64,000 nucleotides of DNA, taken from contig JAHHHT010000012.1 of assembly GCA_019359235.1 (NCBI GenBank), forward strand, positions 67,648 to 131,647, written 5' to 3'. The position numbers were made by a program, and so were the translations under genes. The notes under the pieces were generated by a model that saw only the letters and a program-made list of their open reading frames with translations, was not told the DNA's origin and did not search any database. Numbering within the stretch: position 1 is the first letter of the stretch; the number at the start of each line of letters is the position of its first letter. Shown here one piece after another: positions 1 through 64,000 of this stretch. Source of the DNA: Oscillatoria princeps RMCB-10 (GTDB lineage Bacteria > Cyanobacteriota > Cyanobacteriia > Cyanobacteriales > Oscillatoriaceae).

Positions 1-300
1 TTAGGTGCCGGTCGGGTGGCCCAGCAGCTCAGTTTCGGCACCGGCTCTGTCAGCTCGACGGGTCGGGTTGAGGGGAATATGATTAAGTTTGAGGACTTGG
101 CTGCTCTGCCGGTGCGCGTGTTGCTGCTCCCGGATGGGGCTTCCGCTACTTGCCCGCAAAAGGTTCAGCTGCGCCAGCCCCTGTTTCTGGAGTTGGGCTG
201 GCTGATTGAACCCAATCTCCGCCAGCGCCTGATTCGCCGGTACAGCGAAAAAGGGGAATGGGTTAGTCTGACTCTGGTGACTGAGCGGAAAGTGGGGTGA
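1..300 (+). CDS. Hypothetical protein, 3' part. The ORF is open to the window start, so it is probably 5'-truncated by the window edge.
   Basis: The frame is open from nt 1 with no upstream stop. The amino-acid composition looks protein-like. The ORF track placed an alternative start at 16. An antisense ORF at 1..306 is the alternative reading. Confidence 0.3.
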   Translation, partial: LGAGRVAQQLSFGTGSVSSTGRVEGNMIKFEDLAALPVRVLLLPDGASATCPQKVQLRQPLFLELGWLIEPNLRQRLIRRYSEKGEWVSLTLVTERKVG

Positions 301-305
301 TAGCA

Positions 306-337
306 ATTTTGGATTTTAGATTTTGGATTTTGGATTA
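306..337. repeat. Tandem heptamer repeat (TTTTGGA/TTTTAGA)n.
   Basis: The repeat is read directly in the sequence as gattttagattttggattttggatt. The same heptamer family recurs at 1943-2003, 3275-3312 and 29190-29248. Confidence 0.8.
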
Positions 338-358
338 AAACATAGCCTGCGCTCCTCC

Positions 359-940
359 TCAGTTAAGGAAGCACCGGCGTCGCAATGCTTTTTTGAGCAG
401 GGTTTGATATTCTCGGTCGCTCACCGTGTGGGCTCCAAATCGTTCGAGATGGGGGTTGGTGATTTGGGCGTCGAAAAAGAGAAACTGGCGCTCTCGCAGT
501 CGCTGGACTAATTTGACGATTGCGACTTTGGAGCCTTCGGGAATCCGGTAGAACATGGATTCGCCAATGAAGGCTCCCCCGATCGCTATTCCCAAAATGC
601 CACCGGCAAGTTCATCTCCAAGCCAGGTTTCAAAGCTGTGAGCTATGCCGGCGAGGTGCAGCTCCCGGTAAATCTCTTTGAGTTCTGGCGAAATCCAGGT
701 CGTTTCCCGGTTGGCGCAGCCTTCCACTACGGCTTGGAAGTCCCGGCTGACCGCAACCGTAAAGCGCTCCTGGTTGAGGACGCGCTGCAGCGAGCGCGGG
801 TAGTGAAATCGCTCGTCTAGGGGAATCAGCGCCCGCTCCCGGCTGGAATACCAGCCCAATTTGCCGTCAGAGCCATTGGCCATCAGGAAGTAGCCTTGAG
901 CGTACCCCTGGACAATCGCCGGAATGTCAAATTGCAGCAT
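359..940 (-). CDS. aat: Leucyl/phenylalanyl-tRNA--protein transferase.
   Basis: The 193-aa product has the L/F-transferase family signature (…[18 protein letters not shown]…[12 protein letters not shown]…GESMFY…) and the typical size. Confidence 0.8.
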
Positions 941-1012
941 CAGACAAATATGCTATTATCTTTACAAAGTTCCAGTAACTTTATAGCGTTTCTCATCCTT
1001 TGTGAGGTACTG

Positions 1013-1046
1013 AGAAACCCGGTTTCTTTAAGAAACCGGGTTTCTG
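1013..1046. repeat. Palindromic SDR of the GAAACCCGGTTTC family, present as a double copy.
   Basis: The sequence agaaacccggtttctttaagaaaccgggtttct is two abutting palindromes. The same family recurs at 14662-14695, 17953-17992 and 43505-43539, with single copies near 38046 and 56750. Confidence 0.85.
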
Positions 1047-1094
1047 GGCCATAGTTCATCCAACTGAGAGCCGCTATCTCTATTAAACGCTATT

Positions 1095-1562
1095 TTGAAG
1101 CCGCTCTGGGGGTCTATGGAAGAATTTGAGAATTGTCCGCTGCTTGAGATTACCTTAAGCAAACTCCTCAATAAAACCCAGAAAGACTGGGGATATTTAC
1201 AGGTGGAAAAAAAGGAGGACAGTATTTATGTATTGCGCCTTGCTGGCAGCGACGAAAATATGCTCACCCTGTATTTTGATGAAAATAATTTTTTTCGTTT
1301 GTACTGGTACAGCAGCTCTCAGCCCTCAGTGTCTGTAGGGTCAAAAATTAACAGGACATATAACAAAACAACCAAGAAATTTAAAACGGATAAAATTTAT
1401 GAGGTTTGCTATAAAGAAACCTCCAACCCTATTTTGGCTTCGATTAATAAAAGGTTCGCTCAACTCATCAGAGATAAAATGACGGATTACTTTCGCTCTC
1501 ACCCGTCAGAGAAAGACCCTACTAAAAAAATCCCATCTGTTGTATTGGTCGCACAGCAATAG
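1095..1562 (+). CDS. Hypothetical protein encoded by an AT-rich, probably horizontally acquired, ORF.
   Basis: The 155-aa ORF has visibly lower GC than its surroundings, is Lys/Asn/Tyr-rich, and is flanked by SDRs. No motif was recognised. Confidence 0.45.
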   Translation: MKPLWGSMEEFENCPLLEITLSKLLNKTQKDWGYLQVEKKEDSIYVLRLAGSDENMLTLYFDENNFFRLYWYSSSQPSVSVGSKINRTYNKTTKKFKTDKIYEVCYKETSNPILASINKRFAQLIRDKMTDYFRSHPSEKDPTKKIPSVVLVAQQ

Positions 1563-1606
1563 CACGAACCCCAGCCGAATGAGACACTGCCCTTGAAAAA
1601 ATTCAG

Positions 1607-1942
1607 ATGAGTATGCTTGAACCGATTCCACCCGTCACACTCCCCCCCGCTGAAAATCCCCAGCAGGAAGGCGAATGGTTGCAAAATGCCTTGCACAACT
1701 GGCTCGACCAGGAGTTTCTCCCAGAGCCGGTCAATCAGGAGATTGCCCGCCGAGCTGCCCAAATCTATGTCCGGCACCGGATGGAAGGGGAAAATGATGT
1801 TGGCGCTCTCACGATCGCGATTGTCACGGAAATGCAGGCGTTTGACTTTTCTAAAAGTTTCTATGGCGAGTTTGCCGTTGCCAATGCGGTCAGCGACTTG
1901 CTGCTGGAGAGCTTGGGCATAGACCGGTGCTGCGGACAGTAA
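1607..1942 (+). CDS. Hypothetical protein.
   Basis: The 111-aa ORF has protein-like composition. It overlaps an alternative-frame ORF at 1617..1922. It ends at the heptamer repeat block. Confidence 0.35.
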   Translation: MSMLEPIPPVTLPPAENPQQEGEWLQNALHNWLDQEFLPEPVNQEIARRAAQIYVRHRMEGENDVGALTIAIVTEMQAFDFSKSFYGEFAVANAVSDLLLESLGIDRCCGQ

Positions 1943-2003
1943 GATTTTAGATTTTAGATTTTAGATTCCCAATCCAAAATCCAAAATCCAAAATCCAAAA
2001 TCG
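1943..2003. repeat. Tandem heptamer repeats: (GATTTTA)n followed by (CCAAAAT)n.
   Basis: The repeat is read directly as gattttagattttagattttag…ccaaaatccaaaatccaaaatccaaaat. Confidence 0.85.
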
Positions 2004-2006
2004 GAT

Positions 2007-2309
2007 CTACCAGCTGGACTTGACGACGCCTGGCAGCAACCCTTTGTGAGCCATTTCGCGAATGGCGTGGCGGGAAAGGCCAAAGTCCCGATAGTAGCCT
2101 CTGGGGCGGCCACTCAGCCAGCAACGGTTGCGCAGGCGGTGGCGGCAGCTGTTGCGCGGCAGCTGTTGCAGCTGCCGGTGGATTTCGATTTTATCGTCCA
2201 GGGTTTCGGCTTGGGAGAACTGTTCCTTGAGATCTTCCCGCTTCTGAGCGTACTTGTCCACCAGTTTCTGGCGTTTCTTTTCCCGCTCAATCATGCTCTT
2301 TTTGGCCAT
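2007..2309 (-). CDS. rpsN: 30S ribosomal protein S14.
   Basis: The product begins [16 protein letters not shown]… and ends …[43 protein letters not shown], which is the canonical S14 sequence. Confidence 0.9.
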
Positions 2310-2451
2310 GAATGACTTTCTCAGCCTCGAATAAAGACACCATTCTCCATTATATCTGGTTTGGGGAGGTGACGAACCGCCAAGACGCCAAGGTCGCCAA
2401 GGAAGAAGAAGAGAGGGAGAGGGGGGAGCGGGGGGTTCGGCACCGGCACCC

Positions 2452-3105
2452 TCACTTGCCGGCAGAGGGGCACAAATCAGCGAGGGCGCAAGTTTGGCAC
2501 GCCGGCTTGCGGGCGTTACAGACCGCCCGCCCGTGGTAAATCAGCCGAATCGACCAATTTTCCCAGTCTTCTTGGGGGAGAAGCGGCATTAAGTCTCGCT
2601 CGACGCGCACCGGATCGGCGTGTTCAGTCAAGCCCAAGCGCTGGCTGAGGCGCTTGACGTGGGTGTCCACGGTGACGCCCTGATTGATGCCGAAGGCATG
2701 GGCCATAACCACATTGGCGGTTTTTCTGGCCACTCCGGGGAGTTCCAGCAGCTGTTCCATCCGTTTGGGCACAAGGCCGGCATATTTCTCCACAATCATC
2801 TGGCAAGCGCCCTGGATGTTTTTGGCCTTGTTGCGGTAGAAGCCGGTGGAGCGGATTAAGGTTTCCAGTTCGGCTAAATCGGCACCGGCAATCGCGGCGG
2901 CGTCGGGGAAGCGCCCGAAAAGTGCCGGTGTCACCTGATTGACCCGCTCATCGGTACACTGGGCGGAGAGGATAGTGGCCACCAGCAGCTGCACCGGCGT
3001 CTCATAGTTGAGCGTGCATTTGGCGTCTGGATACAGGCGCTTCAGGCGAATCAGGATTTCTAGAGCCCGCTGCTTTTTAGCAGACAATTTACGAGTGATG
3101 CTCAT
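2452..3105 (-). CDS. nth: Endonuclease III (DNA glycosylase/AP lyase).
   Basis: The product carries the HhH-GPD motif, and its C-terminal …[19 protein letters not shown] matches the 4Fe-4S cluster loop Cx6Cx2Cx5C. It is 217 aa. Confidence 0.9.
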
Positions 3106-3274
3106 CAGTGCCTTTTGAAATAGCCACTACACTAACTTAGACTGCCTCAGGCAGTCTAATCACCAATTCTCGCATTTTCTAGCCTGCAAAAGCCGGCAGT
3201 GATAAGTCCCGGGTTTCCTCGCCCTATGCAGCTATCAGTTGCTGAACTGGTTCGGCGCTTGGCACTGACTGGGC

Positions 3275-3312
3275 ATTTGGGATTGGGATTTGGAATTTGG
3301 GATTTGGGATTG
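3275..3312. repeat. Tandem heptamer repeat (TTTGGGA)n.
   Basis: The repeat is read directly as tttgggattgggatttggaatttgggatttgggattg. Confidence 0.8.
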
Positions 3313-3746
3313 AAAAAGCCCCCAAGGGGAGAGGGAGTTGGCGGAGGTGAGGGGGTTGCGGTTAATCCACCGGAAGCGATATTACAGCGGCGCAAGTTAA
3401 TTATGTGACTGGCGAGAGTTGCGCATAGCGGTGAAGTCGCATAAATGAGTGACACTCAAATGTGTTACTCCAAAAAAGCGACTTGCGGAAATCTTCGAGA
3501 GTCAGATATCAATAGAGATAACAGCTATTGCGGGTGAGAGAAAAGGGAGCGTCCCATTTTGGCAGACAAACAAGCGCGACTGGGCTGGATAACACAGCAG
3601 CCCTATAAGCGATTTCAGCCAAAGGATACGGGTTCGCAACCCATTCCAACTCTAAAAGGGCGGCCTGCATAATTTGAACGATTTTTCAGAAAAATGCTGG
3701 CTTTTCCCGATCCGCCGCTGAGGGCAGAGTTAATAGGTGATAAAGG

Positions 3747-6700
3747 TTGGGGAATTTTACAGGATTAAATGTGGCACAGAATTGGCAAAATTTTTGGATA
3801 GCATTCCGTGAATCTTTAGGTTTTTTTGAATTTTTACCTCCAGGTAAAGGAGCGAAACGAATGATTGAGCATCTATCAGAACTGTTTTTAGATTTAGACT
3901 TCTACGCAGCCATAAACCCAGACTTGGCGCAAGCCGGACTGACCGATTCCGAGCATCTGTTAGAGCATTTAAAAACATCCGGACTAGCAGAAGGGCGACG
4001 ATTTTCCCCCTTTGTGGATTTAGACTTCTACGCAGCTGCGAACCCAGACTTAGCCAAAGCCGGTTTGACCGCTCCCGAGCAGTTGCTGGAGCACTTGCAA
4101 ACCATTGGGCTAAAACAAGGGCGGCGGTTTTCGCCTTTTGCTGACCTCAACTTCTACCGGAATAGCAACACCGATCTGGTTGACGCCGGTGTGACAGAAC
4201 CCGAACAGCTGTTAAAGCATTTGCAAACTTCTGGATTAAAGCAAGGGCGGCGCTTTTCACCGGCAGTCGATCTCAACTTCTACGTTGCTAACAACCCTGA
4301 CGCGGTGGCCGACTTCGCCAATGACAGGGAGAAAGTGTTCGATCACTTAGTCAGTGTTGGGGTAGCCGAAGGGCGCAAATTTGTGCGCAATTTAGATTTA
4401 AAGAATTACTTAGCGCTCAACCCAGATGTAGCTGCAGAGGTGGGTGGTTCTTTAGAAAAAGCATTAAACCACCTGCTCATTTCCGGATTGAAGGAACGGC
4501 GGCAGGGAGCACCGGCTCACCTGGCTGCAGAAAGCGTGCAGATTCAAATTGCGCAGCAGCTGTACGAAGCGATAGCCGCTTGGATACCTAACCCCTCAAA
4601 TACCCAACCGATTCTGCAATTGCTCTCACCTGATGTAATTTGGAACATCTCAGGAGATGCAAACCGCCTTCCATTTGCGGGACGGTTTTTGGGTGCGGCG
4701 GGAGTCCAGCAGTGTTTGACAGCCACAAGGCAGACGCTGTTTCAGAAACAGTTTGCGCCGCTGGAATTTATCCAGGATGGCGAGCGCGTCGCCGTGCGAA
4801 TTGCGCAAGTCGGCACAGCAATTGCCACTGGGCAAGATTTCCAGATGGATATTGCAGACCTGCTGGCAGTGCGCAGCGATGGCTTAATTTCTTCACTGAA
4901 CAGGCTATCAAACACCTACACCCTGAATCAGGCTCTGGCTGGCGCAACATCGGCACCGATTCCAGAAGACGATTCACTCACAGGAAAGCCGGCGGTTGCC
5001 GATAGCTCAGCCGATACAGAAGCATCGCGCCAAGTAGCGGTGGGAATGTGGAATGCCCTAATCAACGGCAGCGATCCGGAAAGCTTCAATCCAGCCAATC
5101 CCAAATCCTTTTTTGCCTTGTGTGCTACGGATGCAGTTTGGAGTTTTGCTGTTGGCAGCGATCCGGATTTGCTGCCCTATTCTGGAGCGGCTAAAGGTAC
5201 TGTCAACCCTGACGGCACCTTTGGTACTGTGCTCACAGAACTAATTTTGCCGCTGCAGGACTTAGTGCAAGCAGGCAGACTGACGATCGAAGAATCTTTT
5301 GCTGCAGGCAACCGGGTTGTGGTGCACTTAAAAGAGCTCGACGCCACAGTCAAAAAAACTGGCAACCGCTATGACCTGGACTTGATTAGTTGGATAGTGG
5401 TGGGGGGTGGCAAAGTTCAGTCAGTCCAAACCATCGTCGATACCAACCTTACCGTGCGGGCGCTACGACCGGGGGGCACTTACCCCTTGCCGCCTTTGCC
5501 CAGGCGCAGCCCACCCTACTTCGTGACCACCAGCTTGGCCACTAATCAAATTCTCACTTTCGACCAGCAAGGGAACTTCACCGGCATTTTGGGTGAGGCG
5601 AACCAAACTGACAGCGGTTTGGTCAATCCCAGCGGCATTACCTTCGGACCAGACGGCAACCTTTACGTTAACAGTCGGGGAAGCAATCAAATTCTCAGGT
5701 ACGACGGGATTTCTGGGAAGTTCCTGGGCGTCTTTGGCCAAGCAACCAACCTTGACAGCGGGCTGCTATTTCCCACCGGCATCAAATTCGGGCCAGACGG
5801 CCACCTGTACGCCGTTAGCGGGCGCTCCTCTCAAATTTTAAAGTACGACGGGTCAACTGGGCAGTTCCTCGGCGTGTTTGCGCAGCGGGACAACGGTTAT
5901 CCTGGCAACATCATAGTTGACGACGGCACTGTACCTGCAGACCGCCCGGATTTGACGGTCTTGCAGTTTGGCCCGGACGGCGACCTCTATGTGGGCAGCC
6001 TGTTGCAGGATGCTGACAGCAACCCAGACACTGGTGTTGGTGCCATTCTCAGGTACGCCGGTCCCCTCTCCACCAATCCCGGGGAATTCAAGGGCGTATT
6101 CGGGGAAGCTAATAACCTAGCGCCAACTTCCCTAGTATTCGGGCCCGACAAAAACCTCTACGTCAATGACGAGGGCGGTCAAGTTTTGGCGTTCGCCGGA
6201 CCCAACTCGGACAGTCCGGGCAAATTCAAGGGCGTCGTTGCTGACGTGAAAAAGGATTTTGCCGCTACTGGGGCAAAGTTCGCGGAGTTCATAGTTCTTG
6301 GCATGGAATTCGGGCCGGAGGGCCACCTGTACACGGGTAGCGCTGCCTTCGCCGTGCAAATGGGCGGCAATGTGCTGCCGGCGTTCTGCCAAATCAACAT
6401 CTACGCTCTGGAAAATTCGGACAGTCCCGGCAAGTACCTGGGCGTGTTTGGCGAGGCCAATACCAAAGACAGCGGGCTATTTATTCCCACTACCCCGATA
6501 TTTTCCCAGAATGCCTTTTTGCAACCGTTCTTTCTGGTGGGAACCAATACTGACCCGCAGGGAATCTTGGGCTCAGACGAAACAGATGCGCTGGCGGCTT
6601 ACGACCGAACGGGGAATTTTATTGGTTTCTTCAGTTTATTTCCCGGCAATGACAACCCGCTAAACGGCATCGGCGGCGTGGTTTTGGGAGCAAACGGCAA

Positions 6701-7463
6701 TATCTTAGTCAGCTCTCAAAACTCCAATCAGGTGCTGGAGTACGACGGGTTAACCGGCAAGTTTATCGGTGTGTTTGGGGATGCCAGTCATGAAGGCAGC
6801 GGGCTGGAATTTCCTGCCGGTATCGCCGTGGGACCTGACAACAATATCTATGTCAGCAGTTTGGGGACTGAGCGCATCCTCAAGTTCGACGGTTTGACGG
6901 GATCTTCCCAGGGTGTGTTTGCGCGTTGGAATACTTCAGACAGCCAAAAAGAGCGTTTCACTGATTTGGCTTTCGGGCCAGATGGCAACCTCTATGTCTG
7001 TCTCAACCCAACCCTGGGGGATACTGCACTGGGGAAGGCACAGGTGCGCGTTTACTCCGGCGCAACCGGCGAACTTCTGCGCAGCATTGGCGGGCTGGAT
7101 TTTGCCGCTTCTCTGGATTTCGGACCCGATGGTTTGCTCTATGTCAGTGACGATCCTTCCAGTGTTTTCGATGCCAGCTTTACTCCTGTAGCGCCTCGCA
7201 AGTCTGGTCGGCTTGTGGTTTTCAACTTGCAGGGAAATCAGGTTCGCAGCTTCTATGTCGGTGTGGGAAATGCGGGGAATATCGCTTTCTCGCCAGACGG
7301 AAATCTTTACCTCAGCAACCCTGCTGCCGGTATGCTGACTGTGTACAACACGGTAACTGGACAGCCTTTTGGTCTTATCCCAGTTCCTGCAGTCACAGGT
7401 GAAATGGGACGCCCAACTGGTGTCACTTTCTTGGCTGTCTCTTTACAGGAGCCGGTTCTTTAA
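3747..7463 (+). CDS. Large multidomain protein with N-terminal ~40-aa tandem repeats, two NTF2/SnoaL-like domains and NHL-type beta-propeller repeats.
   Basis: The 1238-aa ORF has a repeated unit DLDFYAA(I/A)NPDLA(Q/K)AGLT…EHL(K/Q)TSGL(A/K)(E/Q)GRRFSP at least five times at the N-terminus. The C-terminal half has many NHL-like blades of the form GI(T/K)FGPDGNLYV…SNQIL(R/K)YDG. The start may instead be an internal Met near 3861. Confidence 0.7.
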   Translation: MGNFTGLNVAQNWQNFWIAFRESLGFFEFLPPGKGAKRMIEHLSELFLDLDFYAAINPDLAQAGLTDSEHLLEHLKTSGLAEGRRFSPFVDLDFYAAANPDLAKAGLTAPEQLLEHLQTIGLKQGRRFSPFADLNFYRNSNTDLVDAGVTEPEQLLKHLQTSGLKQGRRFSPAVDLNFYVANNPDAVADFANDREKVFDHLVSVGVAEGRKFVRNLDLKNYLALNPDVAAEVGGSLEKALNHLLISGLKERRQGAPAHLAAESVQIQIAQQLYEAIAAWIPNPSNTQPILQLLSPDVIWNISGDANRLPFAGRFLGAAGVQQCLTATRQTLFQKQFAPLEFIQDGERVAVRIAQVGTAIATGQDFQMDIADLLAVRSDGLISSLNRLSNTYTLNQALAGATSAPIPEDDSLTGKPAVADSSADTEASRQVAVGMWNALINGSDPESFNPANPKSFFALCATDAVWSFAVGSDPDLLPYSGAAKGTVNPDGTFGTVLTELILPLQDLVQAGRLTIEESFAAGNRVVVHLKELDATVKKTGNRYDLDLISWIVVGGGKVQSVQTIVDTNLTVRALRPGGTYPLPPLPRRSPPYFVTTSLATNQILTFDQQGNFTGILGEANQTDSGLVNPSGITFGPDGNLYVNSRGSNQILRYDGISGKFLGVFGQATNLDSGLLFPTGIKFGPDGHLYAVSGRSSQILKYDGSTGQFLGVFAQRDNGYPGNIIVDDGTVPADRPDLTVLQFGPDGDLYVGSLLQDADSNPDTGVGAILRYAGPLSTNPGEFKGVFGEANNLAPTSLVFGPDKNLYVNDEGGQVLAFAGPNSDSPGKFKGVVADVKKDFAATGAKFAEFIVLGMEFGPEGHLYTGSAAFAVQMGGNVLPAFCQINIYALENSDSPGKYLGVFGEANTKDSGLFIPTTPIFSQNAFLQPFFLVGTNTDPQGILGSDETDALAAYDRTGNFIGFFSLFPGNDNPLNGIGGVVLGANGNILVSSQNSNQVLEYDGLTGKFIGVFGDASHEGSGLEFPAGIAVGPDNNIYVSSLGTERILKFDGLTGSSQGVFARWNTSDSQKERFTDLAFGPDGNLYVCLNPTLGDTALGKAQVRVYSGATGELLRSIGGLDFAASLDFGPDGLLYVSDDPSSVFDASFTPVAPRKSGRLVVFNLQGNQVRSFYVGVGNAGNIAFSPDGNLYLSNPAAGMLTVYNTVTGQPFGLIPVPAVTGEMGRPTGVTFLAVSLQEPVL

Positions 7464-7521
7464 GACCCCCGGGTGAGTGTGGCAAAACTTGGGGATTGCG
7501 GTGGGAATGGGGCATTGTGGC

Positions 7522-7642
7522 GGGAGCATCCCGATTATGTAGGGGCGAAGCATTCGGGCGAATAATCTCTCGGTCAAAACCAGCAATTGATAATCCGAAT
7601 GCTTCGCCCTCACCAGGGTAGTTTCAAAAAGGGGATGCTCCC
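7522..7642. mobile_element. MITE-like element, ~120 bp, with GGGAGCATCCC/GGGATGCTCCC terminal inverted repeats (copy 1).
   Basis: It is near-identical to the copy at 38158-38276. Its ends are inverted repeats. The internal motif atgtaggggcgaagcat is also found at 10870-10950 and 11240-11290. Confidence 0.75.
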
Positions 7643-7803
7643 TTGCGGCGGGAGTGGGGCGGGAGTGAGGCATTGGGCTTTTTTAGCCTGCGCTACAGAC
7701 CTTTGTGCGTCCTCTAGGGGCGGGGAAAAATATATCGATGACTTCGCAGCTTTGATATTAATAAACCCGCCCCTATTTTAGTCGTGGGTGCTTAATCGCA
7801 ACA

Positions 7804-8895
7804 CTACTGGAATAACTTCTGAATTGCCTCCAACTGGGTGGTGTCGCGGATGATCAGAAAGATGCCCAACCCCAGCAGCAGCATTAATCCAGTCTGCATT
7901 ACGCCATCTTGAATGTGGGTGGGAAGGGGCTTGCCGCGCAGCCCTTCAATCAGCAGGAAGGCCAGCTGTCCGCCATCCAGTGCCGGCAGGGGCAAGATAT
8001 TAATAATCGCCAAGTTGATGCTGATAATTGCCGCAAACAAAAACAAGTTGCCGGTGTCATTTTGGGCGACTTTGGCACCTTCCTCGACAATTTTCACCGG
8101 CCCGGCAACCTGACCGACGGTTTCTTTAAAGTGGGTGATCAGCTGGTAAAACCCTTGCACCGTCCCGACAAAGATAGTCTGAAACCTGTCAGCGCCGAGG
8201 CTCAACACCTCGAAAGTGCTGTTGGCCCGCCGGTAGGTGGCCGTGCCGTTGGGAGCCAGCTGCACACCAATGCGACCTGTGCCTTCTGGTGCCGGTTGCG
8301 GCGTCACCTTCACGGACAAAGTGGCTTTGTTGCGCTGAAGAGTCAGCTCCAGGGGCTGACCGGCATGGGATTCGATGGCTTCCTTCAGGAAGGGGATGGC
8401 CTCTTTGGAGGCTCCCAGTTCCTTGCCGTCCACTGCTATAATGATGTCTCCTGACTTGATGCCGGCTTTAGCGGCGGCGGATTCCTGCGAAACGACCTGG
8501 GGGACTATAACTCCGGGCTGATAGTTAAATCCCGCCGGCACGCCGTAGGTGCCCACCTGAGCGACTAGCACCAGATAGGCAAAGATTAAATTGGCAATCA
8601 CCCCAGCGCTAATCACAATGGCTCGGTCTAGGATGGGCCGGTTGCGCAACAGATTGGGGTCATTTTCAGGAATGTTGCTGTCGGGTTCGTCATCCGGGAA
8701 GCCGACAAAGCCACCCAGAGGGATCGCCCGAATCGCGTACTCGGTTTCTGGCCCTTGATATTTCCACAGAATGGGGCCAAACCCGATAGAGAAGCGATTG
8801 ACGTGAATTTTCTGCAGGCGAGCCGCCATGAAGTGGCCAAGTTCGTGTACCACAATCAAAAGCGCCAGAACCGCGATCGCTGCCAAAACTGACAT
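7804..8895 (-). CDS. rseP: Site-2 protease (RIP zinc metalloprotease, M50 family) with a PDZ domain.
   Basis: The HELGH zinc motif sits in the first TM helix. A PDZ-like segment reads GIKSGDIIIAVDGKEL, and a C-terminal LDGG motif is present. The ORF track extends to 8997, but the likely start is the internal Met at 8895 (MSVLAAIAVLALLIVVHELGHF). Confidence 0.8.
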   Translation of the reverse strand: MSVLAAIAVLALLIVVHELGHFMAARLQKIHVNRFSIGFGPILWKYQGPETEYAIRAIPLGGFVGFPDDEPDSNIPENDPNLLRNRPILDRAIVISAGVIANLIFAYLVLVAQVGTYGVPAGFNYQPGVIVPQVVSQESAAAKAGIKSGDIIIAVDGKELGASKEAIPFLKEAIESHAGQPLELTLQRNKATLSVKVTPQPAPEGTGRIGVQLAPNGTATYRRANSTFEVLSLGADRFQTIFVGTVQGFYQLITHFKETVGQVAGPVKIVEEGAKVAQNDTGNLFLFAAIISINLAIINILPLPALDGGQLAFLLIEGLRGKPLPTHIQDGVMQTGLMLLLGLGIFLIIRDTTQLEAIQKLFQ

Positions 8896-9198
8896 GTAAT
8901 AATCCAGTGATACTACGCTATATGTGCTGCCGGCTCGTGAGAACCAGCCTTTAATTATTGTGACGTATTCTACGGTTCTGCGCCGGCTTCCCGTCACGAC
9001 AGAAACAAAGCTATCTATAATAGCAGATTAATATTCTTTTGTCAAGGATATGGGGGAATTTTCTTCTTCCCAGGCGGTAGGGGCGGGCCCCCGTGCCCGC
9101 CCCCGGAACGAGGGGACACTTGTAAGACCTCTTTCTCCCCTTCCGGTGCTTGCGGGGAGGTGGTTGGGGGGTGGGGTTCTTTTGAGGCGCAACGCCAA

Positions 9199-10500
<1,302 letters not shown>

Positions 10501-10599
10501 TTAGAGTGTTTTTCTGCTTCCTTACAAGGATTATCGTATCGCGCTTGCCGGCTGACCTTCCACGCTGCTGCGGATGGGACGAGCCGGCTTGCAGGTGGG

Positions 10600-11300
10600 C
10601 TTTCAGGGCTTGCCCCCGTGCCCGCCCCGGCGGGGGGGTATCTAAAGGGGGGCTTTAAGAATTTCCCCCCCTTTTTTAAGGGGGGGCTAGGGGCTTTCGG
10701 GGGTGGGTTTTTAGAGGCTGTCTGTGGGGAGCGCCGGCGTGTCGGCGGGGAGCATCCCGTTTTTGCATTGGCAAGTGGGCCCAGGCGATTAGAAAGAAGC
10801 TGTTGGCGAATTCATGAGGGGTTAGACCTTTTCGCTGGGAAGTAAAGAACGGCGTTGCATTGGCGAAGCGAAATTTCGGGCGCAGTCGGAAAGATCCTAA
10901 CGCCAATGCTTCGCCCCTACACAAGATCCGATGTAGGGGCGAAGCATGAGCGCGACTATTTATGGGACTCAAGGAAAGGATTACATTCGCTCATGCAACG
11001 CCTATCCCCTATCGCTACCTGCAGACGGGCGGGTGGGGTAAGACCCCACATCAATTCGCCAACAGTCTCTTAGAAATCGCGGCTATACAGACTTTCGCCC
11101 GCCTACGCGGGCTAAATAAAGAGGCGGGTAAACTTTCTTATGTTGGACGGAAAGCGGGAATACAAAAGTGGGATGCTCCCTGTCGGCGTTGCATTAGCGA
11201 ACTGCCTTATCGGGCGCGGTAGCAAAGATACTCGCGCCAATGCGAAAGCCCCTACATTGGATCTGTGAGGGAGAGAGCATGAGCGCGACGATTTTTGCAA
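10600..11300. repeat. Repeat-dense intergenic block containing several SDR families.
   Basis: The block contains gggcttgcccccgtgcccgcc. It contains aaaggggggctttaagaatttccccccctttttaagggggggctagggg, which also occurs at 38478-38530. It contains cttcgcccctacat/atgtaggggcgaagcat palindromes at 10905-10950 and 11245-11290, and GGGAGCATCCC motifs at 10750 and 11170. All ORFs called here appear to be repeat-derived. Confidence 0.7.
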
Positions 11301-11407
11301 TCAGCGAAAAGATGGACTAACAAACCCGCCCCCACCCACCCCTCAGATACCGCGCCCTCCCATACCCCGCCCCTCGCAGGGTTGGCAGGGTGGTTAGGTT
11401 TTTCCGG

Positions 11408-12547
11408 TTAATCTACCGGACAGGTAACTTCACAATTATTCTGATTTTGATTTGCAGGCTTTTCATGGGATTCTTGCACTATTAAAGCGCCGATAAACAG
11501 CAGGCTATACCACCCAAAATAAAACGCTATTATTACAGATATACAGGCCCGTGATATCATAGATAAAACCAATTTCAAGTCTTCCTCGTCAGAGAAACTT
11601 ACCATGCCTTTACCGCCCAAAAAATTGTCCCTTTTGTCACCATAAAAAGCAGGTTCTTGCCCAGCCTGCCCCCCTGACAATACTGGGCTTAATGTGCTTA
11701 ATGACAAAGCATCCAGCGCTTGACGCGCCGTGCTGAATCGCTTTTCAGGCGCTGGCTGTACCAACCGTTCAATCCAGTCGGCCAAATCGGAAGTTATCCT
11801 GACCTTATCCTTGAACTGAATTCCCATTCGACGCTGGGGCAAATCAGCGGGAGAGGTGCCTGTTAACAGGTGAATCAGAGTCGCCCCCAAGGCGTAAAGG
11901 TCAGATGCCGGCACAGCTTTTCCCCACAGCTGTTCTGGCGGTGCGTAGCCACTCGTTCCCACCACAGTAAAGGTAACTCCCTCCGCTTTCGCTCTGTCTT
12001 GAACCGCACCAAAATCCACCAGATATATTTGCTTATTTTTTCCCCAAATCAGGTTGCTGGGCTTGATGTCGCGGTGGATAACTGGCGGACTGAGTTTGTG
12101 CAAGTAATTCAAAATATTTAGCACCTCGACAGCGAAGCTACGCACCTCTTTTTCTGTAAAGCTTTTGCCTGCATCCAGCAGCTGCTTGAGGGAGTCGCCG
12201 GGAATGTATTTCTGCACTAACCCAAACCAGGGCAATCCCCCGCCTTCCCGCTCATCCACCGAGAAATAGTCGCGATATTTGGGAATCTGGGGATGATTGA
12301 GATTTTTTAGAACTCGGGCTTCTCGCTCAAACAGCTTAAGTTCATCCCACTGCATCTGGGGATTAAAAGCCAGCAGCTTGACAGTGACTGGTGATGCCGG
12401 CGACGCTTGCATATCAGTTGCTAGCCAAGTTTGACGACCGGCATTTTTTCCCAACTGCTTCTGGAGTTGATAGCGCTCTTGTAAAATCTGTCCTGGTTGC
12501 CACATAATCCTTCTATCCTTTGTCCTTTTTCCTTTGCCACGGTTCAA
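11408..12547 (-). CDS. Membrane-anchored Ser/Thr protein kinase (paralogue A).
   Basis: The product has the Hanks kinase motifs HRDIKPSNLI, DFGAV and GTSGYAPPEQ, plus a C-terminal TM segment. It is ~65% identical over the kinase domain to the adjacent gene. Confidence 0.85.
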   Translation of the reverse strand: MNRGKGKRTKDRRIMWQPGQILQERYQLQKQLGKNAGRQTWLATDMQASPASPVTVKLLAFNPQMQWDELKLFEREARVLKNLNHPQIPKYRDYFSVDEREGGGLPWFGLVQKYIPGDSLKQLLDAGKSFTEKEVRSFAVEVLNILNYLHKLSPPVIHRDIKPSNLIWGKNKQIYLVDFGAVQDRAKAEGVTFTVVGTSGYAPPEQLWGKAVPASDLYALGATLIHLLTGTSPADLPQRRMGIQFKDKVRITSDLADWIERLVQPAPEKRFSTARQALDALSLSTLSPVLSGGQAGQEPAFYGDKRDNFLGGKGMVSFSDEEDLKLVLSMISRACISVIIAFYFGWYSLLFIGALIVQESHEKPANQNQNNCEVTCPVD

Positions 12548-12554
12548 TGACCAA

Positions 12555-13991
12555 CTATCTCAGCCAGTCTTCTATTTCTTTAACGAGCCAGTTGCACTCG
12601 GCTTGCGTCATACCTGCAACCTCATAATATTTCTCTCCTACCTTGACATAAACGACTTGATCTAAATCCCAAAAATTTTTTCTTTCTCGGTCAGAGGTCT
12701 GTTCCAGCTTGCGAAAATAGCAAAAACCAAACATGTGGCGTTCAAGTCTAAAGAAGCTTCTCTCCAAATAAATGCTAGTGTTTGAGAGCGACGGGTTTTT
12801 AAATAGGTTAAATACCTGAGCAATTAAATCATTTAACACTCTTATAAAAAGAACACACCCATCCTTTAACGAAGACAAGAAATATCCAAGAGCCGTAAAA
12901 AGAACAAGCGCAATCAGCGTCCAAACACCCAGCCAAATGATTGCAGCAACTTCATATAAACCAGCTATCGCAACTAAAAGTATCAAATACAAGGGGCATA
13001 TCACTATCACCAATATACTAACTCCCAAAAACCCCAACATAGTTAATTTTAACAGCCACGCTCCCAAACTCCACAGCCCGCCTCCGGGAATTTGAATTTT
13101 CATCTGGGTCGCAGATTTTTCAATCCTAATTCTGGTGCGGAAGGGCGGCTTAATCTCTTGCAGGGTGCTGCTGAGCAAACTACCTGTCTCCAGCGCCTCA
13201 AGGGCAACACCGGCACCACTCAATCGCAGTTCCAGATCCGGTTCAGTCAGAGCTTCAATCCAGCTGACAAAATTAGGATTTATGCTGACTTGCCCTTGAA
13301 ATTCAATCCGCAAATCCCGCTGCGGCAAATTAGCCGGTGGCGTGCCGGTTAGCAAATGAATCAGAGTCGCACCCAAGGCATAAAGGTCAGATGCCGGCAC
13401 AGCTTTCCCCCAAAACTGCTCCAGCGGCGCGTAGCCGGTAGTGCCCACTACAGTAAAAGTAGCACCGGCAGCAGCAGCAGTATCTTGAACCGCACCAAAA
13501 TCCACCAGATAAACCTGTTCGTTTTCTGCTATAATCAGATTGCTCGGTTTAATGTCGCGGTGGATAACCGGCGGATTCAACCCGTGCAAGTACCTGAGAA
13601 TCTCCAGAACTTGCGTCGCAACTGAGCGCACCTCCCCTTCCGTAAAGTGCCGGCCTTCATCCAGCAGCTGTTGCACGGAAGAACCCGCGATGTAATCCTG
13701 CACCAAGCCAAACCAGCACAAACCGGCACCCGCCTGTTTGTCCAGGGAAAAATAATCGCGATAGCAAGGAATCCTCGGGTGGGAAAGCTGTTTCAAGATA
13801 TTCGCTTCCCGCTCAAACAGCTTGAACTCCTCCCACTGCATTTCCGGGCTAAAAGCCAGCAGCTTCAGGATTACTAAAGATGCCGGCGACATGCCGGTGT
13901 CAGTAGCCAGCCAGGTTTGCCGACCGGCATTGTTTCCCAACAGTTGCTGGAGTTGGTATCGCCCCTGTAAAATTTGCTCTGTTTGCAGCAT
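12555..13991 (-). CDS. Membrane-anchored Ser/Thr protein kinase (paralogue B) with a longer C-terminal multi-TM region.
   Basis: The product has HRDIKPSNLI, DFGAVQD and GTTGYAPLEQ motifs. Its C-terminus carries several hydrophobic helices. Confidence 0.85.
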   Translation of the reverse strand: MLQTEQILQGRYQLQQLLGNNAGRQTWLATDTGMSPASLVILKLLAFSPEMQWEEFKLFEREANILKQLSHPRIPCYRDYFSLDKQAGAGLCWFGLVQDYIAGSSVQQLLDEGRHFTEGEVRSVATQVLEILRYLHGLNPPVIHRDIKPSNLIIAENEQVYLVDFGAVQDTAAAAGATFTVVGTTGYAPLEQFWGKAVPASDLYALGATLIHLLTGTPPANLPQRDLRIEFQGQVSINPNFVSWIEALTEPDLELRLSGAGVALEALETGSLLSSTLQEIKPPFRTRIRIEKSATQMKIQIPGGGLWSLGAWLLKLTMLGFLGVSILVIVICPLYLILLVAIAGLYEVAAIIWLGVWTLIALVLFTALGYFLSSLKDGCVLFIRVLNDLIAQVFNLFKNPSLSNTSIYLERSFFRLERHMFGFCYFRKLEQTSDRERKNFWDLDQVVYVKVGEKYYEVAGMTQAECNWLVKEIEDWLR

Positions 13992-14252
13992 CTCGTTCCA
14001 AAGGGAGCAAACCCCGATACAATTTCATCTCATATCTATATTACCCAGCTAGCAGGCGGCTGCTACCAAAGCTTAATGAAATTTAACATAATGGGTGGGA
14101 CTCCCGTCTTCAGGGGGATATCTAGTCTGCGCCGCACCTTATTATAGAATCCCCACCTTCCCAGCTCAAGCAGGGAACGTGGGCTGCTGTCGCCACCGCC
14201 GACTTTCAAGGGATAAGGTGCGACGCTCCTCCCCCCGGATACCAGCCGCTTC

Positions 14253-14624
14253 TCATACAGCAATCGCGTGCAGTCCGTGCTGTCTCGCCCACACAATCCG
14301 GTTGCGGGGAATCAGCCCACAAGATTCTAAAATGGGAAAGAAGCGAATGTCAAGGGGAATCAGCATCCCCCGGTTGGAAAAAGCCCCGACTTGCCAGAAC
14401 AGCGAGCCGGTTTTTTTCAGAATGCGGCTGCACTCCCGCAGCACGGCTGTCTGTTCTTCCAGGTAAATCTCCAGCGCCTTCTTGGCTTCGTACTCTTTCC
14501 CCAGATTGTACGGGGGCGAGGAGACAACCAAGTCAGCACATTCCGCCGGCAAGCCGGTGAGCAACTCCCGACAGTCCCCCAGATAGATATTATTCAAGGG
14601 GAGATTCTCTCTATTTCCTTTCAC
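14253..14624 (-). pseudogene. N-terminal fragment of a DNA N6-adenine/N4-cytosine methyltransferase (ParB-type MTase family), truncated.
   Basis: The product begins NNIYLGDCRELL…DLVVSSPPYNLGKEYE, with SPPY as a DPPY-type motif IV. It terminates after 123 aa, where the ~300-aa family would normally continue. No partner restriction gene is adjacent. Confidence 0.5.
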
Positions 14625-14778
14625 TCAAATACCTGCCCGCTACAGAAAAACCCAGATGTTCAGAAACCGGGTTTCTTGAAGAAACCCGGTTTCTTAGAGC
14701 GCTTTAATAACCCGGCTTTCTCAACCCCCGTTTCAGCAAAACTTTTAACACAAAATTTGCTTTCTGTCAACTGTGGCA

Positions 14779-15876
14779 TCACTTATTAGGTGCAGCCACC
14801 GGCTCAAAGGGCACGCTCTTCCCCCCCAAATCGTCCACAATCGCCCGCGTATTCGCCACCATCATCTTAATATAAGAATCCCCCTCACTGCCGGCAGCCC
14901 CAATCGAGTCGGAGTACAGCGGTTTTGCCGCTAATTTCACCGAAGCTTCCTCAGCCACAGTCTTAATCAGGGCTGGGTTAATCGTGGTTTCCGCAAAAAT
15001 TGCCGGCACACCAGCCGCCTTGACAGCCTCTACCAGTTTGCGCACCGTTTGGGCGCTGGGTTGCTCCTCGGTACTGATGCCAATCAAAGTTCCAACAACT
15101 TCCAACCCATAAGCGCGTGCGTAATATTGAAAAGCATCGTGCGTCGTCACCAGCCGGCGCTTGTCTGCAGGGAGAGTTTCCAGCTGCAGGCTTATCCAAG
15201 TGTCCAGCTGCTTCAGTTCGCCGGTCAGTCGCGCCGCATTCTGGGTAAATTCTTCTCTATCTTCTGGCGACAGCTCAATTAAAGCATCCCGAATGGCACT
15301 CACCATCGCAATCACATTTTCCACATCCCCCCAAACGTGCGGATCTGGCACTTTTTCGCCTTTTTTTTCCAGCTGTAGCGGCTTGACAACTTCTCCCACC
15401 GGCACCTGACGCGCCTTCACCCCAGCCGCCTTCATCAATTTAATCAGTCCGGGCTCCAAATTGTAGCCATTATACAGAATCAGCTTTGCTTTTTCCAGGG
15501 CGATGCTGTCCGCCGGCACCGGCTCGTAAACGTGAGGATCTGCGCCGGGTTTGAGAATGCCGGTGAGCTGAATCTCATCCCCCCCCACGCGCTCCGCCAG
15601 ATTCTCGATGATCGTGCTCGTCGCCACCACACTGGGCTTGTCTTGCGATTCTGGACTGGTGCGGTTGGGTGCCGGTGGCGCACACCCGCTCAACACAGCC
15701 AGCAGCAAGACGAAGCCCAGCCTGAGGGCGTGCGTTCCCAGCAGGGACACCCCTTGCCGGTGGCCCTCATGCCGGTGGCCCGCAAGGCTCGTCTGGTGCG
15801 TTCCCTTGGGGAGAACGCACCCTACAGGGAGGGTTGGGGGATTAGGTCTGCTGCTACAGCTGTGAGCCATCACCAT
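14779..15876 (-). CDS. Metal (Zn/Mn) ABC transporter periplasmic substrate-binding lipoprotein of the TroA/ZnuA family.
   Basis: The product has a His-rich N-terminal region, a lipoprotein signal (…LLLAVLSGC) and the cluster-9 SBP fold signature. It is adjacent to matching ATPase and permease genes. Confidence 0.8.
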   Translation of the reverse strand: MVMAHSCSSRPNPPTLPVGCVLPKGTHQTSLAGHRHEGHRQGVSLLGTHALRLGFVLLLAVLSGCAPPAPNRTSPESQDKPSVVATSTIIENLAERVGGDEIQLTGILKPGADPHVYEPVPADSIALEKAKLILYNGYNLEPGLIKLMKAAGVKARQVPVGEVVKPLQLEKKGEKVPDPHVWGDVENVIAMVSAIRDALIELSPEDREEFTQNAARLTGELKQLDTWISLQLETLPADKRRLVTTHDAFQYYARAYGLEVVGTLIGISTEEQPSAQTVRKLVEAVKAAGVPAIFAETTINPALIKTVAEEASVKLAAKPLYSDSIGAAGSEGDSYIKMMVANTRAIVDDLGGKSVPFEPVAAPNK

Positions 15877-15969
15877 TGCCTATCTTTAGTATTATTTCTA
15901 TGTAGAGATTTTTTCATATTTCTTTCATTTTTAGAGTACGCTGAAAAAAAGCCAACCTAAGAAGAGCGT

Positions 15970-16791
15970 ATGAAGAGCCTGAAGCTGTCGTCCAGTGCCG
16001 GTGAGCTAACTCACCCCCAACCCCTTCGCAACCCTCACCCAGCAGGACTTGAGAGGGGGGAGCCAGCGATTGTCGTCAGCCATCTAGGGGTGAAATACCG
16101 CACCGTAGAGGCCCTGCGGGATGTCAGCGCCGTGGCCCACAGCGGCAGGCTCACCGGCATTATCGGGCCCAACGGTGCCGGCAAAAGTACCCTCCTGAAA
16201 GCCATGCTGGGATTAGTTCCCACCACCAGCGGACAGGTGCTGTGCGGCGGGAAACCCCTCTGTGAGCAGCTGGAGCGGGTGGCTTATGTCCCGCAGCGCT
16301 CGCAAATTGACTGGACATACCCCGCCACAGTCTGGGATGTGGTAATGATGGGGCGGGTGAGGAAAACCGGCTGGTTCCGCCGCTTTTCCGCCGTCAGCAG
16401 CCGGACAGCCGCCGCAGCGCTAGAGCGCGTGGGCATGAGCGACTGCAGCAACCGGCGCATTGGCGAACTCTCTGGCGGACAGCAGCAGCGGGTGTTTCTC
16501 GCTAGGTCACTCGCTCAGGAAGCGGATATCTTCTGCTTTGACGAGCCCTTTGCCGGTATTGACCAAAAAACCCAAAGCGTCATTTTCAACATTTTCCACG
16601 AACTAGCCGCAGATGGCAAAATCGTGCTAGTCGTCAACCACGACCTAGGGGAATCCATCACCCACTTTGACGACCTAATTTTACTCCATACAGAAATAAT
16701 CGCCACCGGCCACCGGCAGCAAGTCCTGACACCAGAAAACCTTTACCGCGCCTACGGAGGTCAGGTCATGTTCTTTGACGACGCTGCATAA
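15970..16791 (+). CDS. Metal ABC transporter ATP-binding protein.
   Basis: The product has Walker A GPNGAGKST, the ABC signature LSGGQQQR and Walker B IFCFDEP. Confidence 0.85.
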   Translation: MKSLKLSSSAGELTHPQPLRNPHPAGLERGEPAIVVSHLGVKYRTVEALRDVSAVAHSGRLTGIIGPNGAGKSTLLKAMLGLVPTTSGQVLCGGKPLCEQLERVAYVPQRSQIDWTYPATVWDVVMMGRVRKTGWFRRFSAVSSRTAAAALERVGMSDCSNRRIGELSGGQQQRVFLARSLAQEADIFCFDEPFAGIDQKTQSVIFNIFHELAADGKIVLVVNHDLGESITHFDDLILLHTEIIATGHRQQVLTPENLYRAYGGQVMFFDDAA

Positions 16792-17015
16792 TAAAGCCTG
16801 TTTGGCAAGTAAATTTTCTCTCTTTCTCTCTCATTCTCAGCCCGAAGCTGGGAATGAGAATTAACTCTGCGCCTCTGCGCCCTCTGCGGCAAAAAAATAT
16901 TCCTCTTGCTTCTTGGCGTCCTTGGCGTCTTGGCGGTTCATTATTAACTTATACGAACGCCGATGTCGCGTCTCTACCAGACACCAATGCCCCCTGCGGT
17001 AAAAAAAATATTCCC

Positions 17016-17912
17016 ATGCTGGAATCCTTAATAGAGCCGCTGCAGTACGGCTTCATGCAGCGCTCACTGATCGTAGCCATCCTAGTCGGACTGATCTGCG
17101 CCGTCACCGGCAGCTACTTAATGGTGCAGAGACTGGCGCTCCTCGGTGACGCCATCAGCCACTCGGTACTTCCCGGATTAGCCATCGCCTTTCTCCTGGG
17201 AGCCAATATCTTCCTGGGCGCTTTCATTGCCGGTGTTCTCAGCACAATGGCCATTGCCTGGATACGAACGCGCTCCCCCATCAAAGAAGACGCGGCAATG
17301 GGGATTGTTTTTTCAGCCTTTTTCGCTCTCGGCATTACCTTAATTACCATCATCCAAAAAGACAACAAAATCGACCTCAATCACTTTTTGTTTGGCAACA
17401 TTCTGGGCGTCACGGCTGAGGAAGTGCGCGACACCGGCATTATTGCGGCTGTCGTGCTGCTCGTGGTGGTGCTGCTGTACAAAGAACTGCTGTTTTACAC
17501 GTTTGACCCCACGGGAGCTCAGGCGGCTGGGCTGCCGGTGAACCTGCTAAATTTTGGCCTGATGGTGCTGATTGCGCTGACGGTTGTGGCGAGCATGAAA
17601 GCTGTCGGCGTCATCCTGGTGCTGTCGCTGCTGATCACGCCGGGAGCGACTGCTTATTTGCTGGTTCCGCGCCTGCACCAGGTGATGATTTTAGGTGCCG
17701 GTATTGGGATTTTTTCCAGCATTGCCGGCATGTACCTCAGCTATTTCTACAATCTTCCGTCAGGCCCTGCTATTGTATTAGTAGTGTCGGGATTATTTGT
17801 GCTGGCGCTGCTGTTCAGTCCCAGTCAGGGAATCTTCACCCAGCGCCGGTCAGGTTCTGGGAATTCCCAGATTTGGCGGGAGTTGAAGGGTTTGATGCGC
17901 TGGCGCTCTTAG
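17016..17912 (+). CDS. Metal ABC transporter permease of the ZnuB/MntB family.
   Basis: The product is a polytopic membrane protein in the metal-ABC gene order. The ORF track starts at 16854, inside an SDR, so the likely start is the ATG at 17016 (MLESLIEPLQYG…). Confidence 0.8.
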   Translation: MLESLIEPLQYGFMQRSLIVAILVGLICAVTGSYLMVQRLALLGDAISHSVLPGLAIAFLLGANIFLGAFIAGVLSTMAIAWIRTRSPIKEDAAMGIVFSAFFALGITLITIIQKDNKIDLNHFLFGNILGVTAEEVRDTGIIAAVVLLVVVLLYKELLFYTFDPTGAQAAGLPVNLLNFGLMVLIALTVVASMKAVGVILVLSLLITPGATAYLLVPRLHQVMILGAGIGIFSSIAGMYLSYFYNLPSGPAIVLVVSGLFVLALLFSPSQGIFTQRRSGSGNSQIWRELKGLMRWRS

Positions 17913-18226
17913 AGCGGGTTTATAAAGTAATTGTTAAGCTGTAATGGGGGCGAGAAACCGGGTTTCTTCAGTACAAGAAACCCGGTTTCTTGTGGCTTGA
18001 CTTTTTCTTTATAAATCAGGGTAACATTATAACTCAGCTCTTAGGGATGCCGGCACGAGCGGCAATTCCGAAAAAACGAAGGCCCAGTCGTTCTGGGCCA
18101 AGACCGGCGCTGTCTCCCCGGAGTGGCGGGGGTTGAGAGGGGTTTGCGGGGTGGCGCGGATGGCCCCGGTCGCGGTAGCATAACAAAAGTTAACATTCCG
18201 CTCAGGATGAGTTGCAGCTACCCGCG

Positions 18227-18688
18227 ATGACAGTCAAAATAGGAGACACCGCCCCCGATTTCACCATGCCGTCCCAGAGCGGCGAGCCGGTCAGCCTCAA
18301 GGATTTCCGGGGCAAAAAGGCCGTGGTCCTGTATTTTTACCCCAAAGACGACACGCCCGGATGTACGGCGGAGTCCTGCGCGTTCCGGGACAGTTACGAA
18401 ACGTTCACGGATGCCGGTGCCGAGGTGATAGGGGTCAGCGGCGACTCACCGGCGTCGCACCAGCAATTTGCAGCCAAGTACAAGTTGCCGTTTACCCTGT
18501 TGAGCGACACCGGCAACCAGGTGCGCAAGCTGTACGGAGTGCCGGCGGCGGCTTTCGGGCTGCTTCCCGGGAGAGTCACCTACGTCATTGACCGGGAGGG
18601 GGTTGTCCAGCACATCTTTAACTCAATGATGAACTTCACAGCTCACGTTCAGGAGTCGCTCAAAACCCTGGAAGGGCTGAAAAATTAG
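18227..18688 (+). CDS. bcp: Peroxiredoxin Bcp (thiol peroxidase).
   Basis: The product has the peroxidatic motif FYPKDDTPGCTAESCAFRD, which is Px3Tx2C. It is ~155 aa. Confidence 0.85.
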   Translation: MTVKIGDTAPDFTMPSQSGEPVSLKDFRGKKAVVLYFYPKDDTPGCTAESCAFRDSYETFTDAGAEVIGVSGDSPASHQQFAAKYKLPFTLLSDTGNQVRKLYGVPAAAFGLLPGRVTYVIDREGVVQHIFNSMMNFTAHVQESLKTLEGLKN

Positions 18689-18781
18689 CAGCCGGCTACA
18701 GGAAAAACCAAAACCCCCAACCCGCCTTCCCGGTGAGGGAAGGCGGCTGGGGGGTTAGGTTAAAGGCAGGTTGGGCTTAGC

Positions 18782-19438
18782 TCAGGCGTGCCCGGACTTG
18801 GACTTTTCTGGCACCGCAGCGCTGCTGGCCATCTTGCCATTTTTGCTGCTGGTTTGGCCATTGCCGTTACGGGGTAAAATCAGCCCGTAACCGCCGTGGC
18901 TTTTGCGCTCGTAGATCACGTTAATCTCGCCCGTTTCGGCATTCCGGAACATGTAGAAATCGTGATCGATCAGCTGGAGCTGTTCCAAGGCTTCTTGAAC
19001 ACTCATTGGCGGCATAGCGAAATACTTGGTTCGCACCACTTCGCTGGGAAGTTCCGGGGTGCGATTGCCAATTATATCAGTCGCCACTGGCTGTTCGGCT
19101 GCAACCACAGTGGGTGTGGGCACTGCCTGGGTCTTTTGGTCGTGGCGCTTTTCTTTGTATTTGCGCAGCTGACGAGCAATCTTATCCGCGACTAGGTCGA
19201 TGCTGGCGTACAGGTTTTCGCTGCTTTCTTCGGCACGGATGACCGTACCGTTGGCGTAAATAGTGACTTCAGCCGCCTGGTTGGGGTTGATCCGAGGATT
19301 GCGAGCCACTGACAGGTGCACGTCAACTTCCATCGTCAAGTTTTGAAAGTGGTTGACCGCTTTCTCAACTTTTTGATTGACGTACTCGCGAATCGCATCG
19401 GTGATTTCAATATTTTTGCCGTGGATAACAAGCTTCAT
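18782..19438 (-). CDS. hpf: Ribosome hibernation promoting factor, long form (LrtA-like).
   Basis: The product begins [28 protein letters not shown]…, which is the S30AE N-terminal domain, followed by a C-terminal dimerisation domain. The likely start is the internal Met at 19438. Confidence 0.85.
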
Positions 19439-20116
19439 AACTGATTTTCCCGCTGAATAGCCCACTTGTCGGAAAGGCGGAAGGCTCTCCTCCCCAGTGC
19501 GGCGGGAGGGCGTTGGGTGGTAAGGGAAGGTGGAATTAATTCATCCCATATCGCTGTATCCTTCATCCTTTCAGAGTGGGGGGAAAGCGGGGCGGGGATT
19601 GCCGCTTTCCTGAAACCAATCGTGTAGCCCGTTTTTAGCTAAAGCCCCGAGAGAGCAATTCACCCTGACTTTTGGTTGGTGGTTGCTGGCGGGATCGCAG
19701 ATCCCAAGAACGGAGCCGAAACTTTTCGGGAGTGTGGGCCAGTCACTGTTTTAAGGCCCTGCCTCTTCTGCCCGTTTGTCCGGGGCGACAGCCCCTAGCG
19801 GTCTGAGGGTTGGCCAGCACTTCCGGAAATAGCGTTCCCGGCGGCACTCCGCTCTCAGGCACTCTGGGGATTTGTCCCAAAGGGGTTATGGAACCAATTC
19901 TACAGAACTATCTAACTGCGCTCGCCACACTCACCGCCTTGAGATGGGGCTGTTCAAACTTTGTCCTCCCCGGGAATGATTGCCTCTACTATCACCCTAT
20001 CACTTTGTATTCTGGAGAACAGAGACTTTTGGCTTCTCTTTAAAATCTGTTGCATTCCTTGAAAATTCGTGATGTTACTCCCCCGGTCTGCGGGCTAAAC
20101 TTGCGTCTAATTACTC

Positions 20117-20863
20117 TTGATTTTTTGCATGGCTTCGAGTAAGTACCCCACTCCGGCGGCCTCGGCTGGGCCGCACCGGCATCGCTGTAGGTTATACAAC
20201 CTAGGACAGGTGCCCTACACTGCGGCTCGGGCGTGGCAGCAGTCACTGGTGGCGGAACGCCAGAACGCTCCCGACGAGTTAGAAGATGTCTTGATTTTGC
20301 TGGAACACCCGCCGGTATACACCCTGGGGCGGGGAGCCAGTCTGGAATTTCTCAAGTTCGACCCGAGCAGTGCCGGTGTGGGAGTGCACCGAGTTGAGCG
20401 CGGGGGTGAAGTCACCTACCACTGTCCGGGCCAGCTGGTGGGCTACCCGATTTTGAATCTGCAAAGGCACCGGCAAGACTTGCACTGGTATTTGCGCCAG
20501 CTGGAAGAAGTCTTGCTGGAGGTGCTGGAATTTTGGGGGCTGGAGGGTGAGCGGATTGCAGGCCAAACCGGCGTTTGGCTGGAGGGGCGAAAGGTGGCGG
20601 CTATCGGGATCAAAGTCAGCCGGTGGATTACCATGCACGGCTTTGCTTTAAATGTCTGTCCGGACTTAGAGGGATTTGAGCGCATTGTCCCTTGCGGGAT
20701 TGCCGACAAGCCGGTCGGCAGTTTGGCGCAGTTTGTGCCGGGAATCGAGATAGACTCGGTGCGCCGGGCAGTAGCTGACGCTTTTGCCCGAGTGTTTGAT
20801 GTCCAACTTGACCTTCAAGAGGGTTTCCCAGTCCTGTCAAATCCGGTTGCGGCGGATGCGTAA
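20117..20863 (+). CDS. lipB: Octanoyltransferase (lipoyl(octanoyl) transferase).
   Basis: The product has family motifs: [17 protein letters not shown]…[12 protein letters not shown]…[17 protein letters not shown]…[21 protein letters not shown]. Confidence 0.85.
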
Positions 20864-20963
20864 ACAATAGACTCAGCAGGTGCGCCCCCTCTGGGCGCGA
20901 CCCCGCATTCAGAAGAGGAGCCCGCTGGCTTATTGCCCGAGTGCCCGCAACCGGCAAGCCTTT

Positions 20964-21503
20964 TTAGAAGGGAATGTCATCGCCGTCTTGTTCCCTCCCG
21001 GGGGTACTGGGATCGTCGGGTGACTCCTGATAGGCGGAATAGGTTTGCGAGGCGGCAGGGGGGGATTGATACCTGGACTCCCCTGGTTCAGACTCAGCGG
21101 GTGTCTCTGGCCACCTTCCTGTGCCGGCTTGGTTGCGGGAGGTAAAGGAAACCACGTTACTGGGGGTGGGGGTTCGGGTGGCCTGCGCCCTGCCGGCATT
21201 CAATTCCAAGCTGTGTATCCGTTGAGCGGTTAATTCAGCGCGTTTTTCCTTGAATCCCTCGGGCCGGTCTACGGTATTCATACTCAAGCGGCCTTCTATC
21301 ACCACCCGATCTCCTTGGCGATAGCGATCGGAAATTTCTTGGGCGAGATTCCCCCATACCACCACCTTCAAGGTTTCCGGGGGGTCGTCATCCTTTGGCC
21401 CTGGAAACTGAACCAGCATTTCAGTAATCTGAGTTTGGTTGTCTGCCGTATAGCGCAGTTGCGGGTCTTGGACAATTTCCGCCATCAAAATGCAGCTGTT
21501 CAT
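20964..21503 (-). CDS. ssb: Single-stranded DNA-binding protein.
   Basis: The product has an OB fold (MNSCILMAEIVQDPQLRYT…VVWGNLAQ…), a Gly/Pro/Gln-rich linker and the C-terminal acidic tip DGDDIPF. Confidence 0.85.
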   Translation of the reverse strand: MNSCILMAEIVQDPQLRYTADNQTQITEMLVQFPGPKDDDPPETLKVVVWGNLAQEISDRYRQGDRVVIEGRLSMNTVDRPEGFKEKRAELTAQRIHSLELNAGRAQATRTPTPSNVVSFTSRNQAGTGRWPETPAESEPGESRYQSPPAASQTYSAYQESPDDPSTPGREQDGDDIPF

Positions 21504-21739
21504 CTGAAAAACCCGCTGGATACTCCGTCTCAATCCGATATTTAGACGGGGAGGAAAGCGGGGCGGGGTTTGTCGGTTTTACCGCTTTCCTTGTGTGCGT
21601 TCGTCTGCCCCTCGATCGCGGCGGCCTGGCAACCCACTGGCACTCAGCAGGACTGGCCTTGCGAGTCAGGCGGTTGCCTGTTTGGGTGCTGTGCTGGCTA
21701 ATAACCTAGGGAGCAGGCTCTTTTTTGGGCGGTTTTTCC

Positions 21740-24186
21740 ATCCTGGTTAGAGTCGATAGGGGCGTTTCCACCCCTACCTCTCCTTCAGAACCGGACGTGA
21801 AACTTTCGCTTCATCCGGCTCCTTGATACTTCCATCCTTGTTATGGACACGATTCAGGCCCGCCCCGTTTGGCATTCGAGCCATCGGATGCCGACTTTGT
21901 GTCGTGGCAATGTTTGTGTAGGAGTTGCACGTTCTCGTAGGTGTCCTTTCCACCTAACGTCCTAGGTTTGATGTGGTCAACTTCTACAATGTCTGTACTC
22001 GTAAAGTACAAGCCGCAGTGAAGGCATACACCCTTTTGTCGCTTGATTAGCGTTGCTACCCTTGTGGGAGTTTCAGGGTATTCCCCTCTTCGCTTGCTCC
22101 AGTACGCCCAGTTCCCGTCATACGGACTGGCCTCCCCTTTTACCTTGGTATGCCTTACGACTGGCGTACCGGAGTGGGCAAATAGTTCCAGTCCATCCTC
22201 GGTTCTGAAACACCAACTTTTTTCTCCTACTGGTTTCCAGTATTTCTCCTTGTTGATGCCCCCTCTCCCTCTGCGCCTCGCCCAGGCCCTCAGTTTTAGA
22301 TAAACTAGACTGTCCAGCTTACTGAAGGTTTCCTTGCTGGCAACCGTTGAGTAATAGTTTGACCACCCTCTGATAACCGGGTTCAGCTTGCTGATTAGCG
22401 CAGCCTGAGGGGCGGTCTTATGGACATCTATTACATCGGCAATCTTTTCCAGATGCTTCTGGATTTTGGCCTTTGAGGGTGTGATTAGTGTTACGAACCC
22501 CAGATTAATGCCGCTAGCATTCCACGCCGCACGGTAGCTTCCTACCTTGTACTGCCGCACGTGAAAACCCAAAAAGTCAAATCCGACGTTACCATCGACC
22601 GGCTCAAGGGTGTGAGTCAGTTTTGTTTTGCTGGGTTTCAGTTCCAATCCCATACCACCAAGCCACTTAGCGATTATCTCCTGGCATTTCTTGACTACTT
22701 CCAGATCCTCATGGATTATTACGAAGTCGTCAGCGTATCGGATTAGGCTGAGTGCGCTTCTTCTTTCCTTTTTCCCTAGCTTATAACCGCCGGGGGAATA
22801 GGCAATCAGCGTCTCAGCATACTGCTTGACTCTTTCTTCCATACCGTGTAAGGCGATGTTTGCCAGAAGAGGTGAAATTACTCCCCCTTGTGGTGTTCCT
22901 TCGTCGGTAGGGAATAGCTTACCTTGGTCACAGTACCCTGCCTTGAGCCACTGTTTTATCAGCCGTCTCATTGTGGGGTACGTGTCTATTTTGGAGAGTA
23001 GCGCCTTGTGGTCTATGCGGTCGAAACACTTAGCAATATCAGCGTCAAGCACATACTTGGCCTTTAGGCTGATGCTGGCAAAGATTGCCCCAATCGCATC
23101 GTGGCAGGAACGTCCTGGTCTGAAGCCATAACTGTTTGGCTCAAATTTTGCCTCCCATTCTGGCTAAGTGCGCTAATTTGACTAGCGCCTGAAGTGCGCG
23201 GTCGTAGATTGTGGGTATTCCTAATGGCCGCTTTTCGTCAGTTCCGGGTTTTGGAATCATTACCCGGCGGGTAGGTTTAACCTTACCCTTGAGACTCATG
23301 CGGTTTACCAGACTCACACGTTGCATCGGGGTCAGTGCCTTAACACCATCCACACCAGCCGTGTTTTTACCCTGGTTATCCTGCGTGACCCTGCGAACCG
23401 CTATGCACTTTGCCGACCAAGACCTAATCAGGGTCTTTTGAAGCCTGCGAACTGCTTTGACATCGCCACGCTCACTCGCTCGGAATATTCGCTTTTGCAG
23501 CTTGAAAGTTACCCTTTCTAGCTTGCGCCAGTTGAGGTCTTTCCATTCCACCGTCAGGTTGTCCCGCGTATTAGACATATCTACCGCTACTTGTTCAATT
23601 CCACTGGAATTACCGTGCATCTGTCAGCATATCCTTCACATTACTGAAGGCGTTCACTTTCTGATGCAATCCCCCCCCAGCCGTCATTCGCTAGCTACTT
23701 ACTGGTTCTCGACCTCACCAGAGGCGATTGGGGGTTACTTCGTTCCGATTACGCTTTGGTTGGGCCTTTAGCGTGATGCTCTCCACCGGGTTTTTTAGGC
23801 AGTGCTTGTGAGTCGGGTGTGGAACCGCTCCCGCCCTATCCTTGCCTTTTGGCTTGGTGTTGACCGATCCACATAAATGTCCCGGCCTAGCCGTTACACC
23901 ATCACTATTAACGATGGTTCAGACACATCTTTGCTTTCGCTACGCATGGGCTCTTGCTCGACAGTTACCGGATTCGGCTACCAGTAGTCTGCCTTTTGGC
24001 CCCGCTTTGACCCGTTGGATGCTACCCAATGGGCCAGGGGTCATGCTTTCACCGCTGCACCTGCGGGACAGGGCTGGACTCACGGAGTCTTCACCTGCAA
24101 ACGTAACCAGTTATCACTGGCTGTTCAAGCAGCCAGGCCAACCGTCCCTTGGGCCGTTGGCCCAATTTGGGTTGAACGAATCGCAC
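21740..24186 (-). mobile_element. Bacterial group II intron (~2.45 kb) with an RT/maturase/HNH IEP disrupted by a -1 frameshift.
   Basis: The 5' end reads GUGCGA, seen as tcgcac at 24181-24186 on the plus strand. Domain V reads GAGCCGGATGAAGCGAAAGTTTCACGTCCGGTTC on the minus strand (~21777-21810). The IEP N-terminus (23141..23620) runs RT0 through an ALQALVKLA motif. The IEP C-terminus (21841..23052, extendable to ~23140 in another frame) carries FEPNSYGFRPGRSCHDAI, YADD, maturase X, and an HNH segment CLHCG…VDHIKP…H. Confidence 0.85.
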
Positions 24187-24762
24187 CCACCCACATAATT
24201 TAGCTTTTCTTGTGGGGGTCTGACCAGTGGGCCTTTGCTTCCCCCCTGGCGGGCGCGTGCGGCAGCACCCACTTCCCACTCCGTTTATCAGCGTTTCCAG
24301 TAGCACTGTCCGGGATGAAACCGGCTCGCCAGCGAGCCGAAACACTGTCTTGCCTGACTTTTTCAAGCCCAAAACATTCGGCTTGCGGCTTTTTCATGTC
24401 CCTGTCCGGCGAGGGCTGGGGCTTACCACTTTAACTAAAAATATAACCTATTTTTCCCAGCTTTTAAAGAAGATAATATCCTCTAGAACTGCGTGTCTCA
24501 ACAAGGCTTTGGCAGTCTCCCGTTTAAGTTTTTGGTTTCAGACTGGTGAGCGTCTTACTTTCTTTTGCTCCTCCGCCCCAGGACAGCTTGGGCGTCAGAG
24601 TTGACAAGCGGGATTTTTTACAGTCAGGCTGGCAGCCAATAATGATTAGAGATTAGCTGTTGGCGAGCCTGCGGGCCCCGGCTCGCTACCTGCCTGCTGC
24701 GCCGGGGGGGCAACTGCTTTCGGAACCTTGCTCTTACGGCGTGGGAGCGGGTGCGCTGCAGG

Positions 24763-27267
24763 CTACTGCTGCTCTACAAACCTTTGAATGCGGTTGCGGT
24801 AATCCCTCAAGTGGTAATCCACCCAGTCCCCGTCATTACTGTTAGCGAAAATATGCACCAGCGGTTCGCCGGCATCGGGCAAAATTAACACCCAACTGTC
24901 GCTGCGCCGGTCGAATATCTTGACGCCATCCACTAACTCCAAGTTATCTGCCGGGTGAGTTTCTACGAGGTGGCGCATTAGGGAGCCCTTCACCGTCCAA
25001 GGGCAGCGCAGGGTGTGGGTGCGGTGGGAAACCCGGGGCAAGTCGGCGCGAAGTTGCGCCAGGGAGCGCTCCTGCAGCGTCAGCATCTCAATGATCTTCG
25101 CTATGCAGAACATGGCGTCAAACCCGGGATGCAGCTGCGGGAAAATAAAGCCCATCTCCCCACTGCCCCCGAGAACTACATTGGCATGGGTGTGAGAGGC
25201 TTCCATCAGGGCTGTGGGGTTGGCCTTGGTGCGAATCACTCTGCCGTCGTGGCGGCGGGCGATCTGCTCCACCGCACTGGAAGCGTGCACCGGCACCACC
25301 ACCGTTCCTCTGGGATTGGAGGTGAGAATCAGGTTGACCATCAGGGCGGTCAGGGTTTCGCCGCGAATCCCGTTGCCGGATTCATCCACTAAAATCATCA
25401 GCTCCCCGTGCGCCGACACCTGCACGCCAAAGGTGGCCCTCAGGGCCTCTACGACGTGACCGAGTTGCGCCAGCAGGCTCTCCCGCTCGTCTGTGGAGGG
25501 TGCCGTCTGGTTGAGACTGGCGTTGAGCACCACGGCGTCACAGCCATACTTGGCCAGCAGCTGCGGCAGCACCGCTCCAGAAACCGCATACACGTAGTCT
25601 ATTACAACTTTGGCGCGACTGTGGCGAATCGCTTCGATGTTGAGATTTTTTTCAAAGGCGGTGCTGTACAGATCCAGCACTTGGCTGGGGTAAGCCATAT
25701 TGCCGATTTCCTGGATCTGGGCCCGCCGGAAGTCTTCTTTAAAATAAGCCCCCTCAATTTTTTTCTCTAGGGATTTAGAGATATTAATTCCCTTGCCATC
25801 AAAAAATTCAATCAGAATCGAATCGTGCCGGTCGGGGTGGACGCGCACGTGGACGCCACCGGCCACCGACAGGGTGGGGACAACCGTGCGAGCGATGGGA
25901 ATTGCCGTCGATTCTAAGTTCTGAACGTGTGTCCCCACTGACATCAGCCCCGCAATCAGCGACCGGGTGACCATGCGGGAGATATTGCGCTGGTCGCGGG
26001 AAACGGTAACTTGGGAGCCCGGTTTCAAGGTCGAGCCGTATGCCGCTCCCAGTTTGACGGCGAATTCTGGGGTGATGTCGATATTTGCCAGTCCGGATAC
26101 GCCCCGCTGGCCAAACAGGTTGCGCTGCGCCGCTTGCCCCCAGATCAGGTTGATGTTCAGCGTCGCCCCAGATTCAATCTTTTTGCTGGGCCACACTCGC
26201 ACGTCTGGGCTGATTTGGGCTTCTTCTCCCACGCTGGAAAGGGCACCCACTACGGCTCCTTCTAAGACGTGGGCTCGCCGGTCTATCCGCACCCCTCTGG
26301 CGGTGACGCAGGCCCTCAGGTGGGCCTCTTCGCCGACGATCACCCCATTCCAGATGATCGGTCGCTTGATGTCTGCGTCAGCGCCAATCGTAACGTTGTC
26401 GCCAATTGAGGTTCCCGCGTCGATCTGCACCCTCGGGCCAATGCGGCAGTTGTGGCCGATCAGAACCGGGGTTTCTATTTTTGCGCTCGGATCTATATAT
26501 GTGTTCAGACCCACCCACAGCCCGGGGGAGCGCTCTTCGTAAGGGAATTCCAGTTTTACCTTGCCGTACAAGCCGTCGTACTGGGCGTCGCGGTAGGCGT
26601 CGAGGTGGCCAACATCGCACCAGTACCCCTCGGCCACGAAGCCGTACATGGGCTCGTCTTTTTCCAGCAGCAGGGGGAACAGGTCTTTGGAAAAGTCACA
26701 CTCTTTGTTTTCTGGCAGGTAGTCCAAGACTTCCGGTTCTAAGATGTAGATGCCGGTGTTGACTGTATCGGAAAAAATCTCGCTGGTCGATGGCTTTTCC
26801 AAAAACCGCCGAATTCGGCCATCTTTATCGGTAATCACGACGCCGAATTCTATCGGATTGGGGACGTGCGTCAAAACAATCGTCGCTTTGGAGCGCTTGT
26901 GCTTGTGAAAGGCAATGGCGGCGCTCAAATTAAAGTCGGTGATGCTGTCACCGCTAATCACCAGAAAGGTTTGGTCGAGCAGTTCGGCAATATTTTTGAC
27001 GCAGCCAGCCGTCCCCAGGGGCTGGTCTTCCTCCACGGCATAGGTCATCTGCACGCCGAAGTCGCTGCCGTCTTGGAAGTAGTCTCGCATCACGTCCGGC
27101 AGATAGTGCAGCGTGGCAATGATTTCTGTAATGTGGTGCCGTCTGAGAAGATTGATGATGTGCTCAGCAATGGGTCGATTCAAAATCGGCACCATCGGTT
27201 TGGGCAGATCGCAAGTCAGCGGTCTGAGCCGCGTCCCCGATCCTCCAGCCATCAGCACTGCTCGCAT
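24763..27267 (-). CDS. Bifunctional sugar-1-phosphate nucleotidyltransferase / phosphohexomutase.
   Basis: The N-terminus reads [18 protein letters not shown]…GTAG, a nucleotidyl transferase motif. The middle has a left-handed beta-helix. The C-terminal ~450 aa is an alpha-D-phosphohexomutase domain. Confidence 0.75.
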
Positions 27268-27828
27268 AAGTCCTCCTTAGCTGTTTGCACGCTTGGTTGC
27301 ATCGTAGCGATTCCGGCGCGTTCGGCTTGTCTCTACTCTAGTTTCTTATGATGCTGGCTTTTGTGGCATGCCGCTCCAATGCCCTCTTGCGCCAGAACTG
27401 AGTTGCTTTCAGCCCCGCCAAGCTGCTGGGGATAAGTAAATCTACTTAAAAGAAGCTGACAGTTGATGGCTGGAAGATGGCTCCTGCAACCAGCCGCACG
27501 ACCGCAGCGTCTGGGGGAAGAGAATTTTGCCGCTGTGCCAAAAGCTATCCATAGCATAAGGCTGAATCTTCGATCATTTCTATAACCTTAACGAGGGTTT
27601 AACCCCTTGGAGTGCGGGGGCTTTCCAGCTGCCCTTTGTTGCCGGTGTCGCTTCCCCGGCACCCAAAGGGTTGCAAAGTAGGCACAGCCCGCCCCCAAGC
27701 GTGCCGGTGGGCCGGCAGACCGGATGGGAGCATCCCGATTGTGCAAAGAAGCCCAAATGAATGCGATAATGATTTCAGCAGGCGGCAGGAGAAGAATATT
27801 TTTGGCCAGCTGAATCCCGGCAACGGGA

Positions 27829-28047
27829 TTGAAACAGTTGCTTCGGAAATCGATTATGAATTTAGTCTTATTTGCGTTGCTGGTCGGTTATGGAGTCGGG
27901 ATATGGAAGTTCTGGAGTGGGTTTGAGCGGACGAACTTCGAGCGAAGTCTGCCCAACCGGCTGAGGCTGTCGGTGCTGTGGCCGATGCTGTGGGTGGCCA
28001 ACCAGAGCTATCGCAAGAACTTTACCAAAGCTCTCAAGGGGCGGTAG
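27829..28047 (+). CDS. Small hypothetical membrane protein.
   Basis: The 72-aa ORF has one TM helix and sits 4 nt upstream of the next gene. The evidence is weak. Confidence 0.3.
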   Translation: MKQLLRKSIMNLVLFALLVGYGVGIWKFWSGFERTNFERSLPNRLRLSVLWPMLWVANQSYRKNFTKALKGR

Positions 28048-28051
28048 GGGC

Positions 28052-28777
28052 TTGATGTCTAAAAAGCCCGCTTCTCCCTTAGGCCACCTCTTGGGTGCCG
28101 GCACCCAAGACGGCTGGCAGTCAAGAGTGGCGCAAGTGGCGTCTCGCTTTAACCGGCAGTATGGCGGCGAGCCCTTCGACCTGCCCTCCGAAATCGAGGC
28201 TATGCCCATCTTTCGCGACTGGGCTGCCGGCACCCTCCAACCCAAAACCACTTCCCCTTTCTGGGATATCGCCCAACCCCAAAAAAACCAGCGCTGTTTG
28301 GATATCGGCTGCGGTGCCAGCTTTCTCATCTATCCCTGGCGCGACTGGGGCGCATTCTTTTACGGTCAAGAAATCAGCGCCGTGGCGCGGGACACCCTCA
28401 ACGCTCGCGGACCCCAGCTCAACTCCAAGCTGTTTAAGGGGGTGGAACTCGCACCGGCTCACCAGCTCCACTGCGAGCCGGCTCAGTTCGATATGGCCAT
28501 CGCCACCGGCTTCAGCTGCTATTTCCCTCTCGATTACTGGGCTGCTGTTATGGCTGAGGTGCAGCGGGCCCTCAAGCCGGCTGGCGAGTTCGTTTTTGAT
28601 GTCCTCGACCCGGATCCGCCCCTAGCAGAAAACTGGGCCATCCTGGAAACCTATATGGGCGCTGAGGTGTTCCTCGAACCTTTGCCCGCTTGGGAAAAGC
28701 TGATTAAGGCTGCCGGTGCTAAGGTGGTTAAGCGCCAGCCAGGCGAGCTGTTCGAGCTTTATAAAGTCCGATTTTGA
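28052..28777 (+). CDS. Class I SAM-dependent methyltransferase.
   Basis: Motif I reads LDIGCGASF and post-I reads GQEIS. The fold is typical for the class. It is 241 aa. Confidence 0.7.
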   Translation: MMSKKPASPLGHLLGAGTQDGWQSRVAQVASRFNRQYGGEPFDLPSEIEAMPIFRDWAAGTLQPKTTSPFWDIAQPQKNQRCLDIGCGASFLIYPWRDWGAFFYGQEISAVARDTLNARGPQLNSKLFKGVELAPAHQLHCEPAQFDMAIATGFSCYFPLDYWAAVMAEVQRALKPAGEFVFDVLDPDPPLAENWAILETYMGAEVFLEPLPAWEKLIKAAGAKVVKRQPGELFELYKVRF

Positions 28778-28808
28778 GATAAAAACTTATTGACATATTT
28801 GCTTTTTT

Positions 28809-29705
28809 GTGGTAAGGGAAACGAACCGCCAAGACGCCAAGAGCGCCAAGAATAGAATCAGCAAAGACCGGCGCATCTGGCTGATTGGCGGGACTCAAGA
28901 AAGTGCCCTGCTGGCCAGTGCAATGGCGGCGGCGCAGTTGCCCGGCACGATTTCTGTGACGACAGAGGCGGCTAGGGCCCTCTACCCACCGGCACCAGTG
29001 TTGCGGGTGTGGGTGGGGAGGCTGGATGCCGGTCAAGTCGGGCAGTTTTTGCAAGAGCAGGGAATTGTTGCCATTTTGGACGCCTCCCACCCCTATGCGG
29101 TGGAGATTTCCAAGCTGGCGGTGGCGGCGGCGAGGGAGTGTCAAATCCCTTACCTGCGCTACGAACGCCCGCCGGCGAGTTCCGACTGGCAATCCCAAAT
29201 CCCCAAATCCCCCAATCCCGGCACCCAAAATCCCCAATCCCAAATCCTTATAGAGATGGACAGTTTTGAGACGCTGCTGGCGGGCGAGTGTCTGGCGGGA
29301 GAGCGGGTGCTGCTGGTTGTGGGCTACCGGCCTCTGCCGCTGTTCCGCCCCTGGCAAGAGCGCTGCACCCTGTTCGCCCGGATTCTGCCTTCGGTGCCGG
29401 CGCTGCAAGCGGCAATCGAAGCCGGGTTCACGCCTGACCGGCTGGTCGCCCTGCGCCCGCCGGTATCGCCTGAGCTGGAACGGGCGCTGTGGGAACAGTG
29501 GCAAATTTCAATGGTGGTGGCGAAGGCGTCTGGAACTGCGGGGGGGGAGGATGTCAAGCGGGCGGTTGCGGCTGAGTTGGGGGTGCCGGTGGTGCTGATC
29601 AAGCGACCGGCTGTTGAGTACCCCCAGCAAACAAGTGAGGTGGCGGTGGCGCTGGAGTTTTGCCGGCGGTCGCTTTCAGGCGAAGCGCCCGCTGCAGGTC
29701 TGTAA
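28809..29705 (+). CDS. cobK: Precorrin-6A/cobalt-precorrin-6A reductase-like protein, with a heptamer-repeat-derived low-complexity insertion.
   Basis: The ends have CobK/CbiJ-like patterns: RIWLIGGTQES…DASHPYA… and …LVVGYRP…MVVAKASG…VPVVLIKRP. The internal segment SDWQSQIPKSPNPGTQNPQSQI is encoded by the (CCCAAAT)n-like repeat at 29190-29248. The start codon is uncertain because an SDR lies at 28822-28850. Confidence 0.55.
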   Translation: MVRETNRQDAKSAKNRISKDRRIWLIGGTQESALLASAMAAAQLPGTISVTTEAARALYPPAPVLRVWVGRLDAGQVGQFLQEQGIVAILDASHPYAVEISKLAVAAARECQIPYLRYERPPASSDWQSQIPKSPNPGTQNPQSQILIEMDSFETLLAGECLAGERVLLVVGYRPLPLFRPWQERCTLFARILPSVPALQAAIEAGFTPDRLVALRPPVSPELERALWEQWQISMVVAKASGTAGGEDVKRAVAAELGVPVVLIKRPAVEYPQQTSEVAVALEFCRRSLSGEAPAAGL

Positions 29706-29817
29706 GCGTCTCGCCTGTGCCCACTGTGCCGGCGTCTGGGGGCGTGGGCGGGGGAGAAATATGATAGAGTTAACCCGGTGTTCCCAAAAAAACTGGCAAG
29801 CTTTTCATTAGGAACGA

Positions 29818-30321
29818 TTGGACATGAGGCTTTTTCAGCGATTGGCGGTGATTGCTCTGGCAATTTTTATTCTGTTCTTCCCCGTAGCGGCACAAGCCGC
29901 AAGTTCTTCTTCTATCAGAGCCGGCAAAATCGACTTGGAGGAAATCGGCAAGGATTTTTCCGGCCAAACTTTAATAGGGGCCGAGTTTGGAGATGCCAAT
30001 CTGGAGCTGGCTAACTTTAGCAATGCTGACTTGCGCGGTGCGGTTTTTAACGGTGCGCAACTGATTAAGGCGAATCTGCAGGGCGCAGATTTTACGAATG
30101 GACTGGCGTATTTGGTTGACTTCACGGGCGCTGATTTAAGGGATGCGGTTTTGGTGGAAGCGATTATCAAGCGCTCTCACTTTGAGGAAGCTGATATCAC
30201 CGGCGCTGACTTCACTGATGCGGTTTTGGATGGCGAGCAAGTGAGAAAACTCTGCGCCAGAGCGGCGGGTGTCAATTCCAAAACGGGAGTGGAGACTCGC
30301 GAGTCTTTGGGATGCCGGTAA
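29818..30321 (+). CDS. Pentapeptide-repeat protein with a signal peptide (likely lumenal or periplasmic).
   Basis: A signal peptide ([25 protein letters not shown]) is followed by A(D/N)LxG-type pentapeptide repeats. Confidence 0.8.
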
Positions 30322-30658
30322 GGAAAGGGTGTCTCCCGCCATCACTCGCCCGCCTTTATCCCGCCGACCTATTGCGCTGGCCCTTCCGGAGCGGCCAGCC
30401 TGTCTGGCAAGAAAGAGTGGCACAGATAAGACGCTCCCCAAATAAGTTTTATTACCTGTGATTTTTTAATAATTCATGGGTTTGTCTGAGCAGGCCGCTT
30501 ATTGCTTTCAGCTAAGATAGCTGTCAGTGATTTACATCACTCTTCTAGTGTGTTTAACATCATCAAGTGCCATGATAAGGATCAACTTTCAGGCGAGCAA
30601 AAAAGTTCATAGTTAGATAGCTAGGAGTTGAAAATGCTCTGGCTGTAAAGACTGTGTA

Positions 30659-33325
30659 ATGAAGAGAAGTAAGCAAATGGCTGAGAATCCAACAGAAATT
30701 CCTCTGACTGCGAGTGGGGTAATTCGCCTGAAGCCCCAGCAGTACATTCACGTTCTGGACAACAACACCGGCGTCACGAGGCTGGAGGTTGGCCCGCAAA
30801 CGATTACGCTTCGCGATCACGAGCGCCTGGTATTAAAACCCTCACCGATGATAATTGTGCCGCCCCGGCATTATTGTGCGGTTGCCAATCCGGTTCTCCG
30901 CAATGATGAGGGCACGCCAGTTGCCGATCAGCACGGCCAAATTAAACTGCGGTACGGCGATCGGGAAATTCGCTTAGCGCAAGATCCTTTTCCCCTGTAT
31001 CCGGGCGAAGCGATCGAGCAAGATGTGACGCGCTTGCACGTCGTGGAGACAAATCAAGCGCTGCGTCTGAGAGCGATTCGGGATTTTTCGGATGCAGTGA
31101 CGGTGACGGTTGAGGGAGAAATTGAGACTCAAACTATCAGCCGTACAGCCGGCGATGAGTGGCTGTTTGAAGGACCGGGAACTTATCTGCCCCGGGTGGA
31201 AGTGGAGGTACTGGAAACTGTGGCGGCTACGGTGATTAAGCCGAACCAAGCTTTGCGCTTGCAGGCGCGACAGAATTGCACGGACCGGCTGGGAAATCGC
31301 CGCCGTGCCGGTGAAGAGTGGCTGGTGAGAGAAGAGGGTGCCTATTTGCCCGGGGTTGATGAAGAAGTGATTGCCATTGTTAAGGCTTACGTTCTGACAG
31401 AGCGGAAAGCGCTGCACTTGAGGGCGAAACGCACTTTTACTGATATTTTTGGCCGGCAGCGGAAAGCTGGCGATGAGTGGTTGGTGACAATCTCGGATGC
31501 AGAGATACACATTCCGGATGTGTATGAAGAAGTGGTGGGAGAAGTTGGGATTACGACTCTGGGCGATCGGGAGTGGTGTATTGTGGTCGATCCGATTGGT
31601 GAGGATGGCAAGCCGCAATTAGGAAAGCGAGAGGTTCGCCAGGGAAGAGCGTCTTTTTTCTCGCATCCGGGAGAGTCGCTGGAAGGGGGCATTCAAAAAG
31701 TCTATGTTCTCGGCGAGCGGGAAGCGCTTTTGCTGCGAGCTAAAGAAGCTTTCAGTGAGGGGGAGGGCGAGAGTGCGGTGGAGCGCCAGCCGGGGGATTT
31801 GTGGATGATTTCCGGTCCGCGAGATTATATTCCCCGCGTGGAAGTGGAAGTGGTTGAGCGGCGCAAAGCGATTCCTCTGGATAAGAATGAAGGCATTTAT
31901 GTGCGGGATATTCAGACGGGTGAACTCAGGCTGGTGAGCGGCCCCCAGGCGTATATGCTCAGCCCGTATGAGGAACTTTGGGAGAAAGAGCTTCCGCCGG
32001 TTGTTGAGGAGTTTCTGGCGCAAAAAACCGATCCTGTTTCTGAGCGCAGCCAGAGTCACAGTACAGGGAGTTCCGAGGCAGGTCAAAAATCTGTAGCCTC
32101 GAAACCTGTCGCTAAACGGGATAAAACTAGGGCGGTTGTTTTTCACGTCCCGCAAAATGCAGCGGTGCAAATCCACGACTATAAAAACCGAAGCGCCCGC
32201 ACTGTATTTGGCCCGGATTTGGTGATGCTGGGACCTGATGAAGCATTTACGGTGCTGAGTTTGTCAGGTGGCAAGCCTAAGCGACCGAATGTGATTAAGT
32301 CGCTGGCTATATTGCTGGGCCCTGATTTTATGACGGATATCTTCATCGTGGAAACATCAGATCACGCCCGACTTCAGATGCAGCTGTCGTATAACTGGTA
32401 TTTTGATGTGGATAGAGCGGATGAGCAAGCTGCTGCAAAACTGTTTCAAGTTCCGGATTTTGTGGGGGATGCTTGCAAGGCGATTGCGTCTCGGGTGCGG
32501 GGCGCTGTGGCGGGGGTGCCATTTGACGAATTTCACCGGAATTCTGCCCGGATTATTCGGGAGGCTGTGTTTGGAACGGATGCGGAAGGTCACGTTCGCG
32601 ATGAATTCCGCTTTCGGGCGAATAATTTGGTGATTACGAACATTGACATCCAGTCTGTGGAGCCGGTGGATGAGCGGACTTTGTCCAGTCTGCAAAAGTC
32701 GGTTCAGATTGCGATTCAAATTACGACGGATGCTCAAGAAGCGGCGGCGAAGCGCGATGCGGAGCGGATTGAGCAAGAGGCTAAAGCTCGACTGGAAAGG
32801 CAGATTATTGTCGATCGGGGTGCGGCTGAGGTAGAGCGGAAAAAGCTGCTGGAATTCCAGGCTGAAAATGCGGCGATTCAGTCTACGGGGCAAGCTATTG
32901 CGGAGGCGAGGGCGAAGGCGGAAGCGGCTCGGATTCAAGGGGAATTGGCTGTGAATATGGCGCAGCAAGAAGCGGAGGCGGCTCGGATTCGGGCTGAAGC
33001 TGATTTGGCGCAGCTGAGAGCGCGTCAGGAGGCGGAGTTGGCTCACCAGCAGGCGCTGGTTAATCTGGAGATTGACAAAGCGGATCGCATGGCTGAAATT
33101 ACCAGTGCGGAATTCGCGCAGAAAGTTGCGGCAATTGGGCCGGAAACGCTGAAAGCTATGGCTCAAGCGGGACCGGAAATGCAGGCGCGGCTTCTGCAAA
33201 GTCTTGGCATTCAGAGTGTGCTGATTACTGATGGGAAAAATCCGATTAATCTGTTTGGCGCTGCTAGCGGTTTGATCGGTTCGGTGACGCCGCCGCTGAG
33301 TTCGGAGCCGCAGCGCGGGGGTTGA
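30659..33325 (+). CDS. Major vault protein (MVP) homologue, full length.
   Basis: The 888-aa product is collinear with, and highly similar to, the eukaryotic MVP consensus. The N-terminus reads …YIHVLDNNTGVTRLEVGPQT…VPPRHYCAVANPV…IRLAQDPFPLYPGE. The repeat domains read AGDEWLFEGPGTYLPRVEVEV…AGEEWLV…AGDEWLVT. The shoulder reads IPLDKNEGIYVRDIQTGE…FGPDLVMLGPDEAFTVLSLSGGKPKRP…FVGDACKAIASRVRGAVA. The cap-helix reads …EAAAKRDAERIEQEAKARLERQ…GPEMQARLLQSLGIQSVLITDG. The alternative start is the Met at 30677. Confidence 0.9.
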   Translation: MKRSKQMAENPTEIPLTASGVIRLKPQQYIHVLDNNTGVTRLEVGPQTITLRDHERLVLKPSPMIIVPPRHYCAVANPVLRNDEGTPVADQHGQIKLRYGDREIRLAQDPFPLYPGEAIEQDVTRLHVVETNQALRLRAIRDFSDAVTVTVEGEIETQTISRTAGDEWLFEGPGTYLPRVEVEVLETVAATVIKPNQALRLQARQNCTDRLGNRRRAGEEWLVREEGAYLPGVDEEVIAIVKAYVLTERKALHLRAKRTFTDIFGRQRKAGDEWLVTISDAEIHIPDVYEEVVGEVGITTLGDREWCIVVDPIGEDGKPQLGKREVRQGRASFFSHPGESLEGGIQKVYVLGEREALLLRAKEAFSEGEGESAVERQPGDLWMISGPRDYIPRVEVEVVERRKAIPLDKNEGIYVRDIQTGELRLVSGPQAYMLSPYEELWEKELPPVVEEFLAQKTDPVSERSQSHSTGSSEAGQKSVASKPVAKRDKTRAVVFHVPQNAAVQIHDYKNRSARTVFGPDLVMLGPDEAFTVLSLSGGKPKRPNVIKSLAILLGPDFMTDIFIVETSDHARLQMQLSYNWYFDVDRADEQAAAKLFQVPDFVGDACKAIASRVRGAVAGVPFDEFHRNSARIIREAVFGTDAEGHVRDEFRFRANNLVITNIDIQSVEPVDERTLSSLQKSVQIAIQITTDAQEAAAKRDAERIEQEAKARLERQIIVDRGAAEVERKKLLEFQAENAAIQSTGQAIAEARAKAEAARIQGELAVNMAQQEAEAARIRAEADLAQLRARQEAELAHQQALVNLEIDKADRMAEITSAEFAQKVAAIGPETLKAMAQAGPEMQARLLQSLGIQSVLITDGKNPINLFGAASGLIGSVTPPLSSEPQRGG

Positions 33326-33329
33326 GTTT

Positions 33330-34100
33330 TTGGGTGGGGTGCTCTGTGGCGTTCCCCACCCTACTGGGTGGGGGGGTGGGTTTCCTCGTTCCGGGGCGGG
33401 CACGGTGCCACCGGCACTACTGCCTGGGAACGAGGAAACTTGGGGGTGGGGTTTGAGCCCCCTATTAATTGGCCAACAGCATCTTTCAATCGCCGGGGAG
33501 CTGTAGGGGCGGCCCCCCGTGGCCGCCCTCCTGACACCGATGCACGGGAGCATGCGCCTTATGACATTACCATCCCGCAATTGTGCAATGCCCTTTTGCT
33601 AAGTGTTCCGGAAGGTGCGTTGCCCCAAGAGGGCAACACACCCTACTGTGCTTGGCGTCCCTTCACGGGGGCGGTTTATTATAGCAATCGACAGTCAGTT
33701 GAGGACAGGGCATCTCACTTTCTAGTAGGGACAGGGACAGGCGGGACGCCTGTCCTACGCCTTATATATGAGCGTTTCTCAGATTAGTGTGCTACGGAGA
33801 AACTCGGTAGGGGCGGTCGTGCCGCACCGCTCCTACGAAATCGGGTTTATGGGCCATAGTACATTAAACTGAGAACCGCTATATGTAGGTACGGCGTAAG
33901 CGTTGCGGCGCGTCAGCGCTACTCCCTAGCCTCATGCCCTCAAGGTAAACATGTCCGTGCCCTGGGTGGGTACTGCTATAACCCACCCTACTAGGTTGGG
34001 GAGGTGGGTTACGCTGTGGCGTTCCCCACCCCACTCTATATAGTGCGCTCCGCACGCGCACCTGTTCAGTCCAGAATCAGGCAAAAGTCCCAGCTGCAGC
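33330..34100. repeat. Repeat-rich intergenic block containing several SDR hairpins.
   Basis: The block contains ggtggggtgctctgtggcgttccccaccctac, and ggtgggttacgctgtggcgttccccacccc at ~33985-34030. The motif gggccatagtacattaaactgagaaccgctat at ~33850 also occurs at 1040-1075. Confidence 0.7.
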
Positions 34101-34578
34101 ACAGGACTCGATAAATCGCGCCGGTACAAACCAACCGCGCTAAAACGCGCACGGCTTTGACGCAATAATAAAAAGCGCGTATACATACAGCATTACGCGA
34201 TAAATCGCCTCTTTCCACGAACGAGGGGGATTTATCGCGTCTGTACAAAAGGCTCCCCCGCTGATAATGCAAAAGTGGGATGCTCCCTAATTTACCTCGC
34301 GATCAACAGAGCGCTGCCCTGAATTCGCCACAAGTATGCGGCTATCGGCCCGCTACCGACTCAATAAACAACAAAAACGACATGCGCTTATGGGAATTTG
34401 CTTTGTAATAAAAATCACTTTTTTTCTTAAGTTTTTTTTTATAGGAATTTTCCCGATCTAGGTATAATCTTGGAACTGTGAGCAAATTGACTGACTTAGC
34501 TAACGAATCCCGCATTCACAGCTAAGCCCGAACGCTCGATTTTGCCTGTACTATCGCAGCAAAACTTGCTGAATTACT

Positions 34579-36021
34579 ATGGTTACAATCGCAACAACGA
34601 ACCGGCAGCAACAAAGTATTGACATCCAAGTTGCTCGCAACCTAGCGATCACGACGAATACCGTCCCCCAAATGACGGGGATTACACCCCGGTGGCTGCT
34701 GCACTTCCTGCCGTGGGTGCAAGTGCAATCGGGAACGTACCGCGTCAACCGCACCAAAGTCGTTCTCAAACCAACTCCAAAAGTTAAGGTCAATAACAGC
34801 AACGGCTCCTCGAATGTGGCCCCTGAAGACCTGCGGACAATCCCCATCCTGTCAGACCTCGCTACTTCTGACGCTGCCGCGCTCGCCAATCGCTTTCAAA
34901 GCCAGTCTTTTGGGATGGGAGAAACTATAGTTGCGGAAGGTCAAAAAGACGACAAATTCTATATCGTCGCTCAAGGGAAATTAGAAGTGTTAATGCGGGG
35001 CGAACAAGGCTACCCCTTGCGCCTTGCCGTTCTGGGTGCGGGAGACTACTTCGGCGAAGTCGATCTCTATCAAGATCTGCCCAGCGACGCCACTGTTCGC
35101 ACACTGACTCCCTGCCGGTTGCTGACGCTTTCCAAAACCTGCTTCGACCAAGTGGCGAGTCAATCCCCACAAGTGCTGGAAAACTTGCGGCAGGCGGTTG
35201 AAAATCGCATGCGGTTAAAGACGCTCCTCAACCTGTACGGGGAAGAAAAAGTTGCGCTCGCCGCTGACTACGAAGGCGAAACTGAGTTACCCGCCTCGTT
35301 TGTGGACTACGAAAACGAACCGCAAGAGTACGAACTGAGTATCGTCCAAACTATTTTGCGCGTTCACACCCGCGTCGCCGACATTTACAACGAGCCGATC
35401 GATCAGTTGCGCGAACAGCTTCGCCTGACTGTCGAAGGCATGAAAGAGCAGCAAGAATGGGAAATTATCAACAACCCTGCCTTTGGCTTGCTGAACGCCG
35501 CCGCGCCCTCAATGCGCGTTCAGCCCCGCTACGGTGCGCCGACTCCCGACGATCTCGATGAAATGCTGGCTCGCGTGTGGAAACAACCGGCTTTCTTCCT
35601 GGCTCACCCACGGGCGATTGCAGCTTTCGGACGCGAATGCACGCGCCGGGGCGTTCCGCCGGTAACTGTGAATCTGTTCGGCTCTCCTTTCATAACCTGG
35701 CGCGGTGTGCCAATTGTGCCCTGCGACAAATTGGAAGTGCAAAATCGCACCGGCAACCCCGAAGGTCCAGGCAAAACGAATATCCTGCTCGTGCGTGCCG
35801 GTGAAAAAGAACAAGGCGTTGTCGGCTTGCATCAAATGGGCATTCCCGGCGAACAAATGCCCAGCCTGTCTGTGCGGTTCATGGGCATCAACATCCAGGC
35901 GGTGGCTTCTTATTTGATGACGCTGTACTTCTCCTGCGCTGTCTTAACCGATGACGCTCTAGCCGTGCTGGAAAACGTGGAGGTGGGATACTACCATGAC
36001 TATCAATATGCCAGCGCATAA
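34579..36021 (+). CDS. Family 2B encapsulin shell protein (HK97-fold nanocompartment) with an inserted cNMP-binding domain.
   Basis: The 480-aa product has an internal CRP-like cNMP-binding domain reading …[28 protein letters not shown]…[11 protein letters not shown]…[11 protein letters not shown]. The C-terminal HK97-like region reads [21 protein letters not shown]…NILLVRAG…[14 protein letters not shown]. The stop overlaps the next gene by 26 nt. Confidence 0.8.
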
Positions 36022-37915
36022 CGGTAAAAACGGACATGGGACGGCTCAAGACGTGCCATTACCTCCCACCGGCGACAGTGGGATGTTTGACCCGATCTCT
36101 GTAGAATCGATGGCGAATCAGTTTTATACCGCTGTGCCGAATGCTCTCAGCGTGGCAGCCCCAACCGGCACCCAGCCTGCAATTGACAATATCGGGACTG
36201 TTCCGCAGCCTGAGAGGAATAGTTCTGGCATGAGTGGGGTGGCATTAGTCGGGAACTCCGCACCGGCATCAGCCCTCAGCGAGGAAGCATTAACCGCAAT
36301 GGCTAAACAGTTGCGCTCGCAGATGGTTCCCGCTAATTTGGAAGCTAACCTGTTTCAGGCATTCGCACAGATCAAACCCGCTGCCCCCTCGCAGGAAACG
36401 GCTGCGGCGCTGCCAACAACTTCGGCTTCCAGCAATGCCTTGAATGTGGAAGCTTTGAAAGAGGCGGCACAACAGCTGTACGCCCAGATTCCTCAGATTT
36501 CCCCCAGCGGAATTCCGGGCAATTCGATTGCCACGCCTCCAAAGCCAACTTCTATTTTACCGCTCAGCGAGCCAGATTTGCAAAGGGCTTTCGCGGATGC
36601 GGGAGCGCAAGCCAGCCATTCTCCGGTTCGGGAAACACCTCAGCCGTCGTTCTATTTCCTGTCTCCCCCAGCAGTGGAAAATCTGGGGTTAGAGTCTGGG
36701 GCTGTATTTGATGTCAGCGCCATCCGCAAAGACTTTCCGATTTTGCACCAGAAAATCAACGGCAAACCGCTGATTTGGCTGGATAACGCCGCCACAACTC
36801 AAAAGCCGCAAAGCGTTATCGATGCCCTGTCGCTGTTCTACCAGCGAGACAACTCCAACATTCACCGGGGCGCTCACACTCTGGCGGCGCGGGCGACGGA
36901 TGCTTATGAGGGAGCGCGGGAAAAGGTACAGCGGTTTATCGGTGCGGGTTCGGCGTCGGAAATTATCTTCGCACGGGGAACCACAGAAGCGATTAATCTG
37001 GTGGCGCAAACCTGGGGTCGCAAGTATATCCAGCCCGGAGATGAAATTGTTCTCTCGACGCTGGAACACCACGCCAATATCGTTCCGTGGCAGATGTTGG
37101 CGCAAGAGACGGGGGCAATTTTAAAGGTTATCCCTGTTAGCGATAGCGGCGAAATTATGCTGGAGGAATACGCCGGACTTCTCGGACCGCGCACTCGCAT
37201 TGTTGGGATTACGCAGGTTTCTAACGCTCTCGGAACAATTGTTCCAGTGCGGGAAATGACGCAAATAGCCCACCGGCACGGGGCAGTCGTCCTTGTTGAC
37301 GGGGCGCAGGCTGTTTCTCACATGCCGGTTAATGTTCAAGAGATCGGTTGCGATTTTTACACCTTTTCTGGTCACAAACTCTTTGCGCCAACGGGAATTG
37401 GTGTCCTGTACGGGAAACGGCAAATCCTGGAGGATATGCCTCCTTGGCAGGGTGGCGGCAGCATGATTCGCCATGTCACGTTCGAGAGAACGATTTACAG
37501 CGATCCCCCGGCAAAATTTGAAGCGGGAACGCCTAATATTGCTGATGCGGTTGGACTGGGTGCGGCGATCGACTATATCACCCGCCTGGGGATGAGCAAT
37601 ATCGAACGGTACGAGCACAAACTCACCGAGTATGCAATAGAACGCCTCGCGCAGATTCCGGGGTTGCGTCTAATTGGTACTGCACCTCACAAAGTAAGCG
37701 TGGTGTCGTTTATTTTGGATGACATCCCTGTGGAACAAGTTGGGCAGCGCCTCGCCCGAGAAGGGATTGCGGTGCGTGCAGGTCATCACTGCGCTCAACC
37801 GACGATGCAGCGGTATAATCTGACGGGTACGGTTCGGCCTTCGCTGGCTTTTTACAACACTTGTCACGAAATCGATACGCTAGTAGAAGTCCTGCGGACA
37901 ATTCGCTTCCGCTAG
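35996..37915 (+). CDS. SufS/CsdA-type cysteine desulfurase with a ~215-aa disordered N-terminal extension (the putative encapsulin cargo-loading domain).
   Basis: Residues 1 to ~215 are low-complexity and rich in Ala, Pro, Ser and Gln. They are followed by a class V aminotransferase/SufS core reading …[11 protein letters not shown]…HRGAHTLA…[13 protein letters not shown]…[17 protein letters not shown]…RAGHHCAQP, which supplies the PLP-binding lysine and the active-site Cys loop. Confidence 0.85.
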
Positions 37916-38157
37916 CTGGAATTGTCCGCACAAGGGGACAGCATAAATGTCCCCTCACCCACCCCAACTTTCTCGACCACAAGGGGAGAGGGGGAGCTGC
38001 TGCCTCGGATCTTTTTTAGCACAAATAAAGAGAGCATCAAGAAACCTGGTTTCTAGGAATACCCATGTTAGGCTTAATTGTGCCGGACTACTGTTCGAGT
38101 CCGAGCGGATCTCTGTTTTAGGGGAGGGGCGGGTTTATTAGAACCCTTCTCTATGGT

Positions 38158-38276
38158 GAGCATCCCGATTATGTAGGGGCGAAGCATGAGGGCGAATAAT
38201 CTCTCGGTCAAAACCAGCAATTGATAATCCTCAGGCTTCGCCCTCACCAGGGTAGTTTCAAAAACGGGATGCTCCC
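38158..38276. mobile_element. MITE-like element (copy 2), bounded by GGGAGCATCCC/GGGATGCTCCC.
   Basis: It is ~95% identical to the copy at 7522-7642. Confidence 0.75.
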
Positions 38277-38607
38277 TCTCTGTACCACACATATTTCGGG
38301 GGAACCCGCCCCTACAGATATAGAAAATCGGGAACGAACGGACACGATATTGTCCCGCTTTTCCTCAAGGCAGGGCAAGCTCCAAGGGAGCATTAGTAAG
38401 CAAGGTAACTCAAGTTGCTACCTACAAGTCTAAGCATCTAGATCCCCCCAAACGGGGCGGGCAAGGTGCCACCGGCACTACAAAGGGGGGCTTTGAGAAT
38501 GTCCCCCCCCTTTTGAAGGGGGGCTAGGGGGGGATCTCCACGCTCGTACTGCTAAGTAGCAACTTGGGTTAAGATAAGTGGACTGATTTACTGGAGGTAA
38601 TCGGAAA

Positions 38608-39453
38608 GTGCTGATCGAGAACGCTCAACCCACGACTGAAGTAGCCCAAAACAGCCAGACAGCCAAGTATCCTGACGCCTCCTCACGAGGAGAGAGTTTT
38701 CGCCCAGTCAAAGCTAACCCTATCGGTGTTTTAATCGCTGATTGGCAAACGATTTATCAGCGCGATCCTGCCGCCCGCAACTGGCTGGAGGTGCTGTTGT
38801 GCTACCCTGGATTGCACGCTCTGTGGTGCCATCGCGTAGCGCACTGGCTGCACGGTTTAGGCATTCCTTTTCTGCCTCGTTTCCTGTCTTTCTTAAGTCG
38901 GTTATTCACGGGAATTGAGATTCACCCGGGTGCTAAAATTGGCAAAGGGGTGTTTATCGACCACGGGATGGGAGTGGTGATCGGCGAGACTGCAGTTGTC
39001 GGCGACTATGTGCTGATTTATCAGGGAGCGACCCTGGGGGGGACGGGAAAGGAAAAGGGCAAGCGCCATCCGACACTAGGGAATAATGTCGTTGTGGGAG
39101 CGGGGGCGAAGGTACTGGGCAATATTAAGATTAGCGATAACGTTCGCATCGGTGCGGGTTCGGTTGTGCTGCGGGATGTGCCGAGCAACAGTACGGTGGT
39201 GGGGGTTCCGGGGCGCATCACTCGTCTGAATGGGTTGAGGGCTGATGCTCTGGAGCATAACAACCTGCGGGATGTGGAAGCTGAGGTGATTCGCGCTTTA
39301 TTTGAACGGGTGAAGGAGCTTGAGAAACAGGTTGTGGAGTTGCAAGGTCAATTCAATTTGCCCCCCATGCCGGTGGATAGCGAAAAAACGGAGAGCGAAA
39401 AGTGTTATTCTAATGGGGTGATTGAAGACTTTCTCGATGGGGCTGGAATTTAA
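38608..39453 (+). CDS. cysE: Serine O-acetyltransferase.
   Basis: The product has hexapeptide left-handed beta-helix repeats reading [44 protein letters not shown]…[30 protein letters not shown]. The CysE N-terminal helical domain is present. Confidence 0.8.
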
Positions 39454-39471
39454 GAATTCCAGAGGGTTCAA

Positions 39472-39900
39472 ATGACAGAGTTTAACTGGGTTCGCGGCTT
39501 GCTGGGCGGTTTGCTCATCGGCACGAGTGCGACTGTCCTGCTGGCATTCAACGGTCGGATCGCTGGGATTAGTGGAACGCTCAACAGCGCCCTCAGTTCA
39601 GCGTCTGATGGAGTCTGGCGCTGGCTTTTTCTGGGCGGACTGCTGGCGGGGGGGGCACTCTATGAATATGTCCTCGCACCGGCACCGACACCGGCATCTG
39701 AGTTCGCTCCCTGGGCGATGCTCGCCGGCGGCTTTCTGGTGGGCTTCGGGACGCGCATGGGTAATGGCTGCACCAGCGGACATGGGGTGTGTGGGTTGGG
39801 CAGGCTTTCGCTTCGCTCGCTGGTGGCAGTTCTGACTTTTTTGGGCACTGCAATCGTCACGGTTTTCGTGACGCGCCATGTGCTTTTATGGTCTACCTGA
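39472..39900 (+). CDS. YeeE/YedE-family (Sulf_transp) membrane protein, half A.
   Basis: The product has four TM segments and the conserved motif GTRMGNGCTSGHGVCG. Confidence 0.75.
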   Translation: MTEFNWVRGLLGGLLIGTSATVLLAFNGRIAGISGTLNSALSSASDGVWRWLFLGGLLAGGALYEYVLAPAPTPASEFAPWAMLAGGFLVGFGTRMGNGCTSGHGVCGLGRLSLRSLVAVLTFLGTAIVTVFVTRHVLLWST

Positions 39901-39912
39901 GTGAGGGAAAGA

Positions 39913-40003
39913 AGCGATTTATCGCGGATATACAAGAGGGGGAGACGCGATTCATCGCGTCTCTACAAGAGGGGGTAGACGCGATTTATCGCGTCTCTAC
40001 AAG
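39913..40003. repeat. Three tandem ~30-33-bp units, each containing the palindrome GACGCGAT-TT-ATCGCGTC.
   Basis: The tandem array reads agcgatttatcgcggatatacaagaggggg, then agacgcgattcatcgcgtctctacaagaggggg, then tagacgcgatttatcgcgtctctacaag. Related copies lie at 34108-34130, 34196-34208 and 34225-34252. Confidence 0.8.
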
Positions 40004-40005
40004 AT

Positions 40006-40455
40006 TTGGATTTGGGAAAGAATATGAAACAAAATCTGGTTGCTTTGATTTCAGGTGTGCTGTTTGGTCTGGGTTTGGGTCTTTCCCAGATGATTGACCG
40101 AGAGCGGGTTATCGGTTTTTTGGATGTCACCGGCGTTTGGGACCGGACGCTGCTGTTCGTACTGGGCGGGGCTGTTGGGGTGACGGTGATTGCGTTCCGT
40201 TTTGTGTTGCGCCTCCCGCACCCATTATATGCGGAAAAGTTCTACGTTCCCACTCAGAAAAATATCGACAGAAAGCTGATATTGGGGGCGGTTATTTTCG
40301 GTGTCGGTTGGGGAATTGCTGGATACTGCCCCGGACCGGGCCTCACGGGGCTGGTGCTGGGCATCTGGAATCCCGTGTTGTTTGTAATCGCGATGATTGC
40401 CGGTTCGCTGACTTACAAATGGTTTTCGACTCGGTTTGAGGGGGAAATGGAATAA
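40006..40455 (+). CDS. YeeE/YedE-family membrane protein, half B.
   Basis: The product has four TM segments and the motif GVGWGIAGYCPGPG. Confidence 0.75.
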   Translation: MDLGKNMKQNLVALISGVLFGLGLGLSQMIDRERVIGFLDVTGVWDRTLLFVLGGAVGVTVIAFRFVLRLPHPLYAEKFYVPTQKNIDRKLILGAVIFGVGWGIAGYCPGPGLTGLVLGIWNPVLFVIAMIAGSLTYKWFSTRFEGEME

Positions 40456-40600
40456 AAGAATTAGAGTTGTGGGGTGCGTTACCGCTCGGAACGGCACCCT
40501 ACTGATTCTCGTTACCAGCCGGAGCCTGGGAACGAGGAAAGGGAGAGGAAAGAGGGAAAGGGAAAAAATCGATATGTAGCGTTTTTTAAGGAAAAGGTAT

Positions 40601-42754
40601 ATGAACGATGTCGTTCTGAACCTGACTATTTATCCCTGTGATATTGCCATAATTGGAGGCGGCTTTAGCGGCTGTCTGGTTGCAGCAAATCTTTTGCGGG
40701 ATGCAACCGTGCCGGTGGTGATTAAGTTGATTGAACGGAGTCCGGAAGTAGGCAGAGGAGTGGCTTACGGGACGCAAATATCCTGTCATTTGCTTAACGT
40801 GCCGGCGGGGAAGATGAGTGCGTTTGCGGATGAACCGGCTCACTTCCTGAACTGGTTGCAAAGGAACGGGTATGCTGACAGTACAGCATCCTCTTTCATC
40901 CCGCGTCAGGTTTATGGGGATTATGTGCGGGCACTGTTGAAGGAAGCGGAAACAAATGCTCGGGCTGGTGTGCGGTTGCAGCGGATTGTGGGGGAAGCGG
41001 TTGCGCTGGAAACGACAGCAACCGGCATCAGGGTGTACCTGAAAGACGGTGAGTGTTTGTGCGTTCAAAAGGCTGTGCTAGCGCTGGGAAATTTCCCGGC
41101 ATCTCTGCCCGAACCGCTTGCCGGTCTGGAGAACTTCGACCGCTATCTGAGAGATGGCTGGGAAGCTGATGCGGTTGCCGGTCTGAATCCAGACGATTCT
41201 ATTCTGGTGGTGGGCACCGGCTTGACGATGGTCGATGCGGTTGCTACTTTGCACCAAAAAGGATTTCAGGGGAAAATATATGCCGTCTCGCGTCACGGTT
41301 TGATGCCTGCCGGTCACAAACTAACAAGTCATTATCCAGCATTTATTGAGGCAGATACTGCACCAATAAATGCGCGAGAATTACTTCATTTAGTGCGTCT
41401 AGAAGTGCGAGCGGCGGTGGCGCAGGGGCACGACTGGCGTGCGGTAATCGACGCACTCCGCCCAGTCACGAAACAACTTTGGCAAGCACTTCCATTGCAG
41501 GAACAAAAGCGATTTTTGCGCCACGTCAAGGCTTACTGGGAAGTGTGCCGGCATCGCATTGCTGAAGAAATGGCAAATCTGCTGGATGCGACAGTGCAGT
41601 CGGGTCAACTGAAGCATTATGCCGGTCGGATTCAAAGCTGTCGGGAGTTGGAGAATCGGGTGGCTGTGACGATTCGGGAACGGGGGAAGCAAACGGAGAA
41701 AGTGTTCTTGGTCAGCCGGATTCTGAACTGCACCGGCTCAAACTGTAACTATCGCAAGTTGCAGCACCCCTTGCTCGCCAGCTTGCAAGAACAAAAGCTG
41801 ATCCGCTTCAACGAGCTGTCAATCGGAATCGACACGGCTCCAAACGGTGCTCTAATCGATGCAAACGGAAAGGTATCGGAATTGCTGTACACTTTGGGAA
41901 CACCCCGCAAGGGCAATCTTTGGGAAACTATAGCCGTTCCCGAAATTCGGGTTCAGGCTGCTTCTCTGGCGCAGGAACTGCTAAAATCCCTCAATCCCAA
42001 AGCCGATACTCCTGTTGCGGGGGATTGGTGTGCTGGAAATCTATCGCTCGCGTTACAGAAATCTACTATGCTATTGCGTCAACTGTTCGATAAAGAATCG
42101 AGTACCTACACTTATCTGATTGCCGATTTCTCTACCAAAGCAGCCATCCTAGTCGATTCTGTATTGGAACAAGTGGAACGGGATCTCCAGCTGTTGCGAG
42201 AGTTGGATCTCACCCTGCGCTATTGCCTGGAAACCCACATCCATGCCGACCACATCACCGGCACAGACAAGCTGAGGACACTTACGGGCTGTCTGGCTAT
42301 TTTGCCGGAAAATACTGAGGTGACTTGTGCGGATGGCTATATGGCGGATGGGAAGATTTTGCAACTGGGAAGCTTACAGATCCGCGCCATTGCCACCCCC
42401 GGTCATACTGACAGCCATAATGCTTATCTTATCGATGGCATTTACCTGTTAACCGGAGATGTGCTGCTGATCCGGGGTTGCGGTCGTACTGACTTTCAGA
42501 ATGGCAATGCCGGTTTGCTGTATGATGCTGTAACGCAGAAGTTATTCACGTTACCGGATGACACTTTGGTGTATCCCTGTCACGATTATAAGGGGCAAAC
42601 AGTGTCTACTATTGGGGAAGAAAAGTGCTGGAATTCCCGGTTGGCGGGGCGCAATCGCAGCCAGTTCATCGAGCTAATGAATAATCTCAATCTGCCCTAT
42701 CCCAAAAAGATGCTGGAATCTGTATCCGCCAATCAGCGCTGCGGTCAAATTTAA
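40601..42754 (+). CDS. Fusion protein with an N-terminal FAD/NAD(P)-binding (NAD_binding_9-like) domain and a C-terminal ETHE1-type persulfide dioxygenase (metallo-beta-lactamase fold).
   Basis: The N-terminus has a Rossmann GGGFSG dinucleotide motif. The C-terminus has HIHADH (HxHxDH) and TPGHTDSH metal ligands and the PDO-specific GRTDFQ motif. It is 717 aa. Confidence 0.75.
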   Translation: MNDVVLNLTIYPCDIAIIGGGFSGCLVAANLLRDATVPVVIKLIERSPEVGRGVAYGTQISCHLLNVPAGKMSAFADEPAHFLNWLQRNGYADSTASSFIPRQVYGDYVRALLKEAETNARAGVRLQRIVGEAVALETTATGIRVYLKDGECLCVQKAVLALGNFPASLPEPLAGLENFDRYLRDGWEADAVAGLNPDDSILVVGTGLTMVDAVATLHQKGFQGKIYAVSRHGLMPAGHKLTSHYPAFIEADTAPINARELLHLVRLEVRAAVAQGHDWRAVIDALRPVTKQLWQALPLQEQKRFLRHVKAYWEVCRHRIAEEMANLLDATVQSGQLKHYAGRIQSCRELENRVAVTIRERGKQTEKVFLVSRILNCTGSNCNYRKLQHPLLASLQEQKLIRFNELSIGIDTAPNGALIDANGKVSELLYTLGTPRKGNLWETIAVPEIRVQAASLAQELLKSLNPKADTPVAGDWCAGNLSLALQKSTMLLRQLFDKESSTYTYLIADFSTKAAILVDSVLEQVERDLQLLRELDLTLRYCLETHIHADHITGTDKLRTLTGCLAILPENTEVTCADGYMADGKILQLGSLQIRAIATPGHTDSHNAYLIDGIYLLTGDVLLIRGCGRTDFQNGNAGLLYDAVTQKLFTLPDDTLVYPCHDYKGQTVSTIGEEKCWNSRLAGRNRSQFIELMNNLNLPYPKKMLESVSANQRCGQI

Positions 42755-42769
42755 GCTGAGTAGCTGAGT

Positions 42770-42855
42770 GGGGTGGGTTACGCTGTCGCCAACCCACCCT
42801 ACTTTTCTTTGGGGGGGTGGGTTACGCTGTCGCTAACCCACCCTACTTTTCTTTA
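42770..42855. repeat. Direct duplication of a ~39-bp SDR hairpin between convergent genes.
   Basis: The unit ggtgggttacgctgtcgc(c/t)aacccaccctacttttcttt occurs twice. Confidence 0.85.
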
Positions 42856-45800
42856 GACAAAATCAAGTTGAGGACGTTCAGCTCACTGGAAGTGAGGAGG
42901 TATTTGTCGGTAAAGATTTTTTCCCTCATTTCTTCTAGGCTGTAGCTCCTGAAGATAAGAAAGGGGAATTCCCCGTACTTGCGACCGATGGGCAGGGTGT
43001 TGTATGCTGGGTAAAGGGAGTGGACATACTTGGACATAAGCGTGCGAAATTCGGTGTCTTCTTCCTCTTCTGGATTGGTTTTGAAATAGTCCCGCATCGC
43101 CTCACCGGCAATAAAGGCAAACAGTGGCAAAGCATAATACTGATCGTCTCTCTGGCTGCTCTGCTCAAACCACTGAGTTCGGCTGACTTCGCCGCTGAGC
43201 AATTTCACCAGCTCCATCGCGCCACCCCTGATGGCGGTGCGCAGGTTTTCCGGGTACTCCTGGCGGTGGCTAATCGCCCGCATTTTGGCGATCAGTTCGG
43301 GGGTGGCGTGCTTTCTGATCTGCTGTTCCAGTCGAATTTGGTAAGTTTCTTCCAGGGTTTTCTCACCCACCGGCACCACCAGCAAGCTGCCACTAATGTG
43401 CCCCGCTTCTATGTTACCATAATCTAGCAATTTGTCAAGGCTTCGGCACATCTGGGAAAACTGCCGGTTGAACAGCTCCCGCAAGGAAAGATAGGAAAGC
43501 TTTTCAGAAACCCGGTTTCTTGGAGAAACCGGGTTTCTCGATGTGGCTGGATTGAGCAAGGTGAATTCGGCGCGGCTCAGAATTTCCTGCAAACTGGTAT
43601 AAACCTGCTGGAGCACCAGGTAGCTGGGACGACGGCGGTGTTCGTTCTTCAGTTCTCGGATTAGATTAGTCATCTGACCGGTAAAGGTATCACCGGCTGC
43701 TGACACAGACTTCCCGCCGATAGGAATCATCATAAACTCTTTCCTCCCCAGACGCCAAGCCCCCACAATCCGCGTCATCACGGAAACCTTGAGAATCAGC
43801 AAGATATTTAACAAACTTAAGACGCTCTCCTGGATGGAAAGCTGGCGCTCTTTGGCGTAGTCCTCAAAGGAAGTATCGCGCTCTTTGGGGTAATATAGCG
43901 CTCTATCGTACAAGTAAAAAATCAGCTCCTTGTCTTCGCCGTCGAGAGTCTTGCTTTCCCCATTTTCCCGATATTCCCCACGCGCTCTGTAGATAACCTG
44001 GATGACTTCCATCAGGTTTCTCTCCACCTGGAAGCGGGGAATTTCCGCCAGGATGCGCTTCGCCTTGGGAAAAGACAGCCCCCGACTCGCGGAAGATGTC
44101 ATAAAGACTACCTTGACATGATTCTTGTGCTGGTGTATGTTTTTCTTAGCCTCCTCGGAGAGATTGGCGTGGATTTCCAGGTAGTCCTGATTTTCCGTAA
44201 ACTCTCCCCACTGCTTCCGAAGTTTCTCAATTAGCTCCTGCAATCTCTTTTTGTCCTGGATGTACACCAGCAGCTGACTGGCGTCTGGATTTTCCAAGTA
44301 GGCGCTGATGTCCTCGGCTATCTTTGACTGTACGGCTTTCACCAAGCTGTTCCCTTTGTCTGAAACCGCCTCCTCGCTGTATTTCAAGCACTCGACAAAC
44401 ACCTTATAGGTGATTGACAAACTGCGAGCGGGATAGGAGTTGGCGTTGATGGCGATAGCACCGGCTCTCTTAAACGGAAACCGCGACACAGAAAGAGGCG
44501 CTGCGGTTTGTTTCGCCATCCGGAAATAGATTTTGTCCGGTTCCGGTGAGGCTTCCGAGAGGTGCTGGGTGATAACTTCTGGCTCAACAATAGAGGCGTC
44601 GGCGACAATGACTTTGGTGTTGAAGCCGTGCTGCGCTAGCTGAAAGCGGTGCAAAAATTGGCTGATTCCTTTCAGGAAGTTGACGCCGCTATCGTCGCCG
44701 GTGATTTCGTCTACCATGATAAAGACGTGCTTTATCCTTTGCGAGATTTTGCGCATCTCGGAGCCAATGACTTTCCCCTCGCGCTTATTGTAAGCACGTT
44801 TGAAGATTTTGTCAAGGTGATCTAGGGTGTTGGCTCCATTGGGGGTGATCCGCAAAGACTGGATGGAGACTGTGGCGACAATATTATTGTATTTCCTGCT
44901 GTCGATGAGGGCGTGGATTCCTTCGCAGATGCTAGCTAGTACGCCGGCGGTTCGCTCGCCAATATCTCGAAATGTGTCTTCGGTTTCCCTCTGGAGGCGC
45001 TTCTGGCGCGTGTTCGTAGTAGGGGCTTTAGCCCCTCCCGTAGCGTTGAGGAAGTGGACGGACTTGGCGGTAAAATCATCCTGGCGCTGATTAGAATGAT
45101 ACTCGACTGTGGGTTTTCCGCCGTTTTCTTTGATGATGCTGGCGTTGGTGTTGATGCAAAACAGCCGGCTGTCGGACAGTTTGTCGGTGTCTGGGGATTT
45201 GAATTTCTCGATGATGTCTAGGTTAACTTGTTTGCGGGGACTGACGTAGAAGAACAAAAACCCCTCGTCGATGTGAGCTTGCAGAAAGTTGGCGATGGCT
45301 GTGGTTTTGCCAATTCCGGGATTGCCGGTTAAAAATATATAGGTATCGTCCGAAACCAGCGCCTTTCTGATAAGTTCGGCGTGAGCGTCTCTCAGGTGGG
45401 ATTTGGGACTGATGTCTAGCTGCGCTGCTAACTCAGCCGGTATAATATCTATAGAGTTGAGAAAGCCATCCATCCGCTCGGTGTGAAGGACTTCTGCAAT
45501 TCCGTCCTCTCTGAGGCTGAGAGGTTTTTCTGACAGCGACTCGACGAACTTCTTCCCCTCATTAAAACTCCGAGTGGCATTTTGCTGGATAATCCCTAAA
45601 ACCTGCCGGCGAGCGGTGTTGATTTCCTGTTTATCACGTTGATTTTTGTAAATCTGCGCACAAGTTGCCAGTACGTTTAAGTTTTCCGGGCGCAGGGACA
45701 TGGCGCTGATGCCCCGGTCACTGTACCCAACTGCATTAAACACCACCGGCGCACTTTCTGTCAAGATGCCGGTTTGTCGCAGAAATCCATAGAAGCTGTG

Positions 45801-46580
45801 AGCGTAGGAAGCCGCTTGGATTAACTTTGCGCTTTCTTTGTCCTCGCGCTTAAAGGCGGTGAAGTACCGGTGCAACTCTTCGGAAAACTCCACCCCCAAG
45901 TTGCCGGTGGAGCCGGTGTCTATCCGCAGTTTGGAGAAAAAGCTTTTGGATCGCAAATAGCTAATCTCGCGCAGCAACATGCGCCGCTGATTTTCCAGTT
46001 CTTTGTCTTCCAAGTCTAAGAGGTCTTGCGCGGACTTGACAGAAAATATGGATAAGTCTAGGGAAAGAATCCTGTACTTATCTCTGTTTTTCAAGAGCAT
46101 CAGGGTGTCCGCTTTCAAAAACTCTCCCTTAGTCTTGTGCCGGTGAATCACCGTATCCAGGTTATCTAAAGGGCCAAACTGAGACAGTAACTCGCCATAT
46201 TCTTGCTCCTCAGTCTTGGGATATGTTTTGATGCTATTGGCTTCGCAAAAGCTGCACTGGTAATACATAATTTCGGTATTTGCCAATTGCTTATCGTCCC
46301 AACCGGCAGCTTTGATGTACTCCCAGAAGAAGTTTAACCCAGAGAGGAAGCCTTTCTGGATCATGTACAGGCTCCACTTTTCCACAATCCCGATATTCTC
46401 AGTGCTGATCAGCTCTTCATCCTCAACCATCCGCTTCAGCATTTCGGGGAAGTGCAAGTGCTGCAAATCGTGCCGGTACAGGGTGCCAAAGTTATGCTTT
46501 ATCTGGTGGTGTTCGATGAAGGCGAGGATGCCGGTGTTGAACCCGACCTCAAAGAGCCGGCCTAAATTTTCTGCTATCAT
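42843..46580 (-). CDS. Large P-loop NTPase with an SF1 (Upf1/UvrD-like) helicase-like core. Its function is unknown.
   Basis: The 1245-aa product has Walker A at FLTGNPGIGKTT, Walker B at FIMVDEITGDD, motif V-like at VVFMTSSASRGLSFP and motif VI-like at IQVIYRARG. I could not assign the ~470-aa N-terminal region or the ~400-aa C-terminal region. It contains an in-frame SDR insertion at 43505-43539. Confidence 0.7.
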   Translation of the reverse strand: MIAENLGRLFEVGFNTGILAFIEHHQIKHNFGTLYRHDLQHLHFPEMLKRMVEDEELISTENIGIVEKWSLYMIQKGFLSGLNFFWEYIKAAGWDDKQLANTEIMYYQCSFCEANSIKTYPKTEEQEYGELLSQFGPLDNLDTVIHRHKTKGEFLKADTLMLLKNRDKYRILSLDLSIFSVKSAQDLLDLEDKELENQRRMLLREISYLRSKSFFSKLRIDTGSTGNLGVEFSEELHRYFTAFKREDKESAKLIQAASYAHSFYGFLRQTGILTESAPVVFNAVGYSDRGISAMSLRPENLNVLATCAQIYKNQRDKQEINTARRQVLGIIQQNATRSFNEGKKFVESLSEKPLSLREDGIAEVLHTERMDGFLNSIDIIPAELAAQLDISPKSHLRDAHAELIRKALVSDDTYIFLTGNPGIGKTTAIANFLQAHIDEGFLFFYVSPRKQVNLDIIEKFKSPDTDKLSDSRLFCINTNASIIKENGGKPTVEYHSNQRQDDFTAKSVHFLNATGGAKAPTTNTRQKRLQRETEDTFRDIGERTAGVLASICEGIHALIDSRKYNNIVATVSIQSLRITPNGANTLDHLDKIFKRAYNKREGKVIGSEMRKISQRIKHVFIMVDEITGDDSGVNFLKGISQFLHRFQLAQHGFNTKVIVADASIVEPEVITQHLSEASPEPDKIYFRMAKQTAAPLSVSRFPFKRAGAIAINANSYPARSLSITYKVFVECLKYSEEAVSDKGNSLVKAVQSKIAEDISAYLENPDASQLLVYIQDKKRLQELIEKLRKQWGEFTENQDYLEIHANLSEEAKKNIHQHKNHVKVVFMTSSASRGLSFPKAKRILAEIPRFQVERNLMEVIQVIYRARGEYRENGESKTLDGEDKELIFYLYDRALYYPKERDTSFEDYAKERQLSIQESVLSLLNILLILKVSVMTRIVGAWRLGRKEFMMIPIGGKSVSAAGDTFTGQMTNLIRELKNEHRRRPSYLVLQQVYTSLQEILSRAEFTLLNPATSRNPVSPRNRVSEKLSYLSLRELFNRQFSQMCRSLDKLLDYGNIEAGHISGSLLVVPVGEKTLEETYQIRLEQQIRKHATPELIAKMRAISHRQEYPENLRTAIRGGAMELVKLLSGEVSRTQWFEQSSQRDDQYYALPLFAFIAGEAMRDYFKTNPEEEEDTEFRTLMSKYVHSLYPAYNTLPIGRKYGEFPFLIFRSYSLEEMREKIFTDKYLLTSSELNVLNLILSKEK

Positions 46581-46668
46581 GTTTTCCTGCTTTGCGGCGT
46601 TTATTATTGTACTACAATAGGATGTCGGTGCGACCTACCGCACCGCAACTATTATTGGACAAACTTTT

Positions 46669-47184
46669 TTAGCTGACCGGGGACATTGTGGGGGCGGGAG
46701 CGCAGTATTTTGATGCCGGGATAAAGCTGCGATCGTCTTCAGTATCTACCTGAAGAGAAAACGACACACTTTCTATTTCCCAGTCTACCCAGGCTAGCGG
46801 ATTATTGTAAATACCCTCCAGTTCAAACAAGGTTACGGGTTCATCTACAGGGAAGAAATCTTCAATGACAGTTGGCGGCTGTTTTTTGGGGGGGACGTAG
46901 TTATTAGAACCTGGCGGATCTTCAACATACTCAGCGATCTGCAGCACGGATTTCTTCACGCCGGTGAAAATGCAGAGGCATTTTTGCCAGAAAATCAGCT
47001 CATCCGTTGGATTTAGAGGATGGCCAGGAAGAATTCCGATATTGCGAGTCTCGATTAAAAGCTGCCACTGGTCGAACCTAAAGCCCTCTCCCTGTTTAAA
47101 AGTTATGGTCTTTTGCAAGCTCCAGTCTTCCAAGTCACACTCTGTAAAGTGGAGGTAATCGAAATAATTACTGACAGTATTCAT
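46669..47184 (-). CDS. Hypothetical protein, the middle gene of the cassette.
   Basis: The ORF is ~171-180 aa with no recognised motif. It lies co-directionally between the two large genes with short gaps. Confidence 0.5.
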   Translation of the reverse strand: MNTVSNYFDYLHFTECDLEDWSLQKTITFKQGEGFRFDQWQLLIETRNIGILPGHPLNPTDELIFWQKCLCIFTGVKKSVLQIAEYVEDPPGSNNYVPPKKQPPTVIEDFFPVDEPVTLFELEGIYNNPLAWVDWEIESVSFSLQVDTEDDRSFIPASKYCAPAPTMSPVS

Positions 47185-47381
47185 CCTACCTTCTCCCAAA
47201 TTGTATAGCAATAGACAGCCAGTTGAGGATATTGGGTCGGAAGGAACGCCTGTCCTATGAAGGATAGGCGTAGGGCAGGCGAGACGCCTGCCCCCAAGGT
47301 CTAATGTTCTAACCTAAATGGCTGTTGCTATAGTCCTTCCCCCTTGGGGGGGGTAGGGCTAAAGCCCTACTACGAACCTTT

Positions 47382-50300
47382 TTATCTAGATGCCTCCTCT
47401 ATTAATGCTTTCTTAATCTCGGTCATAAAGGCCAAAGCGTTAAATTCAATCTCCTCTCTCATGTGGTTAAAGATAGACAGCTTCCCAAACGAATCATCCC
47501 CGATGATATTCTCGTAAGGGTCGAGTTTTAAACTGATATTGCTGTTTCTCTCGAACCGCGAAAAGTGAAACAGCGTCAGGTATTGCAGCAAGTCAGCTTT
47601 CAGGGGAGTGTCATCCAGCAATCCCTGACGGATGTCCATGTCATCGAGAATGCCTTCATAGATATTTACCAGTGTAGCGTAAGAAACAACGCCGTTGTAA
47701 AAGCGCTCCTCCTTGTTCCCTACCGTAATCCCATTAAACAGGTTGAAAAACACCACTGCTTGCTGCTGGGGATCGCTGGACAGACTTGTGAGCTGCTCGG
47801 TGTTTGAGACGTACAAGGATCTCACCCCCGGATCTTTTAGCTTGCGGACGTAGTATTTATCAAAAAACACCGGGTATATCTTAATGTCCTCACGCTCTCC
47901 CTTCAACTCCTTGATTAGTCTGGGTGACATAAAATACAGTTCCTCCTCCTCCTGACTCCTGGTGATGTGCAGGGTGCTGGAATAAGGAGCTTGAGCGATA
48001 TACAAAAAGTGCCGGTATCCCTCCCGATAAAGATTGTCCACCGTATTTATAAGCACCGGCGGGTCAGAATAGATACGCGAATTGCGGTCATTGTCAGAAA
48101 AAGTCTTGAGAATCTCCAGCCGAACAGTCCCGTCCTCTTGGCGCGTGACGCTCGCCACTTCTCCGAGCAAATTGGAAATGCGGCTTTTCGGGTTCCTGTT
48201 ACCTGTCCTAGCGTCGCTCTCCACGCTGGATACTATAATAATAGCAAGTTTTTCTAGCGTTGGGAACTCCTCGACAAAGCGAAACTTTTTGGGAAGCACA
48301 GAGTACAGGGAACTCAGACCATTCCTAATGGTGTGTTCATTCAGTTTCTTCACCCGGAACCCTTGGGAACTGCACCGGCATTTCTCATTCAGCAGGTGGG
48401 ACAGTCCTTTAGAAAGGTTTGCCAGAAACTTCTCAAGCGGGAAAGGGTTCTCGTCGTCGCCCTCGTGCAGCCTCACCATCGGGACAAATAAATTGTCCGG
48501 CGCATTTTCCAGCAACAGGTTCAGGCATATAGGTGCTATAACTGCCCAGGTGAACTGGTAAACAAAAGCCTGAGTGGTGTCCAAACGATTCGGGTTATCC
48601 TCGTTTAGACGCCGGTTGTCGTAGGGAAACAGGACTAGCTTATTCTGCTGCAAATTCCTCGTGTAGACACTCCAACAAGCCTCTTGCTTGGGAACCCAAG
48701 CCACCGGCAGGGCACTGATCCCTTTTATATCATACTCCCAGCTGAACTTTTCCCGCTCTTCAGCCGTAAAGTAGCGGATATCTTCTACAGTAATGCTAGC
48801 CGGCAGCTGGCAGAGAGCGTCCTCATCCACATGCGCCCCGCCAATCGAGATATATCTCAGGCATTCCTTGGGATTGCGCCCCAATACCTCCCCAAAGAAA
48901 GCCCCGTTAATCATGCTGTCGATATCCCGGTTCAGGATGCCTTTCCTCACCGCAATCTGGATGGGATAGGTTCGGGTTGGCAAAATCGCCTGTCTGTCCA
49001 GAAAGTTCCTCAGCAATTCCCTCACCCGGCTTATCTTGTCGCGCACATTATACTTATTGAAGCCTCGCACTATATTCCGAAATAGTTTCTTTTTCGCCCC
49101 CTCGTCATTTCCTTGCAGCACCGGCAGGATTCGGGTGTCAAAAGCCGCAACCGGATCGTAATTTAAGTCGTTGCTTGGCGTATAGCCGGCAGCGGATGGG
49201 TCATCGCACGCAAACACGAAAAAGTACAAAAACACCCGCCTCAACACTCTGGCGGCAAAAGTTTCCCGCTGGGAAGAGTCCGCGATTTCCTCCTGATGTT
49301 TCTTGCTTTCTGGACTGATGATATCCAGATTGTAGTCAAAGACTTCATCACCCCCCAGCGCTTGCACCTTGCCGGCCAACTTTAATTTTAGGCCAAAAAC
49401 AAACTGAATCTCTCCCCCGCTCCTGTCCGTATTTTCTCCCAAGTACCCGCCTACAATAGGAATGATGGGAAGGGAGTCCAGAGCTTCGGCGCGGGAAAAC
49501 GCATCTTTATAGTTAACCGTCACCCCAGCATAGCTCACTTCGTAATGCGCATCCGCTCTGTCAGCGCTGATATACTCTTCTATCAGCCTCAGACGCCGGA
49601 GCAAATCTCGCAGATAGATAAGTCCCAGAGAGTCTTGCGTCTCGATGTTCTCGACCAGATACTCCAAATAAGCAATTTTCGCTTCTTTCTTCAGCTTACC
49701 CAGGGTTTCTGTATCAACAATTTCCTGCAGCCGGTAAAAGTCAGAATATTCCTCAATCTCCAGCCGGTCGAGAGCGCTATACAAATCTGACTTGTCCTCT
49801 TCACTTTCCCAAGGCACCTCCCGCTCAATGTAGTTTTCCAATCCCCGCCTGAGACTGTCTTGAAACTGATTTATATTCCGCACCGCAATCGTGAGTTTGT
49901 GGAATTTCAGCAGGGACTCACTTCCGGAACGGTCAAATTCTAGACTGAGTTTCTGTTTCTCCAGGTTATCATACCGCTTGCCAAAGTCATAGGCAAAACC
50001 CAACTGACCTCGGTTCCCCGGAAAAGATTGCAGATCGCGCGTTATTAAACCGGCAACCAGCTCCTGAATAGAGCCGGTTTCTCCCAGTGCGGATTCTAGC
50101 TTCTCCCTCAAACACTCTCTTATCTCCCGCACCTTACCCGGAAAGCCCTCTCGGAAACCTCGGCTAAAGTTGACACTTGCGGAGCGAACCCCAAGGGATG
50201 ACTCCAGGGGATTCTGCACCTGCGCCGAAGTCGCTAGAGAGGCGGCAAATTCATCAATATCAACAAGCAACTTGCGGCGATCTCCCGATATCCTGAACGG

Positions 50301-50393
50301 ATTCAGACTCCGCAAAGCTCTTAAAATATTTTCCAGCAAATCGCTGTAGTTCACGGCGACTAAATCGCCGTCCCCTGGCTGCAAGATGTTCAC
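47382..50393 (-). CDS. Large hypothetical protein, the first gene of the cassette.
   Basis: The 1003-aa ORF has no recognisable catalytic motif by eye. Its composition is coding-like throughout. Confidence 0.65.
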   Translation of the reverse strand: MNILQPGDGDLVAVNYSDLLENILRALRSLNPFRISGDRRKLLVDIDEFAASLATSAQVQNPLESSLGVRSASVNFSRGFREGFPGKVREIRECLREKLESALGETGSIQELVAGLITRDLQSFPGNRGQLGFAYDFGKRYDNLEKQKLSLEFDRSGSESLLKFHKLTIAVRNINQFQDSLRRGLENYIEREVPWESEEDKSDLYSALDRLEIEEYSDFYRLQEIVDTETLGKLKKEAKIAYLEYLVENIETQDSLGLIYLRDLLRRLRLIEEYISADRADAHYEVSYAGVTVNYKDAFSRAEALDSLPIIPIVGGYLGENTDRSGGEIQFVFGLKLKLAGKVQALGGDEVFDYNLDIISPESKKHQEEIADSSQRETFAARVLRRVFLYFFVFACDDPSAAGYTPSNDLNYDPVAAFDTRILPVLQGNDEGAKKKLFRNIVRGFNKYNVRDKISRVRELLRNFLDRQAILPTRTYPIQIAVRKGILNRDIDSMINGAFFGEVLGRNPKECLRYISIGGAHVDEDALCQLPASITVEDIRYFTAEEREKFSWEYDIKGISALPVAWVPKQEACWSVYTRNLQQNKLVLFPYDNRRLNEDNPNRLDTTQAFVYQFTWAVIAPICLNLLLENAPDNLFVPMVRLHEGDDENPFPLEKFLANLSKGLSHLLNEKCRCSSQGFRVKKLNEHTIRNGLSSLYSVLPKKFRFVEEFPTLEKLAIIIVSSVESDARTGNRNPKSRISNLLGEVASVTRQEDGTVRLEILKTFSDNDRNSRIYSDPPVLINTVDNLYREGYRHFLYIAQAPYSSTLHITRSQEEEELYFMSPRLIKELKGEREDIKIYPVFFDKYYVRKLKDPGVRSLYVSNTEQLTSLSSDPQQQAVVFFNLFNGITVGNKEERFYNGVVSYATLVNIYEGILDDMDIRQGLLDDTPLKADLLQYLTLFHFSRFERNSNISLKLDPYENIIGDDSFGKLSIFNHMREEIEFNALAFMTEIKKALIEEASR

Positions 50394-50405
50394 CCCGTTC
50401 CCCCC

Positions 50406-50675
50406 TCAGAACACTTGAATCCACTCTTTCACATCATACTCCGTCCAGATGCCGTTTTGCCAGTACGGATCTGCCTCAACCAGCCGGCGCACCGCCGCTT
50501 CATCTTCCGCCTCGTAGAGGCCAAACACCTTGGTGACATCCTTAGTTGGGCCAACCGTAATCAGAACACCGGCTTCCTTTAGCTTCCTCAGTCCATCCAG
50601 GTGAGCTTGCCGGTAAGGCTCCCGCCTTTCCAGCACATTCTCACAGTAACTTCCCCACATCACATACTTAGCCAT
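50406..50675 (-). CDS. YciI-like protein.
   Basis: The product is ~90 aa and reads MAKYVMWGSYCEN…REPYRQAHLDGLRKLKEAGVLITVGP…EADPYW, which is the Dabb/YciI pattern. The ORF track start at 50756 is probably too far upstream. Confidence 0.55.
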   Translation of the reverse strand: MAKYVMWGSYCENVLERREPYRQAHLDGLRKLKEAGVLITVGPTKDVTKVFGLYEAEDEAAVRRLVEADPYWQNGIWTEYDVKEWIQVF

Positions 50676-50859
50676 ACTTAATACAGAGTTTAGATTTCCC
50701 CTTGCGGGGGCGTCTGTAATTGCCGCCGGTACTATCCTACCACCCCTCACCTGCAAGAAGTTAGACTTTTCGCAAAATTAACAAAAATTTACGGAAGTTT
50801 ATAGCCGGCAACGCGCAGCCTCAGCTCACCGGCATCGGGATCGCGGCTGAACCGCACTC

Positions 50860-51291
50860 CTATCCCTGGCGCTCTAAAATCAAATCCATTGCCCTTCCCA
50901 AAATCTCCTCCCGACTGACAAATTTCCCAAGCTCTTCAGCTTCATAGCGACCCTCAAAAGCTTCCAGCGAGGCTCGCTCCAGTGCTAAATCGTAGGCATC
51001 CTGTAACGTTTCTGCTAATTCCTCTTCAGTCAGATAAGTTCCTTTCGCTTTTTCCCGGCGATTGCTGCGCTGAATTTGCTTGACACTATTGCGGATATAA
51101 AGAGCCCACGACCTAGTGATGCGCTTTTCTGCCGCTTCTTTAATCAGATGCAACAGCAGAATAATCCCGAAACTGAAAATTTTGTTTAGTTTGTCAGTTT
51201 TACTCATCTCCTCTAACTCTTCCACCAGTTCCAGAGCCTCAGGAATTTTACCCTGGCGCAGCAATTCCTTGAGAGTCATTAATTCTTCCAT
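50860..51291 (-). CDS. Hypothetical protein.
   Basis: The 143-aa ORF is predicted to be helical and is charged. No motif was recognised. Confidence 0.4.
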   Translation of the reverse strand: MEELMTLKELLRQGKIPEALELVEELEEMSKTDKLNKIFSFGIILLLHLIKEAAEKRITRSWALYIRNSVKQIQRSNRREKAKGTYLTEEELAETLQDAYDLALERASLEAFEGRYEAEELGKFVSREEILGRAMDLILERQG

Positions 51292-51479
51292 CAGTTCAAT
51301 CCCTCCACTGCATTTACTCTAGCCTTTGCCTTGGGGGCGGGGCGAGCACGGGGGCATCGCCCCTACAAAACTATTTTCAAGTCAGAGCCTCTCACAGATG
51401 CATTCTCCTGTTCCGTCTGGGATAGATTTGTAGGGGCAGGCCCCCGTGCCTGCCCTTAGGGGGTGAAGTTCTTTCCCTT

Positions 51480-53909
51480 CTAACTTCTCAAACTAGCGCC
51501 GAACTGCTCAACCAGAGCCTCCCGAACCTTTTGGTGCACCGGCTCGACATCAGAATCAGTCAGCGTGCGATCGCTCACCCGGTAAACCAGCCGGAACGCC
51601 AAACTCCGCTGACCCGAAGGCACATGCTCGCCGCGATACTCATCAAACACCGCCACCGACTCCAGAAGCGAACCAGCAGCCTTAGCGATCGCCCGCTCAA
51701 TGTCCGCCACAGACACCCCAACCGGCGCGAAAAACGCAATATCCCGGTCAGAAGCGGGGTAACTCGAAAAGGGGCGGAACCGGCTTCCCACCGCCGCCTC
51801 ACCCACAGCAGCCAAAAGCACCGCCAAATCCATCTGGAACACATAAACCTCATCTGGCAAATCCCGCTCTTGGCGCAACTGGGGGTGCAGCTGGCCAAAA
51901 ATCCCCAGCCGGCGGCTCCCCACCCACAGAGACGCCGTGCGTCCGGGGTGCAAGCGCTCCTCAGAGCTCTCCTGTTTCCACTCCACCGGCACGCTGAAGC
52001 GCCCAAACACGCTTTCCAGCAAGCCCTTCGCCTCAAACCAGCTCAGCGGCTGCTCGCGACCGCCGCGCACCCAGCGCCCCACTTCCGGATCGCCCCCCAG
52101 AATGCCGGCGATCGCCGAAGCTTCCTTCAAAACATCCCCGTCCTTCCAGAAAATGCGGCCAATTTCAAACCCATTCAGCGGGCCATTTCCTTGCTGCAAA
52201 TTGTACTGGAAAGCGTCAATCAGCCCCGACAGCATCTCAGTCCGCAGCCCCGAATATTCCACAAACAGAGGATTCGCCAGCGCCACCTGATTTTCTTTCA
52301 CCGGCTTCACCAGCGAGTAGTGCATCAGTTCCGTCAAACCCGCAGCGCGGAAAGCCGATCGCAGATCGCGAGTCAGCTGCTCTCCCACCGGCAAATGGCC
52401 CAGCATCGCACTGCCCGGAAGCGTCTCGCAGAAATTATCATAGCCGTACAGGCGGGCAATCTCCTCAATCAAATCGATTTCCCGCTCCAAATCGCGGTAG
52501 CGATAAGCCGGCACAGTCACCGTCCACACCCGCTCCGGCGTCCGCTCCACACAGCAACCCAGCGCCGTCAGGATGCGCTCCATCTCCGCCGGTTGCAACT
52601 CCCCAGTTGCATCTCCCCGCTTCACCTTTCCCAAAACCCGATTAACTCGGTCAAGGCGCAACTCCACAGAGCGAGTGAAACTAACAGATTCCGCCCGGGA
52701 AATCGCCTGAGACACCGGCACCCCCTGAGCCAGCTCAGCAATCAACTTCAGAGCCCGCCGGCAAGCCACGGGCAATTCCGCCTGATTCACCCCCCGCTCG
52801 TAGCGAGTGGACGACTCAGAGCGCAAACCCTGACTGCGAGCCGACCGGCGGATCGCCGCCCCCTCAAAAATCGCCGCTTCCAGCACCAAAGAAAGCGTCC
52901 CCTCATGGACTTCCGTTTCCTCACCGCCCATGACACCCGCCAGAGCCACCGGCTGGTCATTTGCCACAATCAGCAGATTTTGTGCTTGCAGCGCCCGCAC
53001 CTGACCGTCCAGAGTTTTCAGAGATTCCCCAGCCTTAGCATATCGCACGCCTATTGTCAAGCTCTCGCTGCCGGCGACAGTTTGCAAGCGCTCGCGGTCA
53101 AAAGCGTGCAGAGGCTGCCCCCACTCCAGCAAAATATAATTAGTGACATCCACCACATTATTAATAGGGCGCACCCCAGCAGCTTCCAGCCGGCGCTGCA
53201 ACCACACTGGAGACGGGGCAATTTTCACCCCTTCAATCGCCGTACCGATATAAATCGGGCACGATTGCAGAGAGCTGTCAACCTTCAAATTTGAACCTTC
53301 AGACAGGGTTTCCCCCAGCTCGCCCGCTTCCGGGAGACACACAGTTGCGCCGGTCAGCGCCGCCACCTCCCGAGCCACCCCCACCATACTGAGAGCGTCA
53401 GCACGATTTGCCGTTGCTGTCAAGTCCAAAATCACATCATCCAGACCCAGCAGAGGGCGAACATCGCTGCCCAGTTGGGGGTTCTCCAGCTCAAAAATGT
53501 GAATGCCGGCGGACTCCTTCGCCAAACCGAGTTCAGCCAGAGAGCAAATCATCCCTTCCGAAGGCACACCGCGCAGTTTAGCCGGTTTAATTTTCAAATC
53601 CACATTAGGCAGATAAGTGCCAACAGTCGCCACCGCCACATAGATATCAGCCCGAGCGTTAGATGCGCCGCAGACAATATTCAGCGGCTCCCCCCCCGTC
53701 CCAATATCCACCCCGCACACCCGCAACTTGTCCGCATTCGGGTGTGGGGCGCAGCCGATCACCTTCCCAAGCACCACCCCATCAGCCCAAGAGCGCCGGT
53801 CTTCAATATCTTCCACCTCAAACCCAGCCATAGTTAGCGTTTCCGCCAACTGTTCCGGGCTCATCGTAACATCCACCAGTTCCCGCAGCCAATTCAGAGA
53901 GATACGCAT
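51480..53909 (-). CDS. pheT: Phenylalanine--tRNA ligase beta subunit.
   Basis: The 809-aa product begins [14 protein letters not shown]…, has a tRNA-binding (EMAP) domain and B3/4, B5 and FDX-ACB domains. It is collinear with PheT. Confidence 0.9.
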
Positions 53910-54437
53910 TTACAGAGAAACCTTTACCTATATCAGCCTGAATCATTTTACCGAATCCGCCGCTAAAATCTATCTGCCAAAACGGCACCTCCCTAATTGA
54001 CACCCTTTTTTCACAGACTTATAATTTCAATCGCTCCCAAATATCTTGAACCAATATTTCTCCCTGCCGGCCAAACTTTGCTAAAAGCCCAGCTCAATTT
54101 CTCCCTCTGCGCTCTCTGCGCCCTCTGCGGTTCAAAAAATCAATAAACCTCACCCACAGCCGCGCACCAGATTTCTTGATGCAGCATTCATTTGCGCCCG
54201 CCTGCCAGCAACCGGGCGGCACCCGGGCACAGTCAAAGGCAGGGCCCGCCCCCCTGCAACCGGCACCCCCAGAAACCGGACAGCTGTCCCCCGCACAGCC
54301 TGTCTCCGCCGGCACCCCGGCATCAAACACCCCAACATTCACGATAAAGTGGATAGTGACCAACCAGAAAAAACCTGCTAGATTGTGGCATATATCTGCT
54401 GCCGGTTGTGCTGCTGCGAATCTAACCGAGACATCTC

Positions 54438-56651
54438 ATGGACACTTTACTGGGACAAACACTAGGTGGACGCTACAAAATCATCAGCTCCTTGGGAGGC
54501 GGGGCATTTGGCCAGACCTATATTGCAGAAGACCACCAACTGCCTGACCACCCTCGGTGCGTCGTCAAGCAGCTCAAGCCACAGGCGAAAGACGAACTGA
54601 CACTCAAGACAGCCAGACGTTTGTTTGACACCGAAGCAAAAGTCCTGCACCGGCTCGGCAGCCACGACCAGATCCCGCGCCTGCTAGCGCACTTTGAGGA
54701 AAAGCAGGAATTTTATCTAGTGCTCGATTGTATAGAAGGAGAGCCTCTCAGTCAAGAGATTCAACCGGGAAAGCAGCTCAGTGAAGCCTTTGTCATCCCC
54801 CTGCTGAAGGATGTTTTGTCGGCACTAGCGTTTGTCCACCGACAGAACGTCATCCATCGCGACCTCAAACCCTCCAACTTAATCAGACGCGCCGGTGACG
54901 GGAAATTAGTCTTAATTGACTTTGGCGCAGTCAAACAAGTCAGCAGCCAGGGGATAAGCGAGGGTGGAACCGTTGCCATTGGCACTCCCGGCTACATGCC
55001 CAGCGAACAGCTAGCCGGCAGTCCCCGCCATAACAGCGACATTTATGCCTTGGGGGCGATTGCCATCCAAGCCTTAACCGGCACTGTGCCATCGCGATTG
55101 CCGCAAGACCCGCTTTCCGGCGAACTCGTCTGGCGCGACAAAGCCCAGGTGAGCGAACCGCTGGCCCAGATTTTGGACAAAATGGTGCGCTCACACTTCA
55201 GGGACCGCTACCAGTCCGCAGAGGAAGTCCTCACCGATCTGGCCAACCTGCCCCAAGGGAACCCCAGCGAAAACCAAGGGGAAGCCACCCCCTCCCAAAT
55301 CAGACCGCCCAACCGCCCAATATCCACCGGCGGTGCGCCAGACACCCCCACTGGAACGGTAGCGCCCCCCCCTGTGCAGCGCCGGTTCAAGTCCTGGCAC
55401 GTCGGGGCGATAGTGGCGGTGTTGGGATTAGCCGCAGGCAGCCTAGCTTTTTTCCTGCGCCCAGACCAACTCAGCCAAGCCGCTCAATTTATCGACGCCC
55501 AGCAACCAGAAGCGGCGCTCACTATCGTTGACCAGGTGCTCAAAAACAAATCCGATAACCCACAAGCCAGGAAGATTCAAGGCGATGCCTACTTTCTTTT
55601 AGAGCGCTACGAGCAAGCGCTCCTCGCTTATGACAGAGCGCTGAAAATCCAGCCCGATGACCCCAAAATTTGGAATAACCGGGGCAAGACCCTGTATCAA
55701 TTGCAGCGCTACGAGGACGCCCTAAAATCCCATGACAAAGCCCTCGAACTCAATCCCAGTGACGTGCAAGCCTTGAACGGTCGGGGACGCGCCCTGATTG
55801 GCATGAAGCGCTTTCAAGAAGCGCTCGACGCCTTTGACAAAGCCCGCCAAATCCAGCCGAAAGACCCCAAATCGTGGGAAAACCAAGCTTTGGCCTTAGA
55901 GTATTTAAACCGCCCCCAAGACGCACGCCAAGCCTATCAAGAAGCCCTGGCGTCCTACAGCGACACCCTCAAAGCCAATCCCAAGGACATCCAAGCCCTG
56001 GTTGACCGGGGGAATGTGTTCAGTAAATTGCAGCGCTTCCCAGAGGCGCTCAATTCGTTTGAGGAGGCGCTCGCTACCGACCCTAACTACTATCCCGCTT
56101 GGGTGGGCAAAGGCAGTGCGCTGTTTTTCTTGCAGCGCCCTGATGACGCGCTCAAAGCCTACGACAAGGCCCAGGAAATCAGGCCTAAATTCCATATCGC
56201 TTGGCACAACCGAGCCTCTTTGCTTGCTGAATTGGGGCGCTTTGACGATGCCATTAAGGATTATGAAAAGGCGCTGGAATTTAACCCTGACTTCTATCAG
56301 GCTTGGCGAGACAGAGGATTTGCTCTCTTGCAATTGAAGCGCCAGCAAGAGGCCATCGTTTCTTTTGACAGATCCCTGAGAACCGAACCCAATGACCCTA
56401 AATCTTGGGTGGGTCGGGGCATCGCCCTCACCGTCAGCAAGCGCTACGACGAAGCCCTAGCTGCCCTTGACAAAGCCATAAAACTCGCTCCCAGCGATCC
56501 GGTTGCCCTGCTGAACCGAGGTTTTGCCCTAGAGGGATTGGGACGGAACGACGACGCGCTGCAAGTCTATAACCAAGTGATTGAAATTCAGCCCAACTTC
56601 TTGCCCGCTATCGAGCAGCGCAAGCAGTTGCAGCAAAAGTTAGAGCGCTAA
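54438..56651 (+). CDS. Ser/Thr protein kinase with a TM segment and a C-terminal TPR-repeat domain.
   Basis: The product has GGGAFGQTY, HRDLKPSNLI, DFGAV and GTPGYMPSEQ motifs, then a TM segment (VGAIVAVLGLAAGSLAFFL), then about ten TPR units. Confidence 0.9.
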   Translation: MDTLLGQTLGGRYKIISSLGGGAFGQTYIAEDHQLPDHPRCVVKQLKPQAKDELTLKTARRLFDTEAKVLHRLGSHDQIPRLLAHFEEKQEFYLVLDCIEGEPLSQEIQPGKQLSEAFVIPLLKDVLSALAFVHRQNVIHRDLKPSNLIRRAGDGKLVLIDFGAVKQVSSQGISEGGTVAIGTPGYMPSEQLAGSPRHNSDIYALGAIAIQALTGTVPSRLPQDPLSGELVWRDKAQVSEPLAQILDKMVRSHFRDRYQSAEEVLTDLANLPQGNPSENQGEATPSQIRPPNRPISTGGAPDTPTGTVAPPPVQRRFKSWHVGAIVAVLGLAAGSLAFFLRPDQLSQAAQFIDAQQPEAALTIVDQVLKNKSDNPQARKIQGDAYFLLERYEQALLAYDRALKIQPDDPKIWNNRGKTLYQLQRYEDALKSHDKALELNPSDVQALNGRGRALIGMKRFQEALDAFDKARQIQPKDPKSWENQALALEYLNRPQDARQAYQEALASYSDTLKANPKDIQALVDRGNVFSKLQRFPEALNSFEEALATDPNYYPAWVGKGSALFFLQRPDDALKAYDKAQEIRPKFHIAWHNRASLLAELGRFDDAIKDYEKALEFNPDFYQAWRDRGFALLQLKRQQEAIVSFDRSLRTEPNDPKSWVGRGIALTVSKRYDEALAALDKAIKLAPSDPVALLNRGFALEGLGRNDDALQVYNQVIEIQPNFLPAIEQRKQLQQKLER

Positions 56652-56848
56652 ATCTCCATACAATGTCCCAAAGCCGGCACGCCTTTCTTTTGCTGTTAGC
56701 AGTAGGGTGCGCTCCCTCTTGGAACAGGCCGGTAAAACTAAACGGAACATCCAGAAACCTGGTTTCTCGCCGCTACAGTAGGGTGCGTTCCCTCTTGCAG
56801 TCCCTACTAATACGGCATACTCTCAGGAACGCACCCTACAACTGCCGG

Positions 56849-57478
56849 TCACCACAGAGAGCTTTCTTGCTGCCCTATCAAGTCCGGGGGGAGAAGCACT
56901 TTGTCAATCAGAATAATCACGCCGTTGGTGGCTGGAATAGACGGCGGATTGAGGTGGGCCTGATTAAACTTGATTTGATTGCCCGGTTGGTCAACAACAA
57001 TTTTGACTGAATTGCCTTCGACAGTTTTTACTTCCCCTTTCTGGAAGTCACTCTCACTAACCTTGCCGGCAATCACATGGTAATTAAGAATCTTCAGCAG
57101 TTTTTCTTTATTCTGCGGCTTCAGCAACTCCTCAACCGCCCCCGGTGGCAAAGCCTCAAAAGCTCGATCCGTCGGAGCTAGAATTGTGAAAAACAAGCCT
57201 TCTTGTTTGTTTGCCAGCTTGTCAGTGAGTCCTGCCTCTTTCAGGGCTAAGCTGAGCGTTTTGAGTGAATTATTCGCAGCCACTTGCTCCACAACATTTG
57301 GCTCGTCAGCACTCGCATCGTCAGAAGATTCGAGAAAAGGCCGCGAACTCGGGTTGAAAATACTGTACGGATAGTAATACTGCCCCACGGCGGGCAGACC
57401 GATCAGCAAGCTGGCACCGGCAGCGGACAAAAGTCCAGCCAGCATTTTAAACCGGTTTGGGCGATTCTGTGTTTTCAT
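56849..57478 (-). CDS. Fasciclin (FAS1) domain protein, secreted.
   Basis: A signal peptide is followed by the FAS1 motifs LTILAPTDRAFEALP and LKILNYHVIAGKV. The start is taken as the ATG at 57478. Confidence 0.8.
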   Translation of the reverse strand: MKTQNRPNRFKMLAGLLSAAGASLLIGLPAVGQYYYPYSIFNPSSRPFLESSDDASADEPNVVEQVAANNSLKTLSLALKEAGLTDKLANKQEGLFFTILAPTDRAFEALPPGAVEELLKPQNKEKLLKILNYHVIAGKVSESDFQKGEVKTVEGNSVKIVVDQPGNQIKFNQAHLNPPSIPATNGVIILIDKVLLPPDLIGQQESSLW

Positions 57479-57953
57479 ATTAATATCCCCTTTGGAAACC
57501 CCCTGTTTGTACACCGGGGCGGAAAACGGGGCGGCGTGCGCCTTCCCTGAGTGAATCGTAAAATGCCTGGTTTTAAGTGCCGGCCAGCCTGGAACCGGGC
57601 CAAATCTGCTGCTAGTCCCTAAGCCACAGGGTACTTGCCAGCCCTTTGCAACCAAGAGATACCCTCTCATGGCCCCCTAAACCATTATAGCAAGTCCGCT
57701 CTATACTCTATTGAAGCTCGCTTTTGGCAAAAGTGCCCACTATGTTTCGGTTTGTTAACTTTTCCCCGATCCCTAGCGGTACTGGGCATCGGGCGATGGG
57801 GCAGGGGGCACGCCGCTCCTACGGAGCCGCTTCGCGTGCCGCATTGGGCACGCTGGCACGGAGAGCGCCAGCTTTCGGACTCAACTGTGCAATAAAGATG
57901 CCACTGGACTTGATATGACTGCACAATGGGACTGCCGGACAGAAGTAGGGTGC

Positions 57954-57992
57954 GTTCCGCGATTGCGGAACGCACCCTACTAAACTAATCAA
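57954..57992. terminator. SDR hairpin GTAGGGTGCGTTCC…GGAACGCACCCTAC immediately 3' of the FHA-ABC gene.
   Basis: It is a perfect inverted repeat with ~14-nt arms. The same family occurs at 62280-62317 (3' of the WD40 gene), 56701-56850 (3' of the TPR kinase) and 40475-40505. Confidence 0.6.
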
Positions 57993-58004
57993 ACGTATTT
58001 CATC

Positions 58005-61000
58005 CTAGAGAACGTCTTTGCGCTTCTGCACCGCCAGGAGGAGGCCAAACATGCCCGCCATCAGTAAGCCCAGGACACCCCAGTGCTGAGTCACATCTAC
58101 ATTGAAAGTGCGGCCATAATCTTTATTGAACCGCGAGAGAGTGCCTTCCGCTTCCCCGATAGCGCTTTCGTATTTCCCTTTCCAATCGCTGTAATTCTGC
58201 TGCCAGCTGTCAATGGATTTTTTGTATTCATCCACCTTCTGCTGGTAAGCATCAATATCTTGCTTGTACTTGCCCATTTCCTGCTGGTATTCCGGTGTGG
58301 GAATTTCCGGCGCTGTGGGCGGGTTTGGCGGATTTCCCGGATCTTGTGGCTTCTCAGGTTCTGGATCGTCTACGGCTTTGTTGTATTTGCCCCGAACCCC
58401 AGGAAACTGACAGCTTTTGAAAATCCTCGGCCCAATACAGGCGCATTTCTCCTGTTCCGAGTCGCTGAGTTTCTTGCGCTCCTCCTCCGGCAGCTGCCAG
58501 CACTGGTCTGTGGCCACATCTTTGCCCAAGCCGGTGAGCGTCACCAAGGACTCAAAAGGCCACTTGCTGAGGGTGAGCTGGTTGATCGCTTTCCCCGGCG
58601 GGCCAAAGTTTTCCACGGACAGCATGCCGCCGCCAAAGGTAATCTGCGGCACCAAGAAAACAATCGTCAGCAAAGGAGCCACATTCTGATTCGGCGAAAT
58701 CGCCGAAACCAGCAGCCCCATCACCATGCCGGCAATCGTCGCCAGGAACAGCGTCACATACATGCCGGTCAGCACTTCTGTCCCGCCGGGAATCTCCACC
58801 GCCAGAACCTTAAACAGCAAGAAAACAGCCGCCTGATACACCGCCAGCAGGACGCTAATCCACACCTTCGACAGTATATAAGGAAGGAGCTGCAAACCAA
58901 TGGTTCGCTCCCGGCGATAGATTTCCTGCTCCTTAACAATTTCCCGCATAGTTGCCAGACTGCCAACCATCACCGCAATCAGAGCAGCCGTGAACAGCAT
59001 CGTGATCGCCTGACGGGGATCTCCTTGCTGGGCATCGAACAAATTGCGCTTCCAAGTCACCAAATCCAGCAATCCCAAAACCGGCGCGATTGCCAGCATC
59101 AAAATCAGGCTCGACCGGTCGCGCATCAAAATCGCCAAATTGCGCTCAGACAGAATCAGGAACTGACCCCAAGCCGAGATGCGCTTCACCTTAGATCCCG
59201 GTCGCTGTTGCTGCGGGCGCGGGCTCTGTCCCCCTGTCGAAGGCGCTGGCAAAGATTGCTGCCGGCGCACCACATATTTCTGATATTGTGGCGAATTGAG
59301 ATAGTCCTGCTGCCACTCTTGGGGCTCGCGCTTACCGCGCTCAACCAGACGGTAAATTTCATCAAAATCTCCCACCCCAAAGTAGGCGGGGGCTTCTGCC
59401 GGCGGCCCGAAGTAGGCCACATACCCTCCCTTGGCCAAAAACACCACTAAATCGCACAGTTTGACATTTTTGGTGGCGTGAGTGATCAGCAGGATGGTGC
59501 GCCCTTGATCCGCTAGCTGGCGCAGCAACTCCATAATCTCTAGCTCTGTCCCCGGATCGAGGCCAGAAGTCGCTTCGTCGAGAAAGAAAAGGCTGGGTTT
59601 AGTGAGCAGTTCCACCCCCATCGACACCCGCTTCAGCTGACCGCCGCTGAGGTCTCTCACCGGCACCTTCTGGCGGTGAGTCAGTCCCAGCTCTTCCATC
59701 ACTTCCGCCACCCGCTTCTTGCGCTCCGCCCGCGTCGTGTCCGCCGGCATCCGCAACCGGGCGGCGTAGTCCAGAGCTTGCTCTACGGTCAGCTCTGTGT
59801 GAACAATGTCTTTCTGGGGCACATAGCCCAGTTCTGTGCGGTAAGCGTTAAAGTTCTTGTACAGGTCTGTGCCGTTCACCAGCACGCTGCCGCTGGTTGC
59901 CGGTCGGAAACCGTTGAGGGCGTCGAGCAGGGTGGACTTCCCGCCCCCACTGACGCCAGCAATCACCACAAACTCCCGCGCTTCTATTGAAAGCGAGATG
60001 TCATTGAGCAGGTTAACGCCCTTGGCGACTACCTTATTCAGGTGCAGGGCGTCGAGGCGCAGGTTGCCCTCTTCGTTTTTGCGGACGAGGGTTTCATCGA
60101 CGTTGAAGACCAAGCTGCAGGGCCCAATGCGGATGGTGTCCCCGGCCCGCAGCACGCGCTCTGCGGCAATCTGCTTGCCGTTTACAAAGGTGCCGTTTGT
60201 CGAGTTGAGATCGGCAATTGTCCACGAGCCGGCTTGCTTGACAATTTTGGCGTGGGACCGGGACACGGCAGGGTGGTCGATCGCCGTGTCGTTTTGGGGG
60301 TCGCGCCCCAAGCTGAGGCTGGTGCGCCCGCGCAAGTCCAGCTGCTCGACTGCAGTTGGCATTGCGGTTGCCGGTGCTAGCTCGTAGGTCAGGGTGACTT
60401 CCCCGCCAATTTGCAATACGTCCCCATCTGCCAAGACCTTGCGGTCGATGCGGTGGCCAACGCTTAGCAAGCCGTTGGTGCTGCCCATATCTACTATTTC
60501 ATAGCCGCCTGACCTCCGGTGCAGTTCGGCGTGCCGGCTCGAAATCACCGACGCATCAATGCGAATGTCACAATTGGGGGCGCGACCGATAACGATGGTG
60601 TCTTTTAACAGGGGGAAATTCTTCGTCCCTTGCGGCGTTTGCACTCTCAGAACCGATGCGCAGGAGGCGGCGGCTACAACCGTGTCTGGTAAAGTGGAGG
60701 AAACATATACTTCGGTCTTTTCTTCTTCTGCCGCCACCGGGCAGAATCGCAATTCAAATATGCCGATGGCGATTCTGTCACTGTCGGCTAAGGAGTGGGG
60801 TTTGTCAGGCTGCAGTTTAATGTCGTTGAGCAGCGTGCCCTTTGAGCTCCCTTTGTCGGCTATTGTATAGCCGTCTGCTTTCCGGACAATCTGAGCGTGG
60901 TGGCGCGAAATGGCGGGCTCGTTGAGGACAAGGTCGTTTTCCGGTGCCCGACCGATGTCGGTCACGTCGCGGTCAAGCCGGAACTCTCGCTCAAAATTGC

Positions 61001-61040
61001 CGCCTCGATAAATTTCCAATTTGGCGGTGGGTGCGGACAT
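58005..61040 (-). CDS. Fusion of three FHA domains, an ABC transporter ATPase and an ABC-2 permease, with a coiled-coil C-terminal tail.
   Basis: The product has three FHA domains of the form …IGRAPENDLVLNEPAISRHHAQI…, Walker A GVSGGGKST, ABC signature LSGGQLKR, Walker B LFFLDEATSGLD, six TM helices, and a Q/K/Y-rich coiled coil. The architecture resembles mycobacterial Rv1747. Confidence 0.85.
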   Translation of the reverse strand: MSAPTAKLEIYRGGNFEREFRLDRDVTDIGRAPENDLVLNEPAISRHHAQIVRKADGYTIADKGSSKGTLLNDIKLQPDKPHSLADSDRIAIGIFELRFCPVAAEEEKTEVYVSSTLPDTVVAAASCASVLRVQTPQGTKNFPLLKDTIVIGRAPNCDIRIDASVISSRHAELHRRSGGYEIVDMGSTNGLLSVGHRIDRKVLADGDVLQIGGEVTLTYELAPATAMPTAVEQLDLRGRTSLSLGRDPQNDTAIDHPAVSRSHAKIVKQAGSWTIADLNSTNGTFVNGKQIAAERVLRAGDTIRIGPCSLVFNVDETLVRKNEEGNLRLDALHLNKVVAKGVNLLNDISLSIEAREFVVIAGVSGGGKSTLLDALNGFRPATSGSVLVNGTDLYKNFNAYRTELGYVPQKDIVHTELTVEQALDYAARLRMPADTTRAERKKRVAEVMEELGLTHRQKVPVRDLSGGQLKRVSMGVELLTKPSLFFLDEATSGLDPGTELEIMELLRQLADQGRTILLITHATKNVKLCDLVVFLAKGGYVAYFGPPAEAPAYFGVGDFDEIYRLVERGKREPQEWQQDYLNSPQYQKYVVRRQQSLPAPSTGGQSPRPQQQRPGSKVKRISAWGQFLILSERNLAILMRDRSSLILMLAIAPVLGLLDLVTWKRNLFDAQQGDPRQAITMLFTAALIAVMVGSLATMREIVKEQEIYRRERTIGLQLLPYILSKVWISVLLAVYQAAVFLLFKVLAVEIPGGTEVLTGMYVTLFLATIAGMVMGLLVSAISPNQNVAPLLTIVFLVPQITFGGGMLSVENFGPPGKAINQLTLSKWPFESLVTLTGLGKDVATDQCWQLPEEERKKLSDSEQEKCACIGPRIFKSCQFPGVRGKYNKAVDDPEPEKPQDPGNPPNPPTAPEIPTPEYQQEMGKYKQDIDAYQQKVDEYKKSIDSWQQNYSDWKGKYESAIGEAEGTLSRFNKDYGRTFNVDVTQHWGVLGLLMAGMFGLLLAVQKRKDVL

Positions 61041-61516
61041 GGCTGGTCTGGCAGTAGTGTTACAATTTTATCCGAGCGGTCAGGATAGCTTTAAGTTATA
61101 TTTTCACCCCGGGCATTTTCGCAAATGTCAGAGTGAATGCCCCTAGAATATCACCCTACCCGGGAAATTGCAAGTCAGCCGCACCAGCAAACCGGAGTCT
61201 TCGCGCCTCTGTTCCCCACCGACCTTATTTATAAGATTTATTACGGTATGTTAATTTATGTCAATTCGGCCAAAAAGAACATAAAAGATTTTGAAGGGTG
61301 AATTTAAACTCGTGAATTCTGTGTTTTATTGACTTTTCATTCCTGACAGTTTATACTTGAGAATAGCACCCGGCATCCGCTTGAACTCGCAGCTGAGTTG
61401 TGCCGGCGAGGTCCAGAAAGTCGGAACCTTCAGCCCGGCGCTGGTGTCTGGGGGGATAAGCTTCCTTTGAAGGCGGAACAGCACGGGGATACGGGATTGG
61501 AATTTGGTACTGACTT

Positions 61517-62110
61517 ATGCAATGGCAAACTTTTGTGTGGCTGAGTCGCCGGTTAATGCCACCGGCAAGCAGTAGCATTATATTATATAGCCTGTGGGCG
61601 GTGTTTGGGGGGAGCGGCGCACTAGCCGCCGAAAAGATTGTGTTCAACGCTGGCATGGGGCAGCTATCCCTGTCTGCAGGCGAGCTAGAAACATACGCGC
61701 AAACCGGCGAAGTTTCGGCTGCAGTGAGAGATTTGCTCAAGGCGACGCGACAAGATCCTGAAATTGTGCGTCAGGCGCTGACGAAAGAAGTGCCGGTGAG
61801 TCTGCGGATTGTCGATCGGGCGCTGAATAACCCCATTGGGGAAGCTGTGCTCGATAAAATCGGTGAGGTGGTGCACACTCCCTCGGGAGGGGCGGACCGG
61901 CAAGCTTTGCGGGCTGCCTTTATCCTATCGGCGAGTGGAGATAATAAAATCAGCCTGCTGGAAGTTATTCAAAATTATCCCACATCGGAGGTGCAAGTGG
62001 AAGCAGACCGGCTCTCGGATGCTTTTAAGCACTTGAGCCGGTTTGGGGAAATCCTGCAAAAGTGGAGAGATAGGTTGCCAAAGATAGTCGGGAGCATCCC
62101 ATTTTTGTAA
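61517..62110 (+). CDS. DUF1400-like hypothetical protein with a signal peptide.
   Basis: The 197-aa product has an N-terminal hydrophobic segment and an …LSLSAGELETYAQTGEVSAAVRDLL… pattern common in cyanobacterial DUF1400 proteins. Confidence 0.5.
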   Translation: MQWQTFVWLSRRLMPPASSSIILYSLWAVFGGSGALAAEKIVFNAGMGQLSLSAGELETYAQTGEVSAAVRDLLKATRQDPEIVRQALTKEVPVSLRIVDRALNNPIGEAVLDKIGEVVHTPSGGADRQALRAAFILSASGDNKISLLEVIQNYPTSEVQVEADRLSDAFKHLSRFGEILQKWRDRLPKIVGSIPFL

Positions 62111-62318
62111 TCCCCCTCACCCCCAACCCCTCTCCCACAAGGGGAGAGGGGAGAATTCTTGATTCTTTCGCCCCTCTCCCTTCATGGGAGAGGGGGGTTA
62201 GGGGGGTGAGGGTGACAGTCTTTGCAAAAACGGGATGCTCCCAGATAGTCCGCTGAACCACTTGACTGTCACCTGAGAAGTAGGGTGCGTGCCGGTGAGC
62301 GCGGAAGGCACCCTACTG

Positions 62319-64000
62319 TTAAGGCTTAATCCCATCGCAAAGGTGCCGGTCGCTCTCACTGAGATTGGCATTCGTTTTCAGATAGTCACGCGCCCAATTG
62401 CAACCGTAACGCAGCAGATCATTTGCCTTCAAGTCCAAATTCCACAGAATCAATCTTCCAGCTTTGTCAGCGGAAGCAAGAGTGTGGCCCTTAGTGCTGA
62501 AATTGACGCTGAAGACATAATCGTCGTGACCCTTGTAGGTTTTCAGTTCCTTACCGTCCACGCTCCAGAGTTTGACAGTGTTGTCTAAACTGGCAGTGGC
62601 AAGGGTAAGGCCATCGGGGCTGAACCTGACTCTGAAGACACCAGCATTATGACCTTTGAGGGTTGTAATTTTTTTACCTTCAGAAGTCCAAAGCACGACA
62701 GTTTTATCCTCGCTGGCAGTGGCAATTATTTTGCCGTCAGGGCTGAAAGTGATGCTATGGACTCCATCGGCATGCCCCCTGAGGGTTTTGATTGGCTTAC
62801 CTTCACGAGTCCAAAGTTTGGCAGTCTTGTCCCAACTGGCAGTAGCAATTGTCTTGCCATCGGGGCTAAAAGTGACGCTATTAACTTTATCGCTATGCCC
62901 CTTGAGGGTTTTGAGCTCTTTTCCATCTCGGCTCCAGAGTTTGACAGTTTTGTCAGCACTGGCGGTGGCAATCGTCTCACCGTTGGGACTGAAAGTGACC
63001 CTCCAGACCCAATCTGTATGACTTTGGAGGGTTGTGATTTCCTTACCTGAGCGATGCAAAAGTTTGACAGTCCCATCAGCAGTGGCAGTAGCAATCATCT
63101 TGTTGTCGGGGCTGAAACTGACGTCAGTGACCTCACTGTTATACCCCTTAAGGGGTTGGAGTAGTTTCCCATCCAGGCTCCAGAGTTTGACAGTTTTGTC
63201 AGCACTGGCGGTGGCAATCGTCTCACCGTTGGGACTGAAACTAACGCTATATATCGCATTTTTGTGCGCCGGAATGATTGGCAGTTGCTTACCTGCCACA
63301 TTCCAGAGTTTGACGGTTTTGTCCTTACTAGCAGAGGCAATCATTGTCCCGTCAGGGCTGAAACTGACGCTCCAAACCCAATCCTTGTGTCCGGTCAGGG
63401 TTTGGAGGTTCTCGCCGTCTAAGCTCCAGAGTTTGACGGTCCTGTCACTACTGGCAGTAGCAAGGGTTTTGCCATCGGAGCTAAAACTGACGCTAGTGAC
63501 CGGATCTCCATGACCGGTGAGGGTTTTAGGTTCCTTACCGTCAAGGCTCCAGAGTTTGACGGTTTTGTCCTTACTAGCAGAGGCAATCATTGTCCCGTCA
63601 GGGCTGAAATTGACGCTCCAAACCCCATCCTTGTGTCCGGTAAAGGTTCGGAGTTCTTTCCCATCCAGACTCCAGAGTTTGACAGTGTTGTCATCACTGG
63701 CTGTAGCAATCGTCTTGCCATCGGGGCTAAAACTCACGCCATAGACCGCCTTTTTATGCCCCTTGAGGGTTGTGATTTCCTGACCAGCCAAAGTCCAAAC
63801 TTTGACAGTTGTGTCATCACTAGCAGTGGCAATTGCTTTTCCATTAGGGCTGAAACTCACGCTATGTACCTCATTTGTGTGCCCCTTGAGGGTTTGGAGT
63901 TCTTTCCCATCCAGACTCCAGAGTTTGACAGTTTTGTCAGCACTGGCTGTAGCAATCGTCTTGCCATCGGGGCTAAAACTCACGCCATAGACCGTCCCTT
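62319..64000 (-). CDS. WD40-repeat protein, C-terminal part. The N-terminus lies beyond the window end.
   Basis: The product has at least 13 WD40 units of the form (H/G)xxxVxSVSFSPDGKTIATAS(A/D)DKTVKLW. The ORF is open to the window edge. Confidence 0.85.
   Translation of the reverse strand, partial: GTVYGVSFSPDGKTIATASADKTVKLWSLDGKELQTLKGHTNEVHSVSFSPNGKAIATASDDTTVKVWTLAGQEITTLKGHKKAVYGVSFSPDGKTIATASDDNTVKLWSLDGKELRTFTGHKDGVWSVNFSPDGTMIASASKDKTVKLWSLDGKEPKTLTGHGDPVTSVSFSSDGKTLATASSDRTVKLWSLDGENLQTLTGHKDWVWSVSFSPDGTMIASASKDKTVKLWNVAGKQLPIIPAHKNAIYSVSFSPNGETIATASADKTVKLWSLDGKLLQPLKGYNSEVTDVSFSPDNKMIATATADGTVKLLHRSGKEITTLQSHTDWVWRVTFSPNGETIATASADKTVKLWSRDGKELKTLKGHSDKVNSVTFSPDGKTIATASWDKTAKLWTREGKPIKTLRGHADGVHSITFSPDGKIIATASEDKTVVLWTSEGKKITTLKGHNAGVFRVRFSPDGLTLATASLDNTVKLWSVDGKELKTYKGHDDYVFSVNFSTKGHTLASADKAGRLILWNLDLKANDLLRYGCNWARDYLKTNANLSESDRHLCDGIKP

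Follow-up and report, generated by a model that had tools for sequence, protein, structure and literature searches.

The locus examined here raises the question of how six sulfur genes, lying on the + strand of a 64-kb stretch of the Oscillatoria princeps RMCB-10 genome (hereafter the window), belong together: as one operon, as cooperating modules or merely as neighbours. They code for an encapsulin, a desulfurase, CysE, the half-size proteins YedE1 and YedE2, and a fusion of a flavoprotein with a persulfide dioxygenase (PDO). Each member of the set is a sulfur gene, as a first-pass annotation had proposed, and its account of which genes are present, in what order, on which strand and with which ends was borne out exactly, as were the motifs HIHADH (aa 546-551, 42236-42253) and GRTDFQ (aa 628-633, 42482-42499) of the fusion. 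The locus is real and probably functional. Annotated neighbours in the window, namely CobK, a pentapeptide protein, a major vault protein homologue, a helicase-like protein and PheT, are unrelated to sulfur.

Table 1. Features of the sulfur locus, in positions of the window.
Feature	Position	Strand	Remarks
Candidate -10 promoter element TATAAT	34463..34468	+	read from sequence, ~110 nt before encapsulin start codon
Family 2B encapsulin shell protein, 480 aa	34579..36021	+	HK97-type SrpI-like domain, cNMP-binding domain inserted
Encapsulin cargo cysteine desulfurase, 639 aa	35996..37915	+	SufS-type PLP domain, aa ~237-637
Non-coding spacer, 692 bp, dispersed repeats	37916..38607		three terminator-like hairpins
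Serine O-acetyltransferase cysE, 281 aa, GTG start	38608..39453	+	TIGR01172, Hexapep
yedE1, half-size YeeE/YedE gene	39472..39900	+	Sulf_transp, C-terminal half of profile
Three tandem ~33-nt palindromic repeats, core GCGATTTATCGCG	39905..40004		fill yedE1-yedE2 spacer
yedE2, PmpB/YedE2-like half-size YeeE/YedE protein (DUF6691)	40006..40455	+	N-terminal half of profile
Flavoprotein–PDO fusion, 717 aa	40601..42754	+	NAD_binding_9 1.5e-39, Lactamase_B 1.6e-12
YdhS/COG4529-type FAD/NAD(P)-binding flavoprotein, FzmM-like fold	40601..41995	+	fusion N-terminal domain, aa 1-465
Type I (ETHE1-like) PDO	42065..42754	+	fusion C-terminal domain, aa 489-717
Two tandem 41-nt palindromic repeats	42770..42854		family D2, copies 98% identical

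The shell protein scored 598 bits against NCBIfam NF041163 (encap_f2b; cut-off 400), and Pfam placed the SrpI-like family (PF19307, 1.2e-116) at aa 215-470 and cNMP_binding (PF00027, 8e-19) at aa 109-195; homologues with 71-96% identity are found in filamentous cyanobacteria. Its gene overlaps that of the desulfurase by 26 nt, an overlap kept in L083, L084, L086, L088 and L089. The desulfurase matched Aminotran_5 in Pfam (6.4e-150) and both f2_encap_cargo1 (815.6, cut-off 800) and sufS (575, cut-off 475) in NCBIfam, and its translation shows SGHK and GHHCA motifs. The N-terminus is a low-complexity, Ala/Pro/Ser-rich loading region of ~235 aa, for which the Pfam search returned no family match. 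CysE exceeded the TIGR01172 cut-off (250 against 210.65 bits; Hexapep 6.7e-14), and its GTG lines up with the ATG start of L001 and L083. In desulfurase encapsulin operons, of which 199 are known for family 2B, the accessories with the strongest enrichment are serine O-acetyltransferase and rhodanese (PMC8346489), and Hexapep adjoins 56% of family 2a shell genes (PMC8049743 supplement). Family 2A desulfurase encapsulins, the only shells for which elemental-sulfur storage has been demonstrated, show a ~10-fold rise under sulfur limitation (PMC10836720).

The YeeE/YedE pair had been assigned to thiosulfate, a role that its type does not favour. YedE1 matched PF04143 (8.3e-08) over profile positions 214-309 of 310, and its Cys100 and Cys107 (GNGCTSGHGVCG) are invariant across five loci. 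YedE2, which has 149 aa if it starts at a TTG and 143 aa if at the ATG at 40024 (its homologues begin at MKQNL), matched PF20398 (6.2e-43) and, at profile positions 22-103, PF04143; its single Cys (GYCPGP) is invariant. PmpB likewise resembles the N-terminal and PmpA the C-terminal half of YeeE (PMC11582611), and YedE1E2 requires one Cys per half and acts together with PDO (PMC10812762). With only 23 bits against NCBIfam TsuA (cut-off 400), the pair is by sequence assignable to the PmpAB/YedE1E2 type and not to the full-length TsuA/YeeE type. Pairs of this type import zero-valent sulfur, feeding PDO (PMC10812762, PMC11582611); for YedE1E2, import and not export has been demonstrated. Uptake of zero-valent sulfur was accelerated by the split pair but not by full-length YedE3 (PMC10812762), whereas thiosulfate is carried by full-length YeeE family members (PMC11582611). 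A yeeE-yedE-pdo2 operon is present in A. baumannii (PMC7315123). Cyanobacteria contributed just one or two YedE1/2 genes to a published survey (PMC10812762).

The fusion that follows had been considered unusual, yet full-length versions form more than 120 protein clusters (90% identity) across cyanobacteria. In phmmer searches of the PDB, its C-terminal domain matched Myxococcus xanthus PDO (4ysb, 1.3e-77), human ETHE1 (4chl, 3.6e-62) and BpPRF (5ve3, 4e-61). A metal-ligand alignment, which the first-pass annotation had named as able to refute its proposal, did not do so: all ETHE1 ligand positions are present and invariant in 60 homologues (conserved residues H546, H602, D620, C627, R629, H661, D662 and C714), and the domain is a complete ETHE1-type PDO with intact metal ligands; NCBIfam Blh gave 94 bits (cut-off 625). 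A linker with pLDDT <50 (aa 465-488) joins it to the flavoprotein. Structurally, the latter comes closest to the NADPH/O2-dependent class B monooxygenase FzmM, a fold that speaks against the suggested coupling of persulfide oxidation to a reductase step. The flavoprotein carries a helical insert with invariant Arg and His residues, and its only near-invariant Cys, C377, lies inside an 'ATG-type' motif of the dinucleotide fold. Elsewhere, this family sits in sulfur-scavenging clusters: its alternate fusion partners are PDO, a CDO_I (cysteine-dioxygenase-type) cupin and rhodanese, and its neighbours include sulfate and sulfonate binding proteins, CysK, MetY/MetX-like and SsuD/SsuE-like genes, TauD, TauE and two-domain rhodanese genes. 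The literature searched reports no substrate for any family member.

Taken together, we favour, at slightly better than even confidence, the view that two known sulfur modules have been joined here and together manage a pool of zero-valent sulfur. The first would be a family 2B desulfurase encapsulin operon of shell, desulfurase cargo and serine O-acetyltransferase, in which, by homology with family 2A, the enclosed desulfurase would take sulfur off cysteine and deposit it in zero-valent form; induction by sulfur limitation would be expected. [quoted passage not shown] A small anionic sulfur compound that the dioxygenase produces or consumes, with sulfite, sulfinate and persulfide as candidates, could undergo an NADPH-dependent oxygenation or some other redox reaction on the flavoprotein domain. 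As a whole, the locus would deposit sulfur from cysteine, import or recover sulfane sulfur and convert it to assimilable sulfite, with serine O-acetyltransferase supplying O-acetylserine for cysteine re-synthesis. Points against this explanation include the following: turning reduced sulfur into sulfite under sulfur starvation is energetically odd, and nothing supports a physical link of YedE1E2 to a cytoplasmic capsid. If it holds, the importer, the PDO and the flavoenzyme fusion become testable candidates for the recovery of encapsulin-stored sulfur.

The distal module could instead serve not acquisition or remobilisation, but a BigR/CstR-like detoxification of reactive sulfur species, directed against sulfane sulfur or sulfide leaking from the desulfurase, with the flavoprotein further oxidising toxic sulfite or sulfinate. 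Sulfur nucleophiles are commonly oxygenated by class B flavin monooxygenases, and sulfate is bound at the flavin site of FzmM. Proteobacterial yedE1E2-pdo units are persulfide-induced detoxification operons (PMC7315123, PMC10812762). Stand-alone cyanobacterial PDOs neighbour an ArsR-type regulator, rhodanese-YgaP and TauE. However, the window holds no ArsR/BigR-type regulator, TauE or rhodanese, and the fused PDO and the stand-alone flavoprotein occur in sulfur-scavenging contexts, not in ArsR-PDO-TauE clusters. We therefore regard detoxification as an unlikely main role, albeit one that is compatible with joint management of the zero-valent sulfur pool.

Still less likely, in our estimate, is a single operon forming a direct line, as the first-pass annotation had envisaged, in which desulfurase persulfide is oxidised to sulfite by the PDO, YeeE/YedE moves thiosulfate and the flavoprotein adds a reductase step. 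The common strand and the two tight junctions (-26 and 18 nt), together with the intact PDO ligands, agree with such an arrangement; sulfite and sulfane sulfur also form thiosulfate spontaneously (PMC7042703), which full-length YeeE members transport. The gaps are not uniformly short, though: in order, the junctions measure -26 (an overlap), 692, 18, 105 (123 if yedE2 starts at the ATG) and 145 nt. The 692-bp spacer between the desulfurase gene and cysE contains terminator-like hairpins at 38091-38108, 38131-38146 and 38340-38355, holds no ORF >72 aa and shares repeat copies (families D3, D4 and D8) with the region upstream of encapsulin; the corresponding spacers of L001 and L083 (388-421 bp) align poorly with it. 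Owing to this repeat-filled spacer and its hairpins, two or more transcripts are likely and a single operon unlikely, and the 105-145-bp gaps further argue against tight co-transcription; the units would probably be at least two, enc-cyd and cysE-yedE1-yedE2-fusion. Moreover, a direct flow of persulfide from desulfurase to PDO is purely conjectural. By prediction the desulfurase sits inside the shell, where a cytosolic PDO would have no free access to its persulfide (PMC10836720). The type of the split pair, the monooxygenase relatives of the flavoprotein and its lone near-invariant Cys likewise disfavour the direct line.

As for control elements, the window holds no sulfur regulator, although Rrf2 genes flank encapsulin in L089 and L090, and a conserved operator was sought upstream and not found; both points weigh against the favoured view. 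A consensus scan of the + strand found no full -35/-10 site. The TATAAT at 34463, which may act as a promoter element, has TATAGT as its aligned counterpart in L001 and L083, ahead of a conserved block. The GCGATTTATCGCG motif occurs in six copies in 64 kb (0.07 expected), all within 34107-34239 or 39914-39993, and in none of the related loci. The 41-nt repeats begin 16 bp past the fusion stop codon, the second overlapping the 3' end of a convergent helicase-like ORF by 12 bp, and mark the 3' edge of the locus.

Synteny in other cyanobacteria, a check that the first-pass annotation had suggested, supported the grouping in part. All six genes are present in L001 and L083 (shell identity 92%), and the same arrangement without cysE in L084 and L085 (82%); L089 (73%) reads enc-cyd-cysE-DUF1830-yedE1-yedE2, followed by a convergent stand-alone YdhS, and L090 (71%) enc-cyd-yedE1-yedE2. 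In filamentous cyanobacteria, the YedE pair and the flavoprotein come repeatedly after the encapsulin-desulfurase core, while L086 and L088, two of the seven related encapsulin lineages, hold enc-cyd-cysE only, restricting the link to a sub-lineage. The YedE pair has separate links of its own too, adjoining a stand-alone PDO in L022, L025 and L077 and a stand-alone YdhS plus CysE in L066. Flanking genes of L001 are missing from the window; recurrence of the block in diverged relatives with different flanking genes indicates an arrangement beyond chance. An IS630-like fragment adjoins the block in L001 and L083. Among 12 full-length-fusion loci from a genome scan, 11 lack encapsulin, desulfurase, cysE and the YedE pair alike over a distance of 10 kb, and the twelfth (L013), whose sequence reaches just 5.6 kb upstream, has none in that part; association with encapsulin is therefore a matter of lineage and not a general property of the fusion. 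That the sulfur genes merely drifted together in a repeat-rich region, without functional interaction between the modules, would suit the long repeat-filled spacers, the IS630-like fragment, the mostly encapsulin-free fusion and the close relatives lacking the distal genes, but is very improbable, because selection for linkage, not drift, is expected where five of seven lineages (shell identity 71-100%, three arrangements, differing flanks) have the transporter pair after the desulfurase and four of them the flavoprotein, fused or alone, once as a separate convergent gene.

Both modules that we propose to be joined are of published types, encapsulin–desulfurase–acetyltransferase operons and yedE1E2–pdo units; in the literature consulted, the one is not reported beside the other. 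With SrpI of Synechococcus elongatus PCC 7942 and the Acinetobacter baumannii 118362 CD encapsulin, the window shares an SrpI-like HK97-type shell, and with family 2 CD encapsulin operons a SufS-type desulfurase cargo with a long disordered N-terminal loading region and an accompanying serine O-acetyltransferase gene, a combination that is one of the four published CD-operon types (PMC10836720, PMC8346489, PMC8049743). The characterised CD encapsulins, however, are of family 2A, whereas the shell here is of family 2B with a cNMP-binding insert, and its operon lacks a rhodanese gene and adds the YedE1E2 pair and the flavoprotein-PDO fusion, neither of which is among the accessories given in the CD encapsulin literature consulted. 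As in the yedE1-yedE2-pdo/pmpAB-blh modules (Cupriavidus pinatubonensis YedE1E2, Serratia PmpAB, the A. baumannii BigR operon, Agrobacterium blh), adjacent ~140-aa half-YeeE genes, the C-terminal-half type preceding the N-terminal-half type and both having a conserved Cys close to residue 100, are followed by a PDO gene; unlike them, the module has a cyanobacterial host and no ArsR/BigR regulator, and its ETHE1-like PDO is fused to a 465-aa flavoprotein instead of being stand-alone or rhodanese-fused. The flavoprotein shares a Pfam family and the source annotation 'uncharacterized NAD(P)/FAD-binding protein YdhS' with E. coli YdhS (COG4529), for which the literature searched reports no function. 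Its likeness to the aspartate N-hydroxylases FzmM/CreE (class B flavoprotein N-monooxygenases, PF13454) is one of architecture, with just 20% identity to FzmM, a helical insert about half the size and a genomic context of sulfur scavenging instead of natural-product nitrogen chemistry. The C-terminal domain of the fusion, finally, aligns over its full length with human ETHE1 (4chl), Arabidopsis ETHE1 (2gcu), M. xanthus PDO and BpPRF (E 1e-77 to 4e-61), and the type I PDO motifs HxHxDH, PGH, TGD, GCGRTDFQ, HDY and the C-terminal RCG are all kept; but where BpPRF carries a C-terminal rhodanese, the PDO of this locus is partnered by an N-terminal FAD/NAD(P) flavoprotein.

The six plus-strand open reading frames of the locus lie where the first-pass annotation had placed them, running from the shell gene enc through cyd (cysteine desulfurase, CyD), cysE, yedE1 and yedE2 to a gene whose product fuses a flavoprotein of the YdhS/COG4529 type to a type I, ETHE1-like persulfide dioxygenase (PDO). 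The gaps between them, previously described as short, actually measure -26, 692, 18, 105 and 145 nt. Among the annotated neighbours, CobK, a pentapeptide protein, a major vault protein homologue, a helicase-like protein and PheT have no link to sulfur. The vault protein homologue, a bacterial relative of the eukaryotic protein, is encoded directly upstream of the encapsulin locus, placing two types of large protein-cage genes side by side, an adjacency that is not kept in the related locus L001.

Features of the locus and its surroundings
Feature	Position (nt)	Strand	Characteristics
Group II intron	21746-21824, 21841-23052	-	Rfam domain V/VI match, 63.9 bits; adjacent ORF with reverse transcriptase, maturase and HNH endonuclease
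Major vault protein homologue	30659-33325	+	888 aa; Vault repeats 7e-71, MVP shoulder domain 6e-55, Vault_2/3/4; no NCBIfam match
Short G-rich palindromic dispersed repeats	33333-34041, 38453-38547, 42770-42854		Several families, in spacers bounding and dividing the locus
Palindrome GCGATTTATCGCG, three copies	34107-34239		340-470 bp upstream of enc
-10-like TATAAT	34463-34468		Found by eye; TATAGT at the aligned position in two relatives; a conserved leader comes next
enc, predicted family 2B encapsulin	34579-36021	+	SrpI-like PF19307 1.2e-116, 248/254 profile positions; NF041163 encap_f2b 598 bits (cut-off 400)
cyd, cysteine desulfurase	35996-37915	+	SufS-type PLP enzyme; Aminotran_5 6e-150; NF041166 815.6 bits (800)
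Inverted repeat pair	38406-38449 with 38528-38571		MITE-like in look
cysE	38608-39453	+	TIGR01172 250 bits (equivalog cut-off 210.65)
yedE1, half-size YeeE/YedE gene 1	39472-39900	+	142 aa; PF04143 (Sulf_transp) profile positions 214-309, C-terminal half
Palindrome GCGATTTATCGCG, three copies	39914-39993		Three tandem ~33-nt hairpin-forming repeats filling the yedE1-yedE2 spacer
yedE2, half-size YeeE/YedE gene 2	40006-40455	+	149 aa; PF04143 positions 22-103, N-terminal half; PF20398 (DUF6691) 6e-43
Flavoprotein-PDO fusion	40601-42754	+	717 aa; N-terminal NAD_binding_9 1.5e-39, C-terminal metallo-beta-lactamase domain
P-loop/STAND-like NTPase	42843-46580	-	1245 aa; helicase C-terminal domain
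Two proteins	46669-47211, 47382-50393	-	180 and 1003 aa; no Pfam or PADLOC match

The shell protein combines an SrpI-like HK97 domain with a predicted cNMP-binding domain (Pfam PF00027, 8e-19, aa 109-195), an internal domain that separates family 2B from family 2A encapsulins (PMC8346489), and on this domain composition it is assigned to family 2B. The desulfurase scores 575 bits against the NCBIfam sufS model (cut-off 475) and carries an Ala/Pro/Ser-rich N-terminal region of ~235 residues (aa 1-235) without a Pfam match; with its SufS-type domain, this long, disordered, putative loading region and the position of its gene next to that of the shell, it has the predicted properties of a family 2 encapsulin cargo. 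Shell and cargo genes overlap by 26 nt, and the overlap is kept in five related loci, consistent with translational coupling. The encapsulin half of the locus belongs to an operon type already described. Family 2 encapsulins that have a desulfurase as cargo outnumber every other encapsulin class, and four operon layouts have been published, Enc-CD-AT among them. For family 2B, 199 desulfurase operons have been catalogued, with serine O-acetyltransferase and rhodanese as the most enriched accessories (PMC8346489), and 56% of family 2a shell genes have Hexapep neighbours (PMC8049743 supplement). In the family 2A system of A. baumannii, crystalline elemental sulfur is stored and sulfur limitation causes ~10-fold induction (PMC10836720).

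Downstream of cysE, the YeeE/YedE pair had been described as moving thiosulfate, an assignment over-extended from the full-length family. YeeE/TsuA proteins comprise ~330-350 aa, with nine helices and three conserved cysteines, against 142 and 149 aa here, and the TsuA model NF052577, whose cut-off is 400 bits, scores 23, so that we rejected this identity. As judged from the profile matches, the arrangement is instead that of PmpA/PmpB, adjacent genes for ~130-145-aa proteins, one matching the C-terminal and the other the N-terminal half of YeeE (Li et al., PMC11582611). Both halves of YedE1E2 are needed in Cupriavidus and Sinorhizobium, with one Cys in each (CpYedE1 C104, CpYedE2 C101). In the window and four relatives, Cys100 and Cys107 of gene 1 and Cys108 of gene 2 are invariant; their equivalence to the Cupriavidus residues was judged by residue number only. 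Since gene 2 homologues begin with MKQNL, gene 2 probably starts at the ATG at 40024, from which Cys108 would be counted as Cys102. A persulfide-responsive yeeE-yedE-pdo2 operon is known (PMC7315123).

The motifs quoted for the fusion protein were found as described, HIHADH at aa 546-551 and GRTDFQ at aa 628-633. In phmmer searches of PDB sequences, its PDO domain matched Myxococcus xanthus PDO (4ysb, 1.3e-77), human ETHE1 (4chl, 3.6e-62) and the PDO-rhodanese fusion BpPRF (5ve3, 4e-61). The alignment to ETHE1 retains HxHxDH, PGH, TGD, GCGRTDFQ (aa 626-633), HDY (aa 661-663) and the C-terminal RCG (aa 713-715). Invariant in 60 homologues, H546, H602 and D620 line up with the corresponding motifs in 4chl and 4ysb; we take them to correspond to H79, H135 and D154 of human ETHE1, the 2-His-1-Asp iron ligands of this metallo-beta-lactamase fold. 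The metal ligands, whose absence would have spoken against the first-pass reading, are thus all in place. The glyoxalase II model (GloB, TIGR03413) scores 97 bits against an equivalog cut-off of 200.8, and the name 'hydroxyacylglutathione hydrolase' given by some sources is therefore probably a mis-annotation. Likewise, we rejected a PDO-rhodanese fusion (Blh/CstB/PRF), as there is no rhodanese domain and the Blh model NF040641 yields 94 bits against 625.

For the flavoprotein domain, we found no close sequence relative among solved structures, nor, in the literature searched, a functional study of YdhS, COG4529 or PF13454 proteins as a family. Modelled with AF2 from an alignment of 50 sequences, aa 1-468 gave a confident structure, with a pLDDT of 90.6 and a pTM of 0.88; in the full-length model, the linker between the two domains (aa 465-488) is disordered. 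The model comprises two dinucleotide-binding domains with a helical domain wedged between them, as in FzmM/CreE-type monooxygenases, and the family profile matches the FzmM structure 8cp2, an aspartate N-hydroxylase, with an E-value of 9e-14. In the profile alignment, a cofactor-free comparison, Trp51 of FzmM, which stacks on the isoalloxazine, and its Asn62, in front of the flavin, fall on the invariant residues Y56 and N66, and its GLGLNFFD motif on GTGLTMVD. In FzmM, which belongs to the classical class B NADPH/O2 monooxygenases, sulfate or aspartate is bound next to the FAD by an Arg cluster of the helical domain (PMC10404684). The helical insert of the flavoprotein (aa 258-333) holds the invariant residues R266, R287, R307, H308, R317 and H318. 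The predicted fold would thus favour oxygenation of an anionic substrate over the reductase step that the first-pass annotation had proposed. Given the sulfur context, aspartate is unlikely to be this substrate.

The strongest clue to the role of the flavoprotein comes from its three independent fusions to sulfur enzymes and from a consistent sulfur-scavenging context. With this domain as query and a limit of E <= 1e-30, the YdhS/COG4529 family, which includes an E. coli member without an assigned function, comprises ~3,300 clusters (50% identity), most of them stand-alone proteins. Searching with the stand-alone flavoprotein of L089, a related encapsulin locus, we found three main architectures: the flavoprotein alone, with a C-terminal PDO, or with an N-terminal cysteine-dioxygenase-type cupin (CDO_I, PF05995; P0262, P0268, P0353 and P0360). 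An exhaustive search added proteins with a C-terminal rhodanese (P0464), an N-terminal amino-acid kinase (P0404) and C-terminal HEAT repeats (P0377). The cupin fusion adjoins genes for SBP56 and SsuA/SsuD-like proteins. In Pleurocapsa minor (L091, 10154-11811), SBP56 and 2Fe-2S ferredoxin genes lie beside it; SBP56 is the methanethiol-oxidase family, and this neighbourhood suggests a thiol-scavenging context. One stand-alone flavoprotein gene adjoins SsuE/SsuD-like genes and two genes of the acyl-CoA-dehydrogenase fold, a fold shared by SfnB, DszC and other oxygenases of sulfones and sulfinates, and an Azospirillum copy adjoins TauD and an ABC transporter. For proteobacterial stand-alone homologues, only recurring, Pfam-supported clusters were counted; ORF calling in high-GC genomes gives antisense artefacts.

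Full-length homologues of the PDO fusion form more than 120 protein clusters at the 90% identity level, 54-95% identical, in Nostoc, Calothrix, Microcystis, Leptolyngbya, Gloeothece and others. A genome scan yielded full-length fusions at 12 loci, besides 38 PDOs and 31 flavoproteins encoded on their own. Encapsulin, desulfurase, cysE and the YedE pair were all missing within 10 kb of the fusion at 11 of the 12 loci, and at the twelfth (L013) within the 5.6 kb upstream, where the sequence ends. The neighbours are instead sulfur-acquisition genes, encoding sulfate- and sulfonate-binding proteins, a two-domain rhodanese, CysK and MetY/MetX-like enzymes, joined by an SsuE-like FMN reductase, TauE, a pair of FAD_binding_2 protein and ferredoxin, and GST. 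The surroundings of stand-alone cyanobacterial PDOs differ from these and hold an ArsR-type regulator, rhodanese-YgaP and TauE. Within the sulfur cluster of the Microcystis fusions, a phycobiliprotein gene pair sits between rhodanese and CysK (L002, 3822-4890; L012, 3926-5003), recalling the sulfur-depleted phycocyanin sets that other cyanobacteria express under sulfur starvation.

Comparison across seven lineages, fetched with the shell protein as anchor and with the window included in all tallies, bore out the expected synteny in part. The whole six-gene set recurs in L001 and L083 (shell identity 92%), while the remaining loci hold partial sets: enc-cyd-yedE1-yedE2-fusion without cysE in L084 and L085 (82%); Rrf2, enc-cyd-cysE-DUF1830-yedE1-yedE2, then a convergent stand-alone flavoprotein gene and a second Rrf2 in L089 (73%); Rrf2 and enc-cyd-yedE1-yedE2 in L090 (71%); and enc-cyd-cysE only in L086 (Floridanema, 77%), there among ssu-like genes, and in L088 (Planktothrix tepida, 74%). 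The YedE pair thus follows the desulfurase in five of the seven lineages, and a flavoprotein is present in four. Layouts vary and the flanking genes are unlike those of the window, which argues that the recurrent linkage is selected and not due to chance. Elsewhere, the YedE pair adjoins a stand-alone PDO (L022, L025, L077) or a stand-alone flavoprotein plus CysE (L066). Genes for Rrf2-family regulators and an acireductone dioxygenase flank the encapsulin locus in L089 (8865-9302, 17187-17624) and L090 (8703-9167). These Rrf2 genes, absent from the window, are candidate regulators of the system; tblastn of the whole 64 kb, queried with the sulfur regulators and partner proteins that the relatives encode, detected no Rrf2, ARD, CysK, TauE, Crp, sulfate-binding protein or rhodanese.

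Upstream of enc, comparison of the seven lineages for a shared operator returned only a T-rich low-complexity word. A sigma-70 promoter scan passed no plus-strand site, and the TATAAT hexamer is a plausible promoter element. The 692-nt spacer between cyd and cysE contains no ORF longer than 72 aa and three terminator-like hairpins, and consists of repeats also found upstream of the encapsulin gene. An Rfam search of the whole window matched nothing within the locus, so no riboswitch accounts for the long spacers. With at most one mismatch, six copies of the 13-nt palindrome GCGATTTATCGCG are present in the 64 kb, where 0.07 would be expected, and their two sites in the locus looked operator-like. 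None of the related loci contains the palindrome, so we rejected it as an operator and regard it as a probable genome-specific repeat that may form intercistronic RNA hairpins. Examples of the dispersed repeats in the locus spacers are GGGCGGGCA[C/A]GGTGCCACCGGCACTAC and GGGGTGGGTTACGCTGTCGC..AACCCACCC. Beyond the fusion gene, the genes at 42843-50393, where PADLOC gave only marginal matches (Avs1b and PDC-S73, E about 5e-4), may constitute an uncharacterised defence or NTPase system.

With the gene identities, motifs, fold and recurrent linkage established, we can outline how the products might cooperate. By analogy with homologues, for which these steps are established, the desulfurase would deposit S0 inside the shell, YedE1E2 would hand zero-valent sulfur to cytoplasmic thiols, the PDO would convert glutathione persulfide to sulfite, and CysE would supply O-acetylserine. 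Sulfur storage is known for family 2A shells only, and the shell in the window is of family 2B. The distal module would then recover or import sulfane sulfur as assimilable sulfite, with the flavoprotein using NADPH to oxygenate a sulfur anion or to change its redox state, and all steps would form a single zero-valent-sulfur economy under sulfur-supply control. However, YedE1E2 is an importer without a known link to a cytosolic capsid, sulfur oxidation during sulfur starvation looks costly, and a regulator is absent from the window. That the genes serve detoxification is a serious rival, albeit one compatible with storage and recovery. We consider it rather unlikely, and propose it in that spirit, that the flavoprotein is an unrecognised sulfur-oxygenating or oxyanion-handling NADPH enzyme paired with Fe(II) sulfur dioxygenases, and that YedE1E2 and the fused PDO remobilise stored encapsulin sulfur to sulfite. 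Such a flavoprotein-dioxygenase tandem would account for the independent fusions to PDO, cysteine-dioxygenase-type cupin and rhodanese.

How the crystalline elemental sulfur stored in encapsulins is recovered has been left open (PMC10836720). More than 1,400 operons are known for the widespread desulfurase encapsulins, and the locus and its relatives offer compartment-linked candidates for this recovery: a zero-valent-sulfur channel, a persulfide dioxygenase and an uncharacterised flavoenzyme. If remobilisation were true, the locus would represent a complete store-and-retrieve sulfur organelle system in this cyanobacterial clade. The YdhS/COG4529 family, in turn, gains a specific and testable sulfur context from its scavenging clusters, its fusions to three sulfur enzymes and a class B monooxygenase fold with a putative anion-binding helical domain. 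The value of the finding thus lies in candidate remobilisation genes tied to a sulfur-storing compartment and in the sulfur context given to a widespread flavoprotein family. The locus itself is real and was for the most part well read at first pass; it is a variant of known systems rather than a new kind of system.

Follow-up and report, generated by a model that had tools for sequence, protein, structure and literature searches.

The conserved unit at this locus of Oscillatoria princeps RMCB-10 is a pair of genes, the first encoding a 1003-aa protein that is, by its predicted structure, an Argonaute-fold protein, and the second a 1245-aa helicase-like protein of superfamily 2 (SF2). On balance, the two probably constitute a module acting on nucleic acids, in which the Argonaute-fold partner would serve as a guide-directed sensor and the helicase as the effector, and a defence role of the pair is plausible. 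In the window, that is, the whole stretch of 64,000 nucleotides that was analysed, three co-directional ORFs follow each other on the minus strand in the order 1003 aa, small, 1245 aa; this arrangement had been given in a first-pass annotation and is borne out by the ORF coordinates. The features are the following.

50406-50675, minus strand: YCII-family gene, 89 aa from its ATG (Pfam YCII, E 6e-21)
47382-50393, minus strand: 1003-aa Argonaute-fold partner, encoded by the first gene of the pair
48276-48641, minus strand: MID-like Rossmann segment of the partner, aa ~586-706, from the predicted structure
47385-48251, minus strand: PIWI-like (RNase H-fold) segment of the partner, aa ~715-1003, from the predicted structure
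46669-47211, minus strand: small ORF, 180 aa from a TTG
46669-47184, minus strand: small 'B' family gene, 171 aa from the ATG at 47184, the start used by homologues
42843-46580, minus strand: 1245-aa SF2 helicase-like protein, encoded by the second gene of the pair
45381-46580, minus strand: helicase N-terminal domain, aa 1-400, conserved in the entire family
43971-45353, minus strand: helicase core, aa ~410-870, motif residues invariant in 54 homologues
42846-43970, minus strand: helicase C-terminal region, aa 871-1245, collinear and conserved throughout the family
42770-42854, plus strand: tandem duplicated 44-nt hairpin with T-run, terminator-like, between a convergent 717-aa gene and the helicase gene

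The intergenic gaps are 88 nt between the helicase gene and the small ORF, and 170-197 nt between the small ORF and the partner gene. The YCII gene ends 12 nt upstream of the partner gene and is probably co-transcribed with the pair in this lineage. The same tight spacing (10-13 nt) recurs in Kamptonema (L012), Microcoleus (L024) and PCC 10802, and in the other families the YCII gene is not present upstream of the pair.

The fold of the 1245-aa protein is that of an SF2 helicase, with two RecA-like domains, the SF2 motifs and a Helicase_C domain. The SF1 assignment made from the letters, which would call for a UvrD/RecD/Upf1-like fold, is thus rejected on structural grounds. The motifs listed along with it, GNPGIGKTT, IMVDEITGD, VVFMTSSASRGLSFP and IQVIYRARG, are indeed there, and 54 homologues keep them unchanged or almost unchanged. 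The first of these is the Walker A motif, with K425, and the second the Walker B motif, with D624/E625, while motif III is A660-D-A-S663, motif V is T828..R833-G834 and motif VI is Q861..R865.R867-G868. According to the secondary structure of the model, two sub-domain insertions are located between motifs I and II (aa ~430-617) and between motifs III and IV (aa ~665-768), in positions that resemble those of the INS and Arch inserts in XPD, DinG and DdmD. A four-cysteine cluster, or Cys-rich Fe-S region, is absent from the helicase. Searches of Pfam, PADLOC and NCBIfam returned only Helicase_C and weak P-loop matches. A STAND/AVAST NTPase was also considered and rejected, since the PADLOC Avs1b and nSTAND3 matches extend over only ~40-70 residues, at the P-loop or immediately before it.

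The core of the helicase is flanked on both sides by conserved regions. The N-terminal domain is collinear at 34% identity in the homologue on plasmid pNPM2, and its invariant residues include D158, D175, S177, K212, D221, K248, E249, K252, Q255 and Y259. Nine N-terminal fragments from the family gave no consistent match in Pfam at E up to 10. One may speculate that D158...D175-x-S177, followed by QxxxY, is a degenerate PD-(D/E)xK motif; the pattern lacks the lysine, and a nuclease is therefore not claimed. For the C-terminal region, there was no match in Pfam or among PDB sequences, and inspection by eye revealed no recognisable PD-(D/E)xK motif. It should be mentioned here that the helicases DdmD and ApsA both carry a clear C-terminal PD-(D/E)xK domain, and that a helicase with no identifiable nuclease domain is an observation that goes against the sensor-effector reading.

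The linkage of the two genes is strict. They are adjacent in all of the ~14 distinct loci examined (from Oscillatoria, Kamptonema, Microcoleus, Argonema, Laspinema, O. acuminata, Scytonema, Nostoc, Trichormus, Microchaete and metagenomes), and at every one of them the partner gene precedes the helicase gene on the same strand, with a spacing that ranges from a 4-nt overlap to a ~360-nt gap. The linkage is kept even in a pair that is just 30-34% identical to the Oscillatoria princeps pair, and in one database protein of 2028 aa the partner and the helicase are fused. A search of genome contigs with a single helicase sequence retrieved four close relatives only.

Both genes are under purifying selection, with dN/dS of 0.25-0.30. 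The dS of the pair is equal to that of pheT, the dN/dS values are similar, and the gene order pheT-YCII-partner-helicase is kept across four genera (Oscillatoria, PCC 10802, Kamptonema and Microcoleus), which means that the pair has not been recently inserted. The insertion into a variable region that had been proposed in the first-pass annotation is therefore not supported. A core-genome cassette that shows no variability was moreover named there as a finding that would count against a defence system, and by this criterion the vertical inheritance at a fixed locus next to pheT/YCII in Oscillatoriales weakens the defence-island argument, while leaving room for a defence role. In Oscillatoriales, a fixed position between housekeeping genes with a dS equal to that of pheT is unusual for defence genes, and this observation, too, goes against the favoured reading.

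The synteny and the dS values are at the same time the main points in favour of an alternative in which the same architecture serves housekeeping genome maintenance in filamentous polyploid cyanobacteria, and not defence. Examples would be the removal of R-loops or DNA-RNA hybrids, an aid to replication termination or decatenation, or the control of natural transformation. A second stable arrangement, MacB/OEP-partner-helicase in O. acuminata and Laspinema, points in the same direction, as do the ordinary metabolic genes that neighbour the pair in several loci and the fact that neither the Pfam searches, including the nine N-terminal fragments, nor the motif search found a nuclease domain in the helicase. 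In addition, bacterial Argonautes are reported to act in cell division under topoisomerase inhibition and to limit natural transformation. On the other hand, six predicted conjugative plasmids of Nostocales carry the pair, and it adjoins integrases, a resolvase or transposases. Such marks of a mobile cassette are seen in Nostocales and not at the locus of the window, where neither an integrase nor flanking repeats were found. Furthermore, the neighbours at other loci include toxin-antitoxin and conflict genes (HicAB, ParE, a SocA/Panacea-domain protein and a caspase-nSTAND gene), and the gap between partner and helicase repeatedly gathers small gene modules of selfish appearance. The family is also a small one, as 1.84 billion proteins contain 336 representatives of it, and the named homologues, mostly from filamentous hosts, are all cyanobacterial except for one MAG, so a universal function is not indicated. 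Weighing both sides, we regard a housekeeping role in place of defence as unlikely.

For the 1003-aa partner, two independent structure-comparison methods agree that the predicted structure has an Argonaute fold. The matches align 370-417 residues and span MID and PIWI together. The best ones are the long prokaryotic Argonautes TtAgo, RsAgo and AaAgo, and the alignment to RsAgo is nearly full length. The Foldseek TM-scores are low, 0.2-0.3, which indicates that the superposition is limited to part of the protein. At the level of the fold, the model contains what defines the family, namely a Rossmann-like MID domain followed by a PIWI domain with RNase H fold. No sequence-level homology to any Argonaute was found, and the assignment thus rests on the predicted structure. 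Pfam, PADLOC and NCBIfam gave zero matches to the partner and to the small ORF, in agreement with the earlier statement that the 1003-aa and the small protein have no recognisable motifs; Pfam Piwi and PAZ did not match at E ≤ 0.1, and phmmer and family profiles run against PDB sequences found no Argonaute and no DdmE at E ≤ 10. Comparison by hhalign of the family alignments with TtAgo (sequence taken from pTT27) gave a probability below 1%, which is not significant, and eight divergent relatives of the partner matched no Pfam family consistently, the pPIWI_RE models included.

The MID-like segment shows in the model a beta-alpha-beta-alpha-beta-alpha-beta pattern and contains a candidate 5'-end-binding motif, (R/A658)-x3-K662 ... 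Q677-G678 ... K702. In an alignment of 28 family members, with identities down to 20%, Q677 and G678 do not vary (28/28), K662 is found in 21/28 and K702 in 24/28 (with R in two more), and position 658 is R in 12/28. The spacing of the motif is 4/15/25, compared to 4/11/24 in TtAgo, where we take the corresponding residues to be R418-K422-Q433-K457. In the only local alignment to TtAgo that hhalign produced, which is not statistically significant, Q677 is opposite the 5'-phosphate-binding Q433. From these similarities we infer that Q677, K662 and K702 may correspond to the 5'-end-binding residues of TtAgo.

In the PIWI-like segment, aa 715-848 of the model form a three-strand beta-meander followed by a helix and strands. 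The positions of the putative catalytic tetrad were here assigned by the order of the secondary-structure elements and not by structural alignment. D727, where the first strand ends, is kept in 26/28 sequences; E745 is kept in 21/28 (with D in three more), and D845 is acidic in 18/28 family-wide and nearly invariant in the cyanobacterial core. Y905-x-T907 (28/28 and 27/28, respectively) is located where Argonautes have Y-A-(H/D). The putative acidic tetrad is thus at most D-E-D-T, with a threonine (T907) at the fourth position, and it is not conserved throughout the family.

One could argue that the resemblance to Argonautes reflects an old shared fold, or an artefact of the prediction, and that the partner is a scaffold or regulator, like Med13 in Mediator, with the substrate of the helicase not being chosen by a guide. 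The failure of sequence and profile comparisons to give a significant match to an Argonaute, the low TM-scores and the incomplete tetrad are all compatible with this. However, the two methods concur over a long stretch that comprises both MID and PIWI, and the most conserved residues of the family (Q677-G678, K662, K702 and N691/S695/Y697) cluster in the MID-like segment, which is where the 5' ends of guides bind. We judge an explanation without a guide to be quite improbable.

According to the sensor-effector reading, whose steps are modelled on DdmDE, the partner would grip the 5' end of a short guide oligonucleotide in its MID-like pocket, with K662, Q677-G678 and K702 as candidate residues, and the guide would pair with complementary DNA of a plasmid, a phage or another invader. 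The pairing would then recruit or load the 1245-aa helicase, and the helicase would translocate along and unwind the target at the expense of ATP (K425, D624/E625), leading to its inactivation. The inactivation itself might be due to host nucleases, to one of the two flanking domains of the helicase or, in the cyanobacterial clade, to the PIWI-like site of the partner (D727/E745/D845).

The Argonaute fold of the partner places the pair in the same functional class as the known Argonaute and helicase systems DdmDE, ApsAB and pPIWI-RE. In DdmDE as in ApsAB, an Argonaute-like protein is joined by a helicase, and experiments have found the two systems to act against plasmids. DdmDE of Vibrio cholerae consists of the DNA-guided Argonaute DdmE and the helicase-nuclease DdmD. 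Like the present pair, it comprises two genes, for an Argonaute-fold protein without the canonical DEDX tetrad and for a large SF2 helicase (~1200 aa). DdmD shares with the helicase here the two insertions in the first RecA domain (HD1) and the absence of an Fe-S cluster. A guide-bound Argonaute that finds the target and a helicase that is loaded onto it are likely also common to both systems. In contrast, there is no sequence similarity to the PDB chains of DdmD and DdmE with family profiles at E up to 10, and phmmer and family profiles of the helicase against PDB sequences likewise gave no DdmD at E ≤ 10. The helicase of DdmD is N-terminal (Walker A K55) and its PD-(D/E)xK nuclease C-terminal, whereas the helicase core here (K425) is preceded by a 400-aa domain and the protein shows no recognisable nuclease motif. 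The partner differs from DdmE by its length of 1003 aa, DdmE is not among its top structural matches, and no PADLOC model matched.

ApsAB is an antiplasmid system of E. coli ST38, made up of the helicase-nuclease ApsA and the Argonaute-like ApsB. As is the case for the partner, ApsB is recognised as Argonaute-like by structure prediction only and is paired with a helicase, and its MID-type motif Y-x3-K...QG...K can be compared to the invariant Q-G with conserved lysines on either side found here. ApsA, on the other hand, is unlike the present helicase, with ~1570 aa, the motifs GFGKS/DELH/SAT/QAVGRVER and a C-terminal nuclease; ApsB has 743 aa and is encoded downstream of ApsA, the reverse of the gene order seen here. 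When the N-terminal ~400 aa were compared, the cyanobacterial ApsAB-like proteins of the ApsAB paper proved to have unrelated N-termini, with a Walker A motif near residue 45.

The pPIWI-RE system consists of three genes, for a REase, a DinG-type helicase and pPIWI-RE (Burroughs et al. 2013), and its predicted role is nucleic-acid-guided restriction of invading DNA. Common to the two are a divergent PIWI-module protein of bacteria, unrelated in its N-terminal region, and a tightly linked SF2 helicase. They differ in that the partner and its eight divergent relatives match no Pfam model, that there is no separate REase gene, that the PIWI-like gene precedes the helicase gene while the order REase-helicase-PIWI is strictly conserved in pPIWI-RE, and that the helicase here has no Cys-rich Fe-S region. 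Compared to the long prokaryotic Argonautes TtAgo, RsAgo and AaAgo, finally, the partner is ~300 aa longer, has no Pfam Piwi/PAZ match, a tetrad of at most D-E-D-T and an obligatory helicase linkage.

A search of the literature with the protein accessions of the Trichormus plasmid copy and with keywords found no description of the partner-helicase family, and IMG/VR viral contigs searched with the partner alignment gave no viral locus, the latter a point against the sensor-effector reading. The view that the genes belong to no named defence system stands, with no system match in PADLOC, Pfam or NCBIfam. From these comparisons, the best reading appears to be that the pair is a relative of the DdmDE, ApsAB and pPIWI-RE type that represents a distinct, undescribed family.

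The small gene is excluded from the unit by its absence from L001 and L004, the two closest relatives, whose core-gene gaps of 180 and 165 nt, respectively, contain no ORF. Its family is rare (16 clusters), and an overlapping 'A' gene usually precedes the 'B' gene. In L013, L015 and L018 the small gene separates the partner from the helicase, in L003 it follows the helicase, and in L014 it is found at another place. The gene is under purifying selection (dN/dS 0.12-0.15), and a functional tie to the pair is thus possible. It is a lineage-specific passenger from a rare small-gene module and not part of the system.

At the 3' end of the helicase gene, the two hairpin copies (42770-42810 and 42814-42854) are 98% identical. 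In each 44-nt copy, read on the plus strand, a GC-rich hairpin of 9 bp is succeeded by a T-run, and the element looks like a terminator for the convergent plus-strand gene that ends at 42754. The helicase ORF terminates inside copy 2, which contributes its final three codons and its stop. There are two adjacent copies only, with no further ones in the window, the other end of the cassette included, and the repeat is not part of the two-gene system. A mobile island with att-like repeats was rejected on these grounds, the tandem hairpin being at one end and no tRNA gene lying within the window.

The model of the first-pass annotation, a three-gene defence cassette inserted as a mobile island with flanking direct repeats, is largely refuted and very improbable: the small-gene family, seen at 6 distinct loci, does sit within or next to the pair at 5 of them, and is under purifying selection, but it is missing from most loci and varies in position, the repeated element is a tandem hairpin found at just one end, and dS and synteny rule against a recent insertion. 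What survives of that model is a conserved, unannotated helicase-centred module; the three genes, the flanking by repeats, the SF1 class and the variable region do not.

Argonaute and helicase systems such as DdmDE and ApsAB, which influence the spread of plasmids, have been recognised only recently. If the present reading is correct, a further family that is visible by structure prediction only would mean that the bacterial Argonaute superfamily is still under-counted. The two conserved helicase domains of unknown fold, together with the lack of a recognisable nuclease, suggest that the effector step may be new. A more far-reaching possibility, which we put forward tentatively, is that of an unrecognised, nearly cyanobacteria-only clade of the Argonaute fold that sequence methods miss and that would be used, with a dedicated SF2 helicase bearing two novel domains, for guide-programmed DNA targeting, with an effector unlike those of DdmDE, ApsAB and pPIWI-RE, and that would be domesticated, partly for housekeeping; such a use is suggested by the long fixation at one chromosomal locus in Oscillatoriales. 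Long vertical inheritance at a housekeeping locus, combined with carriage on conjugative plasmids, makes the family a useful case for the domestication of defence-type machinery. The hosts include bloom and mat formers (Microcoleus, Oscillatoria, Kamptonema, Laspinema, Okeania and Nostocales), and the pair could partly explain the poor genetic tractability of filamentous cyanobacteria, that is, plasmid loss and low transformation.

The three minus-strand open reading frames described in the first-pass annotation are present, and the helicase motifs quoted there were also found and are invariant or nearly so across 54 homologues. The 1003-aa protein is here called the partner, the 1245-aa protein the helicase and their genes the pair, arranged as follows:

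Genes of the pair and its neighbours
40601-42754, plus: FAD/NAD(P)-binding and metallo-beta-lactamase fusion gene, 717 aa, convergent with the helicase gene
42843-46580, minus: helicase gene, ORF of 1245 aa
46669-47211, minus: small ORF, 180 aa from a TTG or 171 aa from the ATG at 47184
47382-50393, minus: partner gene, ORF of 1003 aa
50406-50675, minus: YCII-family gene, 89 aa, its 3' end 12 nt upstream of the partner gene

The homologues of the small ORF use the ATG at 47184, giving 171 aa, and NCBI names the 1245-aa protein 'helicase' (100% identical entry from the O. princeps RMCB-10 MAG). The upstream flank of the partner gene consists of the YCII gene, a DUF29 gene and then pheT. The sulfur locus of the first-pass annotation, on the far side of the 717-aa gene, is a type 2A SrpI-like encapsulin / cysteine desulfurase locus.

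This encapsulin locus is at 34579-37915 (plus strand) and runs on to 40455. The shell protein has 480 aa with a cNMP-binding domain, and its gene is overlapped by that of a 639-aa class-V aminotransferase / cysteine-desulfurase-like protein, with a hexapeptide acetyltransferase and two small sulphur-transport / DUF6691 membrane proteins encoded 3' of the latter. At 30659-33325 (plus) there is an 888-aa protein in which Major Vault Protein repeats (Vault, Vault_2/3/4) occur together with the MVP shoulder domain (E 7e-71, 6e-55). It is a homologue, in a bacterium, of the shell protein of eukaryotic vaults; the syntenic position in Oscillatoria sp. PCC 10802 (locus L001, 19764-22430) also holds an 888-aa ORF. 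A group II intron domain is predicted by Rfam at 21746-21824 (minus; RF00029, 63.9 bits), with an overlapping D5 match.

The cassette proposed earlier is real and can be specified further: instead of three genes, it is a module of two, encoding a protein with a predicted Argonaute fold and an SF2 helicase. The small ORF is missing in PCC 10802 (proteins 85-90% identical) and in an uncultured Oscillatoria (L004), where the gaps between the partner and helicase genes, 180 and 165 nt, respectively, are empty. At most other loci the two genes overlap by 4 nt or are within about 70 nt of each other. The small ORF is nevertheless a real gene (dN/dS 0.12-0.15), belonging to a rare family, B, of 16 clusters. 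B usually comes second in an overlapping mini-module of two genes, A-B, and either the module or B is in or beside the pair at five of six loci:

Occurrences of the A-B module and of B
L015, 4803-5887: A-B, between the partner and helicase genes
L018, 6780-7846: A-B, between the partner and helicase genes
L003, 4082-5076: A-B, immediately downstream of the helicase gene
L014 (Trichocoleus), 7639-8585: A-B, in an unrelated place
Window, 46669-47184, and likewise L013: B without A

The A protein has about 157-181 aa and a class-I-methyltransferase-like pattern, VDLFGG...GGRIYINATKGNP; neither A nor B matches Pfam. The small ORF is treated here as a passenger that favours the partner-helicase site, and the A-B module may be either a passenger of the toxin-antitoxin kind or an accessory factor.

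The partner gave no match to Pfam, PADLOC or NCBIfam, none of 120 homologues carries a precomputed Pfam domain, and profiles of the family did not match any PDB sequence. The family is small and coherent: at 50% identity it has 336 representatives in a set of 1.84 billion proteins, and nearly all are about 1000 aa long. The AlphaFold model of the partner, for which 60 homologues were used, is a confident one (pLDDT 81.4, pTM 0.75), and two independent structure searches with it agree. In a Foldseek search of the PDB, Argonautes occupy all of ranks 1-16; TtAgo has an E of 1.3e-7 with probability 1.00, and the alignments with RsAgo extend over 840-1000 columns. Taken together, the structural matches to Argonautes and the absence of matches in the sequence searches indicate that the partner is, as modelled, an Argonaute-fold protein that has diverged past sequence recognition.

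In a divergent alignment of the family (28 sequences, down to 20% identity), only a few residues are invariant, and a MID-like beta-alpha-beta segment contains many of them as a cluster. Q677, G678, N691, S695 and Y697 are present in all 28 sequences, K662 in 21 and K702 in 24 (plus two with R), while position 658 is R in 12. In the resulting motif, (R/A)-x3-K ... QG ... K, the spacings are 4/15/25, compared to 4/11/24 for R418-K422-Q433-K457, the Argonaute 5'-phosphate pocket in TtAgo. The sole local hhalign alignment of the two proteins, which is not significant, pairs Q677 with Q433. The motif also resembles Y-x3-K..QG..K of ApsB, which is essential in that protein. In the PIWI-like part, D727, at the end of the first beta-meander strand, is D in 26/28, and position 745 is E in 21/28. 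D845 is almost invariant among the cyanobacterial core sequences but acidic in only 18/28 family-wide, and Y905-x-T907 stands at the place of the Argonaute Y-A-(H/D). Given this residue pattern, slicer activity of the partner is uncertain. All these correspondences to Argonautes were inferred from the order of secondary structures, not from superposition.

The helicase is made up of a 400-aa N-terminal domain, an SF2 core at residues ~410-870 and a 375-aa C-terminal region. Between motifs I/II and III/IV the core carries two inserted sub-domains, whose positions match those in XPD, DinG and DdmD, and there is no four-cysteine cluster in the core. The N-terminal domain is conserved family-wide and did not match any Pfam family in nine members; one can only speculate that it is a degenerate PD-(D/E)xK domain. 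The C-terminal region likewise matched no Pfam or PDB sequence, and no nuclease is recognisable anywhere in the protein.

The gene order is always partner followed by helicase, at about 14 independent loci in at least ten genera plus metagenomes, and the two proteins diverge in parallel, with partner/helicase identities of 85/90, 51/58 and 30/34%. The last values are from a plasmid pair that is nonetheless adjacent and collinear over the full length. In one 2028-aa database protein, P0293, a partner-like part (residues 1-990) is followed by a helicase whose P-loop is at 1423 and whose Helicase_C domain spans 1762-1875. The fusion may be natural or may result from a frameshift error, the latter being conceivable because the two genes often overlap by 4 nt.

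In Nostocales, the pair is on six plasmids, all predicted to be conjugative, and adjoins integrases, a resolvase or transposases; no member of the partner family turned up in IMG/VR viral contigs. On Trichormus variabilis plasmid C, where the pair has the accessions WP_011316674 and WP_011316675, and on its relatives (L005/L006/L007, 14140-23672), a tyrosine integrase and Mu-transposase/TniB genes lie upstream of the pair. Directly downstream are genes for 828-aa and 1853-aa sacsin-like (PF25794) proteins and a 900-aa SNF2-family helicase, which may be a second conflict system on the island.

At the pheT locus the situation is different from the insertion suggested earlier. The order pheT-(Uma2/DUF29)-YCII-partner-helicase is common to PCC 10802, Kamptonema (L012) and Microcoleus (L024), and the gap between the YCII and partner genes is 10-13 nt in four genera (the window, L012, L024 and L001). 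O. acuminata and Laspinema share another fixed context, MacB-OEP-partner-helicase. Between the window and PCC 10802, dS is 0.205 for pheT, 0.26 for the partner and 0.20 for the helicase, with dN/dS of 0.22, 0.30 and 0.25, respectively; the amino-acid identities to Kamptonema are 73.5%, 51% and 58%. The shared synteny and these divergences show thus that the pair was not recently inserted here. The differences from PCC 10802 are the DUF29 gene, which is not found there between pheT and YCII, the small ORF, the 717-aa gene and the hairpin described below. The 717-aa fusion gene is missing from the otherwise syntenic region; it, and not the pair, is one of the insertions at the locus. The YCII protein is 79% identical between Oscillatoria and Kamptonema, more than pheT, and in this lineage its gene may be co-transcribed with the pair and have a functional tie to it.

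The proposed flanking direct repeats turned out to be one 44-nt unit duplicated in tandem (42770-42854), beginning 15 nt past the stop codon of the 717-aa gene. Each copy consists of a GC hairpin of 9 bp and, after it, a T-run on the plus strand; the helicase ORF takes its last three codons and its stop from the second copy. The whole window holds no further copy of the unit and no tRNA gene. The duplication is a duplicated terminator-like element common to the two convergent genes.

By analogy, the pair would resemble three known systems in the outline of its working. DdmDE combines a DNA-guided, catalytically inactive Argonaute (DdmE) with a helicase-nuclease (DdmD), ApsAB combines an Argonaute-like protein found only by structure (ApsB) with a helicase-nuclease, and both eliminate plasmids; pPIWI-RE comes with a DinG helicase and an REase, the three genes being in fixed order. 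Tested for membership, the pair fell outside DdmDE and pPIWI-RE and, in the features compared, differed from ApsAB; the searches gave no sequence or profile match. The gene order differs from those of ApsAB and pPIWI-RE and the domain order of the helicase from those of DdmD and ApsA, the helicase differs from the known helicase-nucleases in having no recognisable nuclease, and the Argonaute-like protein is larger. The cyanobacterial ApsAB-like proteins listed in the ApsAB paper are, from a comparison of N-termini, a different family. Accession and keyword searches found no description of the partner/helicase family in the literature.

A role in genome maintenance would fit the long-term vertical inheritance of the pair beside pheT in Oscillatoriales and is a less likely alternative. 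A candidate role in defence is plausible, because of the carriage on conjugative plasmids, the integrase and toxin-antitoxin neighbours and the known analogues. In the mechanism that we regard, with moderate confidence, as the most likely one, the Argonaute-like partner would recognise foreign DNA in a guide-directed manner, the helicase would then be loaded, and inactivation of the foreign DNA would follow.
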